The position numbers and the translations under genes were made by a program. A DNA stretch of 64,000 nucleotides, taken from the NCBI RefSeq assembly GCF_032062105.1, contig NW_026918900.1, positions 62,001 to 126,000 of the forward strand. The letters run 5' to 3'. Under the pieces are notes generated by a model. It did not search any database and had not been told where the DNA came from. It saw only the letters and a list, made by a program, of their open reading frames with translations. The DNA comes from Saccostrea cucullata (lineage: Eukaryota). Below are positions 1 to 64,000 of this stretch, in pieces. Position 1 is the stretch's first letter; each line of letters starts with the position of its first letter.

Positions 1-207
1 AACTATCTTAATAAAATATTCATTCTTTTGTTTTTTATTCAGTGTAAGATACCTAAAAGGAAATGCATTCCTTTATCCAAAAATTACACTAAAGTATCTC
101 GGTTTCATAAAAATAGTTTGCTGCATCTTTTGTCGGTTAATTCCAAATATCAAAATATTACCTTTCGCCTCTCACAACTACTTTTATCAATTGTTGTATA
201 CTTTTTT

Positions 208-3200
208 TCACGGACGATTTATAAAATCTTCAGGATGGCCCATTAAATCTTCAACAGAATACGTTTTGGGGGGAAGACAATTCAGTTCTGATGTTTTTGC
301 TTTTTTTATCTTTAGTGGGCCTGTAGGAGTGTCGTATTGTATGCGTACATTATCGTTGAATCCGACACTTGGATCTTCAGGGAAGTAATTAAAAGGAAGC
401 AACAGGAAGCTGAGATCAGTTCCGGGAGTTGGCATTATGGGTAAATCTTCGGAGTGTGGAATATGATGCACACCCATTGTAACCCAGGCAACAAGATCCT
501 GAAAAAAATATAGAGTCATTCAAAATTTATTCATCACATTTTCACAATTTCTAAATAAAAAAGTGTGAAGTAGTGAACAGATCAGAGGTAATGACCTAAT
601 GAAAAGCTTTGCAATATCATTTAAATTTTCAAAGCAATGCTATTTTTCATTTTCTTTCAAAGCAATATATGTATTTAAAAGAAATCGGAAAGTACTGGTC
701 AGTTGAAAGCCTCATATCCTACACTCTTTAAAAAGATATTGTTATAATTTGTAGCAACTCTAACTCCAGATTTTGTGATATATCCTTAAAAATTTATCCT
801 GGAGAGAAATTCATAAGTTATCATGAGTTAATCTAACTTGAACTGTAATTCTGCTCTTACGATACAGGAGGAGAAAAGATCTTAAAAGATTTCATGTATT
901 TAATATTCTCACTATATAAGCCCAAGAGCACCACCCTAACATCAATATTCCTGACCATGGGGCAATGATTTCACAATTTGATTAAGAGCCATAGTTTGTT
1001 AAAGTGTAACTATGAAATTTGTCCTGCTTTGTGACTCTGCCCTGAAATACCCTGCACCAAAATTAGTTTTAACTAGATTAGCAGACTTTGAGAAGCTGAA
1101 GATTTTCAAAAGTTAACAACCGACAAAAAACTTTAAATGACAGATAAATCAGATAGCAATAGGTAACCTGGGCGTCTCAGCTGACCTAAAAGAAATCCCC
1201 ATCTGTTGAAATATAAAAACAGAAAATATTCCAAAAACTGAATTCACAATTATGTTACCTAATAGGAAAAAAAATAATAAAGCCATTCATCTGTACGATT
1301 TTCTGGTCGAGAAATTTTGCTTTACAAAGGAAATCAGCAATATGACTACTGTGTTATATTGCAGAATTTTGGTTTGAGAGACGGAAAACAACTTTAAGTG
1401 TAAATATACGAGGGTTGATCCAAAAGTTCGTGGAATTTCTTTACATTTTATTCATTTTTAAGTGAAATTGTTTGAAAATTACAAATGAGAATATAGACAA
1501 TTGTTGAATATTCTAAATTAAAAAACATTTTAAATATTTATGAAAGCAGCTCTATGGCAGTTGCCATAGAAACGGTTGTTTGGAAATGCGGGGGAGACAT
1601 TAACGCGTTTATTTTCATTTCAATTCTTAATACGTGATATTAGAATAAAACAGCCCTATGTGGTATATAAAACGAAAATTATGTCATTATTACAAATGCT
1701 TGATCTTTTACAAACGTTTGTGTGAGGGTTTTACTGATTTTATTGGATATTTAATTTAATAGTTGATGATTTATTGTTCATCTTTAAGTTGTTAGAAAAC
1801 GCCAAATTTCAGGCAAATCATAATATTTGTGAAAATACCGGGATCACCTTATCTTGAACGCATACATTATTGACATAGGCTGGGGAAAAATGTATTTAGT
1901 TACTAGTTTTCCAGCAGCATAAGAAATTTAAGAAAAATAGAACGTCCTAGGACATTGATTAAAGGTGTGGCGGCCTTTTGGAGGCTCTGTTTTAAGTGTT
2001 TATCCCCCTAGACAAATTAAAAACGTTAATGGACGTTGTCGGCTAACGTACTGCTTTTGACATTTGCTACTGAAATTGGAAAATCATGTGGAAAGATTAG
2101 GAGTATTTTGAAATATGAGTTAAAAATGAAGACAAGAGGACACCCAGGCTTTTCTTGAGAATAAAAAATGGAGAAAAAGGGCAGTATTTTGCAGAATTGC
2201 GTTTTCGAATGGAACATTAGGGTGAGATGCTTCTATAACGTGGCGTGACATATCAAACTTGACGTAACGTCAAAGTGTCCCCCGGGTTTCACAACAATCC
2301 ATTTTCAGAAAGCTGGTGTGACCTTATTGGTGATTGGAAAGTGGCTAAATTTTGCAATATTGTTTCATTATGACTCTATATTATAAATATGCCTGCTGTT
2401 GGCTTTCGTCATATCACGATTATATTTTAGAAAGAAATTCCACGAACTTTTGGATCAACCCTCGTACAGTTAATATTAGATGTTAAGGTGTTATACAAAC
2501 CTCGCCATTTATATTTTCTTCCCCAATAAAATCTTCAAAATCCACTGTTCTATTCTCGCCGTCGTATGTGGCGTATTTTGATGAGCTATGGGGCTCTGTT
2601 TCTTTGCGTTTTGTGACAACCATTTGGTATCGTGTCCAAGGTGACCCAGGTTCATTTCCTGCTCCCTGTGTTCGAACGTTTTTGGCCATACTTTTCTGAA
2701 GTATCCTGTAGGCTTTAGGGTTGCCATATTTGTCCTTATTGTTTTCATTGTAAAATACGTGATATTTAGGCGAACTGAAATTAAACTTGTATGCTGCTTC
2801 TCTTTCTGTGGCATAGTCAACCTTGACAACTTTTTCTTGGTGCCAGTTTGAAGGATTGGATGCTTTAGAAAAAGGATTTGGCACTTCATCTGCTTCTACT
2901 TCGTAAGTTGAATAGCTATTATTAGAACCTCCAATATCAAGATCTACTTTAAAATTAAAGAAATGGTAATGCAGGGTTCCCAATGCTTGGTCGGTTAACT
3001 GAAATCCGTATTTTTTATCTGTAGATTTGAATGAGGAGATAATTATTCCGGAAGCAGTGACCTTGGTTTCCATAACACCATTCTGATAGAAAATAAAATC
3101 AAATATGTAGTCATAATTTACAAGAGTTCCAATCATTCTTAGTATAAGTACAACATTAGGGGCACCCTCATAGTAACCGGAAGGTGTTTCACTGGCTGCA

Positions 3201-6200
3201 TGATGGCGCCTCAAAGGACTTCCGGTATTGTGTTCAAATACACATATCGCTCTTTTGTTAGTGACTGGGGAATCCGAAGTTTCAAACATATGCGTGGCGT
3301 CTAGGAAAGTTGCGTGTGAGGGACAATCAATGCCAGGCACTAAAGTTTTCATATAAAGACCAATCATTACAACAGAATCAAAATAATTTGTAAATCTTCC
3401 AGCAGGTTCCGAGGAAGAGTAGAAAACACAGATTTCTTGTAAACCTAATTCATAGACAATCATTTCATTCTTAAATCTGATGTTGTAAAGCTGAGGACCG
3501 TGAGATGGGGATATTCCGTAATGAAACATCCAGTTCATATAGGTGACTGTTTGATCTTTGATGTAATAACGTCTACCATCGGGTTCGATTTCAATAGGCG
3601 GTCTCTGCATATTTTCTGGAAATTTTTTATCATGCGTACGCATCTGAGGAAAATCTAAGATCAGTTTACTAACTTCTCCTTTGTCCCACTTGTCCTTAAA
3701 ATCTTGGAGTGAGGCAAATGATTGGCCGTTGTACCAAACATCGGCTGTTTCTGGAACAGCACTTCCATTAAAAGTTACAAGAACGGCAAAATCTACGGGG
3801 TGCAAGTTTTTTGGTTCCATCAGCTGAAGGAATGGAAACCATAATCCTCGGTATCCCTTTCCCTCAACTTCTGCGATCATGGCGGCATAAGGAGTTATAT
3901 TTTCTACGCCCAAACAGTTCCCTCCACACTGAAAAAAAGATCCCTTAAAACTTTCAAGAAGTATATCACCAACAATTCTATTGGCATCTTCGGTTACTAC
4001 ATTCAGCGCCGACATATACTCTGGTATTGTAAATGGCCTAAAAGAAAAGGGAATGGACCTTGGCCCACCACAGAAACTTAGTTGCTGTGTTAACTCTACA
4101 CAATATTCCTCGACATTTGGCTCGGCTTTCCCGCCACAAAAAACTGTAACTAACGCTTTCCTTATTGGTGGACTTTGTTGAGTCGACTGTAGAACGAATT
4201 TCTTCTCTGGAAGAATGAGTTCCATTGCATATATGTAGTTAGAAGCAAGTACAGCTTTACTTGGCTGTGATAAATTTAAAGACTTTTGTGAAAGCATAAA
4301 GTCAAATATAATTCTTATTTCTCCTCTGGTAAGATCGTGAAATATTGGAGGTTTTTCAGGTTCAGTGATATCAATAACACCGGAAACCGGAAGTCGTTTG
4401 CATTCTGGGATGTTGGTATCTTCCTTTTCTTTGTTTGCTGCCAGGACAATTACAACTATCAAAAGGACAAGGGCTATAACTCCTAAGACTAATGCTAAAC
4501 ATTGCCAGAACCTTGGATCTGTTGTTTTACTAGTAGATTTTTCCCCTATTGTATAACCGTCCCTTGCTGAAAAGAAAAAAGTACTTCTTCAAATTTGATA
4601 ATTGATTCAAGTCTTTGGTGAAATTGCCTTCACATATTGAAATCTTTCAAGCCCAAAATAACAAAATAAAACAATTGATTTTTCTCCCTCCAAAATTCAA
4701 CAATCTTATTTGAAAAGGCGCCTCTCTAAATAAAATGCGAAAGCCGTTTTAATTCAAGCATTTAAACAATTTTATTTGTGTAAAAGCCACAAAATTTGGT
4801 GACAAAAATTGGAAAATGAAACTATAATGTTTAATATGATATTTCTTGAAAAGTTTCAGAAATATTTCAAAAAATCATTCCTGAAAAGGACAGGATTTTA
4901 CACAATTTAAATTTCCTAATTAGCCATTGAAATATATTTAAAGAAAAACAATTAATGTAATTATCCTGTATTGGAGTTTAGAACATTTATCTTGGGCATG
5001 TGTCTTTTAAGTAACATGCTAGGTTGTTTTCCGTCACATGAACAAGCTGTGCATTAAAAAAATGTATAGGTACATGTATAAGATACCGTATTGGTTAGTA
5101 TTATATTTTCTGGACTAAATGTAACAATCATGATTCTAAATAAACCTTCTCATATATATTTTTTTAACTTTTAATTTTTTACTACAGGAATGCATGAAAA
5201 TTTCCCAGGAAATGTTAATGCAAAAGCTTTGTGTATCTGCATGATAACAGAAAACTGGGATAATTTAGAAAATGTACGCTAAAAAGAGAAACATAGACTT
5301 AAAAAATATGATCAAAATTTATCGGTCAGATAAACTGTTAACAGGTAAGGATTTTTTTCTGCATGGATTTAGGATGAAAGATGAAAGAAGATATTCTTAT
5401 AACGAAACATCACGCCTATAATGTTTTTAACAATGCAAGAAAATTTCAATTACATTTACAATTGGTGCGTGAAACAATTTGCATATCTTTTTTTCCGTCA
5501 AGCTAAAAAATCTAAATTATACTCATAGGAAAACGAAACGCAGGGTAACATTCGAACATTACAAAAACTGGATCAATGTAGCCACGATTTGTTAAGATTT
5601 TTTCGCATACAACCACATTAACTCACTTGATTGGACCTCATAAAGTCCATTTTTTCTCAGTGAACATTTGTGGGACTCTGTAGATGAAAGGGTTCGAAAT
5701 GCCCTAGCTGGCTTTTTCAACTAAGGGCTGCCTTGTAAAAAGGGTTGAATATTATCCTTATTTGAAGAATTAATACACTGATGAACTCATGAACTCAATG
5801 CAAATAAGAATCAAAGCTGTGACAGACAGGCGAAGAAGACATTGAAGATGATGAAAATTTTCAATTTTCATTTTTGTGAGGTATCTTCTTACATTTAAAT
5901 AACGAGAAAACAACACAGAAGACATATAATTTTTTCCGTCTTTCGGTCTATTGCGCTTTTGGGGTACCTATCTCTATCCGCAACTCCTCTTATACCACTG
6001 AATGAAACTTGATGAGTTTTTCACTGAATCCTTGTTTTATATAGTGTCACTATGCACCTCCGATTTTACTTTTTGATCGGACACTTATTTCTGGTTTCCA
6101 TAGAAAAACATGAACATGACCGTTCTTTCTATAATATTTAAGGGTACCCATCCCTTATCCGCAACTCGTTTCATACCAATAAATAAAATTTAATGATACT

Positions 6201-7147
6201 TTCACAGATTCTTTATTACATAATGCCATTATGCACCCTCTATTTTACGTTTTGATCTGACACTTATTTCGGGTCTTCCAGATCTAAAGCAGAACATGAA
6301 CTTTGCCATTATAACCATACGGGAGGCTGGGAGTATCATTTTGTGAGCTCAGTGCTCACAGTACCTCTAGCTTTTCATTTGAATTTTATATTTTCTACCC
6401 CCGGTATTTGAATTGTATAATTTCTTATTTTTATTGCATTTTTTTCTAAGTTTTTAATTCTTAAGGTTACATGAACGTCTCAACACCACCTTAGAAAAAT
6501 AATCAGCTGTTCTCGTCCCACCTCCAATGTTTTAGAAGTCCGTATTCTGCTCCTATTATGTATTTTTTATAGACTTTTGATCTTGAATACTATTCGTTAT
6601 TTCCATATGCTTCGGTTTGTACTTACACACAAAGACAGCAGTCTTTATTTAAGGTTCATAAATCCTCTGCTCACTCATATAATATGTTGCTTGAACCTTA
6701 ATGATTTTCCAAAAGAAATGTATTTTATAAGTAAAATACAAACAATTATAGCATTGCTTGCGGGGCAAAATTGGACAAAAAAAAGCACTTCAACATGGCA
6801 AATCTATAAAGGAATAATAGACATTCATATCATTTAGAGTTATCTCTCTTATCAGAGTATTGATGTACCTCAATTGTTGAATGTCTTATTCTTAGAGTTA
6901 CCTTGAACTTTATTATTTTAAAATGCTTAGTTCAATAATCCATTCTCAATTTATTCTGATATTTTTCACTTCATGCAGCATGTGCAGTGAAAAAATAAAG
7001 AAAATGCTAATGGCTGAATGGTGAAACTTTAAAAAAGTCTTCTGAATATAAAGTTCTCGACAAAAACAAGGCATAAAACACAACCGGAGAAACGAGCAAA
7101 AATAAATTTAAAAAATATGAAACAACATAGATGCATTACTTACACAT
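208..7147 (-). CDS. Copper-containing amine oxidase (AOC1/AOC3-like, TPQ-dependent), type II membrane-anchored; coding exons 7147-7144, 4566-2501, 498-208
   Basis: TLVNYDY topaquinone motif, HYH copper ligands, and last-exon DLVAWVTMGVHHIPHSED with the third His. Splicing ATGT|GTAAGT (7147-7138) to AG|CAAGGG (4566) gives the in-frame N-terminus MSRDGYTIGEKSTSKTTDPRFWQCLALVLGVIALVLLIVVIVLA, a single TM anchor. GAG|GT donor at 2501/2500, AG|GAT acceptor at 499/498, TGA at 208-210. The 4-nt first coding exon is inferred. Confidence 0.92.
860..1190 (+). mobile_element. Degenerate HINE/Helentron-type element remnant with one Cg170-like monomer
   Basis: Resembles the monomer at 20030-22600 and ends in a degenerate AGGTAACCTGGG..CTCAGCTGACCTAAA hairpin; boundaries approximate. 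Confidence 0.55.
1409..2464. mobile_element. Non-autonomous Tc1/mariner-type MITE (copy A) in amine oxidase intron 2
   Basis: Perfect TIR CGAGGGTTGATCCAAAAGTTCGTGGAATTTCTTT at both ends, TA on both flanks, no transposase ORF. Confidence 0.9.
5930..6372 (-). mobile_element. HINE-type element with two ~190-bp internal repeats
   Basis: Duplicated GGGTACC..TATCCGCAACTC..GACACTTATTT units; end CTCACAGTACCTCTAG next to a T-run. Confidence 0.5.
6653..6869. mobile_element. Short TTAA-flanked MITE (Kolobok/piggyBac-type target), copy 1
   Basis: TTAA|GGTTCAT...ATGTACC|TCAA; close homolog of 24702-24921. Confidence 0.6.
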
Positions 7148-7377
7148 GTTTCTAATTAAGCTTCAATCTCAACGTTGCTGCAGTATGTGCTGTACTGATA
7201 AACTATTCTCTTTGTGCTGCATACACCGCCTCGTGTGCACTGTAAACATGCTTCATCGAGTTCATCGAATTTATGCCACATTCAAAAATTGCTGAAGCTT
7301 GTTAAAATGTTAGGGTAAACAAGGTGTTGTAAATAAAGAAACGTTACGGTTAGTGAAGCATCATATAAAGATGCATA

Positions 7378-7447
7378 CTCACAATGTCAAAGATTTGTGA
7401 TTTCTCGAACTCCAGTTCGAGAAATCACAAACCCTTGACATTGTGAG
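7378..7447. repeat. ~70-bp near-perfect palindrome
   Basis: CTCACAATGTCAAaGaTTTGTGATTTCTCGAACT-CC-AGTTCGAGAAATCACAAAcCcTTGACATTGTGAG. Confidence 0.85.
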
Positions 7448-9059
7448 GATGATAAAGATGTCGTTTACTCTTAACTTGACAGAAAAAGACTTTTTTTTAT
7501 TAACAATTTAACTTACGTTGGTTTAAGCATGCACCCTAATTCATGTATATACCTGTATATTCTTGGGTTCACCCAGTAAGGAAACATGCAATAGCGAATT
7601 ACGTTGTGTGGCAATATATGTGTACATGTAGTACATATTGATAAAAAGGAGAAGTGACTTGAGCAAAAAAATTCATGCAATATTAAATTGGTTAGACTCA
7701 ATTATCTGTACCATTAGAATATAAAATAGAAGGTTCACAATTGCGCTTTACAATCAAGAGTCTTTAAAAGCTGCATTAAAATCAGATGATATAAACAGAT
7801 AAACAATAAAGTTGAAGCCTGGATTTATATACATATAATTTTGGACATTCAAGGGTTCTTAACATAATCCAAAAATTAAATTCTTATAGTAAAACAAAAT
7901 TATTTATTTTCTATGATGTTCAAAAAACTTCTTTGCTCTCATGATAATAATTATATTATTATCAATATTATTTTAATTAGTGCTTTTATCTTTATATCGA
8001 AAACATTTTTGTGAAAAACTAGATAAAAAGATGAAATGACACATGAAGAAAGTTTGTTGTAATACTATCTTTCCTTAACTTAAATTTTATTTAGTTGTAA
8101 AATAAAAGTTGCAGATCAGAAATGAGTAATTTTAACCTGAATTTTAGTTTATTTTTTAAATAATGGCTGTGTCCATTCAGCTCTCAGTTTAATTCTTTCC
8201 AACTAAGTTAAGGAAATGAAATGCTAAACTCTTCAATACATATGGCCAAGGTTATTTTTTAAACGTTGGTCGAACTCTTAGGTCAGGGGAATAACAAAGA
8301 TGGTGGGAAAATGAAAATGAATCTCGTGTCACAAGAAAATAAAAGTGAAATGTGAAAGCCTTTTCAGCAACCATTAAGAAATTATTATCAGAATTTTTTT
8401 TAAATCTACCTGGTCAAAAGATATATAAATTAAATATTTGTTTTTGTAAAAAAGTAATAAAAACCCAAAGTTAAAATAAAAACGTATGGAACAATAAAAA
8501 GAGACAATTTATTAGGGAAAGGAGACATGGAAAACCCATCTGTCTGCGACAATGGAGCTTCTTCCAATGGCATACACAACACAGCTTGATAAGTAGATAA
8601 TTATCAAAATACCTGTACATGTATTATGAAAATGCAATAATCGATTAATGTCTGCTTAACAAGTATTGGCTAAACACGTGATTATTAGACACGTGTTGTG
8701 ATACACTCACTTAATATACAGTGCAATCAACATCAATGTTCTTGCGTTACTATATATTTTTAGTGGATTTCATGGTTACACTTTATCCACAATTAAACAT
8801 CCCAACGAAAAATTATTTTGTAAATCTATATAATTTACTTTTGGAATCTTCTGTAAGAAACAAAGTGATGTACATAACGTAGACATAAGTTACAATCATT
8901 ACTATCAATAATGTATAATTTTGATTTTTTCAGATTTTCCAAGGATTATTACAAAATAAAACTTTTTTCATGTGATCATGAATTTATCGTAAAATAACAC
9001 CCTGTATAATCAAATCCTCGCTGGATTTACAGTTGGTAAAGGAACCCTCTGAGTCAATT

Positions 9060-9640
9060 ATATCTCTATTAGAGTCTTAACTTTCCATCTGAGTATTGCA
9101 CATATGACGTGCATTTAAAATCCCGGAGGATTATTCGAGGAAACCACATTGAACTCTTAGAGTATGTGTATTTCATACAACCATATTTATACCCCGATCA
9201 CCTGTACATGGGGTTTTGTCTTCCAGGTTATTCGATATGCAAAATCAAACTCTGTGGATGAACAATAAGCGACACAAGCTATTGACAAACAAGTTGATGA
9301 AACAAGGATATCAACCGCCTTGTTTAATGTTATCATTTTGCAAGAACTATCTAACTATGACCTTAGCGAAAATACAATCTACCATCGTGGGAATGCTGAC
9401 TTTTTTATATACTTAACGTAAGGCAATTATTTACACGCTGAATTGGTTACGATTTCTTGTTTACCAGAACATGACAAAAAGCACAGAACGTGTGTGACAG
9501 CTCGTCACGGGAAGCTTAATCCCCAAGAGCGCCTGATCCCATATGTGAGGTTTTTGAAGGTCCTTGTTTGCTCTGCTTCCAATTCTAATCATTTATAGAT
9601 ATGGACTTCTATAAGCTTGATTACTGTTCGTTATCCCAAT
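9060..9640 (+). mobile_element. Degenerate retroelement 3' end (Penelope-like family common in oysters); short inverted relative at ~10150-10315
   Basis: Decayed coding-like segment followed by a GTGTGAC..GCTTA..CCTGATCCCA tail motif, which recurs reverse-complemented at 10220-10295. Confidence 0.45.
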
Positions 9641-11471
9641 ATTAAAAAAATTAAATTAAATACAATTAAAATTTTGAGCTTAACAAACATTTAAAGAAGA
9701 TGTTACTAGCCACCATCTTTGACAGCTGGGAAAAGTACATACTGATCGAGTTATATCTAAATTTTTTTATCTAGAGGAAAATTGTCTGACCGCTAATTAT
9801 ATATATCGTGTGGATGTTAACGTTTAAATTTTTTTATCATAATTGTGCACGTGTTAAGCATTTTAATAAAAGCAGTTAACATTTACCAACAAAGGTCCGT
9901 TTTGAGCAACTTTAAAAATACCAAGTATAGATAAACAAATACAAATTCTACTTGTTTGATTGTTTATAATTATAGATTCAAATAACATAAGGAAAAGGGA
10001 AATATAAATTTATTAATCACCAGATTTAGGTCGTTCTCATTTCGATGACTTCAAGGTTTTCAGAGATAGGGAATTTCTTTTTTATTATACCAGCTATTCT
10101 TTACATTTCGAAGCTGTGACTTGCATGAAATACATGTACATGTATGTGGAGATAACAATCAGAATTCAAGCTCAAAAGTCCATTAAACAATACAAAATAG
10201 GAGCAAAGCAAATACGGACCTCCGAAACATCAGAGGTGGGATTAAGTGCAATGGAGGAATAAGCATCCCCTTTCGACCGGTCACACCCGCCGTGTGCTCC
10301 TTATCCTGATCGGAAAATAACGGAAATATATTTGCAAACGTGTCAATTAACACCTCTATAAAAGTGTAAAAAAAATATATATATATGAAGATTCCCATTC
10401 ACACGACATTTTAAATTAATTTAATTGATCAGACACTATATTAACGTTTGTCCGTCCGTCTGTCTGTCTGTTATACGCTTCTTAAATTTCAAGAGTCATT
10501 TCCCTTTAATTTTGAGTATGTTATTGAAAAAACAAGAGGGCAACATAAGAAATCACCTGGGATTATTGTCCCCCGCTTTCGCTAAAGCGAGGGGACATTA
10601 AATATCGTTTGTCTGTCCGTCCGTCCGTCCGACAGTCCGTCTGTCACAAAAAAATAACCTTGGTCATATATTTAAATGAGAAGAGATTGGACTTTTTCAT
10701 TTTACATTGAATTAACACATGGGACGTGGATACCCTCAGTATTATAGAAAAGGATGTCAGTGTCTATCTTTTGCTATTGGCAAACCATAAATATGTGTCC
10801 AATCAGAAAATAAAATAGGAATGGCACAATGACACTTTCTAACAAAGATTCTGTGAAAGTATCATTAAATTTCATTAAAGAGTTGCGGATAAGATATTGG
10901 TACCCAAAAGTGCAACAGATGGATATACAGACGAACAGAAGTGTTGGCATCCCGATAACTTATATAGTCTCCGATTTTTGAAGTCGAATTATGATAAAAT
11001 CAACTATGCTGATTTCTGTGTAGTCAATACTTCTGTCAGGGTTTCAGGTTTTTTTTTTAATTGAAACATACGTGTTTCTCAAAGATCAAATTTCAATTTA
11101 TTTGCTGAAAAGATAGTATTATTTGATAAATGGATATTTATCGTCAAACTATTAAATGACATTTTTTCTTCATATTTTCAATTAAAACTGTACTTTAGTT
11201 TTATGGATAGTACTTGTATGTGATAAATGTTTCTGGTTGTAATCATAACTTAATTTGATACATTTGTCAAGATATGACGTCATTGCCTCAGTCTCTTCCT
11301 GTTTATTTGACTTCCGTTGTTTGCGATGAAGATTTTGCTTAAAAAAAGGAACTTGCAAAATACATGGGGATAGGCAAGTCAACGAACATAGAACGTATAG
11401 ATTAATATTCAACAAAACATTCAAAAAACATACGGGAGGCGTGTTTTTCCCATGGTTCCCCAACATTCTCT

Positions 11472-11940
11472 TATGGCAAGCTATTTTGCTATATATTTGG
11501 AAAATAAAATTTATCGTAAAATTACAGAGATATCTCTCATTTTAAAGAGATATCTTTATGAGTAGGAGATTTCTCTTAAACTTACAGAGATATCTCATAC
11601 TAAAAGAGATATCTATCTATTTAAGAAAGATATCTCTTTTAACCTTGTTGAAGAGATATCTCTCTAACTTTAAAAGATTAATCCCTCTCGCTTAAAGAGA
11701 TATATCTCTAGACAATAAAATATCTCTCTAAGTAAAACATGTAAAAGAGATATCTCTTGTTTAAAGAGATGTCTCTCTATTAGTCAAAGAGATATCTCTT
11801 TAAGTTAAAGAGATATATCTTGTAGTCAAAGAGATATCTCTATTAGTCAAAGAGATATCTCTTTATGCTAAAGAGATATCTTTCTTATTGAAAGAATCTT
11901 TTTTATTATATACTAATAATTAGTAAAATGGCTTGCCATA
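11472..11940. mobile_element. MITE with TATGG termini (IS3EU-like) filled with AGAGATATCTCT palindromic subrepeats
   Basis: TATGGCAAGCTATTTT ... AAAATGGCTTGCCATA terminal inverted repeat; many AGAGATATCTCT variants; no clean TSD. Confidence 0.65.
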
Positions 11941-13569
11941 TCTTTTGCTTCCAAAAGGCGTTGATCTTCATCACCCGTGAATAAATCCAGTGCAGTACTA
12001 GTTCTTTGGACGAGACCATATAAAGCAAGATCACATGTCGAAATATCTCCTAACACGATAAAGTTTTTCCTCCCCTCGATTACCAAAATAAAAACATATA
12101 AAAGTCTCAAGCACTGGTCCAAATTTGCAATCCTCCACTAACAATTGGTAATTTCCTTATATGAGTGAAAATTCTGGAAGGAATTTAAAGCAAGCTTGCA
12201 AACACAGTTTCATTGAAATTTAAACAAACCCTTTGATTGCAATATTTTTTTCTGTTAATAATTGTACGAATTTTTTTAATAAATACAGCTCAACACACTG
12301 TTTAAACTCACATGGTTTTTCGCACAAATTAAGATCACATTTTTCTTGCAATACAGCTTAAAATTATCAAGTTTCAGTGCGAGACATATCCATTATATTA
12401 TTAAATCTTTCACGTTAAAGGTGCATATTCTCTAAAACCATTATCTTAAGTTTGTGAGGTCAATTTTCTAAAAGGAAATTTATTTATAAATTGTAAGATA
12501 TTAAATTTGTATGATTCTATCATAGTTATTTACAAATTAATTAATCGAACTTTCTTTGATACTGTTTGGTTGAAATTTTTAAATTGACTTCTTACAGATG
12601 AGTATTTTTCTAGGTACTTTGCACATTTTCCATACTTGTCTTGGTTTTGTCAAAATGCTGCGCCGAATAATGACAAAATTGCATAAAGAAATCAAGAAAA
12701 GGATACGATAATAAAGTATTGTACATTTTTCAACATAATAAATTGTAAATATTAAAAGAAAATTCTTTAACGTTTTCCTACTACATTACTCAGCGGGTTA
12801 AAGTGTTTTTAACAAATGGTTCTCGAGCTCGACGAATCAGATTCAACTAATTAACATGAAAGTACATGTATAATCAAGGAATCCGGGGCATACTTTTTTT
12901 GCTTTGCCCTGTCCGTTTTTATATAGCCGATTAGCTCTCTGTTTGTTCATAATAACTTTAATCAAGCTCATAACTATTTGATCAGTTTGATATATTGCTT
13001 TCATTTCTTGCAAGTGTATCCTTCTGACAAGCAATGGTCCAAATTGAAAAAAACAATATTTATAATACAGAGTTCACTGTGTACCCTGCTTCAGTCTACT
13101 TGTGTGCCAAGTTGTATTAAAATTGAACCAAAACTGTAGGAAGAGTAGCGTTTTGGAAAAAAAGAGTTTACAGACGGGTGAAAAACTAAGTATGGCATAG
13201 ACTCTTCTATCATCTGACCAGTGGAACAAAAAAAATAGAACATGCTATTCTTTCTATTGTAGTATTGTATCGAGGTGACCTATCTTTGATCTGCTACTGT
13301 TCATTTACCTCAGAATAAACTATTAGGACAGGTGATACAAACTTTCTTTTTGATATTATGAAACTACAGCCATGTATACGTAAGAAACTAAAAAAGATTA
13401 GCAGAATATATTTTAAGTTTTTTTAGTCAAAATATCACAATCTTATTATAAATGCAGGAAATGGATTTCGATTTAATAGAAACAAAGCAAAGGAAAGTTT
13501 ACTGTAATTAATATATATGTAATTAGTATATACAAATGCAAATATTTCCAGAGACATTCACTGAAAAAA

Positions 13570-15530
13570 ACTAGAACTGTCCAATAGGGACAAATACCCC
13601 CGCTGAGTTTTTCAGAGTAGGTGCAAATTCACAAATATTTATGGATCTATTAAGAGGTGTTCACTATTTTCTCAGAAACAATTTGAGAGCTCATTATATA
13701 TATATTTTTTTAATTAATGAAACTGAGGTGCAACCAAATAAAACATCAATACTAACACATTGTAACAGTTTTTTATTTCACTGAAAAAATAAATTGCAAC
13801 TATTTGTCATGATACTCTGCAAATTGATTGTTGAAAAAACATTATACAGAATCAAATTAATCTATATAAATTTATATCAAATTCATTTTAAAAATAATAA
13901 AGTGCAGTCAGCCTCAGCATGATACTCCCATCAAATATTGTTCATTCAATTATTATAAACAGTTTAGAGTGCAAGAAAATTATGTCAACCTTTAAAGGGA
14001 TTTGCGTAATTTTTCCATTCCTTATAACAATTGTTTAAACATCTCCTGTGGTGCAAGCTTTAATTATAACAAATAATCATCAACTGGTTGCATTATAGCT
14101 TAAAAACTTGATCTATACCAAATTGATTTTAGAAATAGGAGACTGGCCATCAAATGACAAATGCTATTTAAACTGACCAGCAGTTCTTTTGTCTAATTCC
14201 CAAAGGACACAGATAAAAGCTCCTTGATCAGAGATATGCTCTAACAGAAATGATTGAGACAGCTTAAGCTTCCCTACATAGAACTCATTAATTAATCTTT
14301 TACTGGATGCATGCCCACTAATTGCTATCAAGGGATGAATGGATCTTAAGTTTTCCTTTGTAGTGCAAACAAAATGCATTATTGCAAAATGCATTATTGC
14401 ATGTGTCATTCTGAAATTAAATTTGAAAACAAAGATTTTGTATAAATTTGTTACAAAGATTTATGCTGAAAAAAAAATTGTGTAATCTTGATGCATCATT
14501 TTGAATAAGGTTCTTGCATGATTCTTAAGATTTGTAGGGACTATCTAACAAAATTTACTGGTTTTTTTTAAATACTTGATTTATTTGGATTTTATATCAT
14601 ACTGAAAGTTTCAATCTGAAATTAATGTGGAGAATGAGCATGCTGATTCAAATCCCCCCACCCCACCCCCACATACACACACAATATAATTAGTTTTAAT
14701 TATATTATACAATATCAATTAAGTTTTTTATACAATTTCAAATTAGTTTATTATACAATATCAAATTAGATTGAAGTTGCTTTTTCTCAAATTCATTCAA
14801 TAAGTTAGGCTAGTCACTAAAACTATTTAGGGCTGATTCCTTAGCCCAGTTCCCAAGAGACAGATAACAAGTTCTTGATCAGAAATGTTCTTCAAGTTAG
14901 CTCCTTACACTAAACTAATTAATTTCTCTCTAATTTGACATGCAATTTTATGTTATCAAAATTCTCCTTGACCAGTGCTTCATAATTATACCCTTGGGAG
15001 AGGTAGATTTTCTCTTATAAAATAACATTTGTTATGGATTGCTGTAAAGTATATAATAAAAAAAATTTTTTTTCTTAATTTAACATGTTTTAAATAGGGA
15101 TACTGCAACATTCTTACATTTTTTGGATTGTTTAATTCAATAGTGAAAGACAGTTATTTTTTTAAATTTCACTTTAATTAAAGGTCACAGTGACCTTGAA
15201 ATAGGTCATGGCACACCTTCTACCCAAGATGCATAAATTGGCCAAGTTTGATGATTGTAAGTCTAATAGTTTTCTAGTTATGAGCCAAACAAAACAACAA
15301 AATAAATTTAAAACGAAAAAATGCCTGTAAAATGCAGAAAAATCATCCAATCATGATGAAAATACCAGGTGCACACCTTCATATGGTGAATAATAAGTGT
15401 ACAAACTTTCAGACAAATCCATCCAATAGTTTCTGAGAAACGGTCCGGACAAAATCTTGTCTACAGACAGACAGACAGACGGACATGGTGATTCCAATAT
15501 ACCCCCCTAAACTTCGTTTGCGGGGGTATA
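13570..15530 (+). mobile_element. HINE/Helentron-type (pearl/DINE-1-like) non-autonomous element
   Basis: Starts ACTAGAACTGTC..GGGACAAATACCCCCGC in an A-run; ends with a (CAGA)n microsatellite and TATACCCCCC..AAACTTCGTTT..GGGGGTATA hairpin. Confidence 0.65.
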
Positions 15531-15599
15531 ATAAGCTGTGTGACATTAATGCCTCTGATGAAAAGCAGATGTTAAAATGGAAAAGTCCAAGAGTATAAA

Positions 15600-16270
15600 A
15601 CTAAAAAAAATATGCCCCTGTGGTACAGTTTTTGCCCTGTCGTCAGTTAGTCTTTTTGTTTGCAAAAACTGTCTGTTTGTTTGCAAAAACTTTAGCATTG
15701 CCCATAACTTTTGACTGAGTAGAGCTATGGCTATCATATTTCACAAGTGTTTTTCTTGTGACAAGATCTTTCTTTGGTTACCACCAAATTTGACCTTTTG
15801 GCATTGGAGTTTGACATGCTTTTACATAGAAAAAAAAACATACTTTTACTTTGGCTTTAACATTTGTAATGCATTTTGTGCTAGGGCTTACATACTTGTG
15901 ATGAGACCTTCCATTGGATATCAACTTTGATCTTTTGACCTTGGAGATTGACCTATTTTTAAAAACGTTTACCTTGGCCATAACTTTTGAATGGCTAGGG
16001 TGTGCTTTCATACTTCACATTTGTAATCCTTTCATTAGAAACCAACTTAAACACTTTGACCTTGAAGTTTGACAATCTTTTAAAAACTTTAACCTTGGCC
16101 ATAATTTTGAACAGGTGGTGCTAGGGCTTCAAAATTTCACAATTGTAGTTTTTGTGAGAAGGCCTAACTTTGGGTACCAAGATATTTGATTTGCATTTGA
16201 GAAAGTTTAACCTTGAAATTCACTGTGTTGCCATATGGGGGTCAGTGTTTCACAAACACATCATCTTATT
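15600..16270 (-). mobile_element. HINE-type element with TTTGACCTT/AACCTTGGCCATAACTTTTG subrepeats
   Basis: (GTTT/GTCT)n microsatellite, about 3 internal repeats, terminal TTTCACAAACACATC. Confidence 0.55.
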
Positions 16271-17601
16271 TTTTAAATAAAGGTAGAAATGCATATTACA
16301 TCTAAAAATAAAAATAGCTCAATTTGAACAGTTTTAAATGTATGTTTGAATCAAATTAAAAGTATGCATTTTGTAAGAACTTTAACATAACCAGCAGCGA
16401 ATTAGACATCACCCCTTTGACCTTAATTTCTTAATAATTATATAACATACTGAAAATATTCTTAAAACTATACACTAGTACTACTTCCAAATTTAGTTTT
16501 CTATTCAGAAAATATGGTTCACACAGTATAGTTTTTCCAACGAAATAAAACCAGTTCCACTTAAGTTGGCTGAAAATATTTGAAATTTATTTCCATTGTT
16601 TTTTTTACAAGTACAATGCATTTGATGGCAAAATATGATTAATGATAAGATCATTTCATATTTTAAGTTCAGAAATTGTTCAAGAATACACTCTGACATG
16701 ATGTTTTGTCAATTTTTCTTATTTGTTCACAAAGTTCAAGGGTTCACATTTTAACTTGAATTTCAAAATCTGTACTTTGTATAAAAGAAAGTTTTCAGTT
16801 CAAAAAAAGCATTCAAACTTAACAATAAACAGACATCTTTAAAATAAGATTACACTTTAACTGTCATTAAAATTTCTATGTAAATATTTCAGTCATCCCA
16901 CTGATGCTAGGTGCCATTTCAAATATAACAAAGACTGAGTTTTGATCCTAATTTATATTTTGATTTGTAAAAAAAGTGCATTTGTACACTGTCCTTGATA
17001 TTACATGCAACTGTATGTTTCAAAGTTATTAAAAGCAATATTTATTTCACTTGTAACTTTACCTTATAATATTTTTTCTAAAAAGGGATGTGGCACTACC
17101 AGGTCATTCATCTTGTGACACTTATGTAAAAACACATTTATCATAACAGTTGTTAATTAAACATATATCTTGAAAGTTGTTAATTACATTGAAGTGACAA
17201 TAAGGTACAATTAGTGTGAGTTCAGACTAGAGAAAATAATAACCAATAATTATGAAGCAGTTGGGACCAATAGGGCCTTTGTAATACATAACAGGAAGTG
17301 TCTGGACAACACCAAATATTAAAAAAAACATATTTTAAGGAAGTACATATCTGATTTATATTAGAACTTTAAAAGTTGAAATTGCCTAAATTCCTGAGAA
17401 CCAAGATATTAAATGTGTTAACCAGATAATACTGTATGCAATTTCTTATTAAATCAATTTTTTCAGGAAGTACATTGGAATAATACTGTTTAGCTGTCAC
17501 CCTGAAATTTCCAAAATTCCTGAGAACACAGATTATGGGTTTTAACAAATTATACTGTGTGTACATGTATTTTGTGGATTTCTTTAGATATGCATTATGC
17601 A

Positions 17602-20600
17602 TCATTTAGCTTCATTCTGGTCTAGATAGACCCCGTGCTTTGCCAACTCCTTTTCTGCTGCCTCCAGAACTGTCTCTATGGACCCACTGGCATCTATTTC
17701 TATACAGCTAGGCTCCTCCATTCTCTTGTAGGCTAGGTATAATCTACAGCAATTACAGACTAATTAAGAGTATCCAAAAAATATACGCAATATTATTGAA
17801 TTTTGACTTGATCACTATTTTTACTTCCTTTGCACAAGGGTACACGGTTTTTTTTTTTGAGTAAAGTGTCATTAAAATTTTTTAAAACTTCCTTTATTTG
17901 ACTGTGTTAAATGATTCCTCACTTTCATATTTAGCAAAAGCATGAAATTAAACTTAGATTATCAAGAATGTGTAAAATTTCAATCAGTTGTACATTCAAC
18001 TGTTTCAGGGTTCTCCATCGTTTAAAATTTTACTGTGTTGCAAAGTTTACGCAAAACACTGAAATTTCGTAGTATTTTCACGATCAAATTTGCAACTGAA
18101 TCACTATTCATTATAATTACAAAAGAATACATTCTTACACTTATTTAAAAATCGCTAATTCGTTACACAAATGGAATGGTCGTACATATTGATAAAAGTA
18201 AAAGCACATGTACTGAAAAGCAGAGGAAATTCTGTTCGATACAGTTGTACTTACATGAAACATTTTTTAAAGTAATTTTGTTTATTTGTCAGTTTTCTTG
18301 ATTGAATTACCGAATTACAGAAAAAGAAACTTTAGAATAAAAAATTACTTTTAAGAGTTCCTTGAACATGTTGAAAATTTTCAGCAATTTATTTACATCA
18401 ATTAAATGACTTCGGTACGATTTTATGTTTGACTTACAGTGCTAACATAATACTTTACATCCGTGGCTCTATAGAAAAGACATATTCAAATATTTTTAAA
18501 AGTACAATCTATTTTAATGCCAATACCAATTAACCATGACATGGAAGTGTGAAGGCGAGGGTCTAGGAGATAACTGATTATGCAAGGTGAAGCCCTACTA
18601 ATTACATATAAGTGCTCTACATTTTAGAACTGAAGGATGGAAGAATTGTTTGATTAAAGCTCCAGTTAGAGAGGATTTATATGTTTGGATTTTCTAAATA
18701 TCACAGATCTTACTGTGTCGGCAAAATTTTTACTGTGTTGCACGCATAAAATTTGAATTGTTACTGTGTCAGAGAAAATTTTGCTGTGTCAGGAGCAACA
18801 CAGTAAAACAGCTCATGGAGAACCCTGACTGTTTGAAGATTTTACCTTTCTCTAAACAGTCTATCTTTATCTAGATGTTTTTCTTCTTGAGTTTTCTCCC
18901 CTCCTCTTAACAGCATCCTCTGCTTTCTGATCTCCTCACTGACTGTCAGAAAGAGGACAATGTCTGGGGTTAAAAGGTCACTGGGCCACTTATACACCCA
19001 GTGGCCTTCCAATGGAATGTCTTCATTGCTTGTTTCATTGGCTATACCATAAGCTGCAGTACTGTGCCAGAATCTAGAGCAGAAGGGGAAAACTGTTATT
19101 TAGGGATTAACAATTCTGCAATTAACAATTTTGGGATTAACAATAATTCAAGTTTGCTTAAACAATTATAAATTTGCCTCAAACACTACACATCTGCCTT
19201 TCTATTTCAATCACCAGCATAAAATATAAGAACATTTTCTGAGACATGATATCTGAATGAGTTTTTCCTGCTCTTTTGATGTATACATGTTTTTTAATTA
19301 TTTCACATCAAAACTTTCTCTGATTTCATGTCTGCACTAACCTGTCCATGATAACAGGTTTTTCCTGACACGTTTTTAGTATTGCTATGGAAACAATATA
19401 GTTGCCAATGGAATAGTAGGCCCTTCTGACGATTTCTGGAAGGTCATCAAAACGTTTCCTCAGATGCTGTATTGGGGGAGGAGGTGTAAAATATCTACAT
19501 GCAGCCATTTTCTTCTCCAGTGTTTCAGTCAAGGTGGTCTTCCCTATTTAAAACAATTTTTTTCAGTTACATCAACTGTGGTTTATAAAAAAAAATAAGA
19601 TTTGTAATTGCCAAATTTATTGTTTGTCAAGAATCAACTTCCAGTTAGTCTCTATTTGATAAACAAGAGGCCCACGGGCCTTATAGGTCACCTGAGCATT
19701 ATGCAACAATTTTCCAGTTATTGAATTTGATTCATGTTTTAAGCCAGATGCTATATGACATTCACAATTTTGAAAGAGGCACCATTGATCATCATAACAA
19801 TACACTTAGCAGTTGCTTAGCTTGGTTACTGAATACCCATATGCAGGGTAGGGGAACAAAAATGCATTCCAACTAACCAGTAGTGCCCCTAACACTGTGA
19901 CATAAACCCCTGACCCTAGGTCCACACATTGCACAAATTTCAAAAAGGCACCCTTAATATAAAAAAATAAATGTTTTATAAATACAAAAGAGCAGATTTC
20001 AAACAAAAAATTCATTTTCAGTATATAAGTAGAGCCCCCACCCCACCCCTGACCCTGGGGCTTTGAAATTCACAATTCTGCAAGATTAGGGCCCTTGCTC
20101 ATCATAACTATAAAGGTAGTTCATCTGCTTTATACCCAGAGACAAAGAAAAAAATTTCAAAGATTTAATGTATTTTCATTATATAATCAATTGAGCCCCG
20201 CCCCCCTAACACCAGAACCCCTGACCCTAAAGCCATAAAATTCACAATTTTAAAAGAGGCATTCTTGCTCATCATAACTATGTACTTAGTTTATTTAATT
20301 CCTAGGAGCAGAGAAGAAGATTTTCAAAGAATTCATGTATTTTCAATATATAATCAATAGAGCCCTGCCCAGTAACACCAGAACCCCTGACCCTGGGACC
20401 ATAAAATTCACAATTTTGGTAGAGGCACTCATGCTCATCATAACTATGCACTTAGTTAGTTTATTTAATACCTAGGAGCAGAGAAGAAGATTTTCAAAGA
20501 ATTCATGTATTTTTACTATATATAATCTATAGAGCCCCGCCCTAACACCAGAACCCTTGAGCCATAAAATTCACAATTTTGGTTGAGGCACTCTTACTCA

Positions 20601-22664
20601 TCATAACTATGCACTTAGTTGGTTTATTTAATACCTAGGAGCAGAGTAGAAGATTTTCAAAGAATTCATGTATTTTCACTATATAATCAATAGAGCCCCC
20701 CCCCTCTAACACCAGAACCCTTGACTCTGGGGCCATAAAATTCACAATTTTGGTAGAGGCACTTATGCTCATCATAACTATGCACTTAGTTAGTATATTT
20801 AATACCCAGGGGCAGAGAAGAAGATTTTCAAAGAAATCATGTATTTTCACTATATAATCAATAGAGCCCCACCCTAATGATAGAACCCCTGACCCTGGGG
20901 CCATAAAATTCACAATTTTGGTAGAGGCAATCATGCTCATCATAACTATGCACTTAGTTAGTTTATTTAATACCCAGGGGCAGAGAAGAAGATTTTCAAA
21001 GAAATCATGTATTTTCACTATATACGAGGGTTGTCCCGTAAAATCGTGGACAAGTTGTCTAGTGTGAAAAATAAACATCACTGCGCTCTGAAGTTTTCAC
21101 TATTATTTAGTACATTTTTTAGTAATATACACAGCAAATTTCAGATAAATATATGCATAAATAAAGAAATTATGAGATTTTATGTCAGGTATTGTATCAC
21201 TTTACGGCGCATGGATTATAACGTCAGAGTGTCTAAAACAGCGTCACGTTTTATCTTTGTTGAAAATGAAGTTGGATGAGTCCGACTTAAATTTAGGAAT
21301 TCATTGATACTCATTCTTTAGTCTCCATAAACAGTCGAAGAACCAATATTGGCACCATCATTCCATCTTCTGAAGATTTATTAGTAAGTTACGGACAATA
21401 TTCTCACCATCATTCAACTAATAGAAAATCTCATATCGGCGGTCCACGTACTGTGACAGCGTCTTTTGCTATAACAATAGGAGTTTGTCCGTATGTTTTG
21501 TACTCCCCAGGGACTTGATCAAAAAAAGACAAGACTTTACTAAGAAAACTCCCATTTCATTTGTATACTTAAGAAACGGGGATATTTTTATAATCTTTTT
21601 TCTTTTATGGTCATTTCAAGTCTCTTAAGGTGTCATCGAAATAAAACTCAACTGCTCTCCGGTGCGCCGTAACGTCATAAAACGTCGCCATTTTTCGTGT
21701 GTTGTGTTTACCACTTTCCCATTTCGAATGCTCGAGAAACTGCCAAAAATTAACCAAATGTTTTGAAATTTTTACAAAGACTACAAAATTGATTGTGGAA
21801 TGTAATTAGGATAATTTTAATCCAAATCACATGTATTTAAAACTTTTATTTTGAATTCAAACTTGTGTATTCTTTAATAAAACCTTGGATTTTTGACCGT
21901 GCGCCGTAGGACAATACCCCGTGCTCATTCAAGCATAATAAAATCTTTATTTTTGCCTATATTTTATCAAAAAAATTATCATGCACTCGAATATGATAAA
22001 TAAACATTTACTGAAAATTTCAACTTAGTGCGCCCATTACTTTTCGAGAAAAACGTTTTGTCCACGATTTTATGGGACAACCCTCGTATAATCAATAGAG
22101 CCCCGCCCTAGCACCAGAACCCCTGACCCTGGGGCCATAAAATTCACAATTTTGGTAGAGGCACTCATGCTCATCATAACTATGCACTTAGTTAGTTTAT
22201 TTAATACCCAGGGGCAGAGAAGAAGATTTTCAAAGAAATCATGTATTTTCACTATATAATCAATAGAGCCCCGCCCTAGCACCAGAACCCCTGACCCTGG
22301 GGCCATAAAATTCACAATTTTGGTAGAGGCACTCTTGCTCATCATAACTATGTACTTAGTTGGTTTATTTAATACCCAGGAGTAGAGAAAAAGATTTCCA
22401 AAGAAATAATGCATTTTCACTATATACTTATTTAGCCCCGCCCTAGCACTAGAACCCCTGACCCCAGGGCCATGAATTTCACAATTTTGGTAAAGGACTC
22501 AATGCTGATTACAATCATGCAAACAGTTTGACTGCTTGATGTCCAGGAGTAAAGAAGAAGATTTTTAAAGATTGCATTAATTTTAGTGGTTTTGGCCCCA
22601 CCCCTCAGGCCCCAGGGGGGCCAGGGATCATGAAATTCACAATTTTTGTTCCCCTTCACCCATA

Positions 22665-22695
<31 letters not shown>

Positions 22696-24291
22696 TTCAG
22701 TGGTTGCAGAGAAGAAGCTGAAAATGTTCAAATGTTAACACACGACGGACGACGAACGACGGACCGACGACGAAAACGGATAGCAATAGGTCACCTGAGT
22801 TTACTCAGGTGACCTAATAAAAGTTAGAAACAAATACACTTTTTCTGCCAGTCACCTTGAACTTGCTGTAATGACCGTAGTCAATATCAATACCCCCCTC
22901 CCCCACCCCCACCCGCCCCCATCACATGCAATTTTTGTGATAAAGTATGAGCCTCTGATGTTCTCCATAACAGAGAGGAATTAAAATTTTTCCATAAAAG
23001 TCATAAATAATCAGATCTGAAAAAAATCCCCTTGTCATATACTTATATATACCTCTTAATAACTTTTTTCTAAAAGCAAATCATTATCATGTTTGGTTTA
23101 GTCAGTATTGAACTTACCAGTAGCATCAAGTCCCTCCACCACAACAAATGGAAATTTCATCATTTTCTTCAGATCTTTGAGGCTAAAGTCTGTTGGGACA
23201 GTGGCATCATAAATTCGAAGGAGTTCCTCTGCCTCTCTGATGCATACTGTGGACTGAAATTATTTTTTAATTAATGGAATACCTAATTATGCTAGATCTC
23301 TAGGCCTGATGGTAGAATATTAAGGTTTTAGACAAAATCCCAGAGTCAATATGATATGCAGCAAAGAATACATTTTGCTGCAGCTAATAATTTCAATTCA
23401 ATTTGACTACTAATGAGCATTTTTTTTTACCTGCAAGATTTTCTAAAATCTCTATTGTGCCCCCGCCCCCTCCATCATGATAAATTTACAAGACTAATTA
23501 TGTTTATTAATCATTTACATTGTATATTGTAAACATGTACGTACCTTTTCCAAAATGGACCGTGTCCGCGTTAGACTGTGGAAAACGGGGCAATATAATT
23601 CCCTGTCAAACACCGGGGAGGTTGAGACTGGATTTGAATCGCATCGTTGAAACTCTGCATTTTGTACAGCTGTACTTGATTGAGACAGATCGCCGTCATA
23701 TCGCAGCACTTCAATGTTGTTTTCATTCCTACAATCTGTTCCGTTTTCTTTGGGAAAACAACTTATTCGAAATAATGTATCTATTCCATATTTCTGAAAT
23801 ATTTCCTTTATCACTGGTGTCTTTTCTTTATCCAGATTAAATTGCCATTTTGGTATATCTGCACTAGGCCAGTTTCCCGAATACAGGGCCACACCTCGAA
23901 TGACAGGAAATCTAGGCCTACTTTCACTTTCCCCAAACAGTACGTAAGCTACGTTCAAACCATCAATGTTTGCAAGATTTAGATCTCTGGTTACATCATA
24001 AGTTGCGATGGCCGAGTTTAAGTAACTATCTACCTTTTCTCCCTCATGTTTAAGTTGTTTAAATCCAAAACCGAGCAGAAATCCACTTTCTTGGTCACTG
24101 TCGAGGCTTTGGGGAGGCGGATCTACTTTTATAGAAATACTTGTTAAAGAAATTGTTTGTCCTGGTAACACGATGGTAAATCGCCCGTTTGTCCAGTTAG
24201 ACATACGTAAAACTGCTTTGTAGAAGTAACTCTGCTGGTGCCAGTATCTGGAACAAAATCCAATAATTCGCGCAATTTTCAATGACCCCAT
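17602..24291 (-). CDS. CMPK2: UMP-CMP kinase 2, mitochondrial (CMPK2), 484 aa; exons 24291-23545, 23253-23118, 19543-19342, 19073-18846, 17743-17602
   Basis: Spliced product has P-loop FPFVVVEGLDATG|KTTLTE, RKRFDDLPEIVRRAYYSIGNY, PVIMDR|FWHSTAAYGIA, VYKWPSDLLTPDIVLFLTVSEE and AYKRMEEPSCIEIDASGS, all CMPK2 signatures. All introns are GT-AG with matching phases (0,1,2,2); CDS 1455 nt; TGA at 17602-17604. Confidence 0.93.
18006..18827. mobile_element. Non-autonomous P-superfamily-like DNA transposon in CMPK2 intron 4
   Basis: TIR CAGGGTTCTCCAT / ATGGAGAACCCTG; exact 7-bp TSD ACTGTTT (17999-18005, 18828-18834); subterminal TTACTGTGT repeats. Confidence 0.8.
19663..22816 (+). mobile_element. Helentron-associated (Helitron-N2/HINE-like) element carrying ~10 copies of a ~168-bp Cg170-like satellite, in CMPK2 intron 2
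   Basis: 5' ACAAGAGGCCCACGGGCC..GGTCACCTGAG; tandem monomers (AAGAAGATTTTCAAAGA..CCAGAACCCCTGACCC) with ~164-171 bp period; (GAC)n/ACGG microsatellite; 3' hairpin AGGTCACCTGAGT-TT-ACTCAGGTGACCT. Confidence 0.88.
21025..22086. mobile_element. Tc1/mariner-type MITE (second family) nested in the satellite array
   Basis: TIR CGAGGGTTGTCCC(G/A)TAAAATCGTGGACAA; inserted in the TATATA of a monomer that resumes in register afterwards. Confidence 0.9.
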
Positions 24292-24701
24292 TAAAATAGA
24301 CGGTTACCATACAATTCGCTCCATTTTTTTTTCAAGCAGTACTAGATAATAACATTATCGTCGAAAACAACACAGGGTTCAGCGTTTGTTTGTTTTTTTA
24401 ATAAAATTGGTATTAATAAATTATATTTTTATTGTCTTTTTCAGAATTTTTTAGAACTAAAAATATAGAGACGGGGGTAACATGAAATATAGTACTGTAA
24501 CTGTTCAACTTTTGCATCCCGAAAACTGATATGTCGAATACCGTGGATAAGTAGAAGTGATCTGAAAATCCCGACCAAAATGAATTTTATTTATTATTAA
24601 GTAATTTACCTCCAATATGTAGAAACCTTGGTTATATCGAACTTACTGTATTTACAAGTATAATTATATTTTCTTACTTGTACATGAGATTAGAATATTA
24701 A

Positions 24702-24921
24702 GATTCATAAACGCTCTGCTAACTCATCTAAAATGTTGCTTGAAACTTAATGACTTTCCAAAAGAAATGTATTTGATAAGTAAAAAACAAACAATTATAG
24801 CATAGCTTGCGGGGCAAAATTGGACAAAAAAAACACTTTGAAAACTTGGCAAATCCACAAAGGAATGAAAGACATTTGTCATCATTTACAGTTATCTCTC
24901 TTATCAGAGTATCGATGAACC
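24702..24921. mobile_element. Short TTAA-flanked MITE, copy 2
   Basis: TTAA|GATTCAT...ATGAACC|TTAA; homologous to 6653-6869. Confidence 0.6.
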
Positions 24922-25671
24922 TTAAATTAATATTTCATTAGATGGTCTCTATATCTGTTATTAAATATTAATATACTTTCAGGTAAATTAGTTGAATCCG
25001 ATTGTTCGAGAAACATTTTGTTAAAAAACACTATTACCCGTTGAATAATGAAGCCACGCCCTCCAGCGTAGCAACAGTCAACATTGCTTGACGTACGGCC
25101 AGTGATATTCCAAAAAATAGCGACTGCGCAGAATTTATGCGCCCACGGTTCACTGTTATATGTATTTCTATAAAACATTTAGTGAAATATAATAAATATT
25201 GCTTGTAGTTGAGTGAAACATTGAAAATTGTCATCACTCGAAAACCATTGTCAACCTTGGCTGCATGCTACATGCAGTATTGATATAATGATGATAGCAC
25301 AAACCAAAAATTTTCTATTGGGTTTTCCATGTAGTAAAACGTAATTTACATGGATGTAATGTAAAGTATTTAATACATGTACTGAACATACTGTACAAAG
25401 TAAACGCAAGTACCATATGCATGAATAATTTTTATCTAACTATAGCTTACATGTATTTTTAGAAAAAAATGTCACATGAGCATGCCTGATAATAATATGA
25501 AAAGTAATTAACTTAAAAATAAATAAATATTAATTTTACAACATTCTTTTCCTACAGCAATATAACATTATCCATGTTTAATTAACAGATGTATATATGA
25601 GATGAACTATACAGTCTTTAGATGACTATGGATTCTTTATATTTCGATTTGTAAAAAAAATCTTTCCTTTC

Positions 25672-27858
25672 TCAAATAATATCAATCTGAAAAGAAACTC
25701 CTTCAAAGCCTTCAGCTCTAGGAATAAGATGAATATAACATATTTTCACCAGACATTGCTCAAATGGAATTTGTAATACCTCCGTGTTGCCTACGTAAGA
25801 AGATTTGTATGTTGTCAAAGTTTTGTCCAGATCTAAATCATTATTTACATATAAATCAACGTCACCAGATCCACCCTCTGTAAAAATCCGAATAAACCGA
25901 CCAGAAGATGTATGTCCATCAAAGCCAAAGACAATATTTTCTTTTCCTTTTGCGGTCAAACTCTTGATGTGTGTTTTCCCGTAAATTTTTCGGATGTATG
26001 ACTCTATTTTGCATACATCGATTCCCACTACCTTGAATGCTTTTCGAATAATTTCTAAATCGTGACCTAGATCATAAGTGGCCTTTAGGACCCCACAAGC
26101 TGCATCCGAAAAATTGGAATGAGGAGCCCAATAGAACCGGTTAGCATGAGTAAAGATCTGAAAAACTATCTTAAGTCCCAAACTGGGTTCGTTGATCAAT
26201 GTACATGACACTTTGTTGAATATTCCGCTGGAATCATGAACTTCCATTCCATCCTGGTAATCTTGCACATGGACTATAGAGCTTCCATCCTTATTTTGAT
26301 TGCATATATCACGGATCCCTTCATTATCATTTTTATCCGACTTAGCACCAATATGAAGATCAAACGTCCCAGTGATGTAAAATTCTAAGGCTTCGCCAGC
26401 TAAATCGGAATATGCCTCATTAACACCACCAGACTGATTGGCATACACGAGATGTGAGTGACCCTCGGTGAAAATGTGAGCAAACTCGTGGCCAACTACA
26501 TCGTACGTAACTAATGGATAATAATACTTACCACCATCACCAAACACTAAACTTACTCCATTGTATGAAGCCTCAAATTGTAACTTTCCATAATGTACCC
26601 ATACATCAACTGGAGGCTTGGATACAAGAGGCGCGTGTGCCCATTCTTCAAACATTTTGAAGACTTTCTCTGACATATAAAAAGCATCGGCCATTGGAGA
26701 AAATCCTCCGTTTACATTGTCTTTTATGCCTTTGCTGCAAGGAAATTTATATGGCTTAGATTTTGATGAAGGTGTTGTTGCAGTTTGTAAATCGAACACT
26801 CGTACGTATTTGGATTTAAGTTGACATCTTTTCCTTGCTTGATCAATTTTGACTTTTAGAGGCGGGAAATCTTCACCGTAAATAATTTTCTGTGTTTTCT
26901 TGTTACCACCTACAGCATTAATACCAGAATTCTGTAATCGTTGTGTTCTGTAAAGCATTTGTCCAGAATTTGCATCAATGACATATCCTGGTCGTTTCAT
27001 TATTCCTGGTGCAATAATTGTCATTGTGACGTCATAACACAGAACTGCTCTGTCATCAGTTGGCATTATCATCAAGAGAGTCTCACTCTTATATATCATT
27101 GACGTATTATTTAATCCCTCATTGAGCAAAGCAACCGATAACGCTTGATCCTCACTCAAACGTGGAACAACTTCTTTTATATCCTCCTCCAGATCGTCGT
27201 ACCATGAACCGGAAACTTGACCTGTCCAATGACCCGTGTCGGAATCAACTTCCTCCGTGATGTAAGCATTGTAAATGGGAACGCCTTTGTACGTTTCCTG
27301 GAGTCGGACAATGTTTGTACTCTCGATAGATTTTCCTTTGTCCACAGCTTTTAGGCCATTATATTTATCTATCAACAGCTCCTCTATACGGTTTGTCGGC
27401 TGTTCGCTGTTTCTGATGTCTCTTCTTCTCTCGTTCAGAATTTTATTTATCTTTAAGCGTACATCCAGTCTGCGATGCCCTGAGATCTGTACAATATAAA
27501 CTGAAAAAGAGAGTGAAAGTTTAATGTGATAATACATGTAATTAGATGAATAACTTTGATAATATCCAAGATGTCATCGCTCAACATGTATCTGTGTTAC
27601 ACCATGAACGCCATTTAGAGAAATGATTTTCAAATGTGAAATTTCATAATGTTTTGTTAATATGCAAAATAAATTTAGTACTTTCTCTCAAAAAAATAAT
27701 TATAACATTTTGTTAGTTATTAAGATAGAAAATTGATTCCTTAAAGTTTGAAATTTAAAAATAAATTAATAAAAAAATAAAAAATTTAATACAATATAAT
27801 ACCATGGAACCATAAACTTACTTATGCCTAGGAATGTGAGTAACTTTAATGACTCCAT
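25672..27858 (-). CDS. Secreted M4-family (thermolysin/vibriolysin/LasB-like) zinc metalloprotease, 621 aa; exons 27858-27822 and 27500-25672
   Basis: FTP propeptide (VRLQETYKGVPIY), PepSY (YVIDANSGQML), mature start GGNKKTQKIIYG, NGGFSPMADA, HEFAH, GGVNEAYSD, VHDSSGIFN, and a C-terminal PPC-like domain (GGSGDVDLYV..GNTEV). A phase-1 GTAAGT..TTTTTCAG intron (27821-27501) yields signal peptide MESLKLLTFLGIIYIVQISG. Confidence 0.92.
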
Positions 27859-28624
27859 GACAGCAAGAGCAATTGCTTTGCAATGAGAATTTAGTGCATT
27901 TCCGGAAAATATTAACTTGTTGTAAAATACCAAAGTTGAATTTGATGTGATATTACATTATTGACCTTTCAAGGGCGGTAATTCAGCTATTACTTTAATA
28001 ATTGTAAATAATGCTGATTGCATACTCATTGTGATATATAATTGCAATGCTCAAACAAGGACAATATGAGATCAATAAATACGAGGATTGATCCAAAAGT
28101 TCGTGGAATTTCTTTTAAAAATTTTACCGTCATTTAATGAAAGAAAACAACAGGCATATTTATAATATAGAATCATAATACAACAATATTTGAAAATTTC
28201 ACCACTTTCCAATTACCAATAACGTCACACGAGCTTTCTGAAAATGAATTGTTGGGAAACCCGACTTCGACGCTACGTCAAGTTTGATACGCTATAGAAG
28301 CATGTCACTCTAATGTCCAATTCGAATACGTAATTCTACAAAATGCTGCCCTTTTCTCCATTTTTTCTCAAGAAAAGCCTGTGTATCCTTTCGCACGAAC
28401 TTATCTTCATTATTTCACTCATATTTCAAAATACTCCCCATCTTTCCATATTTTTATAGTATAAATTTACATCGAGCACGATGACTTTAGTTGTTGTGGA
28501 AGTATACCGCACTGTATTAATTAATGTATCATACCGGTAATATTGACCAATGAAAATGAACTTAAAGTCAATTTAACTAGCTCCAAATGTTCCAAAGCAA
28601 TGTCAGGAACAGTACGTCAGCCGG

Positions 28625-31079
28625 TGTAACGTTGAATATGCGTATTGACCCGAGTTGAAAATTGACCCGGGATTCATTTTTCAACGTTGAATACTGAACC
28701 GGGGGTGTTTTTTATCCGTTAGAAATTGAGACTAAAATCGTTGAATTTATACCCGGGGACATTTTTCAACAGATTTATGACCTTAGCAAGTTGAAAATTG
28801 ACTCTGTTGAATATTGACCCCACCACAGAGTTAGAATATTTTTTGAACTTGGAAGTTGTGTTACGAGATTTATCAGTATCATTATTATCTATATTTATAT
28901 TTCGGTTTCAATTTTTTCCCTTTTCAAGAATAATAGAATTAAACCTATCAACCCGTATATAAATGTATGTACATTTTTATAATTACACGATTTAAGTTAT
29001 CTTCAAGCATGACAACTTATTTATTTTTTGTTAATACTTTCTAAGATCCATAGCATCCATAAATAACTACAAAACTATGAAACGAGCATAAAACAAAAAT
29101 CCTGGAAATCTTGTATCTAGAAAGTGAGATAATTCAGGTGGGCAGAACATAAAAATACAAAATAAAATTTAAAGCCTAAAAATTAGAATGAAACACATCG
29201 GCCAAAATGAATCCAATGATAGGTTATATTTGTGAAAAAGATCAATATGGCGACCATAGCATGCAAGTTAATGTTGACTTTAAACAAGGTTTGTGAAATC
29301 CCTTTAACAAACTTATCTGTCAATAGCTAGCCTGCCTCGGCTTAAAAATTGTATCGTTTTCGGAGCATAACCTTGAGAATGAGATTTTTCTAATTCTAAA
29401 ACAAATCATTCTTATTCGATACAATGTGATTTGTATTCGATTTGTTGTTATTCCTATTCGATAATTTATAATTTGTATTCGATAAATTGCTATTCCCATT
29501 GGAGGAAATATGACAATATGATTCCTATATCATAATACTTATATCATTCTTTTCGAAAAAACGCGTTTCCTATTCGATGTCATTCATATTTGAAAACATG
29601 CGATTCCTATTCGCTAATTTTGTCATTCCTATTCGATATTTTATCTTTCTTATTCGATAATGATTTGGTTTACATGCAATAAATTTGTTCAAAAACAAAC
29701 TAGCATCCATTTCTATTCGAAAAAAATACAATTCCAATTTGATAAACTTCTTATCTTGTTGCATAATTTCATCTCTCCTATGTGATGTTTTTCTTATTTT
29801 TTTTCAGTACTTGCATTCTGGGAAATATGACAAAACTAGAACTGGTTGTAAACTCAGTTAAATAGGAATAACATGTTTAACATGATTATCGAATATAAAT
29901 CATTTTATTATCGAATAGAAATGACAAAATTATCGAATAGGAATCACATATTTTCGAATAGAATAACAACTTAAAGGCGATGAATTCTCGAACAGAAATA
30001 TCGATTTTTTTTTTCGCACAAGAATAACAATTAAAATAGGAATCATATTTTATCAAACAGGTATGACATGATTTAGGAAAAAACCCCAAATTTTTTAATA
30101 AGAATAAAAAAGTATAATAATGAAACGTTTTACCCGCCATACCATAAACAGGTGATAGCAGAATATTACTTCACAAATACGGAATGTTCACTTTGGAAAA
30201 GATGAAGAAGAAATCATTTCTTTTCTTATACAGTAAGTTGGCCTTCATCTTCCATATAGTGAGTAAAACTTCAAAACATGAAACAGTTGTGGGACATTCA
30301 GTGGTGACTTTAATTTAAAGTTCACCGGGATATATCGAGTCGACATATGAACTAAAGTAACTAATAGTAACTATTGTTACTTGAATTAAATGTTGAGTTG
30401 AACTCCACAGCAAGTGTATTCTTATTGTCATGTAAATGTTTGTAAAAATATATTCTGATTTTGCTTCATAGAAATATTAAAACAGGTCGGCCAATAAAGG
30501 AGCACAATTGGTGCCTATCGAAATTCTAAGTTTTGAGGTAAGAACCGGTCTCCGAAGACTGCAAAAAATTTCAATATCAACTTCACAATACTGATAGAAT
30601 CACGGTGATTTTAAACAAAGTGATTTTTGTTGATGACCTATCACAAGATACGAAAATTTCCGAGTTCCATTTTTATTGAGAAAGCAGTTGTCTATGATGT
30701 ACAAATGTATATAGTTTAGAATTTGTCGCGAGGAATGCTTGTTTAGAGTGTACAAAAGTTGTACGTTTTGATGTTACTGACTTTTGAAAAAATTGTGATT
30801 TAAAATTTTCTAAAGTGGAGGGGGGGGGGCTACGCATCCCTAGCTCCCCGCCCCCGTACCCAACGCCTATAAATTAAATTACAGCTGTGAAAACCAAGTC
30901 ATACATATGTGTTTTTATGCTGTTGAATTTAGAACCGGTTTCATGATCAAAATTCCACGACCCGGCTCAGTTTTCAAAGGACTACCCTGGGTCTAAATTC
31001 AACACCTTGGTCTCAGTATTCAATGTTGAAAAATGACCCCCGGGTCAATTTTCAACCCGGATCAAATATCAACGTTACA
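28625..31079. mobile_element. Non-autonomous Ginger1-like DNA transposon nested in MITE copy B
   Basis: TGTAACGTTGA...TCAACGTTACA termini; CCGG duplicated at 28621-28624 and 31080-31083; long imperfect subterminal inverted GTTGAAAATTGACCC repeats. Confidence 0.75.
29246..30141. mobile_element. Possible IS3EU-like MITE with TATTCGA/TCGAATA subrepeats inside the Ginger-like element
   Basis: TATGGCG...CGCCATA ends; left half rich in CTATTCGA, right half in TCGAATAG; no TSD seen, so boundaries are uncertain. Confidence 0.4.
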
Positions 31080-33001
31080 CCGGTAAGGTCCATTAACGAT
31101 TTTAATTTGTCTAGGGGGATAAACACTTGAAACAGAGCCCCCAAAAGGCGGCCACACTAGCTTTAATCAGCGTCCATGCATGGAAGTTCTATTTTTCTTA
31201 AATTTCTTATACCACTGAAAAACCAATAACTAAATGCATTTCCCCCCAGCCTATGTCAATATAACATACGTGTTAAAGATAGAGTGATCCCGGGATTTTT
31301 ACAAAATTTATGACTTGACCGAAATTTAACGTTGTCTAACAACTTTTAAAAAGATGAACAATAAATCACCAACTAATTAACTAAATATTAAGTAAAATCA
31401 GTATAACTCTCACACAAAGGTTTATAAAAGATCAAGCAATCGTAATAATAACATAATTTTTGTTTTATATACCACGTAGGGTGGTTTTATTCTTATTTCA
31501 CGTATTAAGAATTAAAATGATAATAAACGCGTTAATGTCTCCCCTGCAATTCCAAGCAACCGTTTCCTAGGCAACATCTATTACTATTATACAATCATAA
31601 ATATTTAAAATGTTTTTTTTTTAAATTTAAAATATTCAACAAGTGTCTATATTCTTATTTGTAATTTTGAACCAATTTCACATAAAAATGAATAAAATAT
31701 GAAGAAATTCCACGAACTTTTGGATCAACCCTCGTAACCCTCAATTGTTCATTTTAAAAATAATTTCTATACACGAAAATCATTCAGCATGTAGTACTAA
31801 AAATCGTATTAAATTAGTTTTATCTCACATCATATCAAGCACATGAAATAAAATTCTTTTTACACCAATATTAAAAAAATTCTGAATTCTTTATATTTCA
31901 AGATATAGATGTGCAATCTTCATGAATGTTTGAAAAATTATATTATTATATTATGATTTACATGCTTTGATTCTGCCAATCCAAACAAATTATGGCTCCA
32001 AGCCTGCTTCTCTCTAGGTGTTGGCCCTGCACGTGGTTTTTTTGGAACCGCGCCAAAGGACATTCATGAGGAAATCAATTACATTTACATTTGGTAATTT
32101 TATCTCAGACAAAGACATTGGAAATGTAAATATTTAGTTTTATCTCACATCTCATCAAGCACATTTATGAAATAAAATGAAATCTTTTTACATCAACATT
32201 AAAAAAAATTCTGAACGTAGATGTGAATGAAAAATTCTTAAGAGGGACGTTAAACAACATACAATCAATCAATGTTTCGATTTAATCGGACAAGTTTACA
32301 AATAGTGATTATTTTCTCCTTTATTTCTTTATTTTTATAATTATCATTTATCAGTCAGTAAACACAACTTGACAACCATTTAATGTGCAGATTAATTCTT
32401 GAACAGTAACTCTTCATTCAATGAAACATACGATGATCATATATATATCAATCGCGAAGATATAAATATAAACAGTAAAATGTATTTCTTTAATTGTTAT
32501 AGTTTGGGAATTAAATAAGGTTGCAGTTATTGTAGAAAAATTTCGTTTGGTTATGCATTTTTCCTGCAACAGCTGCACTATTCATTCCCATAAATTCACT
32601 TCGCCTGAATATTATCTTAAGTACTTAATATGAAAACCATCGTTGTTAATCAATCAGTACAAAGCCATCTTTGCTAGCCAAGGGTTTCTGATCCACTAAT
32701 CTCCTCACAAACCCTCGGCCTATGGTGCTGTCAAAAGTCCTGATCGTAAAGTCACGTGATATCAAATCAGAGATTGCGTCATCGACGGATTGAAAGAAAA
32801 GGTACCTATGAGCCAATGAGAATTAGAATTTTAGAAAAAAATATTTGATTACAATGCTTCAAATAGCTGTTAAACAGTGCTAAACAGAAAACAGAACAAT
32901 TAAATGTAATTTAACTACATGAACATATAAATGTATAGTTTTCTTAATGGTTGCGATGACAACGTCAAAAGAAAGGTCACAGTGTAATAATGTGAATGTG
33001 G

Positions 33002-33368
33002 CAGGACCGTAGCATCGGTTTTGAAAGTGGGGGGGGGGGGGGGGGCAGCCACTGAAATTTTTTTTTACTTACCTGAAAAAGTTGACAAGAAAAAAAAAAT
33101 TGCCCAAAGTCGAAAATCCTATTTCGTGGGGGGGAGGGGGGGGGGGGGGTTGAGGCAAACTTTCTTCACTACCAATTCCTTTCGATATCCATTTTTTTTA
33201 AGCTTACAATACTATATTTCCTTCATATTTCTTTACTTTAGTATAAAGTGTGGGGGCCAACCAGCCTTTCAATGAGCATTTTCAATAGTAAAAGTAGTGT
33301 TGGCAAAAAAAGTGGGGGGGGGGGCAGCCCCCCCCCCCCCCCCCCCCCCCCCGGTTGCTACGTCCCTG
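33002..33368. mobile_element. MITE with long G/C tracts
   Basis: CAGGACCGTAGCA / TGCTACGTCCCTG imperfect TIR flanked by a TGTGG direct repeat; several poly-G runs and a poly-C run. Confidence 0.6.
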
Positions 33369-34089
33369 TGTGGTGAGACGGTTTAAAAACAAAGCAAAGT
33401 TAGAATATCCGGGTATATCAGTCTTACAATAACCAAATATTAACGAGGTCTCAGACCCTCTTTAAAATAATATCTGTGTGTCCTCTTCTGATTCAATTTA
33501 AAAGTATCGGGTGGGTAAGTAGGTGTGAAAATCTTTTCTTTGTGACGGGATAAAAGGAATAAAAAAAAATCAGTGTCCTGGAATGTTAAAAAAATGAGTC
33601 GGGTCAACTTTAGCTATTTTTTTTAAAGATGGCTCATTTGATTGATTTAATTTCCACTTAGGTAATGCATCTATCTTCCACACCAAACTTTACTTCGTTC
33701 CTTTGTCCGTCATACAGCCTTTATTTATATACTCGTATAAAAATCCCGGAGAAAATCGATAGTTAAATTTTTCTAAAACAGAATCCAGAATGGGATTTGT
33801 AATTATGTACGTTGCCCATGACAAGCTTTGTAAACCACAACGTGTTATGAATGAGAAAAATCCCTGTGGTTCCTGAAACTTAAACTTCCTAACAAAATTT
33901 TTGACGCCGTAATAATTTGTAACATTCTTTCTCCACAGTCCACATTCTGTTTTTCTTACTTATAAATGTCCTTTCGATATTGCTTTAAAACGTATGAATT
34001 AAAAATAAAATATTCACATTGCATAGAAATAAACCATCTAAAGCAAAAATTTATTCTTCCCTTTTCATCCGTAGTCCTACTCTAGTAGA

Positions 34090-34900
34090 CATGTCACTAA
34101 CGATCATGGAAGAGTAGTTATATCGATGAGGAACTTAAGACATTGATTTAGAAGGTTTGGAGTTCAGGGAACTTCAATCTATCAATCTGCAAAAATATCC
34201 TAATATATATTATGAATTCTGTCGAAAATGATACCACAAGACGAATCATTGATAAATGAGAAGACAACGATACTTTTGTAGAATTGATTCTTAGACAGAA
34301 ATTGTAATTCTGAAAAAAGAAAGGGTTAATAGCAAACTGCCAACCATTTCTCTTTCTTCCATAAGAAAGAAAGTAACCAAATTTACTAGTTCTAGTTGAC
34401 AAAACAAATATGAACACAATAACGATTAAAATGCTTTTTAGAACTTGGATTCAAATCTGCAACTTGTTGATATCTAGAGTATGCTCTTGATTTCCTTTCA
34501 AGGATAGAGATTCTTCAAACCCAAATGCCAATTAATTGTACATACTTTTTGTATTAGAATTTCTTAATACAAACAAATTCAATCTGGATTTCTCCTCCTA
34601 TACGATTAATTCCAAAATATTATTAACAACTTTAAAAATATGCATTGTAGGGTCTTTCAAATAATCTTGGAAAACCCTGTCTCAACTCTTCAGAAATTGC
34701 ATTAAAAGTGTTCAAAATCGAATGAGAACTCGTAAAAACCTTTTAGACAATTTTAAAACACATCTTTTTTTAAAAGTAAAATTCTATGACTTCTTCGATA
34801 TACAAAAGTACATCATATTCACCTACAAAACAATTTTTTTTAAATTCATAATGATTCTTATTCTACTCAAAATTACAAAATAAAACATTCTCCTTTAAAA
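34090..34900 (-). mobile_element. Decayed LINE (L1/Tx1-like) ORF2 C-terminal fragment
   Basis: Broken coding-like sequence on the minus strand, absent from the corresponding flank of the paralogous nAChR gene. Confidence 0.4.
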
Positions 34901-35089
34901 AAAAAACTCTGACTGTTGTATTCAATATTTTGCTGACGTTTTGTCAAATGACAAAAATTATTTTCATCTCTAAACGTCAATTCGCAACACGAATCCACGT
35001 GAGTTCAAAATATATCTAAAAGACATTTCTAAATAGATTATAGCCTATCTTTTGCAAAAAGTAAATTGATTCTGTTTTAAAGGTCTAAA

Positions 35090-36310
35090 CTAAAGAATTT
35101 CAATGCATAAAACACAAAATGAAGCAATATTTAAGCTGACGATGCACACCATAAAGATGTTTTCTACTCTCATGGCTTTTTCTTTACTGCGGGAAGTGGA
35201 AGGTTTCAAAAGTCCTTCTGGACTAGTTAATGTTTTATCGCTTTCCATCACCTTGTAGACAGTATTACAGTGAAGCTGTTGTACATTATCTTTTTTCTCG
35301 GGATCGGGATCTCCATGATAAATACGGAGAACAATGGTTTCCAGAATCACAACCATCGCGCTCAGAATTACCTGTGTAGTAACATAAATGCTGAACCACG
35401 AGATGTTCTCTGAGGATGAAGGCATTGTGTCGCTTAGAATGCTGGCAAACACGGCAAAGGTTAGAAATAAAGCCATAGACATGCCAATTTTCTCCCCGGC
35501 TTCCACTGGCAGAATAAAGCAGAAGATGTTCATTAGTGAGAGAACCATTATTGGTATCACCGAGGTTAAAATGGCCATGGCTGGACGTCGTTGTATCTTC
35601 AAGACGAAATCGAGTCTAGTGTCAATGGGATTATTTCTTCCGTACATTATTTTTTTAATTTCCCTTTCTAAAGAAATTAAGTTCCACTCTCCATTTGTTG
35701 TTAGGCTTGATGTGTCAATTAAGGAAATTTTCTTCTCAATTTCTAATTTATGAGTGTTTGATAATATAGGCTGAAAGGCATAAGTGCATTTCTGTTCGTC
35801 AAACGGGTATCTCTCCACATTAATTTCACACTGAATCGTGCTCTTCACCGTATCGTATAAAGTAACACTCCCATAAGGTAAAATAAAAACTTCATTGTAT
35901 TTAACGGAATTAAAACTGATACATTTCTTGTCAATTTCTAGTTCATTCATATTACAAACGGCTGGAATCCAGACTTTTTCGGCAGGAATCCTCAAACTTT
36001 TAACATTATATTCTGAGATATTCCAGCGGAGATATTCATCTATCCACGAATAAGCCAACCAGACAATTGATGAAAACGTTTGTGACTTCTCGTTAACATG
36101 TTCTATACTATGAAGCGCAATGGACACACCAAATTTAACATAGTTAGTTCTGTTAAGGACAGGTTTACGAAATCGATTGTATCCATCAAAGAGTGCATTT
36201 TGGAGAGATGTTTCTGGGTCCATTTCCCCGAGGGCTTGACCAAGAGAAAAAAGGGACGCAAAGAAAAATGGAACACACTTGGACATAATACGAAACATGT
36301 TCAGTGACAT
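35090..36310 (-). CDS. Intronless Cys-loop ligand-gated ion channel, nAChR-like non-alpha subunit (copy 1)
   Basis: Signal peptide, WIDEYLRW, VWIP, Cys-loop CEINVERYPFDEQKC, NGEW, four TM helices with GEK before M2; no vicinal CC in loop C. Confidence 0.93.
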   Translation of the reverse strand: MSLNMFRIMSKCVPFFFASLFSLGQALGEMDPETSLQNALFDGYNRFRKPVLNRTNYVKFGVSIALHSIEHVNEKSQTFSSIVWLAYSWIDEYLRWNISEYNVKSLRIPAEKVWIPAVCNMNELEIDKKCISFNSVKYNEVFILPYGSVTLYDTVKSTIQCEINVERYPFDEQKCTYAFQPILSNTHKLEIEKKISLIDTSSLTTNGEWNLISLEREIKKIMYGRNNPIDTRLDFVLKIQRRPAMAILTSVIPIMVLSLMNIFCFILPVEAGEKIGMSMALFLTFAVFASILSDTMPSSSENISWFSIYVTTQVILSAMVVILETIVLRIYHGDPDPEKKDNVQQLHCNTVYKVMESDKTLTSPEGLLKPSTSRSKEKAMRVENIFMVCIVSLNIASFCVLCIEIL

Positions 36311-37623
36311 TAAAGGAATATGCTACAAGATAGACATTACCAAAGTCAAATGTATACGTTTATATTTACCAATCAATGCGATTTATTTACATAGTAATAT
36401 CAAGTATGAGAAAAGAGTCTTTTCAATTCTGTTGAAATAACAGCAGTTTTAATGTTTCACGACTGTCATGTTGGAAACCCATTTGCAGAGTTATTGAATT
36501 TGATAGAGAACAATTAATCTGAATTAGTGAAAATCAATATTTTAATGCGTGTATTTTGTTAGTTAATGACTGGGTCTCAAATGAAAATCACATTTCCTTC
36601 TCAACATAAGAAGAATTAGCATTGATGATTTCATTGTACAGATCTATTTTTAGACTAGATTTCAGACAAAGTCTGTTTTTAGAGAGCGCAATCTGAAAGA
36701 AAAATTGATTTACAACTTACAAAAATCCTTCAAAGTTGGCCAAAACAGCATTATGTGCTTCAATTTGTGCATGGATTTTGGCATAGAAGTCCTCAGGGCA
36801 GGCTTGCCCCTAAATAACATTGAGATATTTGAGTAGGATGTGATGTAAGGAATAATTCAAAATATTTTAAGGCACCCTGTCATAGGATCGAAATTTAAAT
36901 TTAACCCCCCTCCCTCCCCGAAAAAAAACACATATATAATATTTTTAGTTAAGAATAGTTCAACTGATATTAGCCCTGGCTATTCACACCCTGTGCACGT
37001 TTTTTAAAGTCGTTTTAAGTATATATAAAGATATTGATAATAATTATGTAGGTACCAGACTTTGTGGATTGATACAACATTGTAATGCACAAATATTCAA
37101 ATAACGAATCTGCACATTTCAGTCACCTCAGTGATATAGAAAGCTTTAAAGGTCCCTAAGTAGCATATATAGGTTTGTAATTAAGTAACCTTTTATTAAA
37201 CTATCAGTAATCTTCCAATCACTTTTGAGTTACGAAATGACGGTGTTCTATCCTGCAGACCTAATTGACCCTTTTTGAGGAATATTCAAACTGATATTCA
37301 ACGAATAATGATTCAATCATGGACAGTTACTGAACTAATGAGCCATCAGTATTATCTTTTATTATATACCTAATGTGTATCATCCAATTTTACTGTTGAA
37401 TTTACGCTACCACATGACGTCGTGATCCGATTTTCCGGATCACCAACATGTTGTTTTTTGAATCCATATCACCACTCTCTGAAACTGATGACGTAGTACG
37501 CAGAAATATGACGTTATTTTTCTTGCGCGTTAAAAAGTCCCTTGTTATTATGCTTTGTTTAATGGATTAATATTATCCAATTTATCTCTAAAGGTTTATT
37601 TTAACATATTTAGCCAGTTATAA

Positions 37624-38830
37624 TTCATTCATTCTTTATTTCCTCATAATATGAGATTATTTAACACAATCAGAACAAAATCAACTATTCATTGTACAAA
37701 GTTAGGAAAAGAAAATAATCAAACAGAAGAAAACGAAAGTGAAAATAGTTAATGGATATATACAACGTATCACTTCATACAAGAGGGAATTTGTTAACTG
37801 TCCCCCACTGGCATATGTTGATACATCACCCTGTAGTAATGTGCTGATGCATCCCGTATAAGTCGGAAGTTCTTTACTTGGAAATCTACAACGTTCTGTT
37901 CTGCTATCCTGGTGTTTAGAGCGCGACCAAGGAGTATGACATACAGTTCTTCATCGGTGAGTGCACATACCTCAGCTGAAAGTTCAATACAGAAGGTGTT
38001 TGTGATGTCACTGCACCAGTTGTTCCGGATGTTCGAAGTGATAAGGCATGAACAACTAACATGGACAAACAGATCACGGAATGCAGTCCCACAGAAGCGA
38101 CAGATATCCACTGAGTCACGCGGCGGGTCAGAAAGGAGTTTGCATATGAATTTGTATAAGCGAATTTCATAGCAATTCTTTGGTGTTCGCCAGAAGGAAG
38201 ATGGGTCGTTATCACAGAAGACTGCATGAAACCTAGAGAAATCAGTGTTGTTCGCCATACGACATTGTCTTAAATCCTTCTGTTTTCTGCTGGTTGTAGA
38301 TCTTACAATGTTTCTCCAACTTAATTTGGAAGGGAAGACGCCGTCAGCTACCCATTCGTATAAGAATTGAAGAAGATCATATGCACACAGTAGGTTAATG
38401 GCATCTGGAACAAATCCTTGTTGACAGTTGCTCAGGTTAGCAAAGAAGGAAAACAGAAGGACTAAAAATATTTTCTTTGGTAAAATATTGCAGTTCATAC
38501 GACACAGACGTCCAAAGAACACGAGTTTCCTTAGTCTATCTCAACACTTATTGGAAGGACGTGAAAGAGGGTTTCACAGATATCGGATGTAGTTTGGCGT
38601 GGAAGGTTCTGTGAGGACTTGCATATAGAATGTCATGAAGGCGTTGAGAATCTGTTGCTGACAAGTTATTCCACAGTTCGCAGCCGTACAATACAGAAGG
38701 CAGGATGACCGATTTGTACAGATGGACTAAGGTTAGTGGATTAAGGTAGGGATATCCAATGTCTGTGAGAGTATAAAAGGAGTTTTTACCTTTCCTGCAG
38801 GCAGCATTTATTCGGTCCGTTAAGGAGGTC
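37624..38830 (-). mobile_element. 5'-truncated LINE (L2/CR1-like) 3' end
   Basis: ORF2 C-terminal remnants (LYKSVILPSVLYGCELW; CRFCG..H...C) with frameshifts; 3' tail AATAAAGAATGAATGAA on the minus strand at ~37624-37640. Confidence 0.75.
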
Positions 38831-38837
38831 CGTTGAA

Positions 38838-38901
38838 AGGCGCGGATCATCAGATCAAACTCGACGCTTCGCGTCTCGTTTGATCTGATGATCAGCGCCT
38901 G
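38838..38901. repeat. Hairpin with GCTTCGC loop
   Basis: AGGCGCgGATCATCAGATCAAAC..GACGC-TTC-GCGTC..GTTTGATCTGATGATCAGCGCCT. Confidence 0.7.
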
Positions 38902-39404
38902 TCAACTCGACGTGATACGACCCTTCTGATCAAGTTACTGTTATAATAATATATATGTATCGTTTTTTTTCAGATTATAGCTATAGTTAAGCAGAACATC
39001 CAAAAAAACGAGAAAGACAACCTTCTATCAGACTGTGCTTCCTGAAATCAGTCTTTGTCCGAAATTCAGAATTGTTCTTTGTATAGCTCATTCATCAATG
39101 CAAATAATGTTTGGGACATAGCTAAGACATTGTAACTAATAAATATATACAAGATTAAAATATTGATCTTCACTAATTCAGTTTAATTGTTCCATATCAA
39201 TATCAATAATTATATAAATGGTTTCCAACATGATAATGGCGTGAAACATTACAGTTCTCGTTAAGTCAATAAAAATTAAAACTATTCATACGAGGTTCTG
39301 CTTTGTTAATAAAAAGCATAATTATTGACTGATAAAAATAAAAGTATAAATCATGCTTTTGCAATGTCCATGTTGTAACCTCCTCTATTAAATTGTCACT
39401 GAAC

Positions 39405-40616
39405 ATGTTTCGCAATATGTCCAAGTGTGTTGTATTTTTCCTTGCGTTGTTTTTTTCTCTTGGTCAAGCCCTTGGGGAAATGGACCCCGAAACATCTCTC
39501 CAAAATGCGCTCTTTGATGGATACAATCGCTTTCGTAAGCCTGTCTTAAACAGAACTCACTATGTTCCATTTGGTGTGTCCATTTCGCTTCATAGTATAG
39601 AACATGTTAACGAGAAGTCACAAACGTTTTCATCAATTGTCTGGTTGGCTTATAATTGGAGAGATGAATATCTCCGCTGGAATATCTCAGAATATGATGT
39701 CAAAGGTCTAAGGATTCCTGCCCAAAAAGTCTGGATTCCAGCCGTTTGTAATTTGAATGAACTAGAAATTGACAAGAAATGTATCAGTTTTAATTCCGTA
39801 AAAAACAATGAAGTTTTTATTTTACCTTATGGGGCAGTAATTTTATACGATACGGTGAAGAGCACGATTCAATGTGAAATTAATATGGAGAAATATCCGT
39901 TTGACGAACAGAAATGCACTTATGCATTCCAGTCTTTATTATCAAATATTCATGAAATAAAAATTGATGACAAAATATGTTCAATTGACTTATCAACCCT
40001 AACAGCTAATGGAGAGTGGAACCTAATTTCTATAGAAAAGGAAATTAAAAAAATAATGTACGGAAGAGGAAATGATTCCATAGATATTAGACTCGATTTT
40101 GTCGTGAAGATACAACGACGTCCAACCATGGCCATTTTAACATTTGTGATACCGATAGTGGTGCTTTCAACCATGAACATATTCTGCTTTGTTTTGCCAA
40201 TAGAAGCCGGGGAGAAAATTGGCATGTCTATGGCTTTATTTCTAACCTTTGCTGTGTTTGCCAGCATTCTAAGCGACACAATGCCTTCATCCTCAGAGAA
40301 CATCTCGTGGTTCAGCATTTATGTTACTACACAGGTTATTCTGAGTGCTATGGTTGTGATTCTGGAAACCATTGTTCTTCGTATCTATCATGGAGATCCC
40401 GATCCCGAGAAAAAAGAAAATGTACAACAACTTCATTGTAAGACTGTCTACAAGGTGATGGAAAGCCATAAAACATTAACTAGTCCAGGAGGACGTCTGA
40501 AACCTACCACTTCCTGCAGTAAAGACACAGCTATGAGAGTAGAAAAAGTCTTCATGGCGTGCATCATTTGCGTAAATATTGCTTCAGTTTATGTTTTAAG
40601 TATAGACATTCTTTAG
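39405..40616 (+). CDS. Intronless Cys-loop ligand-gated ion channel, nAChR-like non-alpha subunit (copy 2)
   Basis: Paralog of 35090-36310; Cys-loop CEINMEKYPFDEQKC, GEK, four TM helices. The ORF-track start at 39393 is TTG; the first ATG is 39405 and the next 39417. Confidence 0.93.
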   Translation: MFRNMSKCVVFFLALFFSLGQALGEMDPETSLQNALFDGYNRFRKPVLNRTHYVPFGVSISLHSIEHVNEKSQTFSSIVWLAYNWRDEYLRWNISEYDVKGLRIPAQKVWIPAVCNLNELEIDKKCISFNSVKNNEVFILPYGAVILYDTVKSTIQCEINMEKYPFDEQKCTYAFQSLLSNIHEIKIDDKICSIDLSTLTANGEWNLISIEKEIKKIMYGRGNDSIDIRLDFVVKIQRRPTMAILTFVIPIVVLSTMNIFCFVLPIEAGEKIGMSMALFLTFAVFASILSDTMPSSSENISWFSIYVTTQVILSAMVVILETIVLRIYHGDPDPEKKENVQQLHCKTVYKVMESHKTLTSPGGRLKPTTSCSKDTAMRVEKVFMACIICVNIASVYVLSIDIL

Positions 40617-41559
40617 TTTTGACTTTTCAAAGATAAACAAGTTGCTTTCAAAAAGATCACTTAAGATTTTGGAAATTGTCTCCAATCCCGATGATATAAA
40701 TTATTATACTATATATTGTGAATGAAAAAGGTTCAAACAACTTGATCGAATTGAATGACTGGACTCTTGTGAGAAAGAATGTTACATTTTTTTTAACGTT
40801 GTCAGAATATTTGTTAGCATTGAACTCGCCCATTTGTTATAAGTGGAATGATTGAATTTAGGATACATAGTTAATGTTTGGTTATTGTAAGACCGATGTA
40901 TCTTACTACGCTTACCTCCTTACATCTTGTTAAACAGTTTCAGTACATACATGTAGGCGAAATTGTTATATTTTGACCTGAAGAGGACATCATAAAGAAA
41001 AACTGTACGTATACATGTAGTTACTTTTTTGTATTCTCCCATTTTAGCACAAAATCTGCTATTCACTTACTGTACCTATTAAGTATAATTGATGTTATTT
41101 TTCTAAAATTCTAATTCTCATTGACAGAAATTAAATTGAAGACATGTAAACAAAATGTATTTTGATTCTTTTATTTATGAATTTTTTATTCTTTGTTGTT
41201 TTGATAATCCTCTAAAGCATAAAAAAGTTTAAATGTAAATCACCAGTATTTAGAGAAAGTTTAATGTTCATGTATTGTCTCCAAAAGATATCTCGACGTT
41301 CGGTTTTCCACCATACTGTTGACGACTTTTTTTTTAAAAAAGAGTGCTCATTAATTCCAATTTTTGTCTTTCATAGTGAATACATAAAAACAACCTAAAT
41401 CAAACATTAAATACAAGTTATAAAAGCAGAATATATCCTAATGTGTCCACTTGGTACATTTTGAGGTCAACAAGGATATTTGCTGTCACCATTCCTCTTC
41501 CTCTTAGTAATTGACTGGATCATGAGGAATACAATTAACATGCAGGAACAATACCGTAG

Positions 41560-42460
41560 TATACAGTGGATACTTCCATCTGACCCATCTTGACGATCAA
41601 GACTTTGTTAATGACCTATCTCTCTTTTCGCACAAACAGTTAACTGCATTTCAAAACAAACACGCCTTGCAGCACCATCAGCAGGAACAGGACTCAAGAT
41701 AAACTTGAAGGAATCATAATATGAAAATCAACACAATTGCCCAAAATTTGCAATTAGTAGTGACCCCATAAGAGAAGTTAAGTCCTTCATCTATTTGGGG
41801 AGTGTGATCTTGCTTATCTTAACTATGACTGAACATTATCCGTGACATCAGGTTACACAACTGGCATGGCAAAAGCTGTGTTACAATGATTTAGAATATC
41901 TGGGTCTCAAAAATCCTTTACTTTGCTACCAAACCGATGCTCAGCTCAGATAAAAATTCTGTCTTATTGTAAAGGACAGAGACATACATGGAGAAATACA
42001 AAATTAACCTTGTGCTGTTTTTCATCTTTAACATACAAATAGAGCCATTGAATTGAATGTTGTAGGAATGCAAAGTGGAGCTCAGATTACAAACTATAAG
42101 AATGTCATCCATATACATTAATTACTAGTATCTAAATATCGAATTGAAAGTCAAAGGAATATTAAAGGTCTTCTGTAACTTAGTTTTTTTTGATAAAAAT
42201 TGTTGCCCTTGAATATAATCATTCAAACAATTGCAAGGTGTCAATTGACTGCGTAGTTTTCTTTCTTAAATTAACTTCAAATAACAGTTTTATTTTGTTT
42301 TATAAGTGAATCATAGCCTTGATCAAAAAGAACCACATTTTGAAAACTTTATTGAAGAGAGAAGCCAGAAGAGTACATTATTATATGAATCTCATTAAAA
42401 TCCTGAAGGGAAGAAGTGGGACAAGATTGGACACACCCTTAGGAAGTTACCATCCAGCAT
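41560..42460 (+). mobile_element. Highly decayed RTE-type LINE fragments
   Basis: Remnants homologous to 51231-52400 (LDDxDFxxDLSL, YLGS, WxxIGHTLR). Confidence 0.45.
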
Positions 42461-43029
42461 TACACGTCTTGCAGGTCTAATGAAATGATTTCCTCGCACA
42501 AAATACATCATTCCATTTCTCGTGTGTGTTGCTGGTGCAAATATGGTCAATCTGATTGTATGTAATATTTCAGGGGAACTCCTTGTGGCCTTATGAAACC
42601 GATTGTGAGTGAAGTTTTGAGTCCAGATATATTACGAAGAGAGGATATATGCTCCAAATCTCTTGTTCATTTTTATAACTGACACATATATTGTGTGTCA
42701 AAGTGTGTCTTTCATAAAGACCATTGAAATCCATATTATGTCAAGTTCTTTGTTAATAGTCTGCATCAATTTAAAATATGTTTGTTCTCTGAATACGTTT
42801 CTTTCATTCGATTTGGTTTAGAGGCAAAATCACAATATGACAGTACAAAAGGAAATTTTAAATTGATAAAGGTGTCTTTCGTTGTTTAATCTTCATGCAA
42901 GTTTGTTCATTGTGGTATCATATATAATCATATGTGACACAATTTGATCTTGCTTATCTTAACATTCACCTAATAGCCCGTACATGTATCGCAGGAGTTA
43001 CAGGTTGCCGTTGTGCCTACCTTACGTTG

Positions 43030-43246
43030 CGCGGGTTTGGCTACACCATTTGATTTGTGTGTTGAAATAGGATGGGAGGAACCGAAGTCCCGTGTCGCGG
43101 TGTGTGCTGGACGATAAAAGTTGTAAAAGTTTCCCCACTGGTCAGCCTACGTTGTGCCAGGTTATTGGGATAAAATTTGTAAACTCTACACCGTTAAGTT
43201 CGCTCTATATAGGTAGGAGGGACGTTGAACAGCATACAATCAATCA
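43030..43246 (+). mobile_element. SINE fragment with GGGACGTT.AAC..ATACAATCAATC tail
   Basis: Same tail as 32230-32272 and, reverse-complemented, 44258-44295. Confidence 0.55.
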
Positions 43247-44257
43247 TCTGATTCACGTAAAGGTCTGATATCAGCAAGTGTCGTTAATTTTTGCTCCTTT
43301 AAAAAACATGTTCATTATATACTGAATATTGATCCGTTCAACAAGTTTTATTATGTTTTATATCAGTGATTTCCTTCAACGAGTTATGTAAAATCGATTT
43401 GCAGCATAGATACGCCCATGTAAAAGACTAACTTCATCAACATTTTCTCTTATATGCATGTTTCTTTGTAAAATTGACTTTGGAAGAGGGAATTTGCAAA
43501 AAAAACCACTAGACTCTTTGGTGTATTTCATTCAGATTTCACTGGGACTTATGGAGTCGACAATTATGCCGGGTACGAATTAAAATTATTATTGAAATTA
43601 AAAAAAAAACGTTCATGTATCTAAATGTTGAATTGAAATTAAGAATCGCAAAAAAGGGAGAACAAATTTAAATGCAATCGTGTGTGTTTGAATCTGAATG
43701 CCGAATTGAAAGTCAAAGGAATTTTAAAAGGCTGTGGTAAAGGAAACATACGTAATTTGCATCGGGATCAATGTGAAATGTTATTTTGATTTGTAGGATA
43801 TATACATTCTAACCAACAGAAAGTGTACATCCAAAAAATGCAAAATTAATGCAATTTTGATTTGATCCATCACTATAAGACTATATAAAAATTTTCAAAG
43901 TGGTTCTCTCAAAAAGACTAACTGTTAAATTCCATATCGTGTCAAGTTGTTTGTTAATAGTCTGTATCAGTTTAAAATCTGTTTATATAAGTCAGTTTCT
44001 TGGTAACACCTCCTTTCCATGCACCCATAACTTTTAGAGGCAAAAACCTGGAATTTTACAATTGGATAGAAGGTGTAGTCTATGTTTTGTTGTTTAATTT
44101 TACATGCAAGATTGTTAATCATATGTCAACATTACAATGTACTTAGTATGTGACAAATACATATGTTTCGTCTCCTCTTTCTTATTCGTCTAAAGACACT
44201 GTATCAGCGAGCAAGCATCGTTAATTTTTTCTCCTAGTTAGAAAAAAATGTTCATTG

Positions 44258-44545
44258 TGATTGGTTGTATGTTGTTTAACGTCCCTCTCGAGAATGTTTC
44301 ACTCATATTGAGACGCAGCCACTTGCCGAGGATGAGCTACAAATTGTGTTCTGTACTCGGCACTTAGGGCCATTTGGAAATGAAACTTTTTCAAAAACTT
44401 TAACTGCGATACAGGGCCACGCTTTAAACGGTCTTTTACAGATTTAGCATCCACACACAGCCTGGATTCAACCCGCGACGTAAGGATCAGGAATCCTTAG
44501 GATTCATGGTAACTTGGAACGCTTTAACCACTGCGCCACGCGGGC
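44258..44545 (-). mobile_element. tRNA-derived SINE
   Basis: Minus-strand head GCCCGCGTGGCGCAGTGGTTAAAGCG (A box), GGGTTGAATCC (B-box-like), tail GAGAGGGACGTTAAACAACATACAACCAATC. Confidence 0.7.
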
Positions 44546-45688
44546 TATCTGTTCATCATGGCACGGTCGAGTGATACGTTCAACAAGACGGTTACCTGTT
44601 TCCGTAAATTTCAAATGCATGCAAGGAAGGTCTAAATGAGTTACGTAAAATCGATCTGCAGCATAGATACGCCTATGTAAAAGACTGACAGCATCAACAT
44701 TTTCTCGTACATGTTTCTTTATAAAATTGACTTTAAGATCGATACGCAGCACTGTTAAGGCCTACTATGGAAAATCAACGGGATATAGACGTGTAAAAAA
44801 TGGGACCATTTTAAAATGAATTTATTTTTATATAGCTGTTTTAAATTATTATCACATAACTTATATACTTATTGAAATAACATAGTACAACCCACTTTGT
44901 TCTGAATTAAGTTTGTCATATGCATGATTGAATCTGAATGCCGAATTGAAAGTCAAAGTAATATTAAAAGGTCTGCATGCCTGCAAAAATTAAAAAAAAA
45001 TATAGTGCCCTTGAATATAAATTCTAACAGTTTGGAGTCAAACACTGCGTAGAACTTTATCGTCTTAAATTAACTTCAAAGAACCTATCTGCAGATTCAT
45101 AATGATTAACAGGATGCAACGCAGCCATTTATTATTAAAACTGAATTGATGACTGAAAGATAACTGAATATCTAAGTAAATGTGATTGAAAGATTACTGA
45201 GTAACTAATTTTAGGTGACTGACCGATTTCCTAAAGATGGCTAGTAAATAGCAAAACACTGAAAGACATTTTATTGATCCCAAACTAAACAAATTGTAAG
45301 ATGTAAAAACTGCCAGCAATATAATGAATATCATGAATATTTCTGTAACAAAAGTGCGGTTAGATGTTGTGATATGTGATTGCTGCTCACTTGAAGTTAA
45401 GCGTTTTCAAGAGCATAATCGATCTGATCTTCTTCATCATAAAACATTTCATGCATGAATGCAGTCAAAAAAAAAACAGTAACATCTTTTTAAAAGAAGC
45501 AGAAGAACCGCAAAGCAAAAAACTTAATAATAAATAAAAATTCGTACATCAAAAAATCAGATATCTTTATCACTCCCAGCAAAAATCTATAATTCAGTAT
45601 TCACTTTCTTTTACAATGAATGTAATATACTTAACGCTGAAAAGTCTATAAGTGGAACTGTCAAGTACATATTGTGTGCCAGGTTGCA

Positions 45689-46627
45689 CTAATTCGTCTT
45701 CTCATTAGGGTGGGGAGCCAAAGCTTTAGGAAGCCATTCCCCAGCGGGGCCTCGGAAATGGAATCCAAGACTGTCGGTGACACCTGTAGCCTCTACGTTA
45801 AACTCGGCCACAGGAACCCCCCTAGAGGCCACCTCGGGGGCAAACAAGCACGCGGGATACACAACAGATGACGTTCCAACCACAAGACACAAGTCACATT
45901 CATCCAGTTTGTCGTGTGCTGCCTTCAGAACAGAGTCATTCAAACATTCGTTAAACCAAACAACACCCGGGCGAAGCAGTCCACCACAATTTTCTTTTGT
46001 ACACCGTGGAAGTTGCTCTTCAGGGATTCGGGCATCGTCAGCGTTTGGATCTGGTTCTCCTTTTCCCGCCAACGCTTCGCAGATGGGGCTATTGCGATTA
46101 AACTGGACGTCCTGGCATTTTGTGCACCTCGTTTTGAAAAGGTTTCCGTGCAGCTCTATGACATTCGTAGATCCAGCACGTTGGTGTAACTCATCAATAT
46201 TCTGCGTAATAACGGTAACATCACGCCCTTGAGGTTTTAGTCTTTTTTCGCATTCAGCAATAGCAATATGAGCCGGGTTGGGATCTTTGGAAGCCATAAC
46301 TTCGCGTCGGTAATGATAAAATTCCCAAACAAGTGAAGGATTCATGCGAAATGCGCTAGGGTCTGCCAAATCCTGGGCTGCAAATTTCCTCCATAAGCCA
46401 CCAGCACCCCGAAATGTGGGCACTCCGCTCTCCGCGCTTACTCCGGCACCAGTGAGTACTACGATGTTTTTAGCCTTACCAAACTCCTCACGAAAACCAT
46501 TAAAGTCCGAACTCGCCATAGTCTGTGTTAATAACGGTGTCGTATTGGAAAGAAAACTTGGATTATTGAACAGTCCTACCCGTGTTGTCCGTGGAACAAA
46601 CTTCCGCAATCCAGACGAACAAATCAT
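45689..46627 (-). CDS. SIRT5: NAD-dependent protein deacylase sirtuin-5, mitochondrial; uninterrupted CDS
   Basis: [15 protein letters not shown], class [13 protein letters not shown] (Tyr/Arg acidic-acyl specificity pair), TQNID, ELHG, Zn ligands CTKC and [17 protein letters not shown]; Arg-rich N-terminal presequence. Confidence 0.95.
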
Positions 46628-47104
46628 TATTATTAATAGGCATTCCTATTTTCATAATATGCAAAGTAAGGTACGGCGGTCCATTCATGCCGTAACCCTG
46701 GTGACATTCAATAAATCAGTTAGGATTTTCTCTGGTCTTTTCTCATATCTTGTTTTATTTTTTACATTTATTACCATGGTTCCTGATGATGGGGATGGTG
46801 CGATAAATATGAAGCATCGATATGATGATAATATAATTCACTAGATCGATGCACCGTGCCATATTACACCGCCACCGAAAACAAGTTAAACTTGTTTACA
46901 AGTGTATTCATAGTCACCTGTCTATATTATAAACATGATAAAAGTGGTTTAAAATTAATTCAATGCAGAGTGTTTCGCTCTAATGGACATTTTGATTTGA
47001 CATTACTTTGTGTCAATCTTTTTTTTCTATTTAAAGGTATATGTCATTCTTCGGGTTTTTTAAAAGAAAATTTCAGCAGAACATATTAATTCTAAACTAT
47101 TTAT

Positions 47105-47512
47105 TAGGGCTGGGCAATAATATCGATATTTCAATATATTGCAATACAATGACAAAATATATCGTATCGCAATACGATTTTGTAATATCGATATATTGGC
47201 AATATGCTTAGATTAAGGAATTTTGTCATTAAATATCAAAATGGACTGATGAAAGTTTGTTATTAAGCCAAACAGTAAGTCATAAGTTGTTTGGTGGGAA
47301 AATTTTAGAGCATTACTTAAATGAAATCAACAAGATTTTTTTCTGTGTTGGTTACTTATCACAGTTATGTACATTCTGCATGTAATTTCATGTAAATTTA
47401 GTAAGAAAATGCCATTTTTATTACATTAAAAATATTGCAATACATATCGCAATACAGTTAAAAATATCGCAATATATCGCAATACGAAATCTCGGGCCAA
47501 TACCCAGCCCTA
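47105..47512. mobile_element. hAT-type MITE upstream of SIRT5
   Basis: TAGGGCTGGG / CCCAGCCCTA TIR; exact 8-bp TSD CTATTTAT; ATCGCAATA subterminal repeats. Confidence 0.88.
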
Positions 47513-48399
47513 CTATTTATTATAATTAAATTTTATGACGTATCTAAATTTTGATTAAGAAGATATTGGATGACACCATGGCTATTCATAGAATTGAATG
47601 TTATCTTACGGATCGTTGTTTTCTTGCGTTTTTCATTTCCGAGATTAAAGAGTGAAGAATTACTGAAGATGTATCCCGAACGCAAATATCGTCATTTACA
47701 AAAAACAATTGCTGATTGGTCGACCTGGGTGTACTGAAATCCAATCAGAACTCTGGAAAAAAATCCCGATTTCCATGAACACCGTAGGCCAAGGGTTTAT
47801 GAGGAGAGGAGCATATCAGAAACCCTTGGCTAGCGAAGATGGAGTTACTTCCCGTTGGCCGCCATACTGGAAGTCCAAATGCTCATAATATTCCTTCATT
47901 GTTCAACCAAATTAATTTTTTTATATTTGCTATTTTGAATTAGAAATCATTATTTTTCTGAAGTATATAAATTTTTGGAAGCCTCCTTTATCTAAAAAAA
48001 ATTATTTATTAAAGATTTTCCACCAAATATTTCTGCTACAACCTCTTAAACTTGGTAAGACAAAGAGGGAAATCACTGAGTCGACCTCCAATATGGCGAC
48101 CAACGGGAGGTAACTTTCGCTAAATTCAGGCCTATCGAAAACTATCTGTTTAGATTTTCAATACCCCAAATAATATGTAACTTTTTAGTGCAAAAAGTTC
48201 ATACAATAATTTACGAATATTAATTTGCAATATTTGTTCGATGATAAATATTATTAAAACTATTTCAGGTAAAATAAGAGTATAATTATTGCCATTGGTA
48301 CATGCAATTCTGGTATACTATGATAAAGGTGAAAGTGTGATTTAAATAAGAGTTAAAATTTAAGTACAAAAAGATTAACTTAATTGTACCGTAGCTAAG

Positions 48400-49129
48400 C
48401 AGTCCAGTCCAATACGAAAAATCGTAATATTACTAAAATTCGTAATATAAGCAATTTCTAACTCTTCTAAGAGTTACTTCCCTTTTTTCTGATACAATCT
48501 CTTTGTTATGTTCCATCAGAGATTATATGTCTATGGTTTCATCATTATGATATCATGGATATGTACGATTAGTGGATTTTCTTTGTTTTGGTGCATTTGA
48601 TCCAAGTGCAAAGATTCAGAGCCTAGTGAGAGTCTTACAATATCTCTCGTAAATCTTGTTATTTGAGATGAGGGTCTGCAGGGTAGACTTCGGGAAAAAT
48701 ATAGGGAATTCGGGTATTATAGACCATTGTGACAAGTTTGAAGATACATTGAAATTTTATGGAAAATTGTTCGCATTCTTGGGAAAATTCTTATATAAGA
48801 ATCATAAAACAAAATGTTCACTCACCCATTACCATTGTTACTTTCTTCTTGCATTTCCATACTTTTCGATAGACGTCACTGACCAAGATGACCACGTGAT
48901 ACTAGTACCATTGGGGCATAATGTATTTCTGACGTCATACTTCCCTAAACATCATTCAGTTTCTTTCAATGCTTAATTTTGTCTTGCATTACGAAAATTC
49001 GTAATATATTCTCTCTCAACTTGCTGTATTACGAGTTTCCGTAATTTAACTATATTACGAAAAATAGTAATATAAGAATAATATTACGATATTTCGTAAC
49101 ATTACGATTTTTCGTATTGGACTGGACTG
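48400..49129. mobile_element. Unclassified MITE with 6-bp TSD
   Basis: TIR CAGTCCAGTCCAATACGAAAAATCGTAAT; GCTAAG duplicated at 48394-48399 and 49130-49135. Confidence 0.85.
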
Positions 49130-49363
49130 GCTAAGTAAAAGATGCACACTGGCCCATATCCTATTTTCTCTGCGATTTTGAGTCACCCTATATGAGTATG
49201 CTCATCCAAAATATACAGTTTCTCAAAAAATCCTTGATATATATATATATATATAACAAATTTCAAATAACAATTTATGGCTGAATCATATTCAGTATTA
49301 AAACATTTTTGTTATGTAATCCTTTGTGTTTTAGTACATTATACAGCATAATATATTGGGATA

Positions 49364-49496
49364 TTTAAAACCTGTACATTAAGTCACCTGTAACTGTACA
49401 TTAAGTTGGCAAAACTCTCAATTCTTAACTTAATCTATACAGCTTTTTGTCAACTTAATGTACGGTTACAGGTAACTTAATGTACAGGTTTTAAAT
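49364..49496. repeat. ~130-bp inverted repeat of TGTACATTAAGT subunits
   Basis: TTTAAAACCTGTACATTAAGTCACCTGTAACTGTACATTAAGTTGGCAAAA mirrored by TTTTGTCAACTTAATGTACGGTTACAGGTAACTTAATGTACAGGTTTTAAA. Confidence 0.75.
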
Positions 49497-51230
49497 GTTG
49501 AAAACAATACATAAAATGCAAAACATTTTCTGAACTTAATTTAGTAATGAAAACAGGAAAATAATATTTTTAATGCAATACACAATTACGCATAAATATC
49601 AAACATTTGTATAAGAAATCTTCAACAGTATATTCTCTTTGGAAATGACAAATCCAATGCAAAAAGTGATATCCTGATGGATAATGATTTTAGAACATCC
49701 ACATCCAGAAGTTTTTTTTAATAATAAACAAACGTCTCATCCTCTTCACAACAGTTGTAAATGAATGCTGGACGTAGTAGATCCATTCCATGAATGTTTA
49801 AAAATATATTCAACAACAATTTAAATTTTAAAAAGAGAATTAAGGCATGTTTCCTGATGAAATGATAACCTCACTAGATGCACTGCAGGAGGAATCATTT
49901 TTGGGACAGGGATCACAAATTTTCATCTTTTTCATACACTTGCCATTCTCTGAATCCCCATATTCCCATGGATTATTTCATTTACTCTCTGCTACTATTC
50001 ATTGTTGGTTCAAATGTAGGATAAAACTGTAATAGATTTGTGGCCCGTTTTCTCTTTTATTAGCTGCTCCTCAATCTCGGCTTCATACAAGCGGGTCGCC
50101 GGTGTTGTTCTCAAAGAATATGTTTCGTATAGTGTCCCTTAAATCCTGATTGTTCACAAACATTGCGATATTTTTTGTCAAAACTTGAACACTAACTTCA
50201 GATTCTACATACCTACAGGCCTTTGCTTGTGTCTACATGTACCTACTTTCGAGTATTTACTAACCTTTTCCTGTATTTTGGAGAAGTATGCATTACTTTC
50301 TCCATCCGATGAGGACATCGTCTTTCATGAAGCTTTACATAGGAAGTAGTCAGAAATCAAGTGAGCTATCATTTAAATCTAAATTTACCTGGCACTGTCC
50401 ATTAAGTTAAACAATACAGCTATATTGTTTTCACCCCTCTTATCTATGGACTATCAAGTGTATGCCGTAATCATTGCAAATACATCACCATCACCTGGGA
50501 CAGTTTATTAAGTTAACAATAAAGAAAATGTTTTAAGTAGGATAAAGTCCTCAAACTGTCCAATCTATGAGAGAAAAAAACTATCGAACAGTTCTTTCTC
50601 TCACAGAATGGACAGTTTTCGGACTTTCTCCTTTACGTAATTGCTGTTGGCCACTAGAAATACCAATTTTATATGATTTTCATTCAAAGTCTCCAAACTC
50701 AATTTTAACGCCATTTATAATAAATATTAATGATTTCTAAATATACGCTTAAATTCTTTTATATGCAGGTGCATGTAATGTTTTGTCAAGGAGTGATTTT
50801 GTGTATTTTACTTTTATTTTGATGTTTCAGCATCTGTGTTGTATTTATCAAATTTGACATCTACTCTGCAGAAACCATAACTATATAAGCATTATCACGT
50901 GACAAAGATCCTTGGTATCAGCACGTGGTTCATTTTTCTCGATGAATCCAATTGATGAGCAAATGCAATAAAATTTTCATTTTTTTTTTATTTATTTATT
51001 TGTATTGCTTTGAAGACAGACTGAAATAAAAATGATCAAGTGCTGGTGCTATCTCAGCTTTGAATATCTTGACAGTGCTTTCATTGCATGGATCGATACT
51101 TTTATAAAATTGTGAAAGTACTTTTTGAAATGCTAGATTTTGTTAGCGGCCGATTTGATGCTTTGCATCAATTTTACTTGTATACTAAAGTATATTTATT
51201 TCATTTATTTGACACCACAGTCACATATAG

Positions 51231-52400
51231 TTAGATGATCTAGACTTCGCGGATGACCTGACACTCCTATCACACATTCAGGCACAAATGTAGGAGAAAA
51301 TGACAAAGGTGTTCGAAACATAAGCACAGATAGGACTCAACATCAATATTGCAAAAAGATCCTAAGAGCAAACACACCATCACAAACAAATCATTGGTTA
51401 TTATATAGAAGGAAAGGAAGGAGAACATTTCACCTGCTTTGGTAGTATAATGGACCAACAAGGAGGAACAGAAGCGGACATAAAAGCAAAAATAGGAAAG
51501 GCGAGAGTAGCATTCCTGCAACTTAGAAACATATGGAAGACCAAGGGAATTACAACATGCACCGAAGTTAGGCTTTTTAATAGCAACGGTAAGGTTGTGT
51601 TCTTCTGTGGTTCTGTTGGAGACATGGAGGATGACTGTCACAACAACAAACAGGATCCAGACATTCATCAACTCGTGTCTGAGACGCATACTCCAGATTA
51701 GATGGACCGACAAAATCAGCAACATCGATTTCAATAATGTTTAAAATCATAATTAAAAATTATTGGTGGTGATTAAGTTTGAATCTAACTAACCACTACC
51801 GTAAATTTTAGCTATGATAGTAATGCTAGGCTTAAAACACTATTACTTTTTAATAATATTCCTGTATATAAGGTTTTCTACGACAAATACGTTGTGAAAT
51901 GTTTAGCAGAAAAATGAAAAAAAAAAAAAAAAAAAAAAGGAAAGAGAGGGTAAGGAAGAGGGAGTGAGTGGTGCGAGAGAAAATATGCTAGGAGAGGGAG
52001 ACATAGGTTAGGGAAAAAACTAAAGGGAAACTTTTCCCTTTACTTTTACCTGCCCTATACCTATGCCTATTAGACCCCCTACTCCTGGTTGGAGTGGGGA
52101 GAAATTGTGGCAAAAAACAAACCGAGACCCTAAAGAAGAAGAAATAATGCAAAGATGGAAGTGGATAGGGCATACTCTACGCAAGGCCCACAATAACATC
52201 ACAAGGCAAGCCTTTCCAGGAATCCTCAAGGCAAACGTAAGAGCTAGAGGCAGGCTATGCAAAGAACACCTGCATGGCGGAGAGATTTGGAGGTAAACAT
52301 CAAAAGATTGGACAAGAAATGGAAAAAAAAATAGAAAGCATTGCTCAGGATAGGGAGGCCTGGAGGATTTTTAATCTTGTCAGATTCCAAAGGGGTAGCA
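51231..52400 (+). mobile_element. 5'-truncated RTE-clade LINE, interrupted at ~51730-52095
   Basis: LDDLDFADDL, MDQQGGTEADIKAKIGKARVAFLQLRNIW and [11 protein letters not shown] motifs, with frameshifts. Confidence 0.85.
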
Positions 52401-53827
52401 GGCATAAATAAGTAAGTATATATTTCAACTTATATACTTGATAATTTATAACTCGAACAGGTTTACAATTAATGTACCAAAGTAGTTTAAAAATTCGTAT
52501 AGCTAAAAAAAAAATCTTGTAAATCATCCTTGTTAATTAAATAATTTACACTGCTTATGACCCTCAAAATATTGTCTATTGATAGTTTTTGCTTGTCAGG
52601 GATTTTTCCTTGGTAGTGCCCCCTTCTTTCTATCATTTCTAACCACTGTAATCGCGCGAAACTGGGAGGGAAAAGTCTTCTAGATTGTCCTTAGTATTTT
52701 CATTTGATTTTCAATATGTCAGAGGTAAAGAATTTAAAAAAAAAAAAAAAAAAAAAAAGCATTCCCACTAATAATTTTAGAAATCTTTACTAATAGTCAA
52801 CCACTAGTTTTTGCACGGATCAACATCAAAGAATTAAAATTTTAGTCTACCATCTGCTCAAACGTTTAATATTAAGTTACATGACGAATAGACAGGAAAC
52901 CGCATCTACCACAGGAGGGGGTAAATAAAGTATATTCGACTCCCGACTCCAGAATATTAATTTAAAAAAAAATCTGTCCTGAACAATATTGGATCGGGAG
53001 TCGGAAAATAAAAATTTGATTTTATCATAATATACGTTACAGTGTTCCCAGAGAGACAAGTATTTTCTGATAAGTATGAAAACTGCATCTTTTTTTGTTT
53101 TTATTTGCGGCAGAATGAAAAAAAGATGAAAAAAAAATTGTGAGAATTAGGGGGTCCCAAAACATGCAGTTTTACTAGATTTACCGCTAGCCTTAGTAAA
53201 AAGTTTGGTAACTCTGAAATAAATTATTGGCAGACAGGGGGGTTAAAAATGCAAGGTATTTTCAATATATTTTTTTAATACTAGTAGTAATGTTGCACAT
53301 AGTTGGATAACAAAATTCACAATTTTATCTTTCCATTGATATGCAGAAGTCTATGTAACAATCCTCCATTTTATTTTTTTATAGGGGTCAGTTTTGCTTG
53401 GGTTTGATAATATACATAAAACTGTGATTTATATTCAATAATCTTTGTTTTATACAAAAACCAGATCTTGACATTCATTACAAATTATGCCATGTGGCAC
53501 AAGAGGAACATAATCTGATAATCAGATAATGTTAATATTGATGATTAGATAAGAAAAAAAAACTGTGTTTACGTTCATTATCTATTAAAAATTTTATTTA
53601 TTGAATGTGTGTTATGGATGAACATCTGATCAATATATTAGAATTAATATTTGACTAGGCCTATCAATTTAAGGGTGAAAACATGATCATGATATTCCTA
53701 AAGTGAAAATTTCCGATTCCTTTTGTTTCGAGCAATCAGCAAAATGTAAATGACCATAATTCCCGGATTCTGATATATAAATCTACATTTATTTTGAGCA
53801 GATAGGTAGACCTTGGAAAAAGACATA

Positions 53828-56800
53828 ATGTCTGAACACAAAGGAAACCAGCAGTTAACAGGATATGAAGTAAACACAACTGTCGCTGATCTTAAGAAAG
53901 AGATGGCAGATGGGACAAAACTCAGGGTTAGTCCACAAAGTTCTCCAAAAAGACTACAGAAGAAAGCCAGTAAAAAGTACTGGACTGTCCGATTCTACAA
54001 TACAGAAGAAGCCGCGACAAAATTGGACGGACTGTCACTAGCCAACTGTAACCCGACGTCAGAACATGGTTCTGTATCAGAGAGGAAGGATTCAAATCAA
54101 GACACTAGTCAACCATTATCAGGTATGTTACTGTAAAATTAAATATTTTTTGGGGGGTCAAACTTTCAGTGTTTGAGGGGAAAATATTTGTTTGTGGGGA
54201 TTTGATTTTGTGGATAAATTAAAGATTGTTAAGCTGTTAAGTAGTAATGCATTTGAAATTTTTCATTTCGTGGTGGTCATGAATTCGTGGGTCTTTCCAA
54301 ACCTTGAAAACAATGAAAATTAAACACCCACGAAAATCAGTGATTTTACATTATGTTTATGGATAATGCCCTTGTTTATGTTGTCACACATGAATTATCA
54401 TATGAATTATATTATTAAGGGAATGGCAAAGACAGACGTTTAACTCTTTAAAATGAAAATAATTTTTTAATGTAATTATGAAAATTTTGTTTAAAATAAG
54501 AATAAGATGAAATGAAACATAAGCAATTTGAATAAATAGCACAGACTAATAGAAAATAAAATCATTGTTGAAGATAATTAAGAAAAAATAAGTAGGACTT
54601 GCCTGTCTAAGAAAATGATATCAGTTTGAATAAAGAATTGTGTTTGATATAAAATTCTTAAATTTAATATGTTTTGAATTTTTTTTACCAGACCAGCTCT
54701 CTGCATCAGAAACAAACCCAGAGCTAACAACCATTATACAGGTCCCAGAGAGGATGGCATGTAATTCCTGTGGTGTGGAGTTCCAGAGTAGACAAGATCA
54801 GGTACCTTAAAGCTAGACCAGATACCTTAAAGCTAGATCAGATACCTTAAAGCTAGGTCAGATACCTTAAAGCTAGATCAGATAACTTAATGCTAGGTTT
54901 GATTAACATACATGTATTCATCTTCAGAATCCAATTATTTTTATTGGATACTGTGCCCTTTATTTCTACAAAGGAATAAACTCAACACTAAACTTACTAC
55001 ATGTACAAATAACCAGAGATTGAGCACCAATGTTAACAAAACAAATTTTAATGAAAAATAATTGTAAAATTGTAGAAAGAGCACTTTAAATCAGATTGGC
55101 ATCGCTATAACCTTCAGAGGAAACTCAAAGGAAAAACAAGTCTTAAAGAGGAAGAATTTGAGGATATTTGTGGTAAAGTGTAAATTTTATTTTTGCAATT
55201 TTACCAGGTAATCTTAAAAATTTCAATAGTAAAAGAAATGCTTGATCAAGCTATATTTAGACCTGCAAAAAATGTCAAGTACAGTATTTTCTATTACTTA
55301 TAAGTCTAATTGAAATACGTATATATCTTTTGTACATTATTTTGTATGTGATTATTTAAATATGTAGTATATAATTGTTGTATATAATTGTAATAAATCT
55401 GTCTGTAATGTAATCTGTTTTCTGTACATAATTATGATAATTGTAATAAATCTGTATGTAATGTATTCTGTTGTAAATTCTTCTGTACATAACTGTAAGA
55501 AATCTATAATACATTGTCCTGTTTGTAATTAAGGTTCCGTCTCAAGCATCTCAGGTTCAGATTCTGACTCGGAAAATGAGGAGACCACTCCCCCCAAACT
55601 TCCCCGCCCCTTACAACTCAAGCAGCAAGACGAGGATCTCAGCAGCTGTGACAGCGAGAGTGAAGTGGGCGGGGCCTCAGAGGGAGAAATGGGTGGGGCA
55701 TCCAATGAGAGCGCCAGGAAATATCCTAAAATATTCTTCCGTAATTCGGAGGGTCTACTGGTGTCTGTGTACAGATGTGTTGTACATCATAAAAAGGTAT
55801 GAAGGTATTTTCAACCATATTTTTTAATTGACAATGTATGGATTGATCTTCAAATTTATTTGATTCAGAAATATTGTTTTGTGTGTATGGGTGGTTGGGT
55901 TGGGGGGTAGTCATCATTTGTATTCATCAGTAAGATTTGCAGTGATGATATATATAGTAGCTGTAAAACTGCAGTTCACCTAATACAAGTGTACCCCTTC
56001 ATCAACTATCATTTCTTCGTTTAGGTCAAAGTTCAGAATCATTCAGAACTGGTTTCCCTGGTAAACAACATTACACAGGAGATGAAGTGGGCCGTTTTAA
56101 TGTGTGGAGGGGGTCATTTTGCAGGAGCTGTTTTTGATAAGTAAGTATGGCCACAAATTACAACATAGTCAATTGCAAATAAATTACAAGTACATGTACA
56201 TACACCTAATTTGTCTTTTCATTTGGGAAAATTAATTTAAGAAAAATTTTTTAAATGATATGCATTTTTATTTTCTGATATGATTTGATTACATATGATA
56301 TAGAATTTAAAATAAAATTATACATAATGAAATTATTTCTTATAAACTGTTTGGAGTTTTATCATGTTTTGTTTGATTAAAATTGAAATTTTAAGCTTTT
56401 TATAATTGAAGTTTATTTAAAATCAAGAAAAAATTTGTAGGGAGAAACTGATCCTCCACAAGACGTTTCATCGCTATGTAGTGAGGGCTAAAAGGGGCAC
56501 GGCACAGGGAACACGAGACAGTCAGGGAAATGCCCCTAAGTCTGGTGGGGCCAGCATAAGGAGACACAATGAGGCAGCATTAAAGGAGGTTAGTGAGGCC
56601 CCCAAAGGATGTGTTCCTTGATTGTTTTGTCAAATTTATTTACGTAGACTTTTTTTGTATTCATAGAGTACTGTAAACCAACTATTATTCGTTTGCGAGA
56701 AATGTCATTGAGTTTCGCGACCAACTATTACTTATGAATTTTAATAGCCATGAAACATTTATTTAGCTTTATATTGATAGAGAATGTTAAACTTTGCGGA

Positions 56801-59800
56801 CTGATTGCAAACTGACACAGCAAATTGAAATGTGAATAATAGATGACAGAAATAGGAGTTGGTTTACAGTATTCTGTTGGAAATTTTTATTGCTTTGTTG
56901 ATTTACAGTATTCTGTTGGAAATTTTTGTTGCTTTGTTGGTTTACAGTATTCTGTTGGAAATTTTTGTTGCTTCTTCTGAAAGTTTTACTTTCAGTTCAT
57001 TTTCTGTCGGAAATTTTTTTTCAATTCATAATTCAAAAAAAAAAATTCACACAGGAAATCAAGTCATTGTTGGAATCTTGGAAAGGAGCGTTAGACAGCT
57101 GTGACAGAATATTCATTAGGGCTGAAGGGGAATTTAAATTGTTAAAATGAAGGGACAAGTCCCCTTACAAGGGGAGATAATCAAGAAAAGACAAAAACAA
57201 AAGAATATTTCTACACGGGAAGTCCCCACCCTTTAACAAAGACGACCAGAGAGTCCGAATGATTCCATTTCCCACACGACGCCCCACTCTTAATGAAACC
57301 AGAAGAGTGTTTGAAATGTTATCTTCCATTGAGTGTTATGGTAACTGGTTTTACAGACTGTTTAGGTTTTTAGTTTACCTTATAGCTGACTCAATTTGAG
57401 TGTTTTTTCTCTTTTTCTTGTTATGAAAAATTCTTTGAAAATCTTCTTTTCAAGAACAACTGGGCCAGAAAAGCTGAAACTCATGTGGAAGCACCCTGGG
57501 GTACTGTAGATTCTAAATTGTTCAAATCATGACCCCCGAGGGTAGGGCGGGGCCACAATGGGGAATAAAAGTTTTACTTTTACCTATAGTCTGAAGAACT
57601 CACTGTTATGTCTATAGTATACATGTACATTGGATATATAAAACATTACTATTACCTGTATGTAATAAGATATTGACTATTTGAAGACATCTCATACAGG
57701 AATGATAAGCTGACATTCAGATTTTTTAAAAAAGTATTTTAATATAAATGTATATACTTTTAAAGAAAGTTACTGATTTATCCTTAAAGCACACCCAGCA
57801 AAACTAACAACTCAAGTCAAATTTTTTTTAATATGATACAATGTACCTTTTTCTTTGTACCTGCAGGAGAAGAGGCAGATATCCAGAATTATGTTCCCAT
57901 TTCCCCACCTGTGACCTTTAATGCAGCCCTGGGTCAGTTGGAGGTCGTCAATAAGGACCCACAGAAGGGACGACAGAGAAGATTGTCAGAAACCAGAAGA
58001 GTGTTTGAAATGTTATCTTCCATTGAGTGTTATGGTAACTTATTTTACAGACTGTTTTTTGTTTTTAGTTTACCTCTGACACTAGTTCTAAAAAATAATG
58101 TAAAAGAGAAGGTTCTATTGAGGGCACAACAAATACAGGTCTTAGGTGGGTAGTTTGGTTAGTTTTGATTCGGTAATTGATGATCAAGGAGTTTGATTTT
58201 AAAATTAACATTACAGAAAAACTTAGTCAAAACGAAGTCACTGGGACCAATAAAATTACTTAGCTATATCAGTAATTCGTTATATCTGTATAAGGAATTC
58301 ATTAAATTTATATAGCTTGGGATCCTAGATAACTTAACTATATCTGTGAATTCGCAAAATCCCTGTTTGAACTAAACAACTTTTACTGTATAGTGAAAAA
58401 ATTGTCTCAAATCCGGAGGTTGTTTATTCCAAAATTTTGCCCAATAAAATACTAACTTTCAATAACTTTGTTTTCCTTTTAGTAAATTCAGTTGTATGAA
58501 ATGTTGTCTTAATATCCAGAATGTTTTTACTGTATATAGTGAAAAACTTGTCTAATCCAGATGTTATGTATAAGTTCAATTTCATTGGAACCAGTGGTAT
58601 CTAAACTACAGAAGTTTTTACTGTATTTCATTTGCAGAACACAGAGGATTCTTTCAGGATTTCTTTGTATTTGAGTAAAAGTCAATCCATTTACTGTTAA
58701 TTTAATAAAAGCAATATTTTATCTATAAAAGTGAATGAGATTTGGGCAGCTGGCACAATCTTAAAATTTGATTTGATTTTAGAAGATGAGATGCAGAATG
58801 AAAATCAGCCCTCCTCCTCTGGAGGGTCCACCACAAGTGATGCTGATCTTGTGGAAACCATGGGGACACTGTCCACATTAGAGCTGCAGGAGTTTGAAGC
58901 CACGAAGAATCCAAACAGAAAGAAAAACAAAAACAGACGAAGGAGATTGTCGAAACATCAGCTGGAACCAGAGACAGACCCGTTAGGTAACTCAGATCCT
59001 TTCACTAGTTACTGTATTAAAATCAACTTTTATTCAGGATCAAGACACATCTGTTAGTTTTATGACCTTCTTTTACATACAAATGTTTCTCATAATGAAG
59101 ATTTTTGTCAACAATTTATTAATAGCACTGTTGCCCAGGTTTTGAAAATCAGTAGTCTTTGATGGATTCAAAAAAGAAGAATCATGAATAAAAGATGTTG
59201 CAAATAATATTTGGTTTACATGACTTGGATATATGTAGAATATAGACAAAGTGCTGTCCTATAGGCATGTTTGGGAGGGTGAAAAGAGAACTCATAACAG
59301 TTTTTTTACATGCTGGAAAAATAAGAATTTGTTGACAACTTGAAAATGTATGCTAAATTGGATTAATTACTGAAACAAGAGGAAGGGTGCTTAATTATAT
59401 TAAAAGAAATTAATTCTTTTTACTTGTATATATTTTCAGAAGAGGAAAAATATCACCTGAAAAATTCACTGTTTACAGCTTGTAAAACAGGAGATATAGA
59501 AACACTTAGAAATTTAATGGCTGTTTTCTCAAAGAGTGTTCCAAAATTAGAATCACCAGAAAAAATTCCACATGGGACAGAAAAAAATTTTCATACTAGC
59601 ACTTTACAGCATTGTCAAAATAATAGTGAAAATAGTGAACTGACCTCTAAGATATATAGTGATTCAACGAATTGTGATGTACAAAACATAAATAGACTAG
59701 AGAATTTAAATGAAAAAGAGTCTATTTCTTCTGTGAACTTATCAGCACCTTCTGAAAATTCATCAGAAAATCTGATACAAAAAGAGCTTTTGCAAAGACC

Positions 59801-62243
59801 ATCAGGTAAAGCAGACAGTCGACCAGGATCATCAACTTCAGAGGAACTCTTGTCACCAATAGATACCAATGACATGCTAAATGAAGCAATAGGAGACAAT
59901 AAATTGACTTTGTTACACATTGCTGCTAAGGAGGGGCATGGGAAAGTCATCAAGATACTAATGGAGAGTGGTGCTAACCCAGCTGCAAGGTACGATGGAA
60001 TTTCAGGAAATAAAGTTTGCCCATTTTGGTACAGGTCCAGAGCTCTTATCTTTTCAATTGGGATTTAAAATGTGTTTTAAAAAGGGTCAAATTTTGGAAA
60101 TATTTATACTCTGACATTTGTTTCATTGAAATAAAAGAACAAACTATGAAATATTGTGTGATTTAAATGTGGTTGTTAAAGTCTGCATAATTTAATTAGT
60201 AGACACACTGTTATGAAATCAAGATTTCTATTTATTAATTTTTTTGGCTATAATTTTTCAAAAATTTATTTTTAAATCAAATTCTCTTAGAGAATATGAA
60301 TAAGAAAATGCTACCATATATACAGCTGTACATATTTCTAATTCTTTGATCCTTAATTATTCTTTCAATTCTACTACATGTACATGAATATTCATTTCAC
60401 TAATACAAAATTCACAATATCACAACAACCTACATGCATCATTTTCTTTTAGAGATAAATTTGGCCAGACTCCATACAACCATGGAAAAGATAAGGAGAC
60501 AAGGAATGAATTCAGGAAGTTTATGGGCCGTTATCCTGATCGTTATGATTATAAAACAGCACAGGTATGTCGCAAGGTAGAGCAGGGCATGAAATACGTG
60601 TGTATACATGTATATACCATAGCCTTTTGTTTGTTTATTATTTTCAATTTTGTATTTTAAAGTTCCAATGTAGTTGAATTTTTCATTGCTTTGATCATGT
60701 TAATTTTTGTCAAGAGGTTCCTTTTATTATTTGAAAGAAAATGCTTTTAATTTTTTTTTTATTGGAAGTAAGGAAAAAGTAGTAAATAGTTGATTTAGGT
60801 CTTTCTTTGATCTGTAACATTTTCATATTATTATTTAAACCTTTCTTTCACTTATTTTCATTAAACCTTTTTAATGTTCTTGGTTTTAAAATAAATAAAA
60901 AGTAACAATGTTAAGATTTTATAACATCATTTTTAAAGGGCTTCCTGCATTTGACTACAATAGAGAAAGGATGTCAAGAAAAAGTTTTAGTTCTAAAAGC
61001 AATATTTGGACGTATCTTGAAATCTAATCTTATTTTTCTTTTGAACATGAATATAATTAAAAGATATTGAATCAACCCCCTTTTATCTTATTTTTGTGGA
61101 TGACATTTAGTATCTGTTTTAAATGTATTTAGAAATCTTTGAAGAAACCATAAACCTCCGTATCTAATATTTTGACTATGCATTTAGATCTATATTAATA
61201 ATATTTTGATTTTTGGTAGATTCCAAGTGCATTAACAGATGATATGGAGCAAGAAAGAAAACAGAAAGCAGCAGAGAGGAAAAAATTACAGAAAAAAGCC
61301 AAACAAGAGAGAATGAAAGTAAGATAGAGAGAAAGATAGAAATCCCCCAAAAATGGCAGAGTAACATGACTGTACACAAATACAAAAATATTCAACCACC
61401 TAAAATCCGTTAAAATTTGATTCTGGTACATGCATATTTCGAATATGCATTCAGCTTTAATGTTCAGAATTTGATTCACCTAGCAGAAGATGTATATTTT
61501 TATTCATAAAAAGATTTCGATAAAAGATTTTTGTACATACATGATCATTTTAGTATGCTAAAATTAATCTACAGTTGGATTTTTAAAATTGTTTTTATAA
61601 TTTTGAGAGTACTATTTTTACCATGTGCTGCATCATATTAATGATTTTTTCCTTCATGAAGGAAAAAAGGGAGGAAGAAGCTGTAAAAGAAGCAGAGGAA
61701 AGAGAGAAGAAAAGATTCCTGGCTCTGTCGGATAGAGAGAAGGTAAAAATGAAAATCACTTTTGTGGGAGAGAGAGAATGAAAGATTTCTTTAACTTTCT
61801 TACACCTTTGAGAAGGTAAAAAAAACAAAAAAGTCATACTGCTTTACTGTAAATCACTTTTTGTATGATAACTATTTCTGTGTAGTTTTGTATAAATGAC
61901 TATCTGGGAAAAATCTTTTGCAAATATATTTTAAATTATTTTAGACTAAAAGTTGTTTTATATTACATGTTTACTTAGATACTGTAAACTAAAGTTAGAC
62001 CATGTAAACACAGAAAATTTGCTAATTCAAAAAATTAATATTTGACACATGTGTACTATATGTAGTAGCAAACTTCAGGTACATGCCACATTTTGTTGGT
62101 CAGATATATGTGCATATACTAAAATGTTTAGTACTTAGGTAATTGTTTGGTAATACTCAAACTTTGTTTTAGCGTGCCCTTGCAGCAGAGAAGAGGCTAC
62201 TGAAAAACATTGAGGGGACAGGGCAAAAATCTCCAGTTTTGAG
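53828..62243 (+). CDS. ANKZF1: ANKZF1/Vms1 (C2H2, VLRF1, ankyrin, coiled coil), 3'-incomplete and apparently disrupted in exon 57055-57340; exons 53828-54122, 54692-54801, 55076-55172, 55534-55796, 56025-56140, 56441-56588, 57055-57340, 57867-58034, 58783-58986, 59440-59989, 60453-60564, 61220-61318, 61662-61742, 62173-62243
   Basis: [14 protein letters not shown]|[13 protein letters not shown] zinc finger; [16 protein letters not shown]; [18 protein letters not shown] (catalytic Gln); IPFPTRRPT; ankyrin [11 protein letters not shown]; [14 protein letters not shown]; [10 protein letters not shown]|RALAAEKRL. All introns GT-AG with consistent phases. In-frame TGA 57148-57150 and TAA 57178-57180 lie inside an insertion. 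Confidence 0.9.
54796..54897 (+). repeat. 20-bp minisatellite (~5 copies) starting at an exon/intron junction
   Basis: GATCAG(G/A)TACCTTAAAGCTA repeated. Confidence 0.9.
56859..56972 (+). repeat. 39-bp tandem repeat x3 (intronic)
   Basis: TTGGTTTACAGTATTCTGTTGGAAATTTTT(A/G)TTGCTTTG. Confidence 0.9.
57380..57600 (-). mobile_element. HINE/Cg170-related fragment in an ANKZF1 intron
   Basis: AAAATCTTCTTTTCAAGAAC..TTGTTCAAATCATGACCCCC..GGGGCCACAATGGGG, typical of the reverse strand of these elements. Confidence 0.55.
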
Positions 62244-64000
62244 GTAAAACATTAGAGTCAGTTGTGATTGGTCAACAATATCATGATTGACAGAAATATG
62301 TGCCTTTTTCTTGCTTGGGCAATGTTGGGGTGATTTTGAAAATTCATTTTCAACCCTCAGATCTATTTAAACTAAAATAAAAAAAACGGTAAGATTTAAC
62401 AATAAACAAAACCATTAGCATATGAGTCAAAACAGATCATAAAAATTCGTTCAGATGTGAAAGAAACATGGAAATGAAGAACAGTATTAAGGGCAGAAGT
62501 CCATTTAAATGATACATATTGGGAGCAGAACAAACAGGTACCCCCCCGAAAACATCAAAGGCAGTATTAGGTACCTAGCCATAAAGGAATAAACATCCAC
62601 ATCTGAATTATACCACCCCTGGAATATACTGTTGCACAGTATTCCTAAAGTTTTTTCTTCACAACTGACATATTTCAGTGAGGAGTGAATGAAGAGGTTT
62701 GGTAGAACAATTACTGGAACCCACTATTTTTTGTTTTTTTGTAAAGATTGTTATTGAGTTTTGAAATTCAGTATACTAGGTACAGTAATTAACTCAAATT
62801 AATTTTGATTGTCGGGAATATTAGAAATTTTGAAAACTGATGTATGGTTTTGAAAATTTTCCTCCTTCAAAAGGGAACTATGGGTACATGTATAAAATGG
62901 ATTACCTCTCGAAGAACTGAATCCTAGTTCCACTTTAATACAATACAAACAAAGACACTGTTGTTACCTGTTTTAAATTTGTTAGCCACGACCAGTGCAT
63001 ACTGATCTTGTAATCTATCTAATACTTGTTTCACTTCTGTATTGTGAAAGACAGAAGGAAAGTTGGTTTTCATATTGCTCCTTGGTCATTTGAATCAAGA
63101 TTTCAATGTCCATTCATTCGCGAGGTGTCAATTAAGGTATTCTTCTTCATATTTGAGGTTTTCTTGCAAGTTTCATACAAATGGTGTCTTAAATATTTGA
63201 TACATGTATTGTAAATTTTTGAGACCTTTTAGTTTAACATTTCAGTAAAATGATCATTTACCTGATAAAGTAGTTTTCTATGGACTTTTATTTACTTTTA
63301 TCATTTTCTAAAATAAATATTGAATGGAGAACTACAGACAAGTCTGGTATTTATACTGTTTTTGTCTTACAGCTACACTTGTGGACATAAAAGTATGAAC
63401 TGTAAAATAGATATCATTTATTGGTTTTTATTTTGATCCTGGAAGTTTTTCCAAGGTTTTCTCCCAGAGCAGGACTTTTTTCCAGGGGACAATTTTGTTT
63501 GAAATGTATATCTTTCAAAATCTCAAGAACTTTTAAGATCTTGTCAAAGAAAATGTATTACACACACATCGATTTAAAATATAAAATCTATGTCATTTTT
63601 TTTGTCCCAGTAACTAAGGATATGTCCCTGATTGTGATCTTAAAATTCAACTTTAACAAGTAATATGCTGATGGAGAGAACACGACTTCAAGTTCTCAGT
63701 TTGATGCTAGTTGTACTTTATTTTAAGGAAATGAATTAATTTTTTTTTTTACACCTTTTACTAACCAGTTCAAAAGACCAAATATTTTCACTCAATTGTT
63801 TAAATTCTGTAGAATTCACATGGCAGTGCCCTGTCTGTTTAAGTAATTCACCAATGACAACACTTGGATTGACCACAACGATTTAAATCTTCTGCTGAAC
63901 ACTTTTTAACTGATATAAGCAATCCTTTTTTTATGCAGACACCATTTTCTTTCTAAACATTCTTTGTTGCTGAAACTACGTTTTGGTGAAAAAAAGTAAC

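Follow-up and report, generated by a model that had tools for sequence, protein, structure and literature searches.

The locus examined here raises the question of how a gene for a bacterial type of protease came to lie in the assembly of the oyster Saccostrea cucullata, and whether it belongs to the animal at all. M4 proteases count as microbial enzymes and, in shellfish pathogens, as markers of virulence. In the window (the whole stretch of 64,000 nucleotides analysed here) a minus-strand open reading frame at 27573-25672 encodes an M4 peptidase. In this study we show that the gene is host-encoded, spliced and transcribed in related oysters. Our preferred reading, which we consider probable, is that of a spliced oyster gene for an intact M4 enzyme, which was taken from a bacterium no later than the mollusc radiation and has been inherited from then on, its product a zinc protease of the LasB/vibriolysin type that is predicted to be secreted and would cut insoluble extracellular protein.

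The gene model consists of two coding exons:

27858-27822, minus strand: exon 1, coding part of 37 nt with the ATG at 27858, signal peptide residues 1-12
27821-27501, minus strand: intron of 321 nt, phase 1, GTAAGT...CAG, GC 0.22, inside the signal peptide
27500-25672, minus strand: exon 2, with the remaining signal peptide, propeptide, catalytic domain, PPC domain and stop
25577..25582, minus strand: ATTAAA, a candidate signal for polyadenylation 90 nt beyond the stop codon; reads cease in bin 25568-25701

Joined, the exons encode a 621-aa M4 prepro-metalloprotease with a hydrophobic N-terminus. The initial annotation had proposed that a 37-nt upstream exon and a phase-1 GTAAGT..CAG intron build the signal peptide, and the joined product does match the signal peptide written there; in the 3 kb searched upstream, exon 1 is the sole candidate that combines an ATG with a donor in the correct phase. 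The gene model is already present in the automatic NCBI annotation, where the identical product is P0001, 'elastase-like [Saccostrea cucullata]'. The earlier suspicion that homologs may be auto-annotated in bivalves was thus correct: P0001 and its orthologs are among the NCBI molluscan models named 'elastase-like', 'neutral protease-like' or 'virulence metalloprotease-like', labels given by similarity only.

Evidence for splicing comes from the 4 of 24 listed runs that were aligned, which share about 90-94% of their letters with the window and hence come from a related lineage. Contigs from X1 and X2, two studies whose status as RNA is presumed, connect 27499 with 27830 through nine intervening letters, so that a net 321 nt, the length of the intron, is removed; the contigs supporting exon 1 run 43-59 letters past 27830 into the 5' UTR. 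The proposed junction 27822/27500 is therefore seen in these contigs, and the oligo-dT raw reads of X11 miss it: none of them lies over the junction, and they cover the 3' part only (bins 25568-26371) at a depth of about 1-6, too low to agree with an abundant enzyme in the tissue of that run. An unspliced start at an in-frame Met within the intron is disfavoured by the depth inside the intron, which is 0 in bin 27578-27711 in all four runs. In a C. virginica-cluster protein a 27-aa block at the matching place of the signal peptide separates a read-through form from the NCBI model, the two showing besides this block 3 differences in 623 aa. In our view the block represents this intron in another genus of oysters.

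The surroundings of the gene bear on whether it is part of the oyster genome, and three neighbours are needed for the argument:

28080..28450: dispersed host repeat with at least 40 genomic copies, about 220 nt upstream of the gene
17602..24303, minus strand: multi-exon thymidylate-kinase-domain gene, downstream neighbour, given as exon-bearing ORFs with Pfam Thymidylate_kin on 18845-19099
35090..36322, minus strand: ligand-gated ion channel gene (Pfam), single ORF, upstream neighbour and synteny marker

A bacterial contaminant or an assembly chimera would be suggested by the intron-free gene body and the bacterial-type family, but several observations speak against it. The gene lies among host genes and repeats on a contig of 1,469,429 nt, it shows a spliced join, and there is no N within 17000-37000 of the window. 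The host-like AT content noted before is borne out by a coding GC of 0.39 and GC3 of 0.34, four of five neighbouring host ORFs having a GC3 of 0.32-0.38. The upstream repeat gave 40 scored matches among 1104 candidates in the own genome at 83-86% identity, and a second copy lies at 2086-2466 of the window; together with the same-strand thymidylate-kinase-domain exons downstream, which we take to be CMPK2-like, it agrees with the flanks of host transposable elements and CMPK2 described initially. In S. echinata the model P0002 fuses a receptor with an M4 protease; its N-terminal 350 aa and the upstream ion channel gene of the window are 73% identical, which places the same neighbourhood in a second assembly. 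The break between the gene and its flanks that was raised earlier as a possible objection is not found. We do not take P0002 for a real chimera and read it as an annotation fusion of neighbours. Some orthologs lie on chromosome-scale sequences of other molluscs. The intron-free gene body itself says little, because the neighbouring amine-oxidase, receptor and sirtuin genes are likewise long single ORFs. Contamination is excluded, and the chance that the locus is foreign sequence or an artificial join is negligible. One locus was found in the own genome by searches that included the group-B paralog protein (see below) and PF02868 and that give lower bounds.

Other features of the window deserve mention in their own right. 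The channel genes at 35058-36565 (minus strand) and 39133-40648 (plus strand) are inverted, divergent duplicates, single-ORF and nicotinic-receptor-like, 86% identical over 1.5 kb, and between them (37794-38901) lie ORF fragments resembling a decayed retroelement, with no Pfam match. At 45689-46645 (minus strand) we noted an intron-less Sir2-family ORF of 318 aa, presumably SIRT5-like, whose GC of 0.48 is well above its surroundings and which might be a retrocopy. A copper amine oxidase gene occupies two large exons at 2483-4588 and 208-519 (minus strand), the second resuming the Pfam profile at position 364, and an ankyrin-repeat exon at 59367-60068 (plus strand) resembles, as we see it, ANKZF1. 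Two tandem arrays with a unit of about 165 nt (19905-21025 and 22087-22584) lie within introns of the CMPK2-like gene; the unit length presumably fits an oyster satellite or Helitron-linked repeat.

What kind of enzyme the gene encodes can be read from three regions that follow the signal peptide:

26929..27476, minus strand: propeptide, FTP + PepSY-type, about aa 21-203, boundaries approximate; Pfam FTP
26011..26928, minus strand: M4 catalytic domain, about aa 204-509
25675..26010, minus strand: C-terminal PPC-type beta-sandwich domain, about aa 510-621

The full FTP-PepSY-M4-PPC layout claimed at the outset is carried in part by Pfam, which matches Peptidase_M4 (57.5 bits, cut-off 22.4), Peptidase_M4_C (86.8 bits, cut-off 24.4) and FTP only, and for PepSY and PPC, both below threshold, by relatives, folds and profile alignment. 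PepSY is matched in 11 of 17 relatives, and the propeptide fold matches that of vibriolysin MCP-02 (3nqz_A, E 1.5e-10). The C-terminal domain aligns with bacterial PPC tails (hhalign 98.3%; score 13.4, where the domain hits of 200 shuffles reach 1.4 at most) and has a Foldseek match to a collagenase PPC domain (E 5.8e-4). The motifs HEFAH, GGVNEAYSD and VHDSSG are all present, as had been noted, and the zinc and catalytic residues H350, E351, H354, E374, Y365, D378, R409 and H434 are all intact; their assignment follows the LasB residue numbering, mapped to the oyster protein through the match with solved structures. These eight positions and four cysteines are invariant in 29/29 rows of the mollusc/bryozoan group. 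An extra pair, Cys412/Cys445, occurs in 17/17 group-A rows (bryozoan included), and also in three bacterial rows and one other. The AlphaFold model (pLDDT 83, pTM 0.88) has a two-lobed fold with a beta N-lobe and a helical C-lobe, and the best folds found by Foldseek are the catalytic domains of vibriolysin MCP-02, ProA and LasB (for vibriolysin and LasB, TM by target is 0.86-0.89). Among PDB sequences the first match is Pseudomonas pro-elastase (E 6e-76), followed by MCP-02 vibriolysin and Legionella ProA, with thermolysin at 1e-23. These features support a bacterial protease of the LasB/vibriolysin type, predicted to be of the secreted kind and, judged by its residues, catalytically intact.

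Other sequence features were less telling. The oyster protein has four N-glycosylation sequons, but their frequency is no higher than in bacteria (0.83 vs 1.01 per 100 aa), and we rejected them as evidence of adaptation. Dibasic sites near the N-terminus, found in 21/29 and 13/17 animal-like rows against 19/54 bacterial ones, are not decisive. The His of the bacterial propeptide cut site is missing from the molluscan rows printed. Among the 26 coding differences listed between runs and window (with 389 further rows), nine codons are synonymous and 13 changed; because this sample is biased, most of it lying in the PPC domain, we draw no conclusion from it.

Comparison with characterised enzymes places the protein more precisely. 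Like Pseudomonas aeruginosa LasB (pseudolysin; PDB 1ezm, 8cr3) it has a signal peptide, an FTP/PepSY propeptide and a two-lobed catalytic domain, and the HExxH + E zinc site, the Tyr/Arg/His active site, the calcium ligands and both disulfide pairs align. However, the catalytic domains are 35-36% identical, LasB has no PPC tail and Pseudomonas is not the sister group; unlike LasB, the oyster gene is eukaryotic and spliced and its product carries the extra Cys pair and the sequons. The vibriolysins (Pseudoalteromonas MCP-02, PDB 3nqx/3nqz; Vibrio VemA, HapA and EmpA) share the whole layout including the PPC tail and give the best fold match, whereas the oyster protein is host-encoded and not a bacterial virulence factor, and does not keep the bacterial His-Ala/Gln cut site. 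Legionella ProA (PDB 6ya1) is likewise a prepro-M4 enzyme with a matching fold, autocatalytic maturation being described for the family in the available part of PMC10017501, but it is without PPC and without calcium and forms a separate branch in all trees.

The distribution of homologs is far wider than an oyster acquisition would imply. With look-up by cluster covering 30 proteins, and further searches besides, we could name homologs in 15 molluscs of four classes and one bryozoan, 16 species altogether: the bivalves Saccostrea (2 species), Ostrea, Crassostrea, Pinctada (2 genes), Argopecten, Ylistrum, Tegillarca and Mactra, further Octopus, Argonauta, Liolophura, Pomacea, Haliotis and Plakobranchus, and the bryozoan Watersipora. 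The family is overwhelmingly bacterial: there are 17,196 representatives at E<=0.001, the top matches lie mostly among bacteria in the tree, and the nearest Atlas clusters are 98-100% Bacteria. A metagenome DNA scan for oyster orthologs gave one locus in 61 stretches, which belongs to another group. P0003 ('vibriolysin', a JGI label) and P0009 ('Zn-dependent metalloprotease') sit inside the oyster clade: these are metagenome entries in which a host gene bears the name of a bacterial enzyme.

In a further animal-like group (P0213, P0363-P0369, P0374, P0377 and kin) several copies lie on equal-sized contigs (242,907 and 1,190,152 nt), suggesting tandem expansions, and the C-terminal tails vary. 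Two of its members come from a transcriptome of Siedleckia; because Siedleckia is a parasite of a polychaete, we suspect that these rows are annelid host sequence. Two M4 proteins come from foraminiferan transcriptomes (Rosalina and Nonionella). The corresponding entries P0052, P0152 and P0153, which comprise the M4 proteases of both and an M4-trypsin fusion, form one clade in the 103-row and 52-row trees that is lost under the mixture model; they might represent a second eukaryotic acquisition.

For the phylogeny, FastTree was run on 298 of 347 sequences (49 were dropped for partial cover, Tegillarca and Plakobranchus included) and IQ-TREE on 103 hand-picked rows, on 52 rows and on 53 catalytic-domain rows with a mixture model. 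All eukaryote-like rows fall inside the LasB/vibriolysin/ProA branch, with 100/100 support against eight thermolysin-type outgroup rows (mixture model). Two groups are stable. Group A unites this gene with oysters, pearl oyster, scallops, further bivalve-like rows and Octopus (98/86 with 103 rows, 100/98 with the mixture model); the gene clusters with the Octopus gene at 100/98, and the branching order agrees with what we take to be bivalve phylogeny. Group B holds chiton, Argonauta, gastropods, clams and the second Pinctada gene (100/99 and 100/97). Support for A and B together is moderate: 92/96 (103 rows), 68/94 (52 rows) and 81/79 (mixture model, without the bryozoan). The bryozoan, the further animal-like group and the foraminifera are unstable in their placement; under the mixture model the second of these breaks up, and the bryozoan is placed with a foraminiferan. 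Orthologs thus extend from oysters to octopus, with a second paralog group over four mollusc classes.

These trees allow the rival origins to be weighed. That oysters or bivalves recently received the gene from Vibrio or Pseudomonas would be in line with LasB and vibriolysin as the best solved-structure matches and with Vibrio heading the GTDB scan (33%), but we consider it very improbable: the homologs in octopus, chiton and gastropods already refute it, and identity is about 30-37% to bacteria versus 38-82% to other bivalves. In AU tests (LG+G4, 52 rows) of groups named after a tree was seen, a grouping of the molluscs with Vibrionaceae (p=0.0001) or with Pseudomonas/Chitinimonas (p=0.0002) and a bivalve-only clade (p=0.006) were all rejected. 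Of the transfer from a marine proteobacterium put forward in the initial annotation, the bacterial LasB/vibriolysin type is supported and such a donor is plausible, but no Vibrio or Pseudomonas sister group holds; its framing as an acquisition by oysters or bivalves has to be abandoned, given homologs in four mollusc classes and a bryozoan. The broad vertical distribution that had been set against a transfer is present within Mollusca, not for animals as a whole. Nesting under a specific bacterial donor is unsupported, because a tree with the eukaryote-like rows as sister to the entire bacterial LasB group survives the AU test (p=0.37).

That same result would also suit an older eukaryotic M4 gene, shared with foraminifera and lost in most lineages, which would need no transfer from bacterium to animal; the Rosalina and Nonionella proteins do group with all animal-like rows in the 52-row tree (81/94). 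We think this unlikely, since the grouping collapses under the mixture model and is without support in the 103-row tree, the foraminiferan branches are long, and a single animal-like clade without foraminifera fits equally well (p=0.53). Moreover, many losses would be required, and in our word-limited searches the matches listed included no named eukaryotes outside molluscs, the bryozoan and foraminifera. It might instead be that several independent bacterial transfers gave rise to groups A and B, the further animal-like (worm-like) group and the foraminiferan genes, the transfer of this gene predating the bivalve-cephalopod split. The internodes among the groups are indeed short and weak, and the worm-like group splits in 3/3 ML trees (2, 2 and 4 changes); yet the single animal-like clade is not rejected, and the N-termini translated straight through from genomic ORFs suggest, at the protein level, that group A and the worm-like group have a common acceptor located a few codons ahead of signal-peptide cleavage, so that we regard multiple transfers as quite unlikely. 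Within our preferred reading, an acquisition at or before the mollusc radiation, a more specific history is possible, though slightly less likely than not: one vibriolysin-type transfer into the lophotrochozoan stem over 500 million years ago, gain of the signal-peptide intron, and duplication before mollusc diversification, with an active site that stayed invariant in molluscs, bryozoans and probably annelids, where tandem arrays arose. That animals can retain a bacterial hydrolase acquired long ago has a precedent in the bilaterian alpha-amylase, to which PMC7003070 ascribes a probable proteobacterial origin; it differs in being a glycosidase, pan-bilaterian and of an unrelated family.

By analogy with the family, the signal peptide would route the protease into the secretory pathway, the FTP/PepSY propeptide would act as folding chaperone and inhibitor until its removal near aa 203-206, and zinc held by H350, H354 and E374, with E351 as base, would allow cleavage before hydrophobic residues. 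PPC domains are regarded as binders of insoluble protein, and here the domain would keep the enzyme on an insoluble substrate. For M4 enzymes in general, the accessible text of PMC10017501 describes a prepro-enzyme, a propeptide that is both chaperone and inhibitor and is removed after export, and zinc binding by HExxH and a further Glu, while that of PMC9785129 describes Vibrio enzymes of this layout acting on host mucus and tissue. We infer that the oyster protein is a secreted endopeptidase, most likely for digestion or for mucus or matrix turnover. Extracellular digestion of food particles and bacteria is our leading, though tentative, candidate for its physiological job, and turnover of mucus or matrix comes next as a possible one; a role in defence seems unlikely, and some other function more unlikely still.

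In conclusion, we characterised an old, animal-encoded variant of a known bacterial protease type that is both wider in distribution and older than the earlier reading had it. In the literature searched, which included few subscription journals, we found no description of animal M4 protease genes, and term searches gave no mention of M4 in the main text of the horizontal-transfer papers PMC13350694, PMC7826175 and PMC8476170 or in the supplements of the latter two. A 2020 deep-sea clam paper (PMC7826175) states that Mollusca had been without a reported transfer until its own case. A conserved, host-encoded M4 family throughout the molluscs would enlarge their set of protease classes by one and would rank among the oldest bacterial acquisitions in the phylum. 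It would also matter in practice, since a 'vibriolysin' match in a mucus proteome or an oyster metagenome can stem from the host, as P0003 illustrates, and it raises the question of how shellfish inhibit the M4 enzymes of Vibrio while using their own. If indeed a single lophotrochozoan transfer took place, this would be an undescribed animal protease family of a bacterial virulence-enzyme type, kept in the very shellfish that Vibrio attacks with that type.
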